DNA from: Yuukianura sp. NJ FZ-2021
Lineage: Eukaryota
Length of the DNA stretch: 64,000 bases
NCBI GenBank assembly: GCA_046563655.1
Contig: JAJCTO010000009.1
Span: 992,001-1,056,000 of the forward strand
Direction: 5' to 3'
Shown: in pieces, positions 1 to 64,000 of the stretch
Layout: each line of letters opens with the position of its first letter
How positions within the stretch are numbered: position 1 is the stretch's first letter
Notes under the pieces: model-generated
Databases searched by the model: none
What the model was told of the DNA's origin: nothing
What the model saw: the letters and a program-made list of their open reading frames with translations, nothing else
Made by a program: the position numbers and the translations under genes

Positions 1-241
1 ACATTTGGTGCGGGATATGCTGTTCAAATGGCGACATTCTTCCATGTTGCAGCGACGTTTTTTGCAACTTGCGAGGTAACTTGGACCGTCCGTCAGAATC
101 GTCATCCTCAACTCTCGCGTTTCTTCGATTAGCCGATTCCAGAACTTGCAATTCTTCATTTGAGAGGAACCCCATTACCTGATTTCCATCCTCGTTTTTC
201 GTTTTCTTGCTATTCTTTGGCGTAACTTGTGCAGAATCCAT
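1..241 (-). CDS. Basic Lys/Arg-rich protein of the nested element, 5' part
   Basis: Same sequence as 27273 onward (MDSAQVTPKNSKK...). Confidence 0.5.
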   Translation of the reverse strand, partial: MDSAQVTPKNSKKTKNEDGNQVMGFLSNEELQVLESANRRNARVEDDDSDGRSKLPRKLQKTSLQHGRMSPFEQHIPHQM

Positions 242-2038
242 TGTACCAGTGTCGCTCTCAGTCAAAAACACCCTTGAGGTTACTTTTGCTTCCTGCTTTG
301 CGAGCACGTCCTTTCCGGTTGCTTGTCAAACTACAAATGAGTATGGTTTGGTAAAGCAGTGAAGATTAAATGTTTTCCAAACTGGCCAGTTTATAATGTT
401 CTGGCGCACACAGCATGCTGTATATACGCCAGGGTTCAGCAACAAATGATGTCTCGAGACCACTTTTTATGATTCCACGAGTTTATTTTATTGCACTTTC
501 TAAAAAAAATGGCAGAGGATTTTAAAACATTTTGCGACCAGCCACTCCCATTGGTGGGACTAGGCCATTTTTGAACGACATGTCGACCAATCAGAAGCGA
601 GCTGCACGCCCATTGGCTGAAAATTGGTATAGGCCTTGGGATTTTGACCAATCAAATTGCAGCAATGTACTGGCCACGCCCACTGATGCAACGACTCGTC
701 GACCAATCAGAAGCGAGATGGACGCCAAATGGCTGAAATTGGTTTACAGGTTGGGATTTTACCAAGCAAATTTCAGTATTTTACTGGCAAAGCCCTCTGG
801 GGCAGCAACAAGTCGACCAATCAAAAGCGAGCTGGACGCCAATTGGCTGAAATTGATACACGGGCTGGGATTTTGACCAATCAAATTTCAGTATTGTACT
901 AGCCACGCCCTCTGGGGCAACAACACGTCGACCAATCAGAAGTCAGGTTGACGCACTTTATCGTCAAACTCGAGGGATTTGAACGTCCTTGGGCAGTTGA
1001 CTTGCGATAAAGCTATTTCCTGCCCATTCAAAACGACTAGTATGTGTAGTTTTGAAGGACTAGCGGACCAATAGTAAACGAGGTTGACGTCTAGCGGCAG
1101 AAATTAGTCGGTGAGATTTGTGATTTTGAAAAAACCAATACCAAAATGAGCACTGGGTGTCGTATAAACTTGCGTACCAACACTCCACGGATCATAAGCA
1201 ACTAGATGGAAACGCTGACTAGTCAAATTGTAGCATTGAAATGGTTACGCAATGCTTTTGCGGTGAGTGAACCGTTATTCACTCGGCGAAAAGCTAGAAG
1301 GCAGACCTCCCACCATTGCCCTTGTGCTTGCAATTGTTTATATTGGAAATAGGTTTGTATTTTGTACACGAGTCAATCAACTCACAATGTCAAAAGTTCC
1401 CATTGCTTGAACTTGTCGTACGTTTTTTTAAATAAGTTTGCTTTTTGTACACGAGTCAATCAACTCACAAGGTCAAAAGTTTTCATTGATTGAACTTGTC
1501 GTAAGTTTTTTTCGTGCATTCTAATTAGCGATCGCGACACGGAAGTATTCGGCAATTAAAAACCGCAAACGTGCAAGACGAACCGTAGGTTAGGTCTTGT
1601 GTCATTTCAAAATATTTTCGAAAGATGTTTAGAAAGGAACCTGATGTTTACAAAGAAACATTTTTGAGAATTTACTATTTAAAAAGTTTCCGAGAGAGAT
1701 AGCTTCCGGGAAAGTAGTATTTTCAAACACAAAAAAAAATTAAGAACCAAATTAAATGCCAAGTTTAAAATGAGCCCAAGCTACAAAAAAAAAACTAAAA
1801 AGTTGTATAAAAGTGCAAAGAGGAGAGGATTTTTCAGGTAGGTACTTGCACGAAAACCACAAAACCGCAAAATATTTTCTTAAAATTATTTTTAAAAACT
1901 AATTAAGCACCTAAACCTACAGTGAGCATGGACAAAAACGAAATATAAAAAGTTGCACAAAAGTGCAAAAAGAAAAACCAAAAGTGCAAAAGTAAACGGG
2001 GGAGGGGGGGGGGGCGTTGGCCTCCCAAACCATTGACT
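1..2038 (-). mobile_element. Nested capsid-carrying TIR element, partial copy in arm A (TIR 464-2038)
   Basis: Reverse complement of 25477-27513; ends ...CCATTGACT at 2038, followed by TATATA (2039-2044). Confidence 0.85.
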
Positions 2039-2672
2039 TATATACTATACAAGAGGATGAGTCTGGAAATAAATTTGATCTAAAACGAAAATTGTCATCC
2101 TGATTTTGAGATAAATCAATAAACAAATAACTATTAGGTTTGTTTTTGGTTGCATCTTCATATGCTTCTTCTAATAAGCCGTTTGATTTTCCACCATGCA
2201 TTTGTCTTGACAAGTATTTTATAATTGATGTATCTCTGGGATTTCGAAACAAAACTACATATTTACTATTTAAAGTTAGGTTTCTACACCCTTTATAAAA
2301 AAAGTTTTGCACTGTTATAATTAAACTAAGCGAACGATGATGAGACCCTCTTGTGGCCATGCCACAAACTTATTTTGAGTTGGCAACAACTTCCATAAAA
2401 TCATCCAAAATCACCATAGTTTCAACTTGATTTCCTTCTCCAACATCCAAATTCTCCATTCCTTGCTTAAATTCAACGTTATGATGTAATTTCAATGCTT
2501 CAGCAAAACTAGGCTCATCCTCACTGTAGCAATAAACAATACGTTTAATTTTTGGTTCAATAACTTCGTCCCTTCTCTCAATCAATTGTTTAATCAGTGA
2601 TGTTTTGCCACTTTGAGTAGGTCGACTCAGCACCATAACAAATGGATGAATTAATTCAGGCCTGAACTCCAT
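2039..2672 (-). pseudogene. Polinton packaging ATPase (A32/FtsK-HerA type), arm A
   Basis: Walker A-like RPTQSGKT, Walker B ILDD, SHHRSLSLIITVQN and FRNPRD motifs; in-frame TAA at 2370-2372; 3' end cut by the nested element. Confidence 0.9.
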
Positions 2673-2743
2673 TCTTTCCGAGGTTCTGGGAGTAAATGAA
2701 GTGAAACATATACAAAACTTTGATTTATTAATCCTTTTCCATT

Positions 2744-5700
2744 TTATTCAACTCTTTCTTCTTCTTGTTCACCTTGATACTCTTTAATTTTATAATGTCC
2801 AAATCTAAGAGATTCAATTGGTGTTAAATAAAACGCTTTGTCTTCTACAGCAGACAAACTCTGCTTTTTCATTGTTGTTGTGTACAGTCTGTGATTTAAG
2901 CTACGAATTGTATTCATTGACACAAATCTACAGCTACCTTCTTCTAATACATCTTTATAATCATTGAAATTCAACTGAGATTCCAGTACTGCCGTAACTG
3001 TACCTTTAGCTTTTTTAATTTCTTTCTCCTCTCCATCACGTGTCACCACCTTCAAAGCATATAGTTTTGGTTTTAGAGCTACAACTTCAGAAATTATGCA
3101 ATCTGGACTTTCATCCTTAAAATAACCCCTTCTCCAGCATGCTTGTCACTGTATAAGTGCCCTAGAAGCCTATCAGATTTTTTAAAATTTGATGTATCAA
3201 ACAAGCCTTCGTCTTTCTTTACACTATTATAAATATCAGCATAAATATCTTCCGTTTTAATATGTAACATAAAACTATCAGTATCTGTAAATATCAGACG
3301 CATATTACTACCATAACGTGGTTTCAATTTGTTATAGTACACTTCATACATTTGTTTTTTACTATCATCTAATATAGTAAGTCCTACAAATATTGGCTTA
3401 TTTAAACACACTGACAATTTCTTCATTACAAACAAAACACAGTCATCGTGTATCATTCTAATATCCTCTACGGTAGGCTTCTTACCATACTCTAAAATCT
3501 TTTGATTTGACAAACCAACATTTTTTTTTTTTTTTGAGAGTTAATTGACATTAGCATTTAGCTTTATCAACAGGGGTAGGGAATTTCTGGGTTGGGTTGA
3601 GGTCCTATGAGGTGGGGCGGTGGTACAGTCAGATAGTTGGCGAGAAGTTCTGAGGGAAGGACGAAAGGCTTTCTGCTAGAGCTGAACGGGCTAGGGCCCT
3701 ACCACATATCACAGCTCCAGGCAAGTGACAGGAACAGCATCGTACGCATACCGGCCCACGACCCCCCTCCACAACTGCAACTACTGACCTCTTCACACGC
3801 ACCCATAACCCCCCAAACTGACCTATCATCCGAACACCCCATCTGGGCTAGGAAAGTGGGAAAACCATTTCTGGAAAATGACTTTCGTGTCGGCGACGCC
3901 GGGACGCGAACCCGCGCCCGTCCAAGGTGTTAGTAGGATAGAGCCGGAGCTCTAGTCCCCCCGGCCTACGGGCCTTGGACACAAACCAACATTTATTCGC
4001 TTATATTTTCTAACATTTTGAAAAGTTTTTCCAACTAAAATATTTCCCAAAGCTTTATAGGCTTTCCTATCAACTTCATTAGTTGACTCTTGACGTCGTT
4101 TTATACATAACTCACAGTATACACGAAACAATGGCGCTTGTCTGAACCTTAGAGCACAGTGTACTTTTGTTAACTTCAAACCCAGTTTCAAAAAAAGTTT
4201 TAGTAATCTGTAGTGTATAACATAATTCTTTTTATCTTCTAAACTTCCCACCAATTTTGTCTTTTTTTGAGTTGCGGATTTTGTTCCAACGTTGTTCATA
4301 ACATGATGAGTATAGGATGATAAATCTGAAAATTGAATTGAACGCCTTTCTACTGCTAGTGGATAGTCATTATGTAAGTCATGTAACTCCTTTGGATAAG
4401 TCAAATCTACTTCCAAAATTAAACCTTCTTCTGCCTCATCACCCATTCCCAAAATCATCTTCACAACATCATCCATCTTCAGTGTCCTTTGCCATAAGCA
4501 TAAATCCCACCGAAAATGTTTCCAGGGTACAAAATTTCGGAGTTGGTGGGCGTACAAGACGTTCGCATCAAACAGACACAAATAACTTGTTGGTTGTGTG
4601 GAATCATAAGCTGACGCTAAGTACTTGTTGTTCGCTTTAGCATATCGTAAACCTACACTACAAATACCACCCCGAATTCCTTTTTCAATAAATAAATATT
4701 GATCCAGTTCCCTCAAATATTCAAAATCAACACTACCACAAAGTATAGCTGCGTCATATGCTATACCCGGCAACGTATAATAGTGAGCAGGATCTAAACG
4801 GAAATCAGCTAAAAATCTCTGTCTAAAGTTTTGAAAACAGTCAGCAAGCAGTGTGACATCTAGAGATACATATAAGTTATGATAATCTCTCAAAGTTTTA
4901 CAACCAAACTCCTTCCAAACACGCTGAGCATGTTCATATTCTTCATCACAAATTCCTTTTCCTGTTAAGTCACTAACCCAAACACTTTTTGGTGGTAAAC
5001 TTGTCTCTTCAAATTTTTCAAAATTATCAAAATAGGTATAGGGGTACACTCCTTTGCGGAACAACAAATTAATGTTTTGATAATTTTTATCAAATACAAC
5101 TTTTGTTATGGGAAACTTATCAAAGTTATCCTTCGCCAAAACATTCACTTTATCAGCTAAACTCGAACTTATAAACTGAAAAGAATCCATAAACTTAAGC
5201 ACATTTCCTTCCAAAGTTGTCAATTGCATCGAAGTAAACTTTTCAGTCGAGTGAGGTAACACGTCCACTTTTTTCAATTTTGCACTGTTCAGAGCTTGTA
5301 CAATAAATTTTGAATCATAGTGACGAAAACCATGGCATATGATTGGAATGAAATTCACTGTCTCAGATTTTAAGTTACATCCGCTGCAGCTCATTCCACG
5401 AATTTCTCCAGTGTAGTGGCAGTGGTCAACAACCTTTTCTTGATTAGGAACCTCCAAACCGCAATGTATACAGTGTGTTGATGCATGCAGAAGATTATAA
5501 AAGTCTCTAGTAGTCCAACGCATGTCTCTTCCAACATCAACTTTTAACAATGGAAAATATTTTGAAGAAATTTTAATTAACTCATCAAGAGCTGTATGCT
5601 GCGCGTCTTGACCTTGAAATATTTTAATTTTTTCCAATGGTTCACCAAGAGGTCCAATCATAATAAGTGCCCAACCACAAGCTATATGTTCATTGTACAC

Positions 5701-7145
5701 ATCACCAACTTTCGACGTAAGTGCACTTGCTGCTTTTGGAAATAAAACTGCTTCAAAGTCCAAATAACCAACCACTGGAACAGGCAGTGTTCTCTTAATT
5801 CTCGTGAAATTGTAAAACTTTTCAAATGGTAACGTCACTCTTTGTAGTTCTAAAGCAGCACAAAATTTCTCATGATTTTCAAGCTTTTTCTTTGTCCTCC
5901 AATATAGCAGGCAAAATCTGCAAATGTATTTTGCATAATTCCGTTCACCTTTTCCCAAAAGTCGAGACAGACCATCTGAAGGATTATTTTCACTCTTCTT
6001 TAACAATGTAAAGTGAGACTTCAAACCTTCCAACAACAACAGCAAGTCAATGTTAAACTTTCTTCGCTCTTTACATACATACAATGGGAAAACGGTGATC
6101 TTCTTTTTGAAATGGTAGAGTCCAGTTCATCTAATTCCTCATAACCGTACACATTTACTGATATGGTCGGATTAAAATGCAAAAATTTATCCAACTGGCA
6201 AACTGTCATTGGAAAATTTACACAGTCAAAATCAACACTGCACTTGTATTTCAGATATACTCTAGGGTCTGTGAACTGTCTACAACTAATTTTTGGGTTC
6301 TGATAAAGAGGTATCAGAGCTGCTAAAATACAATACTTGAAACAATACTGATCCATGTTTTTGATATTCACAATACAATTTTTCTTTTGAATTGACTTTG
6401 GTGTAGGAATAAAACTTGAAACTCGATCCATTTGGAACTTCAAAATTCGTAATTGAAACTTTGTGAACAGTTTCACTTTCCATCCAGAACCATTGTATAA
6501 AAATGTTTCCAAAGATAGCGACATTTTACGCTGTAATTGATTTATAACTGTTGACACCATACTAGGATCTAAAACACTATGCATAAATGAATGAAACGGG
6601 AAAACTTCACTTTCACAAACACCAGCAACATCTCTTGTTAATCTTGTCATTTCAGCAAAAATAGTACCCACAATTCTGTAGGCCCCAACTTCAGAAAAGA
6701 TGTTTCTCAAAAGTTCTAATAGAATCACTTCGTGACACGTAAACACTCCTTCAATGTCACCAAAAACATTTCTAGTTAAGTCCGCAACATATTCTCTTAC
6801 AATCCCTTCACGTCCTCTTCGTCCGCGCTGGAGTTCAAATTGAACAGAAGTTAATCGTCCACCTACTTGAATTGGTATTTCATTTCCATCAAATAGTTCT
6901 GGATGATAAACGAAACGATGTAAATCCAAGTCACCCGGATCCTTGAATCGAACAACACAAAGTGGACAGAATCGATTCTTAAAGTTTGTGTTTTCCCCCC
7001 ACTCATGAGGCGGAGAAAGTTCTGAAAAAGAAAAATACTTTCAACTGTTTCTGGGCAACTTAGCTTTCATTCATTTACCAATGCTAAAGTCATCTTCCAG
7101 CAGCACTTGTTCTATAATATCCAGGTCATGTTCAGAAAGTTCCAT
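2744..7145 (-). pseudogene. polB: Protein-primed family B DNA polymerase (pPolB), arm A; frameshifted and SINE-interrupted
   Basis: YLDFE, DHCHYTG..RG..C..CN, RKGVYPY, DANVLY, YKALGNILVGK and FTDTDS motifs across ORFs 6021-6929, 3952-6084, 3094-3513 and 2744-3055; frameshifts in homopolymers near 6105 and 3127. Confidence 0.93.
3524..3980 (-). mobile_element. tRNA-derived SINE in pPolB (arm A)
   Basis: 14-bp TSD ACAAACCAACATTT (3510-3523 and 3981-3994), poly(A) tail on the minus strand, A/B-box-like head. Confidence 0.88.
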
Positions 7146-7859
7146 AAGCAATTCTTAGAAAACAAATAATTTCATAAGTCATATTTTAGCTTCATCAAAA
7201 TCTACTAAGTGTACCGTTATTGCTTATATTAGCAACATCTGTTACTGCTTCGTTCAGTTGACTGCTTTCTAAGTTTCTCTCAAAATTTGGATTATGAGCA
7301 GCTCCTCCTCTCATGGATCTGCTTGATCCAGGTTGTTCAACTCAAATTTAAAACAGAGAACACAAACTTAAAACAATATAAAACAAAAAAAAACAAGATT
7401 TCACATACTCAACTCTTACTTGCTTGTGTGTAATTGCTATTGTGACTTCTACGGCAGTGTGCTTCAAATAACTGAAGTGGATCAAAATATTCTGAACAGA
7501 ATGAACAAAAGTAATTACCTGCCATGACTTTAGACTTTTTTTTACCTCAATCTAATATCAGGACTGTCAAATTTCTGAGCAAACATTCTAAATTTTCAAC
7601 CAATTTATACAAAAACTCCAGACCCACCCCAGCACGAACTTTTTCTAACAACCTCAATTCTTTCAAAAGCGGTGTTCAGGTATCTTTGCTGCTTACAAAG
7701 GGATGGTTTAAGGGGAAACTATCAATGTTTTTACATGATTCTAGGAGTCTCAACATTTTTTCACTACAAATTTAAAACTTTCCACATCATATCATATTTT
7801 TTCCTAATTTATAACAAAATATGATAGTATAAAAAATTTAATATTTCATGCAGAGGGTA

Positions 7860-7934
7860 GGATTCGAACCCTGGCAAAAAGTAACTCAAATGCTCAATGA
7901 ACATCATCCTCACCACTGAGCAATTGAGTTACTT
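7860..7934 (-). ncRNA. Putative Pol III hairpin RNA (arm A copy)
   Basis: Same structure as 19633-19707; the difference within the hairpin is in the loop. Confidence 0.5.
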
Positions 7935-8465
7935 ATTTAATTAATGACAGATTTTGAAGATCAAATCCTTTCCAATCTTAGCAAGAACAAAGCTCCACGG
8001 CCTACCCTTCACATTTTCACCTACTCCAAAAAAAGTTCGTACACAAGTACAATTACAAAAAAACTAGTGCCGCTTTTGGACATGATTCACCATGATTGAA
8101 CTCTGAGATTTTGAAGATCTAAGCATTTATTAAAACTAACAAAAAAATTAAATTGGAAGCAAATACTTTTCTTCCGCTCCAAGACCACGCCCATCCACAT
8201 GCTGTTTCCACTTTTCACCACCTGCAGTGCTTACCTAAATTTCATAAAAGTGAATAGCACCTAAAAAAAAACAAAAAAGCGTTTTTTTTCTAAAAACTTA
8301 CTGGTTCAAGAGGTCCAGTTTCGTTCTTTCCAAGGCGTTGTCCATGTACTCACCCCACACGCATCATCCCAGCGACCTTACTACTGAACTCACATGGTCT
8401 ACAAAACAAAAAAAAATATATGAGTGACCTAACATGTTTTTCTGTTAAACACCAGCAAATCATTC

Positions 8466-8795
8466 TTACGTTGCTAATTTTTTCCGCATATCTGATGTTT
8501 CCCTATCGACGTACACTCTGGGCTTAATATGCTGCTCCCAATAATAAAGTGTGAGGCCACCGTCGTCGTCCTCGTCCAAGGAACTTGCCGAACTAAGATC
8601 TTGATCTGCACATTCACCCTCTTTGCAAAATACCACAGCGTCGAATTTCAAAAATTTTTGTATTAAACTTGAATCTCGAAATCTTTTGTTGAATTTAGCA
8701 CTGTCAATGTTGTGACAATGTTCAAGTTTAGACAAATGCGAATCCGGAATCGTTTCGGATTCGAGTTGATTTTTGTTGAATTTTGAGTTCTCCAT
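8466..8795 (-). CDS. First exon of a TIR-proximal accessory gene of unknown function (arm A)
   Basis: ORF MENSKFNK... ends at a GTAAGA donor; paralogous to 43367-43548. Confidence 0.55.
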   Translation of the reverse strand: MENSKFNKNQLESETIPDSHLSKLEHCHNIDSAKFNKRFRDSSLIQKFLKFDAVVFCKEGECADQDLSSASSLDEDDDGGLTLYYWEQHIKPRVYVDRETSDMRKKLAT

Positions 8796-9479
8796 TTTTT
8801 CAGACTTTTTTCAAAACTTAACTGAATTTTCGCTCAAAGTTGAAACTTCTGTTACTATTTTTGATTTAGAACTCAGCTTTGTAAGCAGAGACAGAACAAT
8901 CACAACAAAACACATTTTTACAAAGTACCATCCATTGGGTTTACAAAGATCACAAAGTGTCAGCATTTACATGTCATGTCAAGACACAAAATTTATTGCT
9001 TTTGTCTTTTTCAAATGTGAAGAGAGACATAAATTTAATGGGAGAGAGATTCTCTCGCTTCTTCTCTTGTCAAAACAAACAAAAGAAACTAAGAACCAAA
9101 CACTTCTCATCTTGTTAGTATGAATACAATGAATTAGTATAAATATGAATTTTTTTGTCTCAGTTTTTGAACAAATTCAACAAACATATATTTTGAAAAA
9201 AACTGTTTAAAAAAATTCTCATTTCATTTTCTCATGTTAACTTAGATTTTCTGCTTTCACATATGAAAACCTCGCTGGAAAGAGAATTCAATGTTTTTCA
9301 TTTTTTTGTCAGACCACATTTAGCAAGGCCAGATTTATTGACATTTTTTGTGTGGTAAAACAACGTGGTGGGGAGCGGGGTGTGGGGGATGCACTTGACT
9401 CAGAAACTCAACATCTCCAGAGTCTAATACTTCTGAAACAGATGAATGAGGAGTGGTGAATGCATGATTTTTTCAAAAG

Positions 9480-9569
9480 CCACACCCTCCAAAAAAGCAT
9501 GTTTCAGCTACCAAAACTGAGATGGAAAGTCCCATCTCCTGCTTCACGGGCTAAATCAAGATTACTACT
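9480..9569 (-). repeat. Polinton left terminal inverted repeat
   Basis: Near-identical to 44320-44409; AGTAGT terminus; internal hairpin GAGATGG-AAAGTC-CCATCTC. Confidence 0.92.
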
Positions 9570-12500
9570 CACGTAGGTTAGAGGACGGTTATTCATTGCT
9601 GACTCCACGGCGCAGAGACAAGTTTCCAACTCCACGTAGCTGACCCGACTTTTTCCTAACATCCTTCTGAGTAAATCCTTGGCGGAGCGAATGAGACGTT
9701 CCCACCATCCTCCCCACCATGGAGCCGCGGGGGGGTTGAAACGCCAACAGATCCGTTCCGCTTCTGTTCTTTCCACGACCAACTTCCAGTCTATCGTCTT
9801 GAATAAATTGACTGCTCCTTTGAAGTTGGTGCCGTTGTCGGAGAAGACAGTCAATGGTCGTCGTTTCCGTGTGCAGAATCGGAAAAATGCGAGAAGGAAA
9901 TCTTCTGTAGACAGCGACTGGACGACCTCTAGATGGACACCTCTGTACACGGCGCATGTGAAAAGGACGATGTAGGCTTTGCTGTTGTCTCGTAGCGTAA
10001 GAGGGCCGGCTAGATCAACTCCTACTATTTCAAATGCTGTCGCGTCCTTCACTCTTCCCTCTGGCAAGGCGCTAGGAGCCACTGCACACTTCTGAGTGTC
10101 GTATCTTCTGCAGAGGACGCATGTGTGAATTATCTTCTTAATTGCTCGTCTTCCTTGGATAATCCATGCCTTCTCCCTGATTCTTCCCATTAGCAGCTGT
10201 GCTCCTCCATGGCAATTCCTGACGTGTTCTTCCTTGATGAAGGCGTCCACCATGGGATGTGAGTTCGGCAGTAGTACTGGTGATTTGAAGTACTCCGTGT
10301 CGTTTCTGTATAAGAGCTTTGTCTTGACACGGATGACACCATCCTTGTCTCGTTCCACGCGCAATCCGTCAATGACGCTGTCTCCCTTATGGAATGATTC
10401 ATTCTGGATCAACTTGAAAATTTTGAATTCTGCCTCTTCGATTTCTTGTGCTGATGGTAGTTCCACGTCTCCAATTCTCACTGCAGTCTTTTCTGGTTTG
10501 AGTCTGGTACGGTGGATGAAGCGAAGGACGTAAGACATGACCCTCAGGTTCCTGGAATAGCTGTTGAAGACAACGTACCAAGGCTTCTTATTGAAAATTG
10601 TATCGACAGTTGAGATCTTCTTGACTTCCTGATTGATTTCACTCTCGTCTACTTCTGGTTCCGACTGTGGCCATTCCGACTCATCCAACTTCAGCCACTC
10701 GGGTCCTTCCCACCATCTCAACTTCGCCAATTTTCCTGGAGAAGTTCCTCTTGAGGGTAGATCGGCGGGGTTGAGTTCTCCTGGGACATGTCGCCAATTC
10801 GCAGTTGGAGTCAATTCCAAAACTTCTTTAACGCGGTTACCCACAAACGTTCCCCATTCGGCTGATCTCTTGATCCATGCGAGTGCAGTTGTAGAGTCGC
10901 TCCAATGAAATAAGGGGATGGCTTCAATATCCAGTGCCTTCCGAATTGTGCTTGAGAGTCTCGCAGAGATTGAACAGGAAAGGAGCTCCAATCTAGGAAT
11001 GGTTACCTTCTTGGCTGGGGCAACTCTAGACTTCGCTTGAAGAAGGTGGACTTTTACCCCACTTCCCGTCTTGATCCTGAGGAACGCCACTGTTGCATAA
11101 GCTGACTTGCTTGCGTCTCCAAATAAGTGTAGTTGGCAGTTTCTCGTATTTACTGGAATGCCTTCAGTACAATTTCTAGGGATCTGGATCTTACTGGACG
11201 TAAGCACGAACTCTTCCCACCAATCCCTGAATTCCTTTTCAACTTCCGGATGTACTTGTTTGTCCCACTCCTTATCTTCGATCCATGCTTTCTGGAGGAG
11301 AAGTTTTGGAATCACGATGGTCGGGGCGAGAAAACCGAGGGGATCAAAAACGCTCTGGATCTTTGATAAAATTATCCGCTTGGAAATCTTGACTGGAATC
11401 TCTGATGGTAGAATGTCACAGTACAGGAGATCCTTCACCTTGTTCCACTTGAGTCCAAGGACTCCTGTTACCTCATTGTCTCCGCGGCATCCTGTCACTT
11501 CCCATTGCCTCAGCTCCATCTTCGCCTCGGATAAGGCATTGGTAGATGCTCGTTTCAAGTCTTCATATTCTGAAATGGATTCCACTGTAGTCACCAGGTT
11601 ATCTACGTACAGTGATTTCTCGATCTTTTCTGCCATTCCTGAGTTGGATGAACGTAGTAACTGAAGGTGATGTCCAATGACTGCTGCCAACAGAAATGGA
11701 GAGCAGTTCATACCAAACACGACGCGATTGTGTTGGTAGATCTTGACTTTCTGCATCGTCTGGTCTTCCCACCACAGGAACCGGAGAAAATTGCGATCTT
11801 CTTGACTGACTTCTATCATAAGGAACGCTTTCCTTATGTCTGCAATGACTCCAATGGTTCCCATTCTGAAGCGTAGAAGGATTGTCGGAATCAGCTCCAG
11901 GAAGTTAGGGCCCTTTTCTAAGCTTGAATTGAGAGATGGATTTCGGCCTAACTTGCATGAAGCGTCGAATACTGGTCTCACAGGAGTGGTGAGGCTTTCC
12001 TTGAACACAGCTCGATGCGGGAGATAGTGCAACCTGGCTGTTGTGTCTTCTGCGACGACGCTGATTATTCCTTCATTTTCCCAGTCCTTGAAAATAGCGT
12101 CATAACTTTCAAACTTTCCTAAGGACTTCAACTTCCTCGATGTGGTCTGAAGGCGCTTGAATGCAACGTCGTAGTTTGATGGGAGTGCCGCTTGAGCTCC
12201 CCGACTGACCCATGGAAGACACACAGAGTAACGTCCAGAAACGTCTCTCTTGACTGTTCGTGCGAAATGTCTGTAGGTTTCCCGTTCCCGTTCCTCTTTC
12301 GTTCTTGTTTCGGCAGGATCTCGTATCCCAATCGTTTCTAAGTTCCACAGGTCCGAAATGCTTGAGCAGGAAACGGTCATTGTGATGACTGAGAGGGCGA
12401 CAGTGTTTGTAGTCTTCGGTTGACCAATCAGAGTCCATCCAAGGGTTGTCTCCATTGCAGTCAATCCATTTTCTAATTGAATGATGCTGCCGGTCATGAT

Positions 12501-12656
12501 CGTTCCGTAGTAGTCTGCTCCGATGAGGATGTCAACCTCGGACGGCTGTTTTGGATCCAGGTCTGTGACGAAGATCCGTCTTCTTTTCAGCTCCGTCATC
12601 CACGGTCCTCTGACAACTCTGGAGATAGGGCCGCAGATCCTGGGATGATCCATCAT
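9570..12656 (-). CDS. pol: BEL/Pao pol (end of protease region, RT, RNase H, integrase core), interrupted
   Basis: RPVFDAS, ADIRKAFL, YVDN, DASKSAY, WSDS, NPADLPSRG, GVDLAGP, SDNGTNF and GGWWERL motifs; ...NNRPLTYV continues at 44416. Confidence 0.95.
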
Positions 12657-14290
12657 GGTAAAAGGGAGCGGTTGCTTCTTCTGATTTCTAACAAAAGAAA
12701 ATCAAAGATGGTGTGAGATTGTCCAGTAACTTCTGTGCCACCAAAGAGAGTATGATTTATCGTGACTGTCTCCTTGGCCACGAGGGCGAGCTCATCAGCC
12801 AACTTCTTTGTGATGAACGACCGCTGGGACCCACTGTCGATGAGTAACCTCGCTTCTTTGCTTTTCTGTGTTGCCGGATTCACGACCTTGACCACCAACG
12901 TCTTGAGAGCGACATTGTCAGTGAAGTTGAGATTGCTTTGAACTGATGGTGTTGTTCCTTTTGCTTTTGACTGAGAAGTAGTTACTTCTTCTTGCTGCTT
13001 TGTTGCGTCGCCTGGGCAAATGACAGCGTAATGCCTCCTCCCGCACTTAGAACATGCAACTTTCGTACGGCATTTCCGAAATCCATGCCCGGTTTTGAGA
13101 CATCCAAAACACGCCCGCTTCTCTTCAACTATCTTCTTCCGGTCAGCTAAGGGCATGGCCTGTGCTTTTCTGCAGTCTCGACTTTCGTGTCCATTCCCAC
13201 AGAAAAGACAGACAGGACGTTGGTCGAGTTTGGAGCCAGTATGAAGTCCTGCTGCTGTAGGAACAGTATCTGCGTCTGGATTGGTACGACTGACGACTTG
13301 TTTCTTCTGCTCATGGGAATGGAGTCCAAATCCAGCCCGTGCTAGCTTCCTGGTTTCCTCATGGTCGATTTCCGCTCTCAGAAATGACATGAGGTAGTCT
13401 AGCTCGCTCGTCGGTGGATTTTCTTTTGAGCCATCCCTTCCGTAGTTAGAGCTTCGTTGCCATGCCCGTAGAATCTCTTCTGGGAGGCTCGACTCAACCA
13501 TGGGGTAGAGGAATTCTTCCATGTTTTCTTTGATGACGCCTAATGATTCTAACGAACGCAATGCTGCTTCCAATTTGTCATGTAGGAGTCCAACTGGCGT
13601 TTTTTCTTTTGCTCGTGTGTCAAGGATCATCTTGATGAGCTCTCGGACGTAAACTTGACGTAGCAAATTCGGTTTTCCAAATCTCTCCTTGAGTGCATCG
13701 ACTGCCTTTGAATAGTTTTCGGAGGACTGAGGAAAGCGCTTGACGACATCGTGAGCTCGTGATCCTTCCTTCATACTCTGAATGAGGTAAGTGAACTTCT
13801 CAGAGTCGTCTATTTCTTCGTTCCCGTCGATGATCTTGAACTGGGCCCACCACCCCAGCCAGTCCGTGAGTTCTCCCGAATACTGCTTGAGTGTGATTTT
13901 GGGAAGACGGAGATGGTGCTTTGAGCTTCCGCCCGTAACTGAAGGGGAGTTGACGTTGAGCTGAAGGGTGTTTTGTTGAGTGGTGTAGAGAATGTCACTA
14001 GCTGCCTTTCGATTCTTCCGAATTCTGGACGAATATTCTCGAATCCGCTTATTCTCTTCTTCACCCTTAGCTCTCGTGTAGTCATCTTCATCGATGAGAA
14101 GATCCATGTACTCGCTGTCGATTCTCTTCAGTTCCTCTGTCACTTCATCCAGTTCCTGAAGCAGGACTTCTAGATTTGCAAGACGTGGAGGGGCTCTTTT
14201 GACTTCATTTTCTATATCGGTACAGCATTGAGTAACAGAATCTCGAACAGCATCTCTCTTCCTGGCGATTCGCTCGATGGAGTTTACCAT
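12653..14290 (-). CDS. gag: BEL/Pao gag with zinc knuckles and aspartic protease
   Basis: LPKITL..YSG..TDW..WW.QF, KFTYL, three Cys/His knuckles (CLFC..GH...DC, CFGCLKTGH..RKC, CSKC.RRH...IC) and LIDSGSQRSF; frame break to pol near 12655. Confidence 0.93.
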   Translation of the reverse strand: MVNSIERIARKRDAVRDSVTQCCTDIENEVKRAPPRLANLEVLLQELDEVTEELKRIDSEYMDLLIDEDDYTRAKGEEENKRIREYSSRIRKNRKAASDILYTTQQNTLQLNVNSPSVTGGSSKHHLRLPKITLKQYSGELTDWLGWWAQFKIIDGNEEIDDSEKFTYLIQSMKEGSRAHDVVKRFPQSSENYSKAVDALKERFGKPNLLRQVYVRELIKMILDTRAKEKTPVGLLHDKLEAALRSLESLGVIKENMEEFLYPMVESSLPEEILRAWQRSSNYGRDGSKENPPTSELDYLMSFLRAEIDHEETRKLARAGFGLHSHEQKKQVVSRTNPDADTVPTAAGLHTGSKLDQRPVCLFCGNGHESRDCRKAQAMPLADRKKIVEEKRACFGCLKTGHGFRKCRTKVACSKCGRRHYAVICPGDATKQQEEVTTSQSKAKGTTPSVQSNLNFTDNVALKTLVVKVVNPATQKSKEARLLIDSGSQRSFITKKLADELALVAKETVTINHTLFGGTEVTGQSHTIFDFLLLEIRRSNRSLLP

Positions 14291-15123
14291 GATAAACAAA
14301 TGAGAGAGAACGACTTAAAATTGGTCTCAGCTGATATGTAAGGAACGTAGCTTACTTCAATTGTTCCCACTCCGGCAGGGATCAGCCTCGACGTATGCCT
14401 TCTTATAAAAAGGTTGATCAATTGTAGTCCTTTGGTAGTTGTCCACAGTCCCAGTACTGTGAAATGTCCCTGCAGTAGGTTGACTCACAAACAAAAGGTC
14501 TGTTAGTAACTCGGACAGTCTAAAAATAACTGGAACGGTAGTCACCTTATCAATTCCCACTCCGGCAGGGATCAGCCACAACGTAAACTTTGTAAAAAAG
14601 TCGGTTGAATGCTGGACTGTCTTCTTAGTTTGGTATGTAACGACTTCCTTCTAATTCGTCTCGTAGTTGCATCAAAACAGAACGGAAATTAGAAGATAAT
14701 CAGATGTAAATTGAATCAGAACGACTCCTAACCTTGTACAATCCCACTCCGGCAGGGATCAGCCTCGATGTGAGCTTTGTAACGACGAGGTGATGTATCT
14801 GCTTCTATGACGGAGATAGGTTTTCCAATTGTCCTTGACCTCTGTTTCGTCTTCTGCTTCTGCTCGACTGCTTCCCGGGACGGCTACTCACTGGAGCACG
14901 GATGCTTTTCTCTTGTCAACCAGTAGCAACTTCGTCCAATTCAGCCAAACAAAAGAACAGAACCTGCTCTTAGTAATGATCAATGAATGATTAAGAATTG
15001 GAGTGTATCACCCAGGTCAGTCCCGTTCCGGTAGGGACACACCACGATGTGAACAGGTGTTTATCTTCACGAAGATCCAAAAGTCAATGCGAGGTCACGA
15101 AATTTCCAAACGCTAACCGGCCA

Positions 15124-15132
15124 GGGTCACCA
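15124..15132 (-). promoter_or_regulatory. Primer-binding site (resembles complement of tRNA-Trp 3' end)
   Basis: TGGTGACCC starts 3 nt after the 5' LTR end. Confidence 0.6.
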
Positions 15133-15135
15133 ATT

Positions 15136-15476
15136 TGTTGGATATCGACTCAGATTCCAACAGAAGCGCCAGCAACTACCCGTCGACAGGTCACTTCCTT
15201 AGTTCTTCGGATGAACGTTTGAACATGCAAATAACTGGATGACTGACACTCGACAATAACCAATGAACACTTATTGTTTAATTCCCGTCAATGAAAGGTA
15301 CAGTAAAAGTGATAAGACTGACTGGGCATGAAGATCCTACCTCGTCAACGGTCAAAACGGAACTTGTTTTCTTATAAGTAAAAATGATAAAAAAAGTATA
15401 GGTAGATGGGAGGGGTTGGACTAAAACCCTGAAGCAAGAAACGAAATAGCCTTACAACCTAACATTATATTCAACA
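15136..15476 (-). repeat. BEL 5' LTR (341 bp)
   Basis: TGTTGAAT...TCCAACA on the minus strand; matches 45101-45441; preceded by TSD CTTGG (15477-15481). Confidence 0.95.
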
Positions 15477-18022
15477 CCAAGATAAAATCTGAGGCAGAGC
15501 GGTTCATTCAGACTTTTAAGTACGCTCTAACCAGATTTAATTGCGATTTATCCACACCAATTAAACTTGGGTTCCTGTAGTACTTTTCAGGAGGTTTTCC
15601 GAAAAGTAAGTCATTTTCACCAGGCATCGCTCCGCGTGGAGTTTTTTTGAATGATTTGTTTTGAAACAAATTTTCATAAAAAAAAGTCACGAGATGAGGG
15701 ACGACACAGCAAGTGAAAGTGGGTTCCTGTAGCCCTTTTTATGAGGATTTCAAAAATATAGTTGACTTTTACCCAGCATCGTTCTGGAATGCATTTCTTT
15801 TGAATTCTTTGTTTTGAAACATGAATTTTCATAAATAAAGGTAACAAGATGAGGGACGACACAGCAAGTGAAAGTGGGTTCCTGTAGCACTTTTTATGAG
15901 GATTTCAAAAATGTAATTTACTTTCTGTTCATTCTCACATTTGCATGTTCATTCTCACAAATTTAAGTCGTTTTGCGTCAAAATGGTGCTCGACATTGCC
16001 CTGGGTGCCGTATTCCAACCCAAGATAAAATCTGAGGCAGAGCGGTTCATTCAGACTTTTAAGTACGCTCTAACCAGATTTAATTGCGATCTATCCACGC
16101 CAATTAAACTTGGGTTCCTGTAGTACTTTTCAGGAGGATTTCAGAAAAGTTATGAAATTTATTTATATTTATTTATTTATGAAATTATTTATGAAAATTC
16201 ATGTTTCAGAACAACGAATTCAAAAGAAATGCATTCCGGAACGATGCTGGGTAAAAGTCAACTATATTTTTGAAATCCTCATAAAAAGGGCTACAGGAAC
16301 CCACTTTCACTTGCTGTGTCGTCCCTCATCTCGTGACTTTTTTTTATGAAAATTTGTTTCAAAACAAATCATTCGAAAAACCTCCACGCGGAGCGATGCC
16401 GGGTGAAAAGGAGTTACTTTTCTGAAATCCTTCTGAAAAGTACTACAGGAACCTAAGTTTAATTGGCGTGGATAGATCGCAATTAAATCTGGTTAGAGCG
16501 TACTTAAAAGTCTGAATGAACCGCTCTGCCTCAGATTTTATCTTGGGTTGGAATACGGCACCCAGGGCAATGTCGAGCACCATTTTGACGCAAAACGACT
16601 TAAATTTGTGAGAATGAACATGCAAATGTGAGAATGAACAGAAAGTAAATTACATTTTTGAAATCCTCATAAAAAGTGCTACAGGAACCCACTTTCACTT
16701 GCTGTGTCGTCCATCATCTTGTTACCTTTATTTATGAAAATTCATGTTTCAAAACAAAGAATTCAAAAGAAATGCATTCCAGAACGATGCTGGGTAAAAG
16801 TCAACAATATTTTTGAAATCCTCATAAAAAGGGCTACAGGAACCCACTTTCACTTGCTGTGTTCTCCCTCATCTTGTGACTTTTTTTTTATGAAAATTTG
16901 TTTCAAAACAAATCATTCAAAAAACCTCCACGCGGAGCGATGCCGGGTGAAAAGGAGTTACTTTTCTGAAATCCTCCTGAAAAGTACTACAGGAACCCAA
17001 ATTTAATTGGCGTGGATAGATCGCAATTAAATCTGGTTAGAGCGTACTTAAAAGTCGGAATGAACCGCTCTGCCGCGGATTTTATTTTGGTTTGGAATAC
17101 GGCACCCAGGGCAATGTCGAGCACCATTTTGACGCAAAACGACTTAAATTTGTGAGAATGAACATGCAAATGTGAGAATGAACAGAAAGTAAATTACATT
17201 TTTGAAATCCTCATAAAAAGTGCTACAGGAACCCACTTTCACTTGCTGTGTCGTTCCTCATCTTGTTACCTTTATTTATGAAAATTCATGTTTCAGAACA
17301 ACGAATTCAAAAGAAGTGCATTCCGGAACGATGCTGGGTAAGAGTCAACTATATTTTTGAAATCCTCATAAAAAGGGCTACAGGAACCCACTTTCACTTG
17401 CTGTGTCGTCCCTCATCTCGTGACTTTTTTTTATGAAAATTTGTTTCAAAACAAATCATTCAAAAAACCTCCACGCGGAGCGATGCCGGGTGAAAAGGAG
17501 TTACTTTTCTGAAATACTTCTGAAAAGTACTACAGGAACCTAAGTTTAATTGGCGTGGATAGATCGCAATTAAATCTGGTTAGAGCGTACTTAAAAGTCT
17601 GAATGAACCGCTCTGTCTCGAATATTATCTTGGGTTGGAATACGGCACCCAGGGCAATGTCGAGCACCATTTTGACGCAAAACGACTTAAATTTGTGAGA
17701 ATGAACATGCAAATGTGAGAACGAACAGAAAGTAAATTACATTTTTGAAATCCTTATAAAAAGAGCTACAGGAACCCACTTTCACTTGCTGTGTCGTCCC
17801 TCATCTCGTGACTTTTTTTATGAAAATTTGTTTCAAAACAAATCATTCAAAAAACCTCCACGCGGAGCGATGCCGGGTGAAAAGGAGTTACTTTTCTGAA
17901 ATCCTTCTGAAAAGTACTACAAAGAATTCAAAAGAAGTGCATTCCGGAACGATGCTGGGTAAGAGTCAACTATATTTTTGAAATCCTCATAAAAAGGGCT
18001 ACAGGAACCCACTTTCACTTGC
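15477..18022. repeat. Satellite block with an orientation switch at ~16150-16190
   Basis: Same 155/388-bp units as 45442-64000; reverse orientation to ~16150, forward from ~16186. Confidence 0.95.
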
Positions 18023-18759
18023 TGGGACTTTCCATCTCAGTTTTGGTAGCTGAAACATGCTTTTTTGGAGGGTGTGGCTTTTGAAAAAATCATGCATTCA
18101 CCACTCCTCATTCATCTGTTTCAGAAGTATTAGACTGGAGATGTTGAGTTTCTGAGTCAAGTGCATCCCCCACACCCCGCTCCCCACCACGTTGTTTTAC
18201 CACACAAAAAATGTCAATAAATCTGGCCTTGCAAAATGTGGTCTGACAAAAAAATGAAAAACATTGAATTCTCTTTCCAGCGAGGTTTTCATATGTGAAA
18301 GCAGAAAATCTAAGTTAACATGAGAAAATGAAATGAGAATTTTTTTAAACAGTTTTTTTGAAAATATATGTTTTTTGAATTTGTTCAAAAACTGAGACAA
18401 AAAAATTCATATTTATACTAATTCATTGTATTCATACTAACAAGATGAGAAGTGTTTGGTTCTTAGTTTCTTTTGTTTGTTTTGACAAGAGAAGAAGCGA
18501 GAGAATCTCTCTCCCATTAAATTTATGTCTCTCTTCACATTTGAAAAAGACAAAAGTAATAAATTTTGTGTCTTGACATGACATGTCAATGCTGACACTT
18601 TGTGATCTTTGTAAACCCAATGGATGGTACTTTGTAAAAATTTGTTTTGTTGTGATTGTTCTGTCTCTGCGTACAAAGCTGAGTTTTAAATCAAAAATAG
18701 TAACAGAAGTTTCAACTTTGAGCGAAAATTCAGTTAAGTTTTGAAAAAAGTCTGAAAAA

Positions 18760-19097
18760 ATGGAGAACTCAAAATTCAACAAAAATCAACTCGAATCCGA
18801 AACGATTCCGGATTCGCATTTGTCTAAACTTGAACATTGTCACAACTTTGACAGTGCTAAATTCGACAAAAGATTTCGAGATTCAAGTTTAATACAAAAA
18901 TTTTTGAAATTCGACGCTCTGGTATTTTGCAAAGAGGGTGAATGTGCAGATCAAGACGTAGGTCAAGATCTTAGTTCGGCAAGTTCCTTGGACGAGGACG
19001 ACGACGGTGGCCTCACACTTTATTAATGGGAGCAGCATATTAAGCCCAGAGTGTACGTCGATAGGGAAACTTCAGATATGCGGAAAAAGTTAGCAAC
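18760..19097 (+). pseudogene. TIR-proximal accessory gene exon 1 (arm B, premature stop)
   Basis: Copy of 8466-8795 with TAT changed to TAA at 19024-19026 and a 9-bp insertion; GTAAGA donor at the end. Confidence 0.5.
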
Positions 19098-19632
19098 GTA
19101 AGAATGATTTGCTGGTGTTTAACAGAAAAACATGTTAGGTCACTCATATATTTTTTTTGTTTTGTAGACCATGTGAGTTCAGTAGTAAGGTCGCTGGGAT
19201 GATGCGTGTGGGGTGGGTACATGGACAACGCCTTGGAAAGAACGAAACTGGACCTCTTGAACCAGTAAGTTTTTAGAAAAAAAAACGCTTTTTTGTTTTT
19301 TAGGTGCTATTTACTTTTATGAAATTTAGGTAAGCACTGCAGGTCGTGAAAAGTGGAAACAGCATGTAGATGGGCGTGGTCTTGGAGCGGAAGAAAAGTA
19401 TTTGCTTCCAATTTAATTTTTTTGTTAGTTTTAATAAATGCTTAGATCTTCAAAATATTCTCAGAGTTCAATCATGGTGAATCATGTCCAAAAGCGGCAC
19501 TAGTTTTTTTGTAATTGTATTTGTGTACCAATTTTTTTTGGAGTAGGTGAAAATGTGAAGGGTAGGCCGTGGAGCTTTGTTCTTGCTAAGATTGGAAAGG
19601 ATTTGATCTTCAAAATCTGTCATTAATTAAAT

Positions 19633-19707
19633 AAGTAACTCAATTGCTCAGTGGCGAGGATGATGTTCATTGAGCATTTGAGTTACTTTTTGCCAGGGTT
19701 CGAATCC
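19633..19707 (+). ncRNA. Putative Pol III-transcribed hairpin (pre-miRNA/VA-RNA-like)
   Basis: ~22-bp stem AAGTAACTCAAtTGCTCAGTGG / TCATTGAGCAtTTGAGTTACTT, A-box-like TTGCTCAGTGG, TTTTT at 19687-19691, B box GGTTCGAATCC at 19697-19707. Confidence 0.5.
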
Positions 19708-20417
19708 TACCCTGTGCATGAAATATTAAATTTTTATACTATCATATTTTGTTATAAATTAGGAAAAAATATGATATGATGTGGAAAGTTTTAAATTTGT
19801 AGGGAAAAAATGTTGAGACTCCTAGAATCAGGTAAGAACATTGATAGTTTTCCCCTTAAACCATTCCTTTGTAAGCAGCAAAGATACATGAACACCGCTT
19901 TTGAAAGAATTGAGGTTTTTAGAAAAAGTCCGTGCTGAGGTGGATCTGGAGTTTTGTATAAATTGGTTGAAAATTTAGAATGTTTGCTCAGAAATTTGAC
20001 AGTCCTGATATTAGATTGAGGTAAAAAAAGTCTAAAGTCATGGCAGGTGATTACTTTTGTTCATTCTGTTCAGAATATTTTGATACACTTCAGTTGTTTG
20101 AAGTACACTGCCGTAGAAGTCACAATAGCAATTACACACAAGCAAGTAAGAGTTGAGTATGTGAAATGTTTTTTTTTTGTTTTTTATTGTTTTAAGTTTG
20201 TGTTCTTTGTTTTAAATTTGAGTTGAACAACCTGGATCAAGCAGATCCATGAGAGGAGGAGCCGCTCATAATCCAAATTTTGAGAGAGACGTAGAAAGCA
20301 GTCAACTGAACGAAGCAGTAACAGATGTTGCTAATATAAGCAATAACGGTACACTTAGTAGATTTTTATGAAGCTAAAATAGGACTTATGAAATTATTTG
20401 TTTTCTAAGAATTGCTT

Positions 20418-23400
20418 ATGGAACTTTCTGAACATGACCTGGATATTATAGAACAAGTGCTGCTGGAAGATGACTTTAGCATTGGTAAATGAATGAAAGC
20501 TAAGTTGCCCAGAAACAGTTGAAAGTATTTTTCTTTTTCAGAACTTTCTCCGCCTCATGAGTGGGGGGAAAACACAAACTTTAAGAATCGATTCTGTCCA
20601 CTTTGTGTTGTTCGATTCAAGGATCCGGGTGACTTGGATTTACATCGTTTCGTTTATCATCCAGAACTATTTGATGGAAATGAAATACCAATTCAAGTAG
20701 GTGGACGATTAACTTCTGTTCAATTTGAACTCCAGCGCGGACGAAGAGGACGTGAAGGGATTGTAAGAGAATATGTTTTTGGTGACGTTGAAGTGTTTAC
20801 CTGTCACGAAGTGATTCTATTAGAACTTTCGAGAAGCATCTTTTCTGAAATTGGGGCCTACAGAATTGTGGGTACTATTTTTGCTGAAATGACAAGATTA
20901 ACAAGAGATGTTGCTGGTGTTTGTGAAAGTGAAGTTTTCCCGTTTCACTCATTTATGCATAGTGTTTTAGATCCTAGTATGGTGTCAACAGTTATTATTC
21001 AATTACAGCGTAAAATGTCGCTATCTTTGGAAACATTTTTATACAATGGTTCTGGATGGAAAGTGAAACTGTTCAAAAAGTTTCAATTACGAATTTTGAA
21101 GTTCCAAATGGATCGAGTTTCAAGTTTTATTCCTACACCAAAGTCAATTCAAAAGAAAAATTGTATTGTGAATATCAAAAACATGGATCAGTATTGTTTC
21201 AAGTATTGTATTTTAGCAGCTCTGATACCTCTTTATCAGAACCCAAAAATTAGTTGTAGACAGTTCACAGACCCTAGAGTATATCTGAAATACAAGTGCA
21301 GTGTTGATTTTGACTGTGTAAATTTTCCAATGACAGTTTGCCAGTTGGATAAATTTTTGCATTTTAATCCGACCATATCAGTAAATGTGTACGGTTATGA
21401 GGAATTAGATGAACTGGACTCTACCATTTCAAAAAAGAAGATCACCGTTTTCCCATTGTATGTATGTAAAGAGCGAAGAAAGTTTAACATTGACTTGCTG
21501 TTGTTGTTGGAAGGTTTGAAGTCTCACTTTACATTGTTAAAGAAGAGTGAAAATAATCCTTCAGATGGTCTGTCTCGACTTTTGGGAAAAGGTGAACGGA
21601 ATTATGCAAAATACATTTGCAGATTTTGCCTGCTATATTGGAGGACAAAGAAAAAGCTTGAAAATCATGAGAAATTTTGTGCTGCTTTAGAACTACAAAG
21701 AGTGACGTTACCATTTGAAAAGTTTTACAATTTCACGAGAATTAAGAGAACACTGCCTGTTCCAGTGGTTGGTTATTTGGACTTTGAAGCAGTTTTATTT
21801 CCAAAAGCAGCAAGTGCACTTACGTCGAAAGTTGGTGATGTGTACAATGAACATATAGCTTGTGGTTGGGCACTTATTATGGTTGGACCTCTTGGTGAAC
21901 CATTGGAAAAAATTAAAATATTTCAAGGTCAAGACGCGCAGCATACAGCTCTTGATGAGTTAATTAAAATTTCTTCAAAATATTTTCCATTGTTAAAAGT
22001 TGATGTTGGAAGAGACATGCGTTGGACTACTAGAGACTTTTATAATCTTCTGCATGCATCCACACACTGTATACATTGCGGTTTGGAGGTTCCTAATCAA
22101 GAAAAGGTTGTTGACCACTGCCACTACACTGGAGAAATTCGTGGAATGAGCTGCAGCGGATGTAACTTAAAATCTGAGACAGTGAATTTCATTCCAATCA
22201 TATGCCATGGTTTTCGTCACTATGATTCAAAATTTATTGTACAAGCTCTGAACAGTGCAAAATTGAAAAAAGTGGACGTGTTACCTCACTCGACTGAAAA
22301 GTTTACTTCGATGCAATTGACAACTTTGGAAGGAAATGTGCTTAAGTTTATGGATTCTTTTCAGTTTATAAGTTCGAGTTTAGCTGATAAAGTGAATGTT
22401 TTGGCGAAGGATAACTTTGATAAGTTTCCCATAACAAAAGTTGTATTTGATAAAAATTATCAAAACATTAATTTGTTGTTCCGCAAAGGAGTGTACCCCT
22501 ATACCTATTTTGATAATTTTGAAAAATTTGAAGAGACAAGTTTACCACCAAAAAGTGTTTGGGTTAGTGACTTAACAGGAAAAGGAATTTGTGATGAAGA
22601 ATATGAACATGCTCAGCGTGTTTGGAAGGAGTTTGGTTGTAAAACTTTGAGAGATTATCATAACTTATATGTATCTCTAGATGTCACACTGCTTGCTGAC
22701 TGTTTTCAAAACTTTAGACAGAGATTTTTAGCTGATTTCCGTTTAGATCCTGCTCACTATTATACGTTGCCGGGTATAGCATATGACGCAGCTATACTTT
22801 GTGGTAGTGTTGATCTTGAATGTTTGAGGGAACTGGATCAATATTTATTTATTGAAAAAGGAATTAGGTCATTACGATATGCTAAAGCGAACAACAAGTA
22901 CTTAGCGTCAGCTTATGATTCCACACAACCAACAAGTTATTTGTGTCTGTTTGATGCGAACGTCTTGTACGCCCACCAACTCCGAAATTTTGTACCCTGG
23001 AAACATTTTCGGTGGGATTTATGCTTATGGCAAAGGACACTGAAGATGGATGATGTTGTGAAGATGATTTTGGGAATGGGTGATGAGGCAGAAGAAGGTT
23101 TAATTTTGGAAGTAGATTTGACTTATCCAAAGGAGTTACATGACATAATGACTATACACTAGCAGTAGAAAGGCGTTGAATTCAATTTTCAGATTTATCA
23201 TCCTATACTCATCATGTTATGAACAACGTTGGAACAAAATCCGCAACTCAAAAAAAGACAAAATTGGTGGGAAGTTTAGAAGATAAAAAGAATTATGTTA
23301 TACACTACAGATTACTAAAACTTTTTTTGAAACTGGGTTTGAAGTTAACAAAAGTACACTGTGCTCTAAGGTTCAGACAAGCGCCATTGTTTCGTGTATA

Positions 23401-24771
23401 CTGTGAGTTATGTATAAAACGACGTCAAGAGTCAACTAATGAAGTTGATAGGAAAGCCTATAAAGCTTTGGGAAATATTTTAGTTGGAAAAACTTTTCAA
23501 AATGTTAGAAAATATAAGCGAATAAATGTTGGTTTGTGTCCAAGGCCCGTAGGCCGTGGGGACTAGAGCTCCGGCTCTATCCTACTAACACCTTGGACGG
23601 GCGCGGGTTCGCGTCCCGGCGTCGCCGACACGAAAGTCATTTTCCAGAAATTGTTTTCCCACTTTCCTAGCCCAGATGGGGTGTTCGGATGATAGGTCAG
23701 TTTGGGGGGTTTTGGGTGCGTGTGAAGAGGTCAGTAGTTGCAGTTGTGGAGGGGGGTCGTGGGCCGGTATGCGTACGATGCTGTTCCTGTCACTTGCCTG
23801 GAGCTGTGATATGTGGTAGGGCCCTAGCCCGTTCAGCTCTAGCAGAAAGCCTTTCGTCCTTCCCTCAGAACTTCTCGCCAACTATCAGACTGTACCACCG
23901 CCCCACCTCATAGGACCTCAACCCAACCCAGAAATTCCCTACCCCTGTTGATAAAGCTAAATGCTAATGTCAATTAACTCTCAAAAAAAAAAATGTTGGT
24001 TTGTCAAATCAAAAGATTTTAGAGTATGGTAAGAAGCCTACCGTAGAGGATATTAGAATGATACACGATGACTGTGTTTTGTTTGTAATGAAGAAATTGT
24101 CAGTGTGTTTAAATAAGCCAATATTTGTAGGACTTACTATATTAGATGATAGTAAAAAACAAATGTATGAAGTGTACTATAACAAATTGAAACCACGTTA
24201 TGGTAGTAATATGCGTCTGATATTTACAGATACTGATAGTTTTATGTTACATATTAAAACGGAAGATATTTATGCTGATATTTATAATAGTGTAAAGAAA
24301 GACGAAGGCTTGTTTGATACATCAAATTTTAAAAAATCTGATAGGCTTCTAGGGCACTTATACAGTGACAAGCATGCTGGAGAAGGGGGTTATTTTAAGG
24401 ATGAAAGTCCAGATTGCATAATTTCTGAAGTTGTAGCTCTAAAACCAAAACTATATGCTTTGAAGGTGGTGACACGTGATGGAGAGGAGAAAGAAATTAA
24501 AAAAGCTAAAGGTACAGTTACGGCAGTACTGGAATCTCAGTTGAATTTCAATGATTATAAAGATGTATTAGAAGAAGGTAGCTGTAGATTTGTGTCAATG
24601 AATACAATTCGTAGCTTAAATCACAGACTGTACACAACAACAATGAAAAAGCAGAGTTTGTCTGCTGTAGAAGACAAAGCGTTTTATTTAACACCAATTG
24701 AATCTCTTAGATTTGGACATTATAAAATTAAAGAGTATCAAGGTGAACAAGAAGAAGAAAGAGTTGAATAA
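20418..24771 (+). pseudogene. polB: pPolB (arm B) with spliced N-terminus and C2H2 finger; deletions, frameshift, stop and SINE insertion
   Basis: Same motifs as arm A. Intron 20485-20541 joins the ATG at 20418 in frame. Lesions near 20777, 22868, 23145 and 23178. Removing the SINE restores KRINVGL-SNQKILEY. Confidence 0.93.
23538..23990 (+). mobile_element. tRNA-derived SINE in pPolB (arm B)
   Basis: TSD AAATGTTGGTTTGT (23524-23537 and 23991-24004), poly(A) tail, head with B-box-like GGGTTCGCGTCCC. Confidence 0.88.
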
Positions 24772-24842
24772 AATGGAAAAGGATTAATAAATCAAAGTTT
24801 TGTATATGTTTCACTTCATTTACTCCCAGAACCTCAGAAAGA

Positions 24843-25476
24843 ATGGAGTTCAGGCCTGAATTAATTCATCCATTTGTTATGGTGCTGAGTCGACCTACTC
24901 AAAGTGGGAAAACATCACTGATTAAACAATTGATTGAGAGAAGGGACGAAGTTATTGAACCAAAAATTAAACGTATTGTTTATTGCTACAGTGAGGATGA
25001 GCCTAGTTTTGCTGAAGCATTGAAATTACATCATAACGTTGAATTTAAGCAAGGAATGGAGAATTTGGATGTTGGAGAAGGAAATCAAGTTGAAACTATG
25101 GTGATTTTGGATGATTTTATGGAAGTTGTTGCCAACTCAAAATAAGTTTGTGGCATGGCCACAAGAGGGTCTCATCATCGTTCGCTTAGTTTAATTATAA
25201 CAGTGCAAAACTTTTTTTATAAAGGGTGTAGAAACCTAACTTTAAATAGTAAATATGTAGTTTTGTTTCGAAATCCCAGAGATACATCAATTATAAAATA
25301 CTTGTCAAGACAAATGCATGGTGGAAAACCAAACAGCTTATTAGAAGAAGCATATGAAGATGCAACCAAAAACAAACCTAATAGTTATTTGTTTATTGAT
25401 TTATCTCAAAATCAGGATGACAATTTTCGTTTTAGATCAAATTTATTTCCAGACTCATCCTCTTGTATAGTATATA
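24843..25476 (+). pseudogene. Polinton packaging ATPase (arm B); last codons displaced to 31391-31401
   Basis: Walker A/B motifs; TAA at 25143-25145; joining across the nested element gives ...SCIVYMKK-stop followed by AATAAA. Confidence 0.9.
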
Positions 25477-27050
25477 AGTCAATGGTTTGGGAGGCCAACG
25501 CCCCCCCCCCCTCCCCCGTTTACTTTTGCACTTTTGGTTTTTCTTTTTGCACTTTTGTGCAACTTTTTATATTTCGTTTTTGTCCATGCTCACTGTAGGT
25601 TTAGGTGCTTAATTAGTTTTTAAAAATAATTTTAAGAAAATATTTTGCGGTTTTGTGGTTTTCGTGCAAGTACCTACCTGAAAAATCCTCTCCTCTTTGC
25701 ACTTTTATACAACTTTTTAGTTTTTTTATAGCTTGGGCTCATTTTAAACTTGGCATTTAATTTGGTTCTTATTTTTTTTTTGTGTTTGAAAATACTACTT
25801 TCCCGGAAGCTATCTCTCTCGGAAACTTTTTAAATAGTAAATTCTCAAAAATGTTTCTTTGTAAACATCAGGTTCCTTTCTAAACATCTTTCGAAAATAT
25901 TTTGAAATGACACAAGACCTAACCTACGGTTCGTCTTGCACGTTTGCGGTTTTTAATTGCCGAATACTTCCGTGTCGCGATCGCTAATTAGAATGCACGA
26001 AAAAAACTTACGACAAGTTCAATCAATGAAAACTTTTGACCTTGTGAGTTGATTGACTCGTGTACAAAAAGCAAACTTATTTAAAAAAACGTACGACAAG
26101 TTCAAGCAATGGGAACTTTTGACATTGTGAGTTGATTGACTCGTGTACAAAATACAAACTTATTTCCAATATAAACAATTGCAAGCACAAGGGCAATGGT
26201 GGGAGGTCTGCCTTCTAGCTTTTCGCCGAGTGAATAACGGTTCACTCACCGCAAAAGCATTGCGTAACCATTTCAATGCTATAATTTGACTAGTCAGCGT
26301 TTCCATCTAGTTGCTTATGATCCGTGGAGTGTTGGTACGCAAGTTTATACGACACCCAGTGCTCATTTTGGTATTGGTTTTTTTCAAAATCACAAATCTC
26401 ACCGACTAATTTCTGCCGCTAGACGTCAACCTCGTTTACTATTGGTCCGCTAGTCCTTCAAAACTACACATACTAGTCGTTTTGAATGGGCATGGAAATA
26501 GCTTTATCGCAAGTCAACTGCCCAAGGACGTTCAAATCCCTCGAGTTTGACGATAAAGTGCGTCAACCTGACTTCTGATTGGTCGACGTGTTGTTGCCCC
26601 AGAGGGCGTGGCTAGTACAATACTGAAATTTGATTGGTCAAAATCCCAGCCCGTGTATCAATTTCAGCCAATTGGCGTCCAGCTCGCTTTTGATTGGTCG
26701 ACTTGTTGCTGCCCCAGAGGGCTTTGCCAGTAAAATACTGAAATTTGCTTGGTAAAATCCCAACCTGTAAACCAATTTCAGCCATTTGGCGTCCATCTCG
26801 CTTCTGATTGGTCGACGAGTCGTTGCATCAGTGGGCGTGGCCAGTACATTGCTGCAATTTGATTGGTCAAAATCCCAAGGCCTATACCAATTTTCAGCCA
26901 ATGGGCGTGCAGCTCGCTTCTGATTGGTCGACATGTCGTTCAAAAATGGCCTAGTCCCACCAATGGGAGTGGCTGGTCGCAAAATGTTTTAAAATCCTCT
27001 GCCATTTTTTTTAGAAAGTGCAATAAAATAAACTCGTGGAATCATAAAAA
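25477..27050 (+). repeat. Left TIR of the nested element (~1.57 kb)
   Basis: Reverse complement of 29810-31384 with few differences. Confidence 0.93.
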
Positions 27051-27272
27051 GTGGTCTCGAGACATCATTTGTTGCTGAACCCTGGCGTATATACAGCATG
27101 CTGTGTGCGCCAGAACATTATAAACTGGCCAGTTTGGAAAACATTTAATCTTCACTGCTTTACCAAACCATACTCATTTGTAGTTTGACAAGCAACCGGA
27201 AAGGACGTGCTCGCAAAGCAGGAAGCAAAAGTAACCTCAAGGGTGTTTTTGACTGAGAGCGACACTGGTACA

Positions 27273-27830
27273 ATGGATTCTGCACAAGTTACGCCAAAGA
27301 ATAGCAAGAAAACGAAAAACGAGGATGGAAATCAGGTAATGGGGTTCCTCTCAAATGAAGAATTGCAAGTTCTGGAATCGGCTAATCGAAGAAACGCGAG
27401 AGTTGAGGATGACGATTCTGACGGACGGTCCAAGTTACCTCGCAAGTTGCAAAAAACGTCGCTGCAACATGGAAGAATGTCGCCATTTGAACAGCATATC
27501 CCGCACCAAATGTCGCCAAGTGACACAGAAACACGCAAGACATCGAAAAAATCACGCCGCAAAGGGTCAAAGTCTATGAAATTGACGCGAAAACGAAAAA
27601 AAGGCGGAAGAAAAGAGGAGAGAATCGAATCCCCACGCTGTAGTGGAGCAGAATCTGATACAGATTCAACAAAAAAGAACAAAAAACATCAAAAAGTCAC
27701 CCAAAGTGACGTTGCAGGAAAGAAATCAACTAGAAAAACTTCAAAAAGGAAACCAAAAAGGGGGCAAACTGGACTTATGTATGCTACTTCGTGCAAGAAT
27801 AGTGCAAATGGTAGCCTGCTTCTGCGGTGA
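27273..27830 (+). CDS. Lys/Arg-rich basic protein (putative DNA-condensing core protein)
   Basis: First ATG at 27273, TATA-like TTATAAA near 27118; tracts such as RKTSKKSRRKGSKSMKLTRKRKKGGRK. Confidence 0.55.
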   Translation: MDSAQVTPKNSKKTKNEDGNQVMGFLSNEELQVLESANRRNARVEDDDSDGRSKLPRKLQKTSLQHGRMSPFEQHIPHQMSPSDTETRKTSKKSRRKGSKSMKLTRKRKKGGRKEERIESPRCSGAESDTDSTKKNKKHQKVTQSDVAGKKSTRKTSKRKPKRGQTGLMYATSCKNSANGSLLLR

Positions 27831-28255
27831 AACCACTTGCCTTTACACATTTGTCATTAAGTATAGTAGAAACTAAAGTCTCCCCACCTGTTGACTACTA
27901 TAAATTGGCATTATTAGCCAGTTTGGCGGCCAGTCGGCATGCGACAGCCGAGGTGACAACACCACTCTGCCAAAAAATTGTGCAAAATTGTACGTTTAGT
28001 GGGCAGAGTTGTCTTCAAACGGTCGCCAATCGGTACCCAAAAGCCAAATTTAATACACTTTTCTGCCAAAAAGTTGGACATTTGCATCCAAACGGTCGCC
28101 AGTCGGCATCGGCACCTCTTATCGACCTCATCACTCGACGTACTTTAGACAACAATTGGCTCTACATTGTTGAGGTTCAGCGATTTTTAGCAAATTAAAA
28201 TACCCCAACAATATCTCACAGACTTGACCTAAAACGAGGCCAACTAACCACGGAA

Positions 28256-29677
28256 ATGGAGCTTACCGTTCCAATGCACTCGAAGCTGGTGGACACAAAT
28301 GCCAAATTGGACTTGTTTTCCATGCCAGATACCGAAGTGTCTTGCCTGCTGGACAATTATCTCAAAGTAGAGTCGTACTATGCCACAAAAGGAAATGAAA
28401 ATCCGATTCATTTTTCGTTTTGGCAAATGGCCTACCTGGATTTGTCGGATTCGTTTTTCAGATTTGTAGTTTCCATTCGAAAAAAAGATGGTTCGGCACT
28501 CGGTGACACAGACAAGGTTGCTCCGGAAAATCTGTTCTTTCACACATTTATCGAAGATTTTAAAGTCGTTGTCAACAACACGCAAGTCGTGGCGCAGGGG
28601 CCAAGAGCATACCCGTACGAGGCTTGGATATTTACTCAACTTCAGCAAGGGATTGGTTCGAAAAGCAGTACATTGTCCAGGGAAATTTATTTTCCCGGCA
28701 ATGTTATGGACAACTTTGACGACACAAACCCAAGCTTCAAAGCTCGACTTGAGCTGGCAAAGAAAAGTAATCAATTCGAGATGATTGGACGTCCGATGCT
28801 TGGAATTTTCACTTCGCCGAGACTTTTCCCGCCAGGAACACGGTTCAATTTTCAAATTCAGCGGACCAACCCAGAGTTTTGCTTGTGCGGACCATCCTCT
28901 ACAACTGAATACAAGATTGAAGTGGAGTGTGCAGACTTTTACGTTCGCCAATATCGTCTAAATGAAAAGTTGACTACTCAACTTCGCACCGCATTTGCAA
29001 AAAAGAAAATGGCATTGTATTCTTTTGACAACGCCGTCAAGTTCTCTACGTATGTACCCGTTGGGGTAACCGAATTTGAAATTCCAAAAATTATGCCTAC
29101 GGCAATTCGGCCAAAGCTCCTCTGCATTGCAATTACGACAAGCGAAGTCGTCAACGGTAAACTCGAAAAGTCACCGTTTAATTTCAAACCACATGGAATC
29201 AAAAACATGAAACTCAAATTCGAAGGAAAGGGAGTTGTTTTTGAGGAAATGAACTTTGAAAACAAAAATTACATGCTGGCCTACAACAACATGTGCAAGT
29301 TAATTTCACATGGAACCGACGGAAACGACATTACATATGAGCAATTTGTAAAGGGCAATGCGATTTTTGTGTTTGACACTCAAAACTTGAGATCAGACAC
29401 GTTCAACCCTGGAAAAATTGGACAATTTGCATTGGGCCTTAGCTTTGACGAAAAGACAAAGGAAGAGCTAATGGTTATCACCATTGCCGTGGAAGACGTT
29501 ACGCTGGAAATTGGAGAAGGCGGTTCGCATCTACGAAAAGCATTTTTTTCAAGTAATTTTTGTAACTTCAAATTTCAAAGCGTTCCTTCATATGTATTCC
29601 ACTCACAATACTTTATACAATTCATAATCTGGTGTAATGTATGGTATGAGCTTGAAAATAAAAACCAGCATCATTAA
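28256..29677 (+). CDS. Polinton-type double jelly-roll major capsid protein of the nested element
   Basis: LDLFSMPDT, NPIHF, YLDLSDS, YPYEAWI and SPFNFKPH motifs run collinear with the host MCP at 36399-37737; intact ORF followed by AATAAA. Confidence 0.88.
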   Translation: MELTVPMHSKLVDTNAKLDLFSMPDTEVSCLLDNYLKVESYYATKGNENPIHFSFWQMAYLDLSDSFFRFVVSIRKKDGSALGDTDKVAPENLFFHTFIEDFKVVVNNTQVVAQGPRAYPYEAWIFTQLQQGIGSKSSTLSREIYFPGNVMDNFDDTNPSFKARLELAKKSNQFEMIGRPMLGIFTSPRLFPPGTRFNFQIQRTNPEFCLCGPSSTTEYKIEVECADFYVRQYRLNEKLTTQLRTAFAKKKMALYSFDNAVKFSTYVPVGVTEFEIPKIMPTAIRPKLLCIAITTSEVVNGKLEKSPFNFKPHGIKNMKLKFEGKGVVFEEMNFENKNYMLAYNNMCKLISHGTDGNDITYEQFVKGNAIFVFDTQNLRSDTFNPGKIGQFALGLSFDEKTKEELMVITIAVEDVTLEIGEGGSHLRKAFFSSNFCNFKFQSVPSYVFHSQYFIQFIIWCNVWYELENKNQHH

Positions 29678-29809
29678 AGCTAAATAAAACCAATAGTCTA
29701 ACTTTGGATTTATTTAAAACTAGTTTTTAAGGGGATCGGTGACGCGGCATGTATTTCTGAACCACATTATGTTGGCTTTTTGAGGACCGGCAGTGGTTCG
29801 CATCTCATT

Positions 29810-31384
29810 TTTTTATGATTCCACGAGTTTATTTTATTGCACTTCCTAGAAAAAAATGGCAGAGGATTTTAAAACATTTTGCGACCAGCCACTCCCATTG
29901 GTGGGACTAGGCCATTTTTGAACGACATGTCGACCAATCAGAAGCGAGCTGCACGCCCATTGGCTGAAAATTGGTATAGGCCTTGGGATTTTGACCAATC
30001 AAATTGCAGCAATGTACTGGCCACGCCCACTGATGCAACGACTCGTCGACCAATCAGAAGCGAGATGGACGCCAAATGGCTGAAATTGGTTTACAGGTTG
30101 GGATTTTACCAAGCAAATTTCAGTATTTTACTGGCAAAGCCCTCTGGGGCAGCAACAAGTCGACCAATCAAAAGCGAGCTGGACGCCAATTGGCTGAAAT
30201 TGATACACGGGCTGGGATTTTGACCAATCAAATTTCAGTATTGTACTAGCCACGCCCTCTGGGGCAACAACACGTCGACCAATCAGAAGTCAGGTTGACG
30301 CACTTTATCGTCAAACTCGAGGGATTTGAACGTCCTTGGGCAGTTGACTTGCGATAAAGCTATTTCCATGCCCATTCAAAACGACTAGTATGTGTAGTTT
30401 TGAAGGACTAGCGGACCAATAGTAAACGAGGTTGACGTCTAGCGGCAGAAATTAGTCGGTGAGATTTGTGATTTTGAAAAAACCAATACCAAAATGAGCA
30501 CTGGGTGTCGTATAAACTTGCGTACCAACACTCCACGGATCATAAGCAACTAGATGGAAACGCTGACTAGTCAAATTGTAGCATTGAAATGGTTACGCAA
30601 TGCTTTTGCGGTGAGTGAACCGTTATTCACTCGGCGAAAAGCTAGAAGGCAGACCTCCCACCATTGCCCTTGTGCTTGCAATTGTTTATATTGGAAATAA
30701 GTTTGTATTTTGTACACGAGTCAATCAACTCACAATGTCAAAAGTTCCCATTGCTTGAACTTGTCGTACGCTTTTTTAAATAAGTTTGCTTTTTGTACAC
30801 GAGTCAATCAACTCACAAGGTCAAAAGTTTTCATTGATTGAACTTGTCGTAAGTTTTTTTCGTGCATTCTAATTAGCGATCGCGACACGGAAGTATTCGG
30901 CAATTAAAAAACCGCAAACGTGCAAGACGAACCGTAGGTTAGGTCTTGTGTCATTTCAAAATATTTTCGAAAGATGTTTAGAAAGGAACCTGATGTTTAC
31001 AAAGAAACATTTTTGAGAATTTACTATTTAAAAAGTTTCCGAGAGAGATAGCTTCCGGGAAAGTAGTATTTTCAAACACAAAAAAAAATAAAAAGCCAAA
31101 TTAAATACCAAGTTTAAAATGAGCCTAAGCTATAAAAAAAACTAAAAAGTTGTATAAAAGTGCAAATAGGAGAGGATTTTTCAGGTAGGTACTTGCACGA
31201 AAACCACAAAACCGCAAAATATTTTCTTAAAATTATTTTTAAAAACTAATTAAGCACCTAAACCTACAGTGAGCATGGACAAAAACGAAATATAAACAGT
31301 TGCACAAAAGTGCAAAAAGAAAAACCAAAAGTGCAAAAGTAAACGAGGGAGGGGGGGGGGCGTTGGCCTCCCAAACCATTGACT
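29810..31384 (-). repeat. Right TIR of the nested element
   Basis: Reverse complement of 25477-27050. Confidence 0.93.
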
Positions 31385-31414
31385 TATATATGAAGAAATA
31401 ATAAAAGCTTACAG

Positions 31415-31966
31415 TTACAATCTTTTGAGTTTCATAAGCCCTTCCATTAAACAGTCGTACAGCTCAACTGGCAAAGCAACTCCCACACTTTGATCAAATT
31501 GATTTCTAATGTGCAAGTGTGAGGTTCCAGAGAATCCGTTTTCATTTCCAAAAAAAAGTTGCCATCCATCTTCCAAGTTAATTTGAGGTGGTGGAAACGG
31601 TTTAGGGAACTCTTTTCGGACTTCAACAACCATAGATAGTGATGTAACCTTTCGTGTACGTTGATTAGTTGCTGCAGATTGTCGTCTAATTTTCTTTCCT
31701 CCAGTTCTGCGAGAAGGTTGATCAGATCCTGGTGCAGTTATTGGTAGGTTTGGTTGAATGACAGTATTAATATAAGTGTCCATTTCTGTAGCAAATGGAG
31801 AAGTATTAGGAGATGCTGGTTTGTCCATTGTACGAGTTCTACCAAGTTTATTTAGGTTACAATTGCACGAGAAAGTTTTACACACGGTTATTGTAGTTGT
31901 ATTATTTCTTTTAAAGAAAAAATTGGATAATGTTTGCCAAATTGAACAAAAACTGCATGAGCTCAT
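31415..31966 (-). CDS. Polinton accessory protein, possibly with a PC4-like C-terminal domain
   Basis: 183-aa ATG ORF downstream of the integrase; FSG..HLHIR...GVALPVELYDCL pattern. Confidence 0.55.
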   Translation of the reverse strand: MSSCSFCSIWQTLSNFFFKRNNTTTITVCKTFSCNCNLNKLGRTRTMDKPASPNTSPFATEMDTYINTVIQPNLPITAPGSDQPSRRTGGKKIRRQSAATNQRTRKVTSLSMVVEVRKEFPKPFPPPQINLEDGWQLFFGNENGFSGTSHLHIRNQFDQSVGVALPVELYDCLMEGLMKLKRL

Positions 31967-31984
31967 TCCAGGTTGAAGTTCAAA

Positions 31985-32963
31985 TTAGGAATGAAAAACT
32001 TTTAAAAGTTCTTCTCTGTAAAATATTCCAAAAATTGGAACTCTGTCTTTATCTTGAATTTGAAATGTTGTTGGATTTGTATTATAAATATTTGAAACTG
32101 TAAAAATTTCATCTTTCCATGATTGGGCGTAGCCTTTAGCAAAGGTAGATTTGACTTTACTAATAAGTACTTTATCACCAATGTGAATTTGTAGTTTTGA
32201 CTTTGGAAATTTGACTTTAGACTTGTACTTTGAGTACAAATTTAAGAAAACTTGAGTTTTAGTTTCATTGTTGACTTGATTTGGAGTCATTTTTATTGAG
32301 GAATGATAGGAATTATTATAAGCTTCAACTATATTTTGCAAAACATGAGTGTATCTTGTACTATTTGTATGTGTCATATACTTTGCAATTCTATTCATGA
32401 GAGTTCTATTAAAACGTTCAACTATCACAGCTTTTAGTTCAGAACGGGTATTAAACAACTTAACGCCTGCCTTTTTAAGCATAGTTTTTACGTTCTTATT
32501 TATAAATTCAGATCCTTGATCACACTGTAATTGTTTAGGAACACTTTTTTTTAAATATTTTTTGTAAAGTTGTAGTTAAAAGTTGTCCAGTTTTGTTGTT
32601 CAGTGGAATAACATCTGCAACTTTTGAAAAAGCATCGATACAGGTAGCTAAATATCTATTTCCACCATTTGTGTCTTTGTATTTGGATAGGTCAACCAAA
32701 TCAACACAATACTGATATTTTATTGATGGAACAAAGACTTTTCGCCTGGGATAATGTTTCCTAGCTTGAACGTGTAAGGTATATGCAGGTAGAGATGACA
32801 GAGCATTTCTCACTACTTTGGAAAGAGTGGATGACGAGAGTTTATTTTCTTTAGATTTAAGTAAAGTTTTGACAATTTGGTTATGACCAGTAAAAGCAAA
32901 ACTACTTTTTGGGTTGACATATTGCTGTTTAATTTTTTTTTCAAGTTTAAGGTGGCGTCTCAT
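31985..32963 (-). pseudogene. Polinton retroviral-like DDE integrase (one frameshift)
   Basis: YTLH...R..YPRR, VDLVD, IDAFSK, CDQGSEF, ERFNRTL and YN..YHSSI motifs; frameshift in an A-run near 32545. Confidence 0.92.
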
Positions 32964-33138
32964 GATGAGAAGGAGTAGAAGGGGGGAGAAGGAATAAGAG
33001 GGGGTAGCTGCAGTTCAAATATGAATACGTGATGGAAGGAGACTGAGAAAATATTTTAAATGTTTAAATTCTTAAAAAGGATTTAGTATATTTGAAAAGT
33101 TTATTCATTTGAAGAGTAGACATGTCGCTGACAACATC

Positions 33139-33471
33139 ATGTCTTTAAGATTACGAAACAATTTTGATTTTTTGAAATATTTATCAACTTGTGCAAAGGA
33201 ACAACGAATAGGACTAATAAAAAATGCAACAAAGCCTGAAATTGAGTCAATTTGTGAATGTATTTTAAATATTTATAAAAAAAATTTTGGAGTGAGTGGA
33301 GAAACTATTTCAAAATTAAAACCACATAAGAAGGCAATCATTTCAATTGTAAAACAAAGAAAAAGTTCATTGAAAAGAAAAAAGAAGATTTTGACACAAC
33401 GGGGTGGAGCTATCCTACCAATTCTTCTTGCATCAATAATTCCACCGGTACTTTCCAGAATATTAAAATAA
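33139..33471 (+). CDS. Conserved small Polinton virion protein with QRGG site and hydrophobic C-terminus
   Basis: ICECILNI, basic tract and QRGG-AILPILLASII, typical of Polinton small structural ORFs. Confidence 0.7.
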   Translation: MSLRLRNNFDFLKYLSTCAKEQRIGLIKNATKPEIESICECILNIYKKNFGVSGETISKLKPHKKAIISIVKQRKSSLKRKKKILTQRGGAILPILLASIIPPVLSRILK

Positions 33472-33610
33472 TACTGTGAGACAGTAGAATCTGGAAGAAA
33501 ATGATGAAGAGGCTAAGATTAGTTTCGGAAGCAGAATATAAAAAAAGTTTGATCCAACATTTGAAGTAAGTAGCAGCGGAGAAGATAAAGAGAGGAGGAT
33601 TGATGTCAAG

Positions 33611-34132
33611 TTGACCGGTAGTGATAAAGGAGAGGAGTTGTTAATTAGCAAACAGAAAATTTTAAGTGCAAAGGATATTCCAGACGATATAAAAGCTTTA
33701 CTTTATCATGATTTTGCAAAACGGTTACACGAGAGACGAAAAATTTTAGCAAACCAACCTATTCTTGTTAAAAATGTTAATAGAAAACTAAAAAACCCTG
33801 TTGTTGCTACTACTACTACAAATTCTTCCATGCTTCAAGTTACTGAGCCATATATTTTAGAACAAATTCCAAAAGTTAAGGAAGGAAAAAAATTATTTAA
33901 ACACATGAAACAATGTAATATATTTTGGAATGATAAGTTTGAAGTTATTATTGATGAAAATCGAGTTCCCTTTTCAAATATTATAAACGTTATTTCATAC
34001 TATTTGGAAAATTCAAAACGAAGAGAACAATTTCAACCACCACCAGGTTGGTATGAAGTTCATCAACAACTTCAATCTGCATTAATTAATCCACCAACTG
34101 CTAAAACTGCAACTGCTAAAGAAAACTACTAA
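33611..34132 (+). CDS. Conserved Polinton hypothetical protein (PZ-like), probably fragmented
   Basis: WND..EV......V..SNI and PPGW motifs; the acidic/basic ORF at 34231-34524 may be its continuation. Confidence 0.55.
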   Translation: MTGSDKGEELLISKQKILSAKDIPDDIKALLYHDFAKRLHERRKILANQPILVKNVNRKLKNPVVATTTTNSSMLQVTEPYILEQIPKVKEGKKLFKHMKQCNIFWNDKFEVIIDENRVPFSNIINVISYYLENSKRREQFQPPPGWYEVHQQLQSALINPPTAKTATAKENY

Positions 34133-34717
34133 AGCAATTTAAATCTATACATTATGGTTCCTGGAACATATCACCAAAGGTTACTCCAGCGTTACATTTA
34201 GAAAAAACATCTCCAGCTTCATCCAGTGTCATGTCATATGAACCAGGTTCAAATTATTCAACAGCTGATTTAAATAGTAGTACAGCAGTAGAAACATTAC
34301 CAAATGAGTCTCAGCTTCTGTTGGATGAAGAAGGAGAAGGTAGAAGTGGTGGAATTGAAAGTCAAGGGCAAGAGGAGGAGGAGCAGCAGCAGCAGCAAGA
34401 GGATAGTAGTAGTAGTAGTACTGTAAATTTTGTTTCAAAAAAACGTACTACTCCTATGCTTGCTCGTTTAAGAAAAAGGAAAAGTCCTCCTCCATCAACT
34501 CCAAAAAGTAAAAAAAAGGAGTAAAATCAAAACAAATTGGAAAAGGTTTAAAAAAAAGCAGCAGCAGCATTTTTTTCCTCTTTGTTTTACATTGGGAAAA
34601 ATACTAGGGAAAAAAAATAATAAAAAAAAAAGAGTGAGAGAGGGGTAGCCCCCCCCCCCTGGGGGACTGATCGTGCAACTTTTACTAAAAAAGGGGGAAT
34701 CCCTAACCTTTTCCTTG

Positions 34718-34915
34718 GGATTTTTTTTTCCAGCGTGTCCACAGTGGATTTTTAATCCAGCGTTTCTCTGGATTTTTTTCCCAGCGTGTCCACAGTGGAT
34801 TTTTAATCCAGCGTTTCTCTGGATTTTTTTTCCAGCATGTCCACAGTGGATTTAATCCAGCGTTTTCTCTTGGATTCTTTTCCAGCGTGTTCACAGTGGA
34901 TTTAATCCAGCGTTC
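34718..34915. repeat. Four ~51-bp tandem repeats
   Basis: ACAGTGGATTT at 34741, 34792, 34843 and 34893; each unit has two GGATTT..CCAGCGT halves. Confidence 0.9.
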
Positions 34916-35002
34916 CTTTTGGGTTTAAATTCGTGCCTTAACATTGAGTTTTTAAATCCCTGCGTTAACTTTGTTGTACATTTTAAAAAAAGTTAAAAAG
35001 TT

Positions 35003-35882
35003 ATGAGTTTAATTGGAAACGAAACTTCATTTTATGTTACTTTACAATCTAATGCTTCCATGGACATTTTCCCTGGAAATAAAATTTCCGATTTTAAAAA
35101 TCGGCTTGGCTCTCCAATTTCTCTTCCACCAGGTCAATGGCAAGTAGCTTTAACAAGTATAAGTTACACATACGGTAGCCCATTCATAAGAAAAGGAGAT
35201 GTTTTATTTGAAAAGAAGAAGAGTGAAGGATCTACTTTGGAAACACCTACTTCAAAAATTATATATTTACATAAAGAAAAATCTTTAGAAACAACACATG
35301 TGGAAATGAAGGAGGCTTGTTGTACCAACAACTGTTCTCATACCACCATCACCTCCAATCTCATCTTACAAAGATATAACTACAGAATCTGAACTACTTC
35401 ATGTACTACATACACAAATTGATGGAAGTACTTTTGAGATTGATGGAAATACATTTTCTTATAATATTCCACTCGACCAAACAGAAATTTTAGAATTTTC
35501 TCCAAAATTATGTGATATTCTTGGTTTAAGTTCTAACCAACTTAACTACTCTCATGAAAATTCAAATGGAAAAAGAATTTTTAGTGGCAAAGGAACAATG
35601 CCAATGTTTTTAAATTCTGGAAATACTAAATTATTTATATATTGTCCTTTAATTCGACCACAATTTGTTGGACACGTGATGGTTCCATGCCTCCGCGTGA
35701 TTGATTATGATGGAATTACTGGGAAACAGAAAACACATGAATTTATACATCAATTCTTTTACGATATAGCAGTGTCAGAATTTGAAGTAATACACATATA
35801 TATACGCAATGAAGTTTCTGAACCAGTTGCATTTGAATTTGGTAATGTGACTGTTACACTACGATTTCGAGAAAAACGTTAG
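35003..35882 (+). pseudogene. Minor capsid (penton, PX-like) protein, frameshifted
   Basis: FYVTLQSNASM..FPGN..SDF...L...I.L...WQVAL at the N-terminus and LFIYCPLI..Q.VG....P.LR at the C-terminus. Confidence 0.85.
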
Positions 35883-35895
35883 GATTTTTTAAAAA

Positions 35896-36380
35896 ATGAA
35901 ACATTCAGGATTTAGCTGTCGAGTAGATGAGCCGAATCAATTTTTTAAATTAAATTATCATATTCCACAATTTGGATACGGAACAGTAGAACCAAGATTA
36001 TATTTTTCTGGAGTTAGGAGACAAAAAGGGGCTGGACTTGGTGGAGTTTTTGGTACTTTAGCTAGACGATTGTTACCATTTGTTAAACAATTTATACTTC
36101 CACATGCAGCAAAAGCCATTAAAAGGTATTGCTGTTGATGCGATTGGTGGAAATCAAAATATGAAACAGTCTCTTAAAAATCATGGCCTGCAGGCACTTA
36201 AGTCAATGGGACAGGATGTTCTTAGTCAGAGTGGTTTTGGAAGACGAATTCGAAACAAGTCTAAAAAAAACGTACTTTGAAACGTGTAGCTCGTAATAAC
36301 CCCAGACCCCAGAAAAAGAGAAGAGTCAAGAGAAATAAGAAGAAGAATATAAAGTCAAAAAAATTAGATATATTTTTTGA
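35896..36380 (+). pseudogene. Core/PW-like basic virion protein, frameshifted
   Basis: FSG.RRQKGAGLGGVF..LARR.LP, QSGFG and an Arg/Lys-rich tail, located between penton and MCP. Confidence 0.7.
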
Positions 36381-36398
36381 AAAAAAAACAAAACAAAA

Positions 36399-37737
36399 AT
36401 GCCTAAAGTCAAAGCTTCAAAATTAAATTCATCTCATGCTCCCTACACTGTAATCAGATCAGAAACTCAACTTTTTGAAGAACCTGTCTATGATGTTTCA
36501 CTTTCTTCAACTTCAATTTCTGAGTATCATTCAATTTAATTCAATTACTGATTCTCAATCTCCACTTGAATTTTTTATTCAATCAAATCAAGTGGAATTT
36601 TTGGACCTTGCCGAAACTAAACTATATATTAAGGCACGTATTGTTAAAACTGGCAATTCAACTTTAGATGAACCGGATATTGTTATACCAACAAACAATT
36701 TTCTTCATAGTTTGTTTTCACAATGTTCCATTTATCTAAATGAAGTTCAAATCACGCCCGCAAATAATTCCTATGCTTACAGAGCTTATATTGAAACCTT
36801 ATTAGCATATGGAAAAGAATTTAAAAAATCTCAAAGTCAATGTGCATTTTTCTATAAAGATAAAGATCCTAAAAATACGGATGTAAAATTAGAAGGCGGT
36901 TTGAAAACTCGTTACGATTTGGCAAAATCTTCAAATATAATTGAATGTTTGGGACGTCCATTTACAGATATATGTATGCAAAATAAGTATTTAGTTCCTG
37001 GAATTGATGTTCGTGTCTCATTCCTTCGCTCTACTCCTGAATTCTCACTCATATCCACTATAGCTAATGCAAAATATCAAGTTCAAATTTTGGAAAGTAA
37101 ATTAATTGTTCAAAAACAAAGCCTTCTTCCATCTCTACTCACTTCTACTCTTAAAACTTGGGAACAAGGAAGACCAGTTACTTATCCTTTAAAAAGAGAT
37201 GAAGTCAAAACATATACAATTTCACCTGGAACTATAAATAATGTGAATGAAAATCTGTTAACTGGAATTGTACCTGATAGGATTATTTTAGGACTCATTC
37301 CTTCTGAAAATTTTATTGGAACTTTTCCTACTAATCCGTTTGCTTTTGAACATTTTGGACTAAATTATATTCATGTTTGTATAAATGGAGATGGTGGCTC
37401 TAGTCTTCCAGTTCATTGTGATTTTGATGACAATCAATACGTACAGTTGTACAGTAATCTATTCTATGGTCTTGGAATTTCTAATGATGATGTTGGAATT
37501 GATATAAATTGGAGTGAATTTAAATCTAATCCATTATTCGTTTACAACTTGAGACACATAAAAGACGGATTCCCTGCTCCAAAATATGGAAATGTTAAAA
37601 TTGATTTGAAGTTTAAAGAAGCTTTGAAAAAAGCAATTACTGTAATTGTATATTCTGAACTACAGTCAGTGTTACATATTGACAGTTCAAAATCAGTTTA
37701 TTTTAGAGACTACAGTGGATCAACTATTGATTCATGA
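36399..37737 (+). CDS. Polinton major capsid protein (PY/hexon-like), frameshift near 36530
   Basis: ATG at 36399 (SETQLFEEP), then SPLEFFI, FLDLAET, NNFLHSLFSQ, YAYRAYIETLL and NPFAFEHF. Confidence 0.9.
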
Positions 37738-38255
37738 ATACTAATCAAATTTTTTCTCATCTTAACTCCTTTTTATCAAACAAAAATTGTTCATTCGATG
37801 TAATACCATGTGACTTTTTAGACTCTTACTCAATTAGGCAATATCCTTTACTCCTTTGTTGTAATACGGATGAATCAAATTCTCCTGGACAACATTGGAT
37901 TTCAATTTTTAGGAAATCATCTCAAACTCCTCTCATTTTTGTTGATTCCTATGGAATGGGAGTCAACTTTTATAATAAATCTTTTCAAAATTTTGCTTCC
38001 CGCCTAAAAACTTACTTTATAGAAAATACAAAAAGACTCCAAAGTTTCAATAGTACAGTTTGTGGAGACTATTCAATTTACTTTTTATATAAACTTTATA
38101 CCTCTTGTTGTTTAATGTCAATTTATTGTAACTTTAATCGTAATACTTTTAGAAATGATTCAAAAGTCAAATACTTTGTTAGAAAAAAAATTAAATGTAG
38201 AAAATTTGATTCAACTTATAAATCTATTCAATGTTGTCAACCTTTTTTGAAATAA
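37734..38255 (+). CDS. Adenain-like cysteine maturation protease
   Basis: NTD....PGQHW, FVDSYG and LQ...STVCG catalytic motifs; overlaps the MCP stop codon. Confidence 0.92.
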   Translation: MNTNQIFSHLNSFLSNKNCSFDVIPCDFLDSYSIRQYPLLLCCNTDESNSPGQHWISIFRKSSQTPLIFVDSYGMGVNFYNKSFQNFASRLKTYFIENTKRLQSFNSTVCGDYSIYFLYKLYTSCCLMSIYCNFNRNTFRNDSKVKYFVRKKIKCRKFDSTYKSIQCCQPFLK

Positions 38256-38375
38256 ATAAAAAACACAACAGAAATTCCAATTGTCAATGCAAATGCCTTA
38301 AACAAGAGGCTTTTATTTTGTGTTCTTTTCTCTTTTTCAAAAAAAAAGAAGAACACCAAAAAAAAAATCAAATTG

Positions 38376-38806
38376 TTAGTCATGTGGGATTCCAACAAGC
38401 TCTGTACGAAAAGCTTCCATCTCGTTCAAACAATTTTGAAGGCACTCTGCCAATTTAGTAACCTCACCCCTGTTTGAACGCAGATAAATGTTGTTGAGAC
38501 GACGCATGACGTACGGAATGTTTCGTACTTCAAAATTTGTTGTCTTTCCAAGCCGTTTCATGTAGACCCAAGTAAATGGAGTTCCACGGTACATGACCTC
38601 ACGACTCCACAAGTTTAATTTCCTCTCCTCATCATCCCACACAGTCAAATCCTCAATCTCTTCACCACCTCCTGCAGCAACATTTTCCTTTTCTTCTCCT
38701 TTTTTAGAAAAAAAAAACTATTAAAAACTTAACAAAAGTTTCAAATTAGTTATTTTCTCTTACCTCCTGAAGGTAGTTCAGGTGTATTGGGTGGTGCCTG
38801 AGACAT
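38376..38806 (-). CDS. Small two-exon accessory gene of unknown function
   Basis: ATG at 38806; GT-AG intron 38763-38699 restores the frame (MSQAPPNTPELPSG-GEEKE...); TATAAAA upstream near 38885. Confidence 0.65.
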
Positions 38807-38995
38807 GGTTTAACTTTTGATTCTTAAAGCAGAAAGTGTCGAGAGCAGAATGATGAGCTTTGTGAACAAAACTTCCTCCTTTTATACTAAATTCGCTTCT
38901 CCAACCTCACCCCACTCCCCCCCACTTCCAAAAGAATACTATTTTTTTTCTTGCAACAGAAACTTCTAGGGACTTTTAGTTATACATTTATTCAT

Positions 38996-40604
38996 TCAAT
39001 ATTCATCGTTTGGTACATGTGGAAGTGGATTAAAACTTTGATGATAATCGCTTTCAATACCTAACAATTCAGAAATGAAATTTTGTTTCACCAAATTATT
39101 TTTAAATTCAAATTCCAGTTGAAATCCGTTCAGAACTTCTGATCCCATCCGACTCTCCTCCATATCTTCAATATCATGCCAAATTCCTAGCCTCCGTGAA
39201 CAGCATAAGATGCGCTTCCAGCATTCCTTATCAACTAGGTAACTTTCCCTTGTCCGTTGACTTACTCCAGAAATTAACAACACCTTCAGCTCTTCCACTT
39301 CTGTTAGTATATGAATTAATACTTCATGATCAATTCCACAGTTGAAATCAATTGGACTTCCAATTCGATCTAATTTTAAATAGTACAAATACTTAAGTGC
39401 TGAAAGAGTTTGCATTAAATCCCTTCTAGCAATACTACAACCTTTTAATTCCAGAAACTGAAGAGATTCTGGAAGTGTGGGCTTAAATGTTATCCGATTA
39501 TATGGTTCAAACCCACCTTCACCTAATCTAAACCTAGTATGTACATGTGGTAATACTTCCAAGGTCAACTCTCTCAAATTTATCATTTGAGAGAGTTCCA
39601 AAATTCTAAATGGTCCCCTCGGAGTAATTGAAATATTACTCAGGTTTAACACCTTCAAAGTAGCTAGACTCCTAGATACAATAGTACTTAACCGATTTAA
39701 ACTAATTACGTCTAATTCTATTCTAATAGTTTCAAATGAATTTGGAATTCTACAAATGTTCCACCACAATGACACCATAGTTGGATGAAAATAATATAGA
39801 GGGGCACATACTACAGAAATATTTTTCAAATTTGGAAAACTACAACTAATTGTACCGGTAAAGTTACATGGAGGACAGTAAAATGGTGGTGGTTCACAAT
39901 CAACCTCAATTGTTACTAAAGTCAAACGATTATTAATAATAAACTCAAAAAAGTTGCGAACACATTTTTCAGAAAACGGGTGGCAAATGGAAAAACGTTT
40001 AAGATTTGGAAAACAAATACTTTTACCCAGAAATCTAGCAACAGGTCCACCTACACCTACAAGTTGGTTGCGGCTGCTTGTATCAATAAAGTTAGAGTTG
40101 AATTCTAAACTAGTCAACTTATTTAAACCAAAGCACATTCGGTCTAAAATCTCCTCACCCAACTCTTCAACAAACATTAAAAATAAAAATTTAACTGAAT
40201 TTACCATTGAACATTTTTCTAAAGCTTCCCTGATACAGTCGTGGCTCACTGGACCTGAAAACATAATGCTTTTGACGAGATGCGGATACTTCAATGGTGG
40301 TAAAAGTGGCTCCGCAGTTGAAGATAATTGCAGAAATTTGATTTTCCTGTCTTTGTAAAACTCAACCGTGGACGGATGTGGATGAAACATAGTCCACATC
40401 CCGACAGAATCAATTGCCTCTTGACATGTTCTCGAAACAGACCTCATTGTCTTATGGTCGTCATTTCCCAGAAATGACAAAATAACTTCAAATACCTTCA
40501 AACAAAATATCAAAAAATCAACGTATCTTCTTGTCAAAACCTAGATTCTGTTATTTTAAAAGAAAAAAAAACTCTACCTCCAATGGTAAATCTGCAAAAC
40601 TCAT
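38996..40604 (-). CDS. F-box / leucine-rich-repeat protein (two exons)
   Basis: Intron 40577-40496 gives MSFADLPLEVFEVILSFL...MRSVSRTC (F-box), followed by LxxLxL repeats (FPNLKRFSI, LKVLNLS, LRELTLE, LQFLELK). Confidence 0.8.
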
Positions 40605-40772
40605 TTTTCTTTTCCAAAAGTTCAAAGAAAGTGTAAACTAAATCAGTGAAAAAAAGACAAATTTTATTTGGTTCAAAATTCTGAACAAGCAGCACTATTT
40701 ATTCTCTTTCCAACTTTTTTTTTATACAATACATGAGGGGTAGGAGACCCAGAATTTAAGAAAAAAAATTAC

Positions 40773-41430
40773 TTATTCTGGTGGCTTTGACAAATCAATT
40801 ACCATAACCTCCTCTTCCTCCTCCTCTTCCTCCTCCCCCTCGTCATATCTATTTAGGGTTGGTGGGATTCCCTTACCCTTGTCAGTACAACGAAACATCA
40901 TAGGAACTAACTCTTTGTTCCCGTCCCCAACCTGAACCTGATCATCGGTGTTCTCAACCACCGTAGCAGATCCAGCAGCAGCAGAAGGTGGACGTGTCGC
41001 TTCATAATTTGGCTCACCCACCCCCAGCTTCTTACGAAGCGAGGGCATCCAAGCCTTCCCACCGACTTCAGCCCATGGTCTTTTTACTCTAGGACCACAA
41101 TTAGCGTGTGCAAAACTCACACTGTTATAAATCGGTGGGAACGTAGAAGCTCCTGGCTTGAAACCTGGACGTACGCTCAAATTTGGCAGCGTAAGTAGTT
41201 GTGCGAGCTCTGGTGGCCTCTCGGCTTGGGCAGCACTCGTATTTGGACATGCTGTCAACTTAGGTAGAATCATCCTACCAGTCAGGGGAGGCGGGGGTGG
41301 GGATGGCGGCTGGGAAGCAGCACGTGGGACCGTGATTGGTCCGAATTCTATTGCTTCAGCCGCAGTTGGTTTCGGCTCTGCCCCAGAGTTTCCCTGATTC
41401 ATCAGACTGGCCAGCACACTCGATCTTAGG
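40773..41430 (-). CDS. Terminal exon of a Pro-rich protein ending in an acidic tract and VIDLS
   Basis: Open frame ending EEEEEEEEEVMVIDLSKPPE; may be the last exon of the upstream RING gene. Confidence 0.6.
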
Positions 41431-42038
41431 TTACTAAAACAAAAATGCAATCAACTAATCAGTTCCACCTTAGGTTATGTAATAATTTATGAAAATGAGC
41501 ATTGAATTAAAGCAAGATTTACCTTGATTGAAGTAATCGTGCAAATGTAGCTTTAATTGTCACAAGCTCCAACTCGTGTTTTCTAGTTAATTCCAGAATC
41601 CGAGCATCCCTTAAAAAAATTTACAAAATACAATTCTCTTTTCTCCAACAGTTTTAATAGAATTTAGGGAAAATGTAATTTTGTTTAGTAACCTGGTACT
41701 AATTGCAGTTTTAATTTCTTCTCGGAGGTGAGTCTCCTGAACGTGGGCCCCTTGAAGCTGTCCATTTAAGTTAACCAAATCAGCTTTCAAACGAGTAATC
41801 TCAGCTAATTGGCTTTCCCTAATATCCCAACAAAACTTTGTTGAATTTAATTAATGAATTTTTTACGAGTAATAGTAACCAGACTTCAACTTACGCATCC
41901 AACTTTGCCATCAGATCTTGAATTCTTCTGCACGTCAAGTGCATTGCAGAAGTCACGGCATTCATAGCTTGACTAAAAGAAAAGAAGTCAACAAATGTAT
42001 TATTGTGACATTACACATAATTCCTATTTTTGTATTTA

Positions 42039-42520
42039 CCCCGTCACCAAATAGTCCCCAGATCCAAAATTCAACATTATCCGAAATCCGTTGATGGTGT
42101 GACCCACAGATAAGATTGCGGCACCGCATGATGGAGCAGGAGCCGGAAACGGACATGGTGTGCTAAATTTTTTTTTAAAATTTCATCAACTCCACTTAAT
42201 TTATTACACATAAACCTAATCTGGTACAAATCAATCTAAGTTTAATACCTTCGGTGTTCCCGGTCAACATTCAAAATGTTGTTGACCGCAACTATTTTTT
42301 CATCAGACATCGCCTGCAAAAAAATATAAATATTACTTGTTATTATTTTGTTGTAAAAACATAATTTCTATTAAGCTTATTACAAGAATATAACTTACCA
42401 GTGGAATACGTGGTAACACTCAGTTACCCAAACGGTAGCATGTGCCCCCTCAACTTGGACAAAAGCCGGGTTATTGTCCACAATTGAGTAGTTACACAAA
42501 GAACAAATTGCCACGGGCAT
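42039..42520 (-). CDS. Spliced RING-H2-like zinc finger exons
   Basis: Exon 42520-42399 (MPVAICSLC...TECYHVFH), exon 42313-42249 (WRCL..) and exon from 42162 (TPCP...SC); needs one extra base in the A-run near 42297. Confidence 0.55.
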
Positions 42521-43366
42521 TGCTACTAGCTCAAAACTTCAAACTAAATTGAAGTTTAACTTGTTGAACTGAATTGGATTTATAGATTCCAGAATCCTAT
42601 GGAATATCATTGTAGTTCACTTTACATGCAAAGTTATGAAAAGAGACTCAGAAGACAATGTTCCAGAAAAACCGTTAAGAGATCACATTCATAATAATTG
42701 CTTCATTCCCAAATCCACATCTTCTCTTCCACATCTTACAAAAATTCAAACTTGTAAGTACAGATGGATTAGAACAAAGACAAACAAGGGGGGAACTAAT
42801 TCTTTCATTTGACATTTAACAAAACAAAAAATAACAAACTATAGTTCACATAATTCCTGAAATTTTTTTTTCAGAGCTTCTTCGACTAAAACCATTTTAC
42901 AATTTTGTGTTGTCTACTTTTCGCTGAACAACACTGTACATTTATTAACATATAATTCCAGACCTACTTGGATTTTATTTAAACCAAATTAGAAGAAAAA
43001 AAACTAATTATAGTTGTAGTATTCCACACGTTCCTCCTTCTTGGCTCCAAAGCCCCTCCTGTTTTGAAAATTTCTGAAGTCCTCATCTACCTGCTGTTTA
43101 CAAATTCAAAATATGAACTAAAATATCAGCATAAGCTCAACCTAACTACAACATAATAAACACATACAGCTGATAGAATTCCATTCCCGCTCACTCCAAG
43201 TCCTTGACCCTGAATCCACCCCATTGCTGTCATCATTTTAAGAACTCGCTTCCTAATATGTCGAGGGCTAAACAATTTTAATCAAACAGAAAACATTCTA
43301 AGTAAAACCAAAACTTTTGAGTTTTCACACAAATACTTAACCTTAGAATTTCGAAAAAAAACTTAC

Positions 43367-43548
43367 TTCTTAAGAATGCTCGCGAATGTTGGCGTTCTTT
43401 GAATAAGCTCCGCAGCTACACCGTCTTCAGATTCTTTTACAAACACTTTTACGTTTTGTTGTAAAAAAACGTTGACTTCGTGTCCCTTGGGAAAACGTGT
43501 TTCAAAATTTTTTAAACTAAAATTATGGCATGTAGACAAGTTTTCCAT
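43367..43548 (-). CDS. First exon of right TIR-proximal accessory gene (paralog of the left-end gene)
   Basis: MENLSTCHNFSLKNFETRF...VFVKESE ends at a GTAAGT donor. Confidence 0.5.
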
Positions 43549-44319
43549 TTTTCTAGACTGATCATACTTTTATTCTAGACATCTTTCAGTTAGGATTCCC
43601 AACACTTTTTATTGCTATATGTTTTTACTTAGCTTCTCATTTACAAACATTTAGAAACTGCACAGATGCAGTATGTCATTATTTTTTTCTAAACCATAGC
43701 AGCGTATGCTTAGATCACAAAGTGTCAACTTTGACATCGTATGTCAAGACACAAGATTTATTGTTTTTGACTTTTCAAGACTAATGGGAGACCCATTATT
43801 TTTAATGTGTAGATTCTCGCCTTTCTTCACACACATTACAACAACAGACAAAAGCCAGCATAGAAACACATACAAAAAATGTAAACTGTCATACAACTTA
43901 CAATGATTATTTATATTTTTCACTTACATCACAAATAATACATATTTTTTTTTAAAATAGCGGTTTACCCAGAACAAAATTTTTTTCCCTAAAAAATTAC
44001 ATTGTCATTTCAACTTTTTCTGTATGAAATGTATCATGTCAAAATTCTGTTTTTTTTTTAAATTAAACATTTTCCATTCTTTGCGGACAAACACCGACAA
44101 AAGCAAAGTTAGGTTGGTGTGGAGATGTATCATGTCAAACTTCTGTCTTTCTTTTTTAAATAGAATATATTCTAACCTTTGACAAAGTAGCGACAAAGAC
44201 AACGTTCCGTCTCATTTTTTGTCTGTGGAAATCTATCATGGTGGGAAAGGGGTGTGGGGGATGCATTTTTGATTTGACTCAACATCCACAGAATCCTCAA
44301 CTCCAGAATCCCGATGAAA

Positions 44320-44409
44320 CCACACCCTCCACAAAAGCATGTTTCAGCTACCAAAACTGAGATGGAAAGTCCCATCTCCTGCTTCACGGGCTAAATCAAG
44401 ATTACTACT
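44320..44409 (+). repeat. Polinton right terminal inverted repeat
   Basis: Ends ATTACTACT; matches 9480-9569 and is inverted relative to 18023 onward. Confidence 0.92.
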
Positions 44410-45012
44410 TACGTGACCGAAGACCAGAATGACTTAACTCCTTTGACACCAGCGATGTTCATCACTTGTCTACCAGAAACGGAGTTCCCAGAGGGACAAG
44501 TGGTGAGTATTCCTTCAATTCAAAAACGTAAACAAAGTTTATTCAAGTTGCAGGAAGAATTACGGAGCAGATTCCGGAACGAGTACCTCTCCCAACTCGT
44601 ACAACGGGGAAAAGAAAAAAAGACGCGTTCCTTTCGAATCGGAGAAGTCGTCCTCGTGGAAATGGAGCATCAGAAGCGTGTACTTTGGCCTTTAGGAAAA
44701 ATCGAAGAACTAATCACTGGGAAAGATGGCGAGATACGAGTAGCCAAGGTTAAGACAAGTACAGGAGTGCTCATTCGTCCATTACAGCGTCTTTTCCCAC
44801 TCGAGGTTGGACCAGAAGAGATTCTCCAGACGCCCACGACTGCAGATATCGAGGACCCTGAAGTGACGCTACCGGCTCAGATGCAAACTGAAGAAAACGA
44901 GGCCACTGACGAGCACGATGAAGACGAAGCGGATCTAGTAGTTCCGCCCCCAGCGACAACACGGACTCGATACGGAAGAATGGTTCAAGCACCCAAGCGA
45001 TTTGGAAATTAG
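44410..45012 (+). CDS. pol: BEL integrase C-terminal fragment
   Basis: YV-TEDQNDLTPLTPAMF, RFRNEYL, WPLG.I..L..GKDG.IR, RPLQRL.PLE and TRYGR motifs. Confidence 0.92.
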   Translation, partial: YVTEDQNDLTPLTPAMFITCLPETEFPEGQVVSIPSIQKRKQSLFKLQEELRSRFRNEYLSQLVQRGKEKKTRSFRIGEVVLVEMEHQKRVLWPLGKIEELITGKDGEIRVAKVKTSTGVLIRPLQRLFPLEVGPEEILQTPTTADIEDPEVTLPAQMQTEENEATDEHDEDEADLVVPPPATTRTRYGRMVQAPKRFGN

Positions 45013-45100
45013 TCAGTGATTTTGCCAAGGGTTTTAGGTTATGTTAATTTAAGGCTTTGTTTCATTTTTTAAGTTAACGTTAAAATGAAAGGTGGGAATA

Positions 45101-45441
45101 TTTTGAATATAATGTTAGGTTGTAAGGCTATTTCGTTTCTTGCTTCTGGGTTTTAGTCCAACCCCTCCCATCTACCTATACTTTTTTTATCATTTTTACT
45201 TATAAGAAAACAAGTTCCGTTTTGACCGTTGACGAGGTAGGATCTTCATGCCCAGTCAGTCTTATCACTTTTACTGTACCTTTCATTGACGGGAATTAAA
45301 CAATAAGTGTTCATTGGTTATTGTCGAGTGTCAGTCATCCAGTTATTTGCATGTTCAAACGTTCATCCGAAGAACTAAGGAAGTGACCTGTCGACGGGTA
45401 GTTGCTGGCGCTTCTGTTGGAATCTGAGTCGATATCCAACA
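45101..45441 (+). repeat. BEL 3' LTR (341 bp)
   Basis: Two visible differences from the 5' LTR, one being TG to TT at the start. Confidence 0.95.
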
Positions 45442-48400
45442 CTTGGGTTGGAATACGGCACCCAGGGCAATGTCGAGCACCATTTTGACGCAAAACGACT
45501 TAAATTTGTGAGAATGAACATGCAAATGTGAGAATGAACAGAAAGTAAATTACATTTTTGAAATCCTCATAAAAAGAGCTACAGGAACCCACTTTCACTT
45601 GCTGTGTCGTCCCTCATCTCGTGACTTTTTTTTATGAAAATTTGTTTCAAAACAAATCATTCAAAAAACCTCCACGCGGAGCGATGCCGGGTGAAAAGGA
45701 GTTATTTTTTTGAAATCCTCCTGAAAAGTACTACAGTAACCCAAGTTTAATTGGTGTGGATAAATCGCAATTAAATCTGGTTAGAGCGTACTTAAAAGTC
45801 TGAATGAACCGCTCTGTCTCGAATATTATCTTGGGCTGGAATACGGCACCCAGGGCAATGTCGAGCACCATTTTGACGCAAAACGACTTAAATTTGTGAG
45901 AATGAACATGCAAATGTGAGAATTAACAGAAAGTAAATTACATTTTTGAAATCCTCATAAAAAGAGCTACAGGAACCCACTTTCACTTGCTGTGTCGTCC
46001 CTCATCTCGTGACTTTTTTTTATGAAAATTTGTTTCAAAACAAATCATTCAAAAAACCTCCACCCGGAGCGATGCCGGGTGAAAAGGAGTTATTTTTTTG
46101 AAATCCTCCTGAAAAGTACTACAGTAACCCAAGTTTAATTGGTGTGGATAAATCGCAATTAAATCTGGTTAGAGCGTACTTAAAAGTCTGAATGAACCGC
46201 TCTGTCTCGAATATTATCTTGGGCTGGAATACGGCACCCAGGGCAATGTCTAGCACCATTTTGACGCAAAACGACTTAAATTTGTGAGAATGAACATGCA
46301 AATGTGAGAATGAACAGAAAGTAAATTACATTTTTGAAATCCCCATAAAAAGGGCTACAGGAACCGACTTTCACTTGCTGTGTCGTCCATCATCTTGTTA
46401 CCTTCATTTATGAAAATTCATGTTTCAAAACAAAGAATTCAAAAGAAATGCATTCCAGGACGATGCTGGGTAAAAGTCAACAATATTTTTGAAATCCTCA
46501 TAAAAAGGGCTACAGGAACCCACTTTCACTTGCTGTGTTCTCCCTCATCTTGTGACTTTTTTTAATGAAAATTTGTTTCAAAACAAATCATTCAAAAAAC
46601 CTCCACGCGGAGCGATGCCGGGTGAAAAGGAGTTACTTTTCTGAAATCCTCCTGAAAAGTACTACAGGAACCCAAATTTAATTGGCGTGGATAGGTCGCA
46701 ATTAAATCTGGTTAGAGCGTACTTAAAAGTCTGAATGAACCGCTCTGCCGCGGATTTTATTTTGGTTTGGAATACGGCACCCAGGGCAATGTCGAGCACC
46801 ATTTTGACGCAAAACGACTTAAATTTGTGAGAATGAACATGCAAATGTGAGAATGAACAGAAAGTAAATTACATTTTTGAAATCCTCATAAAAAGAGCTA
46901 CAGGAACCCACTTTCACTTGCTGTGTCGTCAATCATCTCGTGACTTTGTTTTATGAAAATTTGTTTCAAAACAAATCATTCAAAAAACCTCCACGCGGAG
47001 CGATGCCGGGTGAAAAGGAGTTACTTTTCTGAAATCCTCCTGAAAAGTACTACAGGAACCCAAGTTTAATTGGTGTGGATAAATCGCAATTAAATCTGGT
47101 TAGAGCGTACTTAAAAGTCTGAATGAACCGCTCTGTCTCGAATATTATCTTGGGTTGGTATATGGCACCCAGTGCAATGTCGAGCACCATTTTGACGCAA
47201 AACGACTTAAATTTGTGAGAATGAACATGCAAATGTGAGAATGAACAGAAAGTAAATTACATTTTTGAAATCCTCATAAAAAGTGCTACAGGAACCCACT
47301 TTCACTTGCTGTGTCGTTTCTCATCTTGTTACCTTTATTTATGAAAATTCATGTTTCAGAAAAAAGAATTCAAAAGAAATGCATTCCAGAACGATGCTGG
47401 GTAAAAGTCAACTATATTTTTGAAATCCTCACAAAAAGGGCTACATGAACCCACTTTCACTTGCTGTGTCGTCAATCATCTCGTGACTTTTTTTTATGAA
47501 AATTTGTTTCAAAACAAATCATTCAAAAAAACTCCACGCGGAGCGATGCCGGGTGAAAAGGAGTTACTTTTCTGACATCCTCCTGAAAAGTACTACAGGA
47601 ACCTAAGTTTAATTGGTGTGGATAAATCGCAATTAAATCTGGTTAGAGCGTACTTAAAAGTCTGAATGAACCGCTCTGTCTCGAATATTATCTTGGGTTG
47701 GTATATGGCACCCAGGGCAATGTCGAGCACCATTTTGACGCAAAACGACTTAAATTTGTGAGAATGAACATGCAAATGTGAGAATGAACAGAAAGTAAAT
47801 TACATTTTTGAAATCCTCATAAAAAGTGCTACAGGAACCCACTTTCACTTGCTGTGTCGTTTCTCATCTTGTTACCTTTACTTATGAAAATTCATGTTTC
47901 AAAACAAAGAATCCAAAAGAAATGCATTCCGGAACGATGCTGGGTAAAAGTCAACTATATTTTTGAAATCCTCATGAAAAGGGCTACAGGAACCCACTTT
48001 CACTTGCTGTTTCGTTTCTCATCTTGTTACCTGTATTTATGAAAATTCATGTTTCAGAAAAAAGAATTCAAAAGAAATGCATTCCAGAACGATGCTGGAT
48101 AAAAGTCAACTATATTTTTGAAATCCTCATAAAAAGGGCTACAGGAACCCACTTTCACTTGCTGTTTCGTTTCTCATCTTGTTACCTGTATTTATGAAAA
48201 TTCATGTTTCAGAAAAAAGAATTCAAAAGAAATGCATTCCAGAACGATGCTGGATAAAAGTCAACTATATTTTTGAAATCCTCATAAAAAGGGCTACAGG
48301 AACCCACTTTCACTTGCTGTGTCGTCCATCATCTTGTTACCTTTATTTATGAAAATTCATGTTTCAAAAGAAAGAATCCAAAAGAAATGCATTCCGGAAC

Positions 48401-51400
48401 GATGCTGGGTAAAAGTCAACTATATTTTTGAAATCCTCATGAAAAGGGCTACACGAACCCACTTTCACTTGCTGTTTCGTTTCTCATCTTGTTACCTGTA
48501 TTTATGAAAATTCATGTTTCAGAAAAAAGAATTCAAAAGAAATGCATTCCAGAACGATGCTGGGTAAAAGTCAACAATATTTTTGAAATCCTCATAAAAA
48601 GGGCTACAGGAACCCACTTTCACTTGCTGTGTCGTCCCTCATCTCGTGACTTTTTTTTATGAAAATTTGTTTCAAAACAAATCATTCAAAAAACCTCCAC
48701 GCGGAGCGATGCCGGGTGAAAAGGAGTTATTTTTTTGAAATCCTCCTGAAAAGTACTACAGTAACCCAAGTTTAATTGGTGTGGATAAATCGCAATTAAA
48801 TCTGGTTAGAGCGTACTTAAAAGTCTGAATGAACCGCTCTGTCTCGAATATTATCTTGGGCTGGAATACGGCACCCAGGGCAATGTCTAGCACCATTTTG
48901 ACGCAAAACGACTTAAATTTGTGAGAATGAACATGCAAATGTGAGAATGAACAGAAAGTAAATTACATTTTTGAAATCCCCATAAAAAGGGCTACAGGAA
49001 CCGACTTTCACTTGCTGTGTCGTCCATCATCTTGTTACCTTCATTTATGAAAATTCATGTTTCAAAACAAAGAATTCAAAAGAAATGCATTCCAGAACGA
49101 TGCTGGGTAAAAGTCAATATTTTTGAAATCCTCATAAAAAGGGCTACAGGAACCCACTTTCACTTGCTGTGTTCTCCCTCATCTTGTGACTTTTTTTAAT
49201 GAAAATTTGTTTCAAAACAAATCATTCAAAAAACCTCCACGCGGAGCGATGCCGGGTGAAAAGGAGTTACTTTTCTGAAATCCTCCTGAAAAGTACTACA
49301 GGAACCCAAATTTAATTGGCGTGGATAGGTCGCAATTAAATCTGGTTAGAGCGTACTTCAAAGTCTGAATGAACCGCTCTGCCGCGGATTTTATTTTGGT
49401 TTGGAATACGGCACCCAATGCAATGTCGAGCACCATTTTGACGCAAAACGACTTAAATTTGTGAGAATGAACATGCAAATGTGAGAATGAACAGAAAGTA
49501 AATTACATTTTTGAAATCCTCATAAAAAGAGCTACAGGAACCCACTTTCACTTGCTGTGTCGTCAATCATCTCGTGACTTTGTTTTATGAAAATTTGTTT
49601 CAAAACAAATCTTTCAAAAAACCTCCACGCGGAGCGATGCCGGGTGAAAAGGAGTTACTTTTCTGAAATCCTCCTGAAAAGTACTACAGGAACCCAAGTT
49701 TAATTGGTGTGGATAAATCGCAATTAAATCTGGTTAGAGCGTACTTAAAAGTCTGAATGAACCGCTCTGTCTCGAATATTATCTTGGGTTGGTATATGGC
49801 ACCCAGGGCAATGTCGAGCACCATTTTGACGCAAAACGACTTAAATTTGTGAGAATGAACATGCAAATGTGAGAATGAACAGAAAGTAAATTACATTTTT
49901 GAAATCCTCATAAAAAGTGCTACAGGAACCCACTTTCACTTGCTGTGTCGTTTCTCATCTTGTTACCTTTACTAATGAAAATTCATGTTTCAAAACAAAG
50001 AATCCAAAAGAAATGCATTCCGGAACGATGCTGGGTAAAAGTCAACTATATTTTTGAAATCCTCATGAAAAGGGCTACAGGAACCCACTTTCACTTGCTG
50101 TTTCGTTTCTCATCTTGTTACCTGTATTTATGAAAATTCATGTTTCAGAAAAAAGAATTCAAAAGAAATGCATTCCAGAACGATGCTGGATAAAAGTCAA
50201 CTATATTTTTGAAATCCTCATAAAAAGGGCTACAGGAACCCACTTTCACTTGCTGTTTCGTTTCTCATCTTGTTACCTGTATTTATGAAAATTCATGTTT
50301 CAGAAAAAAGAATTCAAAAGAAATGCATTCCAGAACGATGCTGGATAAAAGTCAACTATATTTTTGAAATCCTCATAAAAAGGGCTACAGGAACCCACTT
50401 TCGCTTGCTGTGTCGTCCATCATCTTGTTACCTTTATTTATGAAAATTCATGTTTCAAAACAAAGAATCCAAAAGAAATGCATTCCGGAACGATGCTGGG
50501 TAAAAGTCAACTATATTTTTGAAATCCTCATGAAAAGGGCTACAGGAACCCACTTTCACTTGCTGTTTCGTTTCTCATCTTGTTACCTGTATTTATGAAA
50601 ATTCATGTTTCAGAAAAAAGAATTCAAAAGAAATGCATTCCAGAACGATGCTGGGTAAAAGTCAACAATATTTTTGAAATCCTCATAAAAAGGGCTACAG
50701 GAACCCACTTTCACTTGCTGTGTTCTCCCTCATCTTGTGACTTTTTTAATGAAAATTTGTTTCAAAACAAATCATTCAAAAAACCTCCACGCGGAGCGAT
50801 GCCGGGTGAAAAGGAGTTACTTTTCTGAAATCCTCCTGAAAAGTACTACAGGAACCCAAATTTAATTGGCGTGGATAGGTCGCAATTAAATCTGGTTAGA
50901 GCGTACTTAAAAGTCTGAATGAACCGCTCTGCCGCGGATTTTATTTTGGTTTGGAATACGGCACCCAGGGCAATGTCGAGCACCATTTTGACGCAAAACG
51001 ACTTAAATTTGTGAGAATGAACATGCAAATGTGAGAATGAACAGAAAGTAAATTACATTTTTGAAATCCTCATAAAAAGAGCTACAGGAACCCACTTTCA
51101 CTTGCTGTGTCGTCCATCATCTTGTTACCTTCATTTATGAAAATTCATGTTTCAAAACAAAGAATTCAAAAGAAATGCATTCCAGAACGATGCTGGGTAA
51201 AAGTCAATATTTTTGAAATCCTCATAAAAAGGGCTACAGGAACCCACTTTCACTTGCTGTGTTCTCCCTCATCTTGTGACTTTTTTTAATGAAAATTTGT
51301 TTCAAAACAAATCATTCAAAAAACCTCCACGCGGAGCGATGCCGGGTGAAAAGGAGTTACTTTTCTGAAATCCTCCTGAAAAGTACTACAGGAACCCAAA

Positions 51401-54400
51401 TTTAATTGGCGTGGATAGGTCGCAATTAAATCTGGTTAGAGCGTACTTCAAAGTCTGAATGAACCGCTCTGCCGCGGATTTTATTTTGGTTTGGAATACG
51501 GCACCCAATGCAATGTCGAGCACCATTTTGACGCAAAACGACTTAAATTTGTGAGAATGAACATGCAAATGTGAGAATGAACAGAAAGTAAATTACATTT
51601 TTGAAATCCTCATAAAAAGAGCTACAGGAACCCACTTTCACTTGCTGTGTCGTCAATCATCTCGTGACTTTGTTTTATGAAAATTTGTTTCAAAACAAAT
51701 CTTTCAAAAAACCTCCACGCGGAGCGATGCCGGGTGAAAAGGAGTTACTTTTCTGAAATCCTCCTGAAAAGTACTACGGGAACCCAAGTTTAATTGGTGT
51801 GGATAAATCGCAATTAAATCTGGTTAGAGCGTACTTAAAAGTCTGAATGAACCGCTCTGTCTCGAATATTATCTTGGGTTGGTATATGGCACCCAGGGCA
51901 ATGTCGAGCACCATTTTGACGCAAAACGACTTAAATTTGTGAGAATGAACATGCAAATGTGAGAATGAACAGAAAGTAAATTACATTTTTGAAATCCTCA
52001 TAAAAAGTGCTACAGGAACCCACTTTCACTTGCTGTGTCGTTTCTCATCTTGTTACCTTTATTTATGAAAATTCATGTTTCAGAAAAAAGAATTCAAAAG
52101 AAATGCATTCCAGAACGATGCTGGGTAAAAGTCAACTATATTTTTGAAATCCTCACAAAAAGGGCTACATGAACCCACTTTCACTTGCTGTGTCGTCAAT
52201 CATCTCGTGACTTTTTTTTATGAAAATTTGTTTCAAAACAAATCATTCAAAAAAACTCCACGCGGAGCGATGCCGGGTGAAAAGGAGTTACTTTTCTGAC
52301 ATCCTCCTGAAAAGTACTACAGGAACCCAAGTTTAATTGGTGTGGATAAATCGCAATTAAATCTGGTTAGAGCGTACTTAAAAGTCTGAATGAACCGCTC
52401 TGTCTCGAATATTATCTTGGGTTGGTATATGGCACCCAGGGCAATGTCGAGCACCATTTTGACGCAAAACGACTTAAATTTGTGAGAATGAACATGCAAA
52501 TGTGAGAATGAACAGAAAGTAAATTACATTTTTGAAATCCTCATAAAAAGTGCTACAGGAACCCACTTTCACTTGCTGTGTCGTTTCTCATCTTGTTACC
52601 TTTACTAATGAAAATTCATGTTTCAAAACAAAGAATCCAAAAGAAATGCATTCCGGAACGATGCTGGGTAAAAGTCAACTATATTTTTGAAATCCTCATG
52701 AAAAGGGCTACAGGAACCCACTTTCACTTGCTGTTTCGTTTCTCATCTTGTTACCTGTATTTATGAAAATTCATGTTTCAGAAAAAAGAATTCAAAAGAA
52801 ATGCATTCCAGAACGATGCTGGATAAAAGTCAACTATATTTTTGAAATCCTCATAAAAAGGGCTACAGGAACCCACTTTCACTTGCTGTTTCGTTTCTCA
52901 TCTTGTTACCTGTATTTATGAAAATTCATGTTTCAAAACAAAGAATCCAAAAGAAATGCATTCCGGAACGATGCTGGGTAAAAGTCAACTATATTTTTGA
53001 AATCCTCATGAAAAGGGCTACAGGAACCCACTTTCACTTGCTGTTTCGTTTCTCATCTTGTTACCTGTATTTATGAAAATTCATGTTTCAGAAAAAAGAA
53101 TTCAAAAGAAATGCATTCCAGAACGATGCTGGGTAAAAGTCAACAATATTTTTGAAATCCTCATAAAAAGGGCTACAGGAACCCACTTTCACTTGCTGTG
53201 TTCTCCCTCATCTTGTGACTTTTTTTTATGAAAATTTGTTTCAAAACAAATCATTCAAAAAACCTCCACGCGGAGCGATGCCGGGTGAAAAGGAGTTACT
53301 TTTCTGAAATCCTCCTGAAAAGTACTACAGGAACCCAAATTTAATTGGCGTGGATAGGTCGCAATTAAATCTGGTTAGAGCGTACTTAAAAGTCTGAATG
53401 AACCGCTCTGCCGCGGATTTTATTTTGGTTTGGAATACGGCACCCAGGGCAATGTCGAGCACCATTTTGACGCAAAACGACTTAAATTTGTGAGAATGAA
53501 CATGCAAATGTGAGAATGAACAGAAAGTAAATTACATTTTTGAAATCCTCATAAAAAGAGCTACAGGAACCCACTTTCACTTGCTGTGTCGTTTCTCATC
53601 TTGTTATCTTTACTAATGAAAATTCATGTTTCAAAACAAAGAATCCAAAAGAAATGCATTCCGGAACGATGCTGGGTAAAAGTCAACTATATTTTTGAAA
53701 TCCTCATGAAAAGGGCTACAGGAACCCACTTTCACTTGCTGTGTCGTTTCTCATCTTGTTACCTTTATTTATGAAAATTCATGTTTCAGAAAAAAGAATT
53801 CAAAAGAAATGCATTCCAGAACGATGCTGGGTAAAAGTCAACTATATTTTTGAAATCCTCACAAAAAGGGCTACATGAACCCACTTTCACTTGCTGTGTC
53901 GTCAATCATCTCGTGACTTTTTTTATGAAAATTTGTTTCAAAACAAATCATTCAAAAAAACTCCACGCGGAGCGATGCCGGGTGAAAAGGAGTTACTTTT
54001 CTGACATCCTCCTGAAAAGTACTACAGGAACCCAAGTTTAATTGGTGTGGATAAATCGCAATTAAATCTGGTTAGAGCGTACTTAAAAGTCTGAATGAAC
54101 CGCTCTGTCTCGAATATTATCTTGGGTTGGTATATGGCACCCAGGGCAATGTCGAGCACCATTTTGACGCAAAACGACTTAAATTTGTGAGAATGAACAT
54201 GCAAATGTGAGAATGAACAGAAAGTAAATTACATTTTTGAAATCCTCATAAAAAGTGCTACAGGAACCCACTTTCACTTGCTGTGTCGTTTCTCATCTTG
54301 TTACCTTTACTAATGAAAATTCATGTTTCAAAACAAAGAATCCAAAAGAAATGCATTCCGGAACGATGCTGGGTAAAAGTCAACTATATTTTTGAAATCC

Positions 54401-57400
54401 TCATGAAAAGGGCTACAGGAACCCACTTTCACTTGCTGTTTCGTTTCTCATCTTGTTACCTGTATTTATGAAAATTCATGTTTCAGAAAAAAGAATTCAA
54501 AAGAAATGCATTCCAGAACGATGCTGGATAAAAGTCAACTATATTTTTGAAATCCTCATAAAAAGGGCTACAGGAACCCACTTTCACTTGCTGTTTCGTT
54601 TCTCATCTTGTTACCTGTATTTATGAAAATTCATGTTTCAGAAAAAAGAATTCAAAAGAAATGCATTCCAGAACGATGCTGGATAAAAGTCAACTATATT
54701 TTTGAAATCCTCATAAAAAGGGCTACAGGAACCCACTTTCACTTGCTGTGTCGTCCATCATCTTGTTACCTTTATTTATGAAAATTCATGTTTCAAAACA
54801 AAGAATCCAAAAGAAATGCATTCCGGAACGATGCTGGGTAAAAGTCAACTATATTTTTGAAATCCTCATGAAAAGGGCTACAGGAACCCACTTTCACTTG
54901 CTGTTTCGTTTCTCATCTTGTTACCTGTATTTATGAAAATTCATGTTTCAGAAAAAAGAATTCAAAAGAAATGCATTCCAGAACGATGCTGGGTAAAAGT
55001 CAACAATATTTTTGAAATCCTCATAAAAAGGGCTACAGGAACCCACTTTCACTTGCTGTGTCGTCCCTCATCTCGTGACCTTTTTTAATGAAAATTTGTT
55101 TCAAAACAAATCATTCGAAAAACCTCCACGCGGAGCGATGCCGGGTGAAAAGGAGTTACTTTTCTGAAATCCTCCTGAAAAGTACTACAGGAACACAAGT
55201 TTAATTGGCGTGGATAGATCGCAATTAAATCTGGTTAGAGCGTACTTACAAGTCTGAATGAACCGCTCTGCCTCGGATTTTACCTTGGGTTGGAATACGG
55301 CACCCAGGGCAATGTCGAGCACCATTTTGACGCAAAACGACTTAAATTTGTGAGAATGAACATGCAAATGTGAGAATGAACAGAAAGTAAATTACATTTT
55401 TGAAATCCTCATAAAAAGAGCTACAGGAACCCACTTTCACTTGCTGTGTCGTTTCTCATCTTGTTATCTTTACTTATGAAAATTCATGTTTCAAAACAAA
55501 GAATTCAAAAGAAATGCATTCCGGAACGATGCTGGGTAAAAGTCAACTATATTTTTGAAATCCTCATGAAAAGGGCTACAGGAACCCACTTTCACTTGCT
55601 GTTTCGTTTCTCATCTTGTTACCTGTATTTATGAAAATTCATGTTTCAGAAAAAAGAATTCAAAAGAAATGCATTCCAGAACGATGCTGGGTAAAAGTCA
55701 ACAATATTTTTGAAATCCTCATAAAAAGGGCTACAGGAACCCACTTTCACTTGCTGTGTTCTCCCTCATCTTGTGACTTTTTTTAATGAAAATTTGTTTC
55801 AAAACAAATCATTCAAAAAACCTCCACGCGGAGCGATGCCGGGTGAAAAGGAGTTACTTTTCTGAAATCCTCCTGAAAAGTACTACAGGAACCCAAATTT
55901 AATTGGCGTGGATAGGTCGCAATTAAATCTGGTTAGAGCGTACTTAAAAGTCTGAATGAACCGCTCTGCCGCGGATTTTATTTTGGTTTGGAATACGGCA
56001 CCCAGGGCAATGTCGAGCACCATTTTGACGCAAAACGACTTAAATTTGTGAGAATGAACATGCAAATGTGAGAATGAACAGAAAGTAAATTACATTTTTG
56101 AAATCCTCATAAAAAGAGCTACAGGAACCCACTTTCACTTGCTGTGTCGTTTCTCATCTTGTTATCTTTACTTATGAAAATTCATGTTTCAAAACAAAGA
56201 ATTCAAAAGAAATGCATTCCGGAACGATGCTGGGTAAAAGTCAACTATATTTTTGAAATCCTCATGAAAAGGGCTACAGGAACCCACTTTCACTTGCTGT
56301 TTCGTTTCTCATCTTGTTACCTGTATTTATGAAAATTCATGTTTCAGAAAAAAGAATTCAAAAGAAATGCATACCAGAACGATGCTGGATAAAAGTCAAC
56401 TATATTTTTGAAATCCTCATAAAAAGGGCTACAGGAACCCACTTTCACTTGCTGTGTCGTCCATCATCTTGTTACCTTTATTTATGAAAATTCATGTTTC
56501 AAAACAAAGAATCCAAAAGAAATGCATTCCGGAACGATGCTGGGTAAAAGTCAACTATATTTTTGAAATCCTCATGAAAAGGGCTACAGGAACCCACTTT
56601 CACTTGCTGTTTCGTTTCTCATCTTGTTACCTGTATTTATGAAAATTCATGTTTCAGAAAAAAGAATTCAAAAGAAATGCATTCCAGAACGATGCTGGGT
56701 AAAAGTCAACAATATTTTTGAAATCCTCATAAAAAGGGCTACAGGAACCCACCTTCACTTGCTGTGTTCTCCCTCATCTTGTGACTTTTTTTAATGAAAA
56801 TTTGTTTCAAAACAAATCATTCAAAAAACCTCCACGCGGAGCGATGCCGGGTGAAAAGGAGTTACTTTTCTGAAATCCTCCTGAAAAGTACTACAGGAAC
56901 CCAAATTTAATTGGCGTGGATAGGTCGCAATTAAATCTGGTTAGAGCGTACTTAAAAGTCTGAATGAACCGCTCTGCCGCGGATTTTATTTTGGTTTGGA
57001 ATACGGCACCCAGGGCAATGTCGAGCACCATTTTGACGCAAAACGACTTAAATTTGTGAGAATGAACATGCAAATGTGAGAATGAACAGAAAGTAAATTA
57101 CATTTTTGAAATCCTCATAAAAAGAGCTACAGGAACCCACTTTCACTTGCTGTGTCGTTTCTCATCTTGTTATCTTTACTTATGAAAATTCATGTTTCAA
57201 AACAAAGAATTCAAAAGAAATGCATTCCGGAACGATGCTGGGTAAAAGTCAACTATATTTTTGAAATCCTCATGAAAAGGGCTACAGGAACCCACTTTCA
57301 CTTGCTGTTTCGTTTCTCATCTTGTTACCTGTATTTATGAAAATTCATGTTTCAGAAAAAAGAATTCAAAAGAAATGCATTCCAGAACGATGCTGGGTAA

Positions 57401-60400
57401 AAGTCAACAATATTTTTGAAATCCTCATAAAAAGGGCTACAGGAACCCACTTTCACTTGCTGTGTTCTCCCTCATCTTGTGACTTTTTTTAATGAAAATT
57501 TGTTTCAAAACAAATCATTCAAAAAACCTCCACGCGGAGCGATGCCGGGTGAAAAGGAGTTACTTTTCTGAAATCCTCCTGAAAAGTACTACAGGAACCC
57601 AAATTTAATTGGCGTGGATAGGTCGCAATTAAATCTGGTTAGAGCGTACTTAAAAGTCTGAATGAACCGCTTTGCCGCGGATTTTATTTTGGTTTGGAAT
57701 ACGGCACCCAGGGCAATGTCGAGCACCATTTTGACGCAAAACGACTTAAATTTGTGAGAATGAACATGCAAATGTGAGAATGAACAGAAAGTAAATTACA
57801 TTTTTGAAATCCTCATAAAAAGAGCTACAGGAACCCACTTTCACTTGCTGTGTCGTTTCTCATCTTGTTACCTTTACTTATGAAAATTCATGTTTCAAAA
57901 CAAAGAATTCAAAAGAAATGCATTCCGGAACGATGCTGGGTAAAAGTCAACTATATTTTTGAAATCCTCATGAAAAGGGCTACAGGAACCCACTTTCACT
58001 TGCTGTTTCGTTTCTCATCTTGTTACCTGTATTTATGAAAATTCATGTTTCAGAAAAAAGAATTCAAAAGAAATGCATTCCAGAACGATGCTGGATAAAA
58101 GTCAACTATATTTTTGAAATCCTCATAAAAAGGGCTACAGGAACCCACTTTCACTTGCTGTGTCGTCCATCATCTTGTTACCTTTATTTATGAAAATTCA
58201 TGTTTCAAAACAAAGAATCCAAAAGAAATGCATTCCGGAACGATGCTGGGTAAAAGTCAACTATATTTTTGAAATCCTCATGAAAAGGGCTACAGGAACC
58301 CACTTTCACTTGCTGTTTCGTTTCTCATCTTGTTACCTGTATTTATGAAAATTCATGTTTCAGAAAAAAGAATTCAAAAGAAATGCATACCAGAACGATG
58401 CTGGATAAAAGTCAACTATATTTTTGAAATCCTCATAAAAAGGGCTACAGGAACCCACTTTCACTTGCTGTGTCGTCCATCATCTTGTTACCTTTATTTA
58501 TGAAAATTCATGTTTCAAAACAAAGAATCCAAAAGAAATGCATTCCGGAACGATGCTGGGTAAAAGTCAACTATATTTTTGAAATCCTCATGAAAAGGGC
58601 TACAGGAACCCACTTTCACTTGCTGTTTCGTTTCTCATCTTGTTACCTGTATTTATGAAAATTCATGTTTCAGAAAAAAGAATTCAAAAGAAATGCATTC
58701 CAGAACGATGCTGGGTAAAAGTCAACAATATTTTTGAAATCCTCATAAAAAGGGCTACAGGAACCCACCTTCACTTGCTGTGTTCTCCCTCATCTTGTGA
58801 CTTTTTTTAATGAAAATTTGTTTCAAAACAAATCATTCAAAAAACCTCCACGCGGAGCGATGCCGGGTGAAAAGGAGTTACTTTTCTGAAATCCTCCTGA
58901 AAAGTACTACAGGAACCCAAATTTAATTGGCGTGGATAGGTCGCAATTAAATCTGGTTAGAGCGTACTTAAAAGTCTGAATGAACCGCTCTGCCGCGGAT
59001 TTTATTTTGGTTTGGAATACGGCACCCAGGGCAATGTCGAGCACCATTTTGACGCAAAACGACTTAAATTTGTGAGAATGAACATGCAAATGTGAGAATG
59101 AACAGAAAGTAAATTACATTTTTGAAATCCTCATAAAAAGAGCTACAGGAACCCACTTTCACTTGCTGTGTCGTTTCTCATCTTGTTATCTTTACTTATG
59201 AAAATTCATGTTTCAAAACAAAGAATTCAAAAGAAATGCATTCCGGAACGATGCTGGGTAAAAGTCAACTATATTTTTGAAATCCTCATGAAAAGGGCTA
59301 CAGGAACCCACTTTCACTTGCTGTTTCGTTTCTCATCTTGTTACCTGTATTTATGAAAATTCATGTTTCAGAAAAAAGAATTCAAAAGAAATGCATTCCA
59401 GAACGATGCTGGGTAAAAGTCAACAATATTTTTGAAATCCTCATAAAAAGGGCTACAGGAACCCACTTTCACTTGCTGTGTTCTCCCTCATCTTGTGACT
59501 TTTTTTAATGAAAATTTGTTTCAAAACAAATCATTCAAAAAACCTCCACGCGGAGCGATGCCGGGTGAAAAGGAGTTACTTTTCTGAAATCCTCCTGAAA
59601 AGTACTACAGGAACCCAAATTTAATTGGCGTGGATAGGTCGCAATTAAATCTGGTTAGAGCGTACTTAAAAGTCTGAATGAACCGCTTTGCCGCGGATTT
59701 TATTTTGGTTTGGAATACGGCACCCAGGGCAATGTCGAGCACCATTTTGACGCAAAACGACTTAAATTTGTGAGAATGAACATGCAAATGTGAGAATGAA
59801 CAGAAAGTAAATTACATTTTTGAAATCCTCATAAAAAGAGCTACAGGAACCCACTTTCACTTGCTGTGTCGTTTCTCATCTTGTTACCTTTATTTATGAA
59901 AATTCATGTTTCAAAACAAAGAATTCAAAAGAAATGCATTCCGGAACGATGCTGGGTAAAAGTCAACTATATTTTTGAAATCCTCATGAAAAGGGCTACA
60001 GGAACCCACTTTCACTTGCTGTTTCGTTTCTCATCTTGTTACCTGTATTTATGAAAATTCATGTTTCAGAAAAAAGAATTCAAAAGAAATGCATTCCAGA
60101 ACGATGCTGGATAAAAGTCAACTATATTTTTGAAATCCTCATAAAAAGGGCTACAGGAACCCACTTTCACTTGCTGTGTCGTCCATCATCTTGTTACCTT
60201 TATTTATGAAAATTCATGTTTCAAAACAAAGAATCCAAAAGAAATGCATTCCGGAACGATGCTGGGTAAAAGTCAACTATATTTTTGAAATCCTCATGAA
60301 AAGGGCTACAGGAACCCACTTTCACTTGCTGTTTCGTTTCTCATCTTGTTACCTGTATTTATGAAAATTCATGTTTCAGAAAAAAGAATTCAAAAGAAAT

Positions 60401-63400
60401 GCATTCCAGAACGATGCTGGGTAAAAGTCAAAAATATTTTTGAAATCCTCATAAAAAGGGCTACAGGAACCCACTTTCACTTGCTGTTTCGTTTCTCATC
60501 TTGTTACCTGTATTTATGAAAATTCATGTTTCAGAAAAAAGAATTCAAAAGAAATGCATTCCAGAACGATGCTGGGTAAAAGTCAACAATATTTTTGAAA
60601 TCCTCATAAAAAGGGCTACAGGAACCCACTTTCACTTGCTGTTTCGTTTCTCATCTTGTTACCTGTATTTATGAAAATTCATGTTTCAGAAAAAAGAATT
60701 CAAAAGAAATGCATTCCAGAACGATGCTGGGTAAAAGTCAACTATATTTTTGAAATCCTCATGAAAAGGGCTACAGGAACCCACTTTCACTTGCTGTTTC
60801 GTTTCTCATCTTGTTACCTGTATTTATGAAAATTCATGTTTCAGAAAAAAGAATTCAAAAGAAATGCATTCCAGAACGATGCTGGGTAAAAGTCAACTAT
60901 ATTTTTGAAATCCTCATAAAAAGGGCTACAGGAACCCACTTTCACTTGCTGTGTTCTCCCTCATCTTGTGACTTTTTTTAATGAAAATTTGTTTCAAAAC
61001 AAATCATTCAAAAAACCTCCACGCGGAGCGATGCCGGGTGAAAAGGAGTTACTTTTCTGAAATCCTCCTGAAAAGTACTACAGGAACCCAAATTTAATTG
61101 GCGTGGATAGGTCGCAATTAAATCTGGTTAGAGCGTACTTAAAAGTCTGAATGAACCGCTCTGCCGCGGATTTTATTTTGGTTTGGAATACGGCACCCAG
61201 GGCAATGTCGAGCACCATTTTGACGCAAAACGACTTAAATTTGTGAGAATGAACATGCAAATGTGAGAATGAACAGAAAGTAAATTACATTTTTGAAATC
61301 CTCATAAAAAGAGCTACAGGAACCCACTTTCACTTGCTGTGTCGTTTCTCATCTTGTTACCTTTACTTATGAAAATTCATGTTTCAAAACAAAGAATTCA
61401 AAAGAAATGCATTCCAGAACGATGCTGGATAAAAGTCAACTATATTTTTGAAATCCTCATAAAAAGAGCTACAGGAACCCACTTTCACTTGCTGTGTCGT
61501 TTCTCATCTTGTTATCTTTACTTATGAAAATTCATGTTTCAAAACAAAGAATTCAAAAGAAATGCATTCCGGAACGATGCTGGGTAAAAGTCAACTATAT
61601 TTTTGAAATCCTCATGAAAAGGGCTACAGGAACCCACTTTCACTTGCTGTTTCGTTTCTCATCTTGTTACCTGTATTTATGAAAATTCATGTTTCAGAAA
61701 AAAGAATTCAAAAGAAATGCATTCCAGAACGATGCTGGGTAAAAGTCAACAATATTTTTGAAATCCTCATAAAAAGGGCTACAGGAACCCACTTTCACTT
61801 GCTGTGTTCTCCCTCATCTTGTGACTTTTTTTAATGAAAATTTGTTTCAAAACAAATCATTCAAAAAACCTCCACGCGGAGCGATGCCGGGTGAAAAGGA
61901 GTTACTTTTCTGAAATCCTCCTGAAAAGTACTACAGGAACCCAAATTTAATTGGCGTGGATAGGTCGCAATTAAATCTGGTTAGAGCGTACTTAAAAGTC
62001 TGAATGAACCGCTCTGCCGCGGATTTTATTTTGGTTTGGAATACGGCACCCAGGGCAATGTCGAGCACCATTTTGACGCAAAACGACTTAAATTTGTGAG
62101 AATGAACATGCAAATGTGAGAATGAACAGAAAGTAAATTACATTTTTGAAATCCTCATAAAAAGAGCTACAGGAACCCACTTTCACTTGCTGTGTCGTTT
62201 CTCATCTTGTTACCTTTATTTATGAAAATTCATGTTTCAAAACAAAGAATTCAAAAGAAATGCATTCCGGAACGATGCTGGGTAAAAGTCAACTATATTT
62301 TTGAAATCCTCATGAAAAGGGCTACAGGAACCCACTTTCACTTGCTGTTTCGTTTCTCATCTTGTTACCTGTATTTATGAAAATTCATGTTTCAGAAAAA
62401 AGAATTCAAAAGAAATGCATTCCAGAACGATGCTGGATAAAAGTCAACTATATTTTTGAAATCCTCATAAAAAGGGCTACAGGAACCCACTTTCACTTGC
62501 TGTGTCGTCCATCATCTTGTTACCTTTATTTATGAAAATTCATGTTTCAAAACAAAGAATCCAAAAGAAATGCATTCCGGAACGATGCTGGGTAAAAGTC
62601 AACTATATTTTTGAAATCCTCATGAAAAGGGCTACAGGAACCCACTTTCACTTGCTGTTTCGTTTCTCATCTTGTTACCTGTATTTATGAAAATTCATGT
62701 TTCAGAAAGAGAATTCAAAAGAAATGCATTCCAGAACGATGCTGGGTAAAAGTCAAAAATATTTTTGAAATCCTCATAAAAAGGGCTACAGGAACCCACT
62801 TTCACTTGCTGTTTCGTTTCTCATCTTGTTACCTGTATTTATGAAAATTCATGTTTCAGAACAAAGAATTCAAAAGAAATGCATTCCAGAACGATGCTGG
62901 GTAAAAGTCAACAATATTTTTGAAATCCTCATAAAAAGGGCTACAGGAACCCACTTTCACTTGCTGTTTCGTTTCTCATCTTGTTACCTGTATTTATGAA
63001 AATTCATGTTTCAGAAAAAAGAATTCAAAAGAAATGCATTCCAGAACGATGCTGGGTAAAAGTCAACTATATTTTTGAAATCCTCATGAAAAGGGCTACA
63101 GGAACCCACTTTCACTTGCTGTTTCGTTTCTCATCTTGTTACCTGTATTTATGAAAATTCATGTTTCAGAAAAAAGAATTCAAAAGAAATGCATTCCAGA
63201 ACGATGCTGGATAAAAGTCAACTATATTTTTGAAATCCTCATAAAAAGGGCTACAGGAACCCACTTTCACTTGCTGTGTTCTCCCTCATCTTGTGACTTT
63301 TTTTAATGAAAATTTGTTTCAAAACAAATCATTCAAAAAACCTCCACGCGGAGCGATGCCGGGTGAAAAGGAGTTACTTTTCTGAAATCCTCCTGAAAAG

Positions 63401-64000
63401 TACTACAGGAACCCAAATTTAATTGGCGTGGATAGGTCGCAATTAAATCTGGTTAGAGCGTACTTAAAAGTCTGAATGAACCGCTCTGCCGCGGATTTTA
63501 TTTTGGTTTGGAATACGGCACCCAGGGCAATGTCGAGCACCATTTTGACGCAAAACGACTTAAATTTGTGAGAATGAACATGCAAATGTGAGAATGAACA
63601 GAAAGTAAATTACATTTTTGAAATCCTCATAAAAAGAGCTACAGGAACCCACTTTCACTTGCTGTGTCGTTTCTCATCTTGTTACCTTTACTTATGAAAA
63701 TTCATGTTTCAAAACAAAGAATTCAAAAGAAATGCATTCCGGAACGATGCTGGGTAAAAGTCAACTATATTTTTGAAATCCTCATGAAAAGGGCTACAGG
63801 AACCCACTTTCACTTGCTGTTTCGTTTCTCATCTTGTTACCTGTATTTATGAAAATTCATGTTTCAGAAAAAAGAATTCAAAAGAAATGCATTCCAGAAC
63901 GATGCTGGATAAAAGTCAACTATATTTTTGAAATCCTCATAAAAAGGGCTACAGGAACCCACTTTCACTTGCTGTGTCGTCCCTCATCTCGTGACTTTTT
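45442..64000 (+). repeat. Satellite array with 388 + n x 155 bp higher-order units
   Basis: Marker spacings of 388, 543, 698, 853, 1008, 1163, 1318 and 1473 bp; recurring GCTACAGGAACCCACTTTCACTTGCTG. Confidence 0.98.

Follow-up and report, generated by a model that had tools for sequence, protein, structure and literature searches.

A candidate tRNA-derived Pol III hairpin-RNA gene upstream of pPolB in a Polinton

Analysis of a 64-kb stretch of DNA (hereafter the window, at its full length) identified a compact module upstream of the polymerase gene (pPolB) of a Polinton, in which a hairpin, a T run and tRNA-type promoter motifs stand in a defined geometry, form a composite that is not random and are retained in diverged copies. 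With a probability of roughly 45%, we take this module to be a Pol III mini-gene that descends from a tRNA gene and encodes a ~58-nt, Dicer-ready hairpin RNA, which would be transcribed by Pol III, terminated at a run of five Ts (T5), processed by Dicer and possibly directed at a target.

Anatomy of the module and its expectation by chance

A sequence-only reading of this DNA had described a ~56-nt hairpin with a ~22-bp stem ending in T5, an A-box-like sequence in its 5′ arm, a consensus B box 5 nt after the T run and AT-rich sequence upstream. Each of these features was recovered, with TCATTAATTAAAT as the AT-rich sequence upstream of the hairpin, and the parts of the module and of its second copy in the window are as follows.

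19599..19750, + strand: module, to the extent still matched by diverged contigs
19633..19688, + strand: hairpin of 56 nt, with 21 pairs, one T/T mismatch and a 12-nt loop
19644..19654, + strand: A-box-like motif, TTGCTCAGTGG, located in the 5′ arm at a distance of 11 nt from the base of the hairpin
~19633 to ~19690, + strand: predicted RNA, from the hairpin to the T run
19687..19691, + strand: T5 run, predicted Pol III terminator
19691..19718, + strand: small second stem-loop enclosing the B box, T-arm-like, 9 pairs (from folding)
19697..19707, + strand: exact B box GGTTCGAATCC, 5 nt past the T run
19732..19736, + strand: second T5 (T6 in the other copy in the window)
7879..7934, − strand: second hairpin copy, in an inverted Polinton copy
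7860..7870, − strand: B box of the second copy

The stem consists of an 11-bp helix, the T/T mismatch and 10 further pairs, three of the 21 pairs being G-U, and it is closed by the first two Ts of the T5 run. It forms the longest of the short hairpins in the window. Folding, which had been proposed as a check on the hairpin, bore it out: the 58-nt predicted RNA reaches −27.5 kcal/mol (z = −7.2) and 101 nt around the hairpin reach −40.7 kcal/mol (z = −6.7), with 0 of 200 shuffles as stable in either case. TTGCTCAGTGG departs from the A-box consensus TRGCNNAGTGG by a single mismatch, at the second letter, and the start of the B box lies 53 nt downstream of the start of the A-box-like motif, leaving 42 nt between the two. 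These promoter elements clearly derive from a tRNA-type gene. It is possible that the second T5 (19732–19736) serves as a back-up terminator, which would yield a read-through RNA of ~100 nt.

The T run follows the hairpin on the + strand only, and the hairpin has 21 pairs in the + reading versus 17 on the other strand. Because the G-U pairs and the T run are specific to the + reading, an RNA is favoured over a DNA palindrome.

We evaluated each part of the module against 40 first-order Markov random sequences of 64 kb each. Hairpins of at least 21 pairs (G-U allowed, one mismatch) arose in 4 of the 40, and in 2 of the 40 when a T4 end was also demanded; the hairpin alone is mildly unusual and constitutes weak evidence. 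The A-box-like motif by itself is at chance level and non-significant (14 found in the window at up to one mismatch vs. 12.1 expected). Strict B boxes totalled 5 across all 40 random sequences, and the whole window holds two B-box matches at up to one mismatch, both from the copies of the module. Moreover, a composite requiring a hairpin of at least 14 pairs, a T4 and, no more than 80 nt away, a loose B box occurred on average 0.05 times per random 64-kb sequence (40 simulations), and none was found elsewhere in the 64-kb window beyond the duplicated module. The hairpin, T run and B box taken jointly are not chance, and since both instances of the composite lie within a duplicated segment, they count as one event.

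The module was also compared with known classes of gene. A tRNA gene was rejected: ARAGORN reported 0 genes in the window, and cloverleaf and acceptor stem are absent. ARAGORN calls at a 60–80% threshold conflict (tRNA-Ser, Tyr, Ala, Gln and Ile) and were treated as noise. Rfam gave nothing across the 64 kb at gathering thresholds; relaxing the cutoff to E = 10 over 101 bases still brought up no tRNA, and the search at that level returned only generic hairpin and snoRNA noise. The suggestion that the module is VA-RNA-like did not hold, as it has no Rfam match and its T5 separates the A and B boxes, with the terminator between them; VA RNA was rejected on these grounds. A known miRNA family was rejected as well, since the best Rfam hit, mir-955, scored 23.1 bits where the gathering score is 50. 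Drosha requires a stem of ~33 bp flanked by single-stranded sequence, and a 22-bp stem with hardly any basal extension has the size of a Dicer substrate; a Drosha substrate was accordingly rejected, the stem being ~11 bp too short. A coding exon, which the sequence-only reading had named as an alternative, was rejected because the segment has one 46-codon open frame without a Pfam match; a 1-nt insertion variant in the loop also counts against coding. A tRNA-derived SINE would be an uninterrupted Pol III unit ending in a tail and flanked by target-site duplications; in 19599–19750 a T5 interrupts the unit, and neither a tail nor such duplications are visible.

The carrier Polinton and copies of the module

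The earlier placement of the hairpin inside a Polinton agrees with the structure of the carrier, a 26.35-kb element between 58-nt TIRs, whose features are as follows.

18023..18080, + strand: left TIR, 56 of 58 positions complementary to 44317–44374
19957..19962, + strand: TATAAA, ~80 nt before the pPolB ATG at 20041
20041..23566, + strand: pPolB, with the exon 1 ATG at 20041 and ORFs at 20523–23162 and 23180–23566
24768–25145: packaging-ATPase-like ORF, weak (AAA_14, E = 0.0026; Adeno_IVa2, E = 0.12)
31415–33014, − strand: rve integrase
36454–37737: capsid-like ORF, grouped with double-jelly-roll clusters in the protein atlas (feature search only)
44317..44374, − strand: right TIR, pairing with the left TIR

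The element thus has the pPolB, rve integrase, double-jelly-roll-like capsid, weak ATPase and TIRs of a Polinton/Maverick. Pfam matches of pPolB comprise a weak DNA_pol_B_2 and an Endonuclease_7/HNH motif, and its best database relatives are ~30% identical, two of them carrying PF03175. No target-site duplication was found at the Polinton ends. The first 9.5 kb of the element are repeated in inverted orientation at 1–9535 with 99–100% identity, and a BEL/Pao retrotransposon sits between the two Polinton copies. The host is an animal, and protein-atlas neighbours of the BEL/Pao retrotransposon and of the capsid are mostly arthropod, a weak pointer to its group. A third Polinton copy in the window was considered and rejected, the ORFs at 33–45 kb being other genes of the same element; that region also has one weak F-box/LRR-like ORF.

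Measured from the left end of the Polinton, the module sits 1.6 kb inward; it is ~350 nt upstream of the pPolB ATG, in a ~500-nt spacer between an AATAAA (19433–19438) and the TATAAA at 19957–19962. The TATAAA is likely the Pol II promoter of pPolB, a placement that would leave the hairpin outside the pPolB mRNA. A search of the window for near-perfect targets of either arm (up to three mismatches) found none besides the hairpin itself.

Within the hairpin, the second copy at 7879–7934 differs solely at the loop position matching 19655, as the sequence-only reading had reported for what it called the arm A copy. Across the whole module, the two window copies are separated by 2 substitutions, one at 19655 in the loop and the other at 19714, and by 1 insertion, a T at 19731. 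The flanks differ at this same rate, and the comparison of the window copies is therefore uninformative on conservation.

Copies from elsewhere are more diverged. Five public DNA runs cover the region, and their contigs were compared over 19200–20200 at a likeness of at least 80%; runs X1 and X2 come from the same sample, and X4 carries a second organism label. A 1399-nt contig (record 2 of X1) aligns to the 94 nt of 19599–19692 with one gap and six substitutions, and to the 227 nt of 19925–20151, which take in the promoter and first exon of pPolB, with five gaps and 48 substitutions; the intervening 232 nt of the window are replaced in it by 250 unalignable letters. In this diverged copy the hairpin segment is thus ~93% identical, whereas the pPolB start region is ~77% identical (7/94 vs. 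53/227 differences, Fisher p = 0.0008), and record 12 of X2 repeats the pattern. As judged from these alignments, the diverged copy has preserved its hairpin segment significantly better than the beginning of its polymerase gene. At least two diverged lineages retain the linkage between hairpin and pPolB. The close similarity of the hairpin among copies could also stem from recent spread or gene conversion and not from selection.

Among the variants listed, those inside the hairpin (at 19653, a T insertion after 19654, 19655 and 19658) all fall at the loop or its adjoining pair; 3–4 of the substitutions in the diverged copy have no assigned position, and with 88 further variants beyond those listed the pattern does not amount to stem invariance. 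The variant at 19653, a G>C change in the loop-adjoining pair, comes from a contig of the window type (record 15 of X4). Other contigs of X4 rearrange the module. One of them (record 17) retains 19612–19692, the T5 included, and then continues in different letters, among which GGTTCGAATCC appears again in the new spacer, 15 nt past the break versus 4 in the window; the stretch after the break appears to resemble the variable loop and T-arm of an ordinary tRNA. Another departs from the window after 19618, and its next 30 letters are the 5′ arm with three changes, one of which hits the G of the A-box-like motif; on 30 letters, these changes would fit compensation in the 3′ arm and decay alike. 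In a third (record 16), 19419 is fused to 19696, so that the hairpin may be absent and the B-box piece kept. Record 3 of X1 is also among the contigs that match the module. Loose ends of contigs at 19599, 19624, 19633, 19692 and 19750 place the module in several sequence contexts, one of which preserves the link to pPolB.

We extended the comparison to distant Polintons. Searching with a four-row alignment of pPolB retrieved 16 IMG/VR loci at about 25–43% identity; no pPolB relatives were found in JGI metagenomes, and none in IMG/VR with a single-protein query. None of the 16 Polinton-like loci (about 180 kb in total) contains a strict B box or a composite of hairpin, T4 and B box, and 0 of the 16 contain tRNAs. 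With the module in none of these distant loci, a general Polinton feature is rejected, and on the sequences surveyed the module is specific to its own Polinton lineage. The exact word of the 5′ arm had no match in viral or metagenome contigs, and the exact word of the 3′ arm with the T run had none in prokaryote genome contigs.

Known systems, a proposed mechanism and rival explanations

In murine gammaherpesvirus 68, pre-miRNA hairpins that bypass Drosha are produced from a Pol III promoter of the tRNA type, and the module would resemble this virus in such a use of the promoter. The two differ in that the tRNA-like part of the murine gammaherpesvirus 68 genes is transcribed first and cut by tRNase Z, whereas the hairpin of the module itself holds the A box and its T arm lies beyond the terminator. 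Adenovirus VA RNA is likewise a small Pol III RNA with a type-2 promoter, from a virus lineage related to Polintons. It is, however, ~160 nt long with both boxes inside the RNA, and in the module the T5 splits the boxes; the only loosely VA-comparable product would be a ~100-nt read-through RNA ending at 19732–19736. Heads of tRNA-derived SINEs share with the module A and B boxes at tRNA-like spacing and occurrence in several sequence contexts, but the module has an internal T5, neither tail nor target-site duplication, and linkage to pPolB in diverged lineages.

The closest correspondence is with the pre-miRNA genes of bovine leukemia virus (BLV), to which the sequence-only reading had already likened the hairpin. 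According to the available excerpts of two reports, these genes carry an A-like box in the 5p arm, 10–20 nt from the 5′ end. Their hairpins finish in a T4–6 terminator on the 3′ side, and past this terminator, which separates the two boxes, comes a B box 30–60 bp after the A box; every hairpin is a Pol III primary transcript processed by Dicer, as was demonstrated experimentally (PMC4267658, PMC12498455). So far as these excerpts describe them, the order of elements and the distances match those of the module. Its hairpin of 56 nt with 21 pairs and one mismatch compares with BLV hairpins of about 55–60 nt with stems of about 20–22 bp, and, measured against the same excerpts, its A-box-like motif lies 11 nt from the base, within the BLV range of 10–20 nt, its T5 falls at the hairpin's 3′ end and separates the boxes, and its B box lies beyond the predicted terminator, 53 nt from the A-box start. 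The layout of the module is, in all four sequence features, that expected of a BLV-type compact Pol III type-2 gene. Differences are also apparent: the carrier is a DNA virus-like transposon in an invertebrate-type genome and BLV is a retrovirus; the module has a single hairpin versus a cluster of five in BLV; its B box is a perfect tRNA consensus and those of BLV are degenerate; and it has no sequence relationship with BLV, its transcription being a prediction. In addition, excerpts of two further reports describe tRNA genes in polinton-like viruses and related viruses (PMC12220804; PMC8502044). Those genes, in polinton-like viruses, virophages and MELD viruses, share with the module a Pol III type-2 unit of tRNA origin in an element of the Polinton class, going by these excerpts (PMC12220804, PMC8502044). 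They differ in that the module is without cloverleaf or acceptor stem, has its terminator between the boxes and would produce a hairpin, not a decoder.

We propose that the Polinton built a compact Pol III type-2 gene out of a captured tRNA-type gene. TFIIIC would bind the exact B box at 19697–19707 together with the A-box-like motif at 19644–19654, and Pol III would start at the A of 19633, which follows a T, lies ~11 nt upstream of the A box and is the first base of the hairpin, and would stop at the T5 run (19687–19691). The predicted primary transcript is a 5′-triphosphate hairpin RNA of ~58 nt, with a 22-bp stem and a 2–3-nt 3′ U overhang. Such an RNA could be a direct Dicer substrate, shRNA-like or pre-miRNA-like, with no Drosha step, as in BLV. 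Its small RNA may target the element's own read-through or antisense transcripts, competing Polinton copies or host targets; regulation of the host or an RNAi decoy, as put forward in the sequence-only reading, would be conjectural roles.

The rival that survives best, although we consider it unlikely, is an inert relic: a tRNA gene or SINE head once captured by, or inserted into, the Polinton spacer, in which inverted duplication of part of the 5′ half made the palindrome and the boxes are leftovers, with the similarity among copies due to recent common descent or gene conversion. A decayed SINE head had been named in the sequence-only reading itself as an outcome that would refute it. It agrees with promoter motifs of the tRNA-gene kind in a segment whose cloverleaf is gone (0 ARAGORN genes; Rfam without a tRNA hit up to E = 10 over 101 bases), and with an internal T5, which would halt a SINE transcript and so fits a dead copy. 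Random sequences also yielded a hairpin of such length in 4 of 40 cases, the several contexts seen at the loose ends (19624, 19633, 19692 and 19750) are those that a repeat would have, and the X4 variant departing after 19618 damages the A-box-like motif. A neutral relic should, however, decay as the spacer did, which has become unalignable, whereas the hairpin stays at ~93% against ~77% for the pPolB start. Moreover, another lineage again carries the B box, there preceded by a different spacer, and a relic offers no reason for the hairpin base to be the predicted start or for T5 to be the hairpin end. Left boundaries vary as well (19599, 19624, 19633), like decaying homology and not like a single insertion edge, and a target-site duplication or tail is not visible. 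The relic reading is therefore weakened by the differential conservation and by hairpin ends that match the predicted start and stop, and it stays viable because the appearance of conservation could come from recent spread or gene conversion and because the A-box-like motif is damaged in one variant.

Control at the level of DNA appears improbable. Here the B box would be a TFIIIC boundary and the palindrome a protein or cruciform site, shielding or regulating the pPolB promoter 300 nt downstream, with no functional RNA. tRNA genes and lone B boxes do act as boundary elements, the module lies in the ~500-nt spacer from AATAAA (19433–19438) to TATAAA (19957–19962), and the hairpin and the B-box piece seem separable (record 16 of X4, record 3 of X1). 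Such control nevertheless leaves unexplained why a T run stands on one strand only at the hairpin end and why the A box is 11 nt from the base, and the three G-U pairs fit an RNA of the + strand, being A-C mismatches on the other.

A part of a Pol II transcript is very improbable, whether as a Drosha-type miRNA precursor in a UTR or as a 3′-end hairpin signal of the upstream gene like the giant-virus 'hairpin rule': there are sub-threshold Rfam miRNA matches (best mir-955, 23.1 bits vs. 50), and Polintons are related to viruses whose transcripts end at hairpins, but these matches are generic hairpins far under threshold, Drosha needs a longer stem than these 22 bp with hardly any basal extension, the hairpin follows the likely poly(A) signal of the upstream unit by 200 nt and precedes the pPolB TATA box by 270 nt, and the exact B box is left unexplained.

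Meaning for Polinton biology

Polintons stand at the root of several DNA virus lineages, adenovirus-like ones included, and are treated as protein-coding elements. Among the literature matches listed, judged by title and the start of the abstract and with supplements outside the scope, none is concerned with Polintons or Mavericks that carry a Pol III gene for a hairpin or small RNA. The broader form of the proposed mini-gene reading, in which an animal Polinton lineage turned a captured tRNA gene into a BLV-style, Drosha-independent Pol III shRNA gene that is under selection, is one that we hold tentatively and with some doubt. If true, Polintons and Mavericks would have their first small-RNA gene of the BLV kind, and a DNA virus-like transposon would have converged with a retrovirus. 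The small RNA of the element would then escape Pol II silencing, and its uses could lie in tuning the element's own polymerase or antisense transcripts, in excluding rival Polintons or in interfering with host RNAi.

If the RNA is not made, the module would be an ordinary tRNA-derived relic. If it is made, the BLV solution, in which the hairpin is the primary transcript and the B box is external, would have arisen independently in a DNA element, and the module would show a route by which a tRNA gene is rebuilt into an shRNA gene, as well as provide a natural compact Pol III shRNA cassette for invertebrates.

Sequence around the hairpin module

Five features of the region, with coordinates, strand where assigned, and description:

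9504-14314, minus strand: ORFs of a BEL/Pao retrotransposon, lying between the two copies of the pPolB-side segment of the Polinton
18745-19026, plus strand: ORF of 93 codons with an acidic tail, between the left terminal inverted repeat (TIR) and the hairpin module
25471-27050 and 29810-31390: internal inverted repeats of 1.6 kb within the Polinton, 96-100% complementary
38996-40540, minus strand: ORF of 514 codons within the Polinton, with weak F-box (E = 0.009) and LRR (E = 0.004) matches
44395-45012: DUF5641 ORF of BEL/Pao type, at the start of an array of 480-680-nt units

Directly downstream of the module, which comprises the hairpin, its T run and the B box, we observed a second, AT-rich hairpin of ~17 pairs (19733-19785). 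This hairpin is apparently not conserved, because diverged contigs from public DNA runs (aligned to 19200-20200 at a likeness of at least 80%) end their match within it, at 19750. Upstream of the module hairpin, the 12-mer GATCTTCAAAAT occurs twice (19445-19456 and 19605-19616), with a spacing of 160 nt. The 93-codon ORF has no Pfam match and is followed by short, intron-like GTAAG...TTTAG stretches at 19265-19310.

Duplicate Polinton segments and flanking repeats

The pPolB-side 9.5 kb of the Polinton is present in duplicate, at 1-9535 (copy A, truncated by the window start) and 18023-27513, in head-to-head orientation and with 99-100% identity. A common flank of ~35 identical nucleotides adjoins both the inner end of copy A (9536-9580) and the right-hand terminus of the full Polinton (44375-44420), and no target-site duplication is present at the ends of the full element (ACTTGC on the left vs. 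TCTCCT on the right). Together, the common flank and the lack of a target-site duplication suggest either an assembly error or an inversion or recombination between the two Polinton copies. Many copies of the 480-680-nt unit, ~95-96% alike and related to 15468-16150 and 16416-17642, occupy the final 18 kb of the window (46094-63857).

Internal repeats and coding content

Within the 1.6-kb inverted repeats are subrepeats of ~115 bp carrying CCAAT/ATTGG-type motifs, and the ORFs that these repeats bracket (27189-29677) are without a family match. The polymerase gene pPolB encodes an Endonuclease_7/HNH-type zinc motif (ORF 20523-23162, residues 500-549, E = 1.5e-07), with Cys, His and Asn residues that do not vary among 30%-identical relatives. 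The 514-codon ORF may represent captured host-type cargo.

Follow-up and report, generated by a model that had tools for sequence, protein, structure and literature searches.

The resident Polinton of this locus in Yuukianura sp. NJ FZ-2021 carries a smaller unit within its packaging ATPase gene, and the core of this unit encodes a major capsid protein (MCP). The question is what such a unit is: a satellite that is moved and packaged by a helper Polinton, the remnant of a larger element, or a mobile element of some other kind. The original prediction regarded it as a candidate Polinton satellite, which borrows enzymes from a helper and supplies its own capsid. The window analysed here is the whole stretch of 64,000 nucleotides, and all positions refer to it.

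Boundaries and insertion of the unit

By direct reading, a unit of 5,908 bp occupies 25477-31384, with TATATA on either side and AGT...ACT ends; at its left end, ...gtatata is followed by AGTCAATGGTTTGGG..., and at its right end, ...CCCAAACCATTGACT is followed by tatatatgaagaaataataaaa. Repeat search of the window delimited collinear inverted arms at 25471-27050 and 29810-31390. These arms are 98.99% identical over 1,578 columns by blastn and differ in 17 of 1,577 columns by MAFFT (divergence of 1.1%), and the terminal inverted repeats (TIRs) make up 53% of the length of the 5.9-kb element. Thus, the TIRs of about 1.57 kb, the AGTC...GACT ends, the TATATA flanks and the core of about 2.76 kb with a gene for a basic protein were all correctly foreseen. 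The features of the unit and its surroundings are as follows.

1-2038, reverse strand: truncated second copy of the element, running off the window start (identity of 99.56% in 2,040 columns)
25471-25476, unstranded: left target-site duplication (TSD) TATATA (direct reading; single copy in empty-site contigs)
25477-27050, forward strand: left TIR, 1,574 bp, beginning with AGTCAATGG and then a C-run (repeat search, reading, blastn, MAFFT)
26000-26165, mirror copy 30695-30860, unstranded: 83-bp tandem repeat, 2 copies, within the TIR (tandem repeats)
26572-26940, mirror copy 29921-30289, unstranded: 114-bp tandem repeat, 3.2 copies, inner part of the TIR (tandem repeats)
27051-29809, forward strand: unique core, 2,759 bp (repeat search, blastn)
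27273-27830, forward strand: basic-protein ORF, 185 aa, K+R 25%, S+T 21%, pI 10.5 (ORF translation, composition)
28256-29677, forward strand: double jelly-roll MCP ORF, 473 codons (homology, AF2, Foldseek)
29810-31384, reverse strand: right TIR, ending in CCATTGACT (repeat search, reading, blastn, MAFFT)
31385-31390, unstranded: right TSD TATATA (reading and empty-site contigs)
31390-31401, forward strand: displaced last three codons and stop of the resident ATPase, with AATAAA at 31400-31405 (reading; empty-site joint)

Passages in PMC8097293 give TIRs, 6-bp TSDs and end motifs of the AG or AGT type as hallmarks of Polintons. The ends AGTCAATGG...CCATTGACT with 1,574-bp TIRs agree with the AG(T)...(A)CT pattern of Polinton-type integration, and TATATA agrees with its 6-bp target duplication. 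Long TIRs and a short TSD in AT-rich DNA could also be the mark of a DDE transposon from a different superfamily, one that moves by cut-and-paste and has picked up a capsid gene, but the combination of a 6-bp TSD with AG..CT ends is the Polinton signature according to the same passages (PMC8097293), Pfam detected no transposase remnant in any of the 38 frames of the element, and the conserved gene pair is the same sub-module of a basic ORF plus MCP as found upstream in the resident Polinton. We regard such an origin as very improbable.

The unit landed where the resident ATPase and integrase genes converge with their 3' ends. The ATPase frame reads ...CIVY and stays open for 41 codons of the TIR; beyond the right end of the unit, it resumes for three codons (MKK) before the stop at 31399-31401. 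The empty site was sought in Logan contigs from four public runs (X1-X4) of two samples in two studies. Contigs of X1 (side 50), X2 (side 36) and X3 (side 50) join 25470 to 31385 with six letters that fit both sides, so that the exact unit-free joint with a single TATATA is present in three of the four runs, X4 having a diverged form of the same joint; record 16 of X3 is contiguous across it. An exact joint of this kind, lacking the unit and one of its two TATATA copies, shows the unit to be a discrete insertion that duplicated 6 bp of target sequence; its removal restores the ATPase C-terminus as proposed originally. The additional suggestion that it interferes with the host by sitting in the ATPase gene is weakened, because only the last three codons of the ATPase are displaced.

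Satellite arrays adjoin the locus, which has undergone rearrangement and, in part, inverted duplication. The truncated copy is again bordered by TATATA (2039-2044) and by the ATPase sequence found beside the full unit. It sits in an inverted duplicate, 1-9534, of 18023-27513, so it is not an independent insertion, and both filled copies derive from one ancestral event. Such rearrangement next to satellite arrays could suggest that the assembly is faulty here, or that the unit is native to the resident Polinton and no separate element, but either is hardly credible, as the filled sequence and the precise empty site are both present in independent public runs from two studies.

No copy at an independent locus with a different TSD was found in the window, where the only second copy shares the host junction, and the contigs gave no other flank. 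Nevertheless, several features of the contigs hint at further copies of the element. In each of the four runs, the contigs that cover the core are 1.6-2.1% divergent from the window sequence, a variant terminus is seen as a loose end at 25539 (X1 and X2), and internal-deletion joints with short sides occur at 27390-29322 (X3) and 26396-29534 (X4). Moreover, the listed piece over the ATPase end is of the empty form in X1 and X3, and the word depth of the core contigs is equal to it in X1 and several-fold higher in X3.

Genes of the unit and of the resident Polinton

The element has 38 stop-to-stop frames with a length of 50 aa or more, and none reaches a Pfam cut-off. When 17 protein pieces of the resident Polinton were compared with the element by tblastn, only the MCP matched (E 1.3e-29), and the next-best match, at chance level (E 0.004), is antisense to its gene. 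For PolB, the three resident pieces found nothing better than E 0.18 (tblastn); an rve integrase gave no Pfam match, with E >= 0.5 for the resident integrase pieces (tblastn); and no ORF for a penton, packaging ATPase or adenain-like protease is present among the element frames, though very divergent remnants could escape tblastn. These searches bear out the predicted lack of any replication or integration enzyme. The element has its own capsid gene and no replication genes, as is characteristic of a capsid-encoding satellite, and having no penton gene, it cannot close a double jelly-roll shell alone.

The host, by comparison, has the following genes.

18023-44409, forward strand: resident (host) Polinton (ORFs, Pfam, ends)
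20523-24771: resident pPolB, in three pieces (ORFs, Pfam)
24843-25476, forward strand: resident P-loop ATPase up to the insertion point, with an in-frame stop at 25143-25145
31985-33014, reverse strand: resident integrase, in two frames
34997-35882: resident penton-like ORFs, in two frames
36490-37737: resident MCP
37734-38255: resident ORF at the protease position, no family match

Read through with X, the resident ATPase matches AAA_14 (E 9.9e-5) and Pox_A32 (E 0.0069), both below the Pfam cut-offs. The ends of the resident element are AGTAGTAATC...GATTACTACT, with the outermost 35 bp of the left end missing in this copy, and its TSD TACGTG at 44410-44415 is the reverse complement of 9570-9575. 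The resident element begins with (AGT)2, and only AGT is common to its ends and those of the inserted unit. Further, blastn of the unit against the rest of the window gave no match of at least 80 bases (E <= 1e-10) outside its own copies, so that the TIRs of the two elements are unrelated, as had been noticed before. The resident copy is degenerate, its polymerase, ATPase, integrase and penton genes being broken. Unrelated TIRs and broken genes together weaken the idea that this resident Polinton is the helper.

The MCP ORF is preceded by TATAAA near 27901 and followed by AATAAA just past its stop. Its product is 24% identical to the resident MCP over 398 columns (BLASTP, E 4e-29), and profile search found 10,484 relatives at E <= 1e-3. 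Structure prediction, which had been proposed as a check, agreed with a capsid protein: the AF2 model (pLDDT 87.2, pTM 0.84) has the mavirus MCP 6g44_A as its best PDB match in Foldseek (E 1.6e-14, probability 1.00), followed by the MCPs of Sputnik, PBCV-1 and iridovirus, and the matches in BFVD are also MCPs. All 16 of the nearly invariant residues in a 70-sequence alignment are retained in the window copy. Judged by homology and the predicted fold, the 473-codon ORF is a genuine but divergent Polinton-type double jelly-roll MCP. On the other hand, its similarity to relatives ends about residue 422 (about 29519), the AF2 confidence falls from residue 432, the form in the contigs of X1 and in one contig of X2 differs from the window copy by a frame-shifting indel at 29519, and the conserved C-terminal motif is found in another frame of the window copy. 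Thus, the claim of an intact capsid ORF holds in that the ORF is open, and it fails for the tail after about residue 422, which is frame-shifted. With TIRs that differ by 1.1% and this frame-shifted tail, the window copy appears to be old and decaying.

The basic ORF, with a TATA-like motif upstream near 27088, had no family match in the Pfam search. Basic ORFs are similarly placed before the MCP gene in a metagenomic relative (L001), in a further relative (L002) and in the resident Polinton, and they share composition (K+R 24-27%, pI 10.3-10.9). Those of the window, L001 and L002 cannot be aligned with one another, except that L001 and L002 share a short C-terminal motif. The 11 listed differences in the basic gene, 4 synonymous and 7 not, are indistinguishable from neutrality. 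In the TIRs facing this core, the 114-bp repeat array contains 11 CCAAT/ATTGG motifs in 369 bp, compared with 0.78 expected from shuffles, and may be a promoter or enhancer array.

Possible maintenance of the capsid gene pair

In a quick tree, the element MCP falls into a clade of seven (the window, P0001-P0005 and L001) with SH-aLRT 100 and a stem length of 0.69, and the resident MCP is placed elsewhere, next to P0008. The phylogeny proposed as a second check therefore separates the two, and the element probably belongs to a capsid lineage different from that of the resident Polinton. L001 is a metagenomic contig of 3,944 bp, whose MCP is about 50% identical to the element MCP. It has a basic ORF at 1185-1670 and an MCP gene at 1819-3138, with no other long ORF in the contig; the pair is enclosed by inverted repeats (3-454 and 3365-3795), which are 452 nt or longer, and tandem repeats are present as well. 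The repeat sequences are unrelated to those of the element, and the contig stops short of the element ends, so its inverted repeats are not proven terminal. A basic ORF and an MCP gene are thus paired here as in the element, with long inverted repeats on both sides, and this speaks for a capsid-only lineage that has been maintained. In L002, another open frame precedes the basic ORF, and the match of this frame to a penton C-terminus is at E 0.096 only; this possible penton C-terminus means that members of the MCP clade may also occur in fuller elements.

The most serious competing explanation is that an autonomous Polinton of another family lost its enzyme genes through internal deletion, so that the basic and MCP genes, spared because they happened to lie outside the deleted part, are functionless leftovers of a decaying deletion derivative and any spread is MITE-like and depends on the TIRs. 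The frame-shifted MCP tail of the window copy, the internal-deletion joints in the contigs, which remove most of both genes, and the pattern of substitutions in the basic gene, indistinguishable from a neutral one, are in line with this, and non-autonomous deletion derivatives are the norm for DNA transposons according to a passage in PMC6431247. However, L001 repeats the two-gene layout at 50% MCP identity with unrelated repeats, and two independent deletions with the same outcome are unlikely; this also speaks against the one-off internal deletion that the original prediction named as an alternative. Moreover, MCP ORFs are full-length in all seven clade members, the window MCP keeps the nearly invariant residues and a high-confidence predicted fold, and each gene has TATA-like and poly(A)-like signals. 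We consider a deletion derivative possible but doubtful.

Another explanation is a mobile capsid cassette, namely a TIR-bounded module that moves capsid genes between Polintons without a separate satellite life and has here delivered a second, divergent MCP. The unit indeed sits in a Polinton at a nearly harmless spot, with three codons displaced at the ATPase/integrase 3' junction, the composite holds two MCP genes of different clades, and mosaicism of small eukaryotic DNA viruses is a topic of a preprint (10.64898/2026.10.13.758929). But this is a single documented insertion into a Polinton, the listed contigs carry empty Polinton copies, and the two filled copies trace to one event with no sign that the composite has moved. 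A cassette is distinctly unlikely; if true, it would be a route to mosaic capsid modules of this virus group.

We favor, at about an even chance, a non-autonomous element of the Polinton/Maverick kind, satellite-like, with a capsid lineage distinct from that of the resident and with a maintained gene pair. For its integration, such an element would use the retrovirus-like integrase of an autonomous Polinton in trans, and it would be copied from its TIR ends, probably by the protein-primed polymerase of that Polinton; the helper is more likely of the element's own lineage than the resident Polinton. The tandem CCAAT-rich repeats at the inner TIR ends may drive both genes, and the capsid gene pair would be a maintained feature rather than debris. 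The element would contribute its own shell protein and perhaps its own DNA-binding protein, with the penton, ATPase and protease coming from the helper. The original claim that it supplies its own capsid stands insofar as a divergent MCP is encoded, and it is weakened by the missing penton gene and the frame-shifted MCP tail of the window copy. A true Polinton satellite, which is copied, integrated and packaged by a helper, with its own MCP as the particle faces and its own basic protein condensing the 5.9-kb genome, seems unlikely to us.

Comparison with known systems and significance

A passage in PMC5499653 states that all Polintons encode protein-primed PolB and integrase 'by definition'. 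The 6-bp TSD, the AG/AGT...CT/ACT termini and the long TIRs of the element are also those of autonomous Polintons/Mavericks; its double jelly-roll MCP belongs with theirs to one large family, and its MCP gene is directly preceded by a basic ORF, as it is in the resident copy. The element differs from them in the lack of genes for protein-primed PolB, rve integrase, ATPase, protease and penton and in its size (5.9 kb versus 15-20 kb). Non-autonomous Polinton derivatives are catalogued in repeat libraries; they likewise have Polinton ends and TSDs but no enzymes and are presumably mobile in trans, whereas the element keeps two complete virion-type genes in a layout that recurs in a distant relative. 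We found no paper describing a capsid-only Polinton form in the literature searched.

Satellites that encode capsids include the capsid-forming phage-inducible chromosomal islands and adeno-associated virus with its adenovirus helper. Their logic is the same, namely an own shell protein, no own replication or packaging machinery and the rest from a helper, although no homology is implied, the element has no vertex protein, and its helper dependence, particle formation and size redirection are putative. Transpovirons ride in the particles of their helpers, which are giant viruses of amoebae, and to our knowledge they encode no capsid protein. They resemble the element in small size (about 6-7 kb), long TIRs and dependence on a larger virus-like element of the same broad assemblage (passages in PMC5499653). 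Virophages and Polinton-like viruses share a related MCP fold, mavirus and Sputnik being among the best structural matches, and depend on helper viruses; unlike the element, they have complete morphogenesis modules, their own replication proteins and genomes of 14-40 kb according to a section of PMC12220804. Passages in other reports describe Ngaro retrotransposons nested in endogenous mavirus-like elements (PMC8547959) and insect polintons carrying TE cargo (10.1101/2025.02.07.637071). These are also cases of a smaller mobile element within an endogenous virus-like element, but the nested element in the present case has a capsid gene and is a Polinton-type element in its own right.

Finally, particles of animal Polintons/Mavericks have not been observed according to a passage in PMC8097293, and because of this the virus-like behaviour of animal Polintons is still an open question. 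Were it just a deletion derivative, the unit would be an ordinary non-autonomous transposon in which something unusual was left over. An enzyme-free element that keeps a capsid gene would make sense only if capsids are made, or recently were, and if this state persists across the lineage. Elements like it would naturally report on the formation of Polinton virions, and as parasites of a virus-like transposon they would add a further layer of parasitism. If the satellite reading is true, the element would be a eukaryotic counterpart of the capsid-forming phage satellites, and Polintons would still make particles in animals.

Boundaries of the nested element and its insertion site

The analysis confirmed the nested element as a real and discrete insertion of Polinton type; it is non-autonomous and encodes a genuine, though divergent, major capsid protein (MCP). 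In the inverted-repeat scan, collinear inverted arms together cover 25471-27050 and 29810-31390; they are 98.99% identical over 1,578 columns in blastn of the element against the window, and 17 of 1,577 columns differ between them in the MAFFT alignment. Because the junctions could be read at both ends, the unit was delimited as follows, with the termini AGT...ACT.

Features of the nested element
25471-25476: left TATATA flank
Left junction, read from the sequence: ...gtatata / AGTCAATGGTTTGGGAGGCC...
25477-31384: nested unit (5,908 bp)
27051-29809: core between the arms (2,759 bp)
27273-27830: basic ORF (185 residues, K+R 25%, S+T 21%, pI 10.5)
28256-29677: MCP ORF, homologous to the MCP candidate of the resident Polinton
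Right junction, read from the sequence: ...GGCCTCCCAAACCATTGACT / tatatatgaagaaataataaaa
31385-31390: right TATATA flank

Thus, the terminal inverted repeats (TIRs) of about 1.57 kb, AGTC...GACT ends and TATATA flanks of the original prediction were borne out by the repeat scan, blastn and sequence reading. In its inner portion, each TIR consists of 3.2 tandem copies of a 114-bp unit; this array contains 11 CCAAT/ATTGG motifs in 369 bp, against 0.78 expected from shuffles, and, judged from these motifs, is likely a promoter or enhancer array. A composite transposon of two inverted copies of a 1.57-kb element was ruled out, as the inner and outer ends of the TIR are not inverses of each other.

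The stretch is present in five public DNA sequencing runs, of which X1, X2, X4 and X5 are from one sample (organism A) and X3 is from organism B in a separate study. When contigs of X1-X4 were placed on 24000-33000 of the window, a joint from 25470 to 31385, omitting 5,914 bases with 6 letters matching either side, was found exactly in X1 (side 50), X2 (side 36) and X3 (side 50), and record 16 of X3 runs unbroken across it. X4 has a diverged form of the empty joint, from 25476 to 31397 with 9 other letters between. Both organisms therefore have resident Polinton copies that lack the unit and carry one TATATA. Where the unit is present, ...CIVY is followed by 41 further codons of the ATPase frame inside the TIR, and to the right of the unit lie three ATPase codons, the stop (31399-31401) and AATAAA (31400-31405). 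The empty contigs and these codons bear out the claim that the unit is a discrete insertion whose removal restores the ATPase C-terminus; the loss to the ATPase is its last three codons only. The insertion point is where the ATPase gene and the oppositely oriented integrase gene converge.

There are also hints of further copies of the element. In each of X1-X4, core contigs are 1.6-2.1% divergent from the window sequence, a variant outer terminus occurs in X1 and X2, and the word depth of the core relative to the Polinton flanks is similar in X1 and several-fold higher in X3, though depth is not copy number. Among the pieces listed, the one over the ATPase end is of the empty form in X1 and X3. 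No alternative flank for further copies was found among the X1-X4 contigs on 24000-33000, and some bins of the outer TIR have little or no cover by these contigs.

Resident Polinton and history of the locus

The true ends of the resident Polinton are AGTAGTAATCTTG...CAAGATTACTACT. Two copies of the resident Polinton and its nested element, inverted relative to each other, span 1-9575 and 18023-44415. Positions 1-9534 of the window are an inverted copy of 18023-27513 (98.4% over 9,555 columns); they contain the first 2,037 bases of the nested element (99.56% over 2,040 columns) together with the same TATATA and ATPase flank as the main element copy. TACGTG directly follows the right end of the main Polinton copy (44409) and, in the element's orientation, precedes the inverted partial copy at its left end (9569); the flanks of the two Polinton copies, taken together, make up the 5' and 3' portions of a single BEL/Pao pol gene. 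The same TACGTG and the split pol gene indicate that both copies come from one Polinton insertion into that gene, with TACGTG as target-site duplication, already bearing the nested element. The locus was duplicated and rearranged afterwards, adjoining satellite DNA; the left end of the main Polinton copy is without its outer 35 bp and abuts this DNA. Between the duplicates, the host sequence diverges by 1.0% and the element sequence by 0.2%, and the two TIRs of the element differ by 1.1%, so that the insertion of the element predates the duplication. With regard to copies at independent loci with a different target-site duplication (TSD), which the original prediction had envisaged, the second copy in the window is not such a case, since it shares the same TATATA and ATPase flank and goes back to one ancestral event.

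Surroundings of the resident Polinton
9576-15474 (-) and 44416-45441 (+): BEL/Pao retrotransposon split by the Polinton, with gag (DUF1759), pol with RT, peptidase A17 and integrase zinc domain, and a DUF5641 tail
15136-15474 and 45103-45441: 339-bp stretches, 99.7% identical, which may be the BEL/Pao LTRs
15468-18022 and 45442-64000: large 155-bp satellite arrays showing higher-order periodicity at 388 and 464 bp, flanking the whole structure

These arrays suggest a repeat-rich, possibly pericentromeric region.

The resident Polinton copy is degenerate. Its PolB is in three pieces, its integrase and penton-like gene are each split between two frames, and an in-frame stop codon interrupts its ATPase at 25143-25145, a site with another letter in the contigs. 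With X read-through, the ATPase matches AAA_14 (E 9.9e-5) and Pox_A32 (E 0.0069), both below the Pfam cut-offs; it was labelled as a packaging ATPase because of these weak matches, a GKT P-loop motif in the translation and the gene position.

Further features of the resident Polinton
22020-22169 (+): Pfam match above the cut-off to an Endonuclease VII-type domain (PF02945, E 1.5e-7), within the N-terminal half of the PolB ORF 20523-23162
23567-23967: about 400 bp of higher G+C that breaks the PolB frames, possibly an intron or a small insertion
34722-34914: 51-bp tandem repeat, 3.8 copies, upstream of the penton-like gene
35893-36426 (+): short frames between the penton-like gene and the MCP, one with a GAGLGG motif and another extremely basic (K+R 47%)
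38996-41450 (-): F-box/LRR-like ORF (514 codons, weak Pfam matches) and proline-rich ORF, between the protease-position ORF and the right end

Rfam gave no match at gathering scores over 18000-45500, a range that includes 23567-23967. The F-box/LRR-like and proline-rich ORFs are possible cargo genes. The frames at 35893-36426 look like a broken counterpart of the basic gene of the nested element.

Gene content and capsid protein of the nested element

As originally predicted, no replication or integration enzyme was detected: none of the 38 stop-to-stop frames of at least 50 aa reached the Pfam cut-off, with no polymerase, integrase, ATPase or protease indicated, and tblastn searches with the proteins of the resident Polinton, in 17 pieces, found the MCP alone (E 1.3e-29), the next best match (E 0.004) being antisense to the MCP gene. 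The basic protein had no match in Pfam, PHROGs or the protein atlas. Each of the two genes has a TATA-like motif upstream, and AATAAA lies 3' of the MCP gene.

The ORF at 28256-29677 encodes a double jelly-roll MCP, as judged from its alignment along its length with the resident MCP candidate at 36490-37737 (24% identity, 398 columns, E 4e-29), its profile relatives, its modelled fold and its structural matches. A profile of both MCPs and four database relatives collected 10,484 proteins at E <= 1e-3, and all 16 nearly invariant residues of a 70-row alignment are kept in the element MCP. By sequence, Pfam gave weak rows and PDB chance-level rows alone (E >= 0.12). The structure prediction proposed earlier, made by AlphaFold2 from that alignment, reached pLDDT 87.2 and pTM 0.84, and Foldseek against PDB placed the mavirus MCP on top (6g44_A, E 1.6e-14, probability 1.00), followed by iridovirus, PBCV-1 and Sputnik MCPs. 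The viral structure library also gave MCPs, though its top row is an uncharacterised protein of a bracovirus record.

The capsid ORF had been described as intact, which does not hold for its C-terminal tail. The window MCP stops matching its relatives from about residue 422, AlphaFold2 confidence drops from residue 432, a frame-shifting indel at 29519 separates the window from the X1 contig and one X2 contig, and the short conserved C-terminal motif of the family lies in another frame just downstream. The tail mismatch, indel and displaced motif indicate that the window copy is slightly broken. This fits the main rival explanation, that the nested element is a functionless deletion derivative, as do the internal-deletion joints in the contigs; the substitutions in the basic gene (4 synonymous and 7 non-synonymous among the 11 differences listed), a small and selected sample, are uninformative on this point.

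Relatives, inferred helper and the proposed satellite-like reading

A word-indexed protein search identified four MCP relatives with identities of 41-52%, each from a short contig of metagenomic or Logan origin (P0001 on a contig of 5,991 bp). Among metagenome contigs, 136 pattern matches included two relatives (L001 and L002), and 93 pattern matches among viral contigs included none. The MCP phylogeny was a quick IQ-TREE of 71 rows with SH-aLRT support, comprising 68 of the best 80 of 152 ranked representatives, the two window MCPs and the L001 MCP; ranks 81-152 stayed outside, and 12 rows were omitted (P0009, 13, 23, 40, 51, 55, 59, 64, 65, 67, 68, 74), mainly fragments, two-stretch matches and odd lengths. 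In this phylogeny, which the original prediction had also suggested, a seven-member clade (SH-aLRT 100, stem 0.69) includes the element MCP; the resident MCP adjoins P0008 outside that clade.

L001, a whole contig of 3,944 bp, has a basic ORF (1185-1670, K+R 24%, pI 10.3) followed by an MCP gene (1819-3138) and no further long ORF. Both are framed by inverted repeats (3-454 and 3365-3795) that measure at least 452 nt, contain tandem repeats and extend beyond the contig. DNA similarity to the window element is limited to the MCP gene, the MCPs are about 50% identical, and the two basic ORFs gave no BLASTP alignment. L002 (1,218 bp) carries repeats, a basic ORF and the start of an MCP gene; the end of an extra upstream frame weakly resembles the C-terminus of the resident penton-like protein (E 0.096 in a single comparison). 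Tandem direct repeats lie either ahead of the basic ORF or within the inverted repeats (L001 565-1011 and 3502-3944, L002 196-465); their sequences are unrelated to those of the window, but these relatives have the repeat architecture in common with it. Since basic frames precede the MCP in the resident Polinton too, the pairing of a basic ORF with an MCP appears to be an established sub-module of Polintons.

That L001 shows the two-gene layout again, with 50% MCP identity and unrelated repeats, speaks against a deletion derivative and is our main reason for regarding the capsid-only state as maintained, not accidental.

Vertebrate Mavericks are described as having TIRs that start with motifs such as (AG)3 or (AGT)2, and perfect TSDs of 6 bp (PMC8097293), in line with AG...CT ends and a 6-bp TSD being Polinton hallmarks as originally assumed. 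The resident Polinton begins with (AGT)2. From the match to these hallmarks, the nested unit was most likely integrated by a Polinton-type integrase, and it is non-autonomous because it encodes none. The TIRs were correctly predicted to be unrelated to those of the host, only AGT being common to both sets of ends; as the MCPs also fall in different clades, an autonomous element of the nested element's own lineage is a more likely helper than the resident Polinton.

Non-autonomous Polintons have entries in repeat libraries. In the accessible part of the full-text literature, supplements aside, we found no description of a capsid-only non-autonomous Polinton or a satellite of Polintons. Because the capsid-only layout recurs in L001, we favour a satellite-like nature of the nested element, which is attractive but unproven. 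For the steps past integration we infer that the nested element would supply the shell protein, and perhaps a DNA-binding protein too, and that the helper would supply the penton, ATPase, protease, polymerase and integrase.
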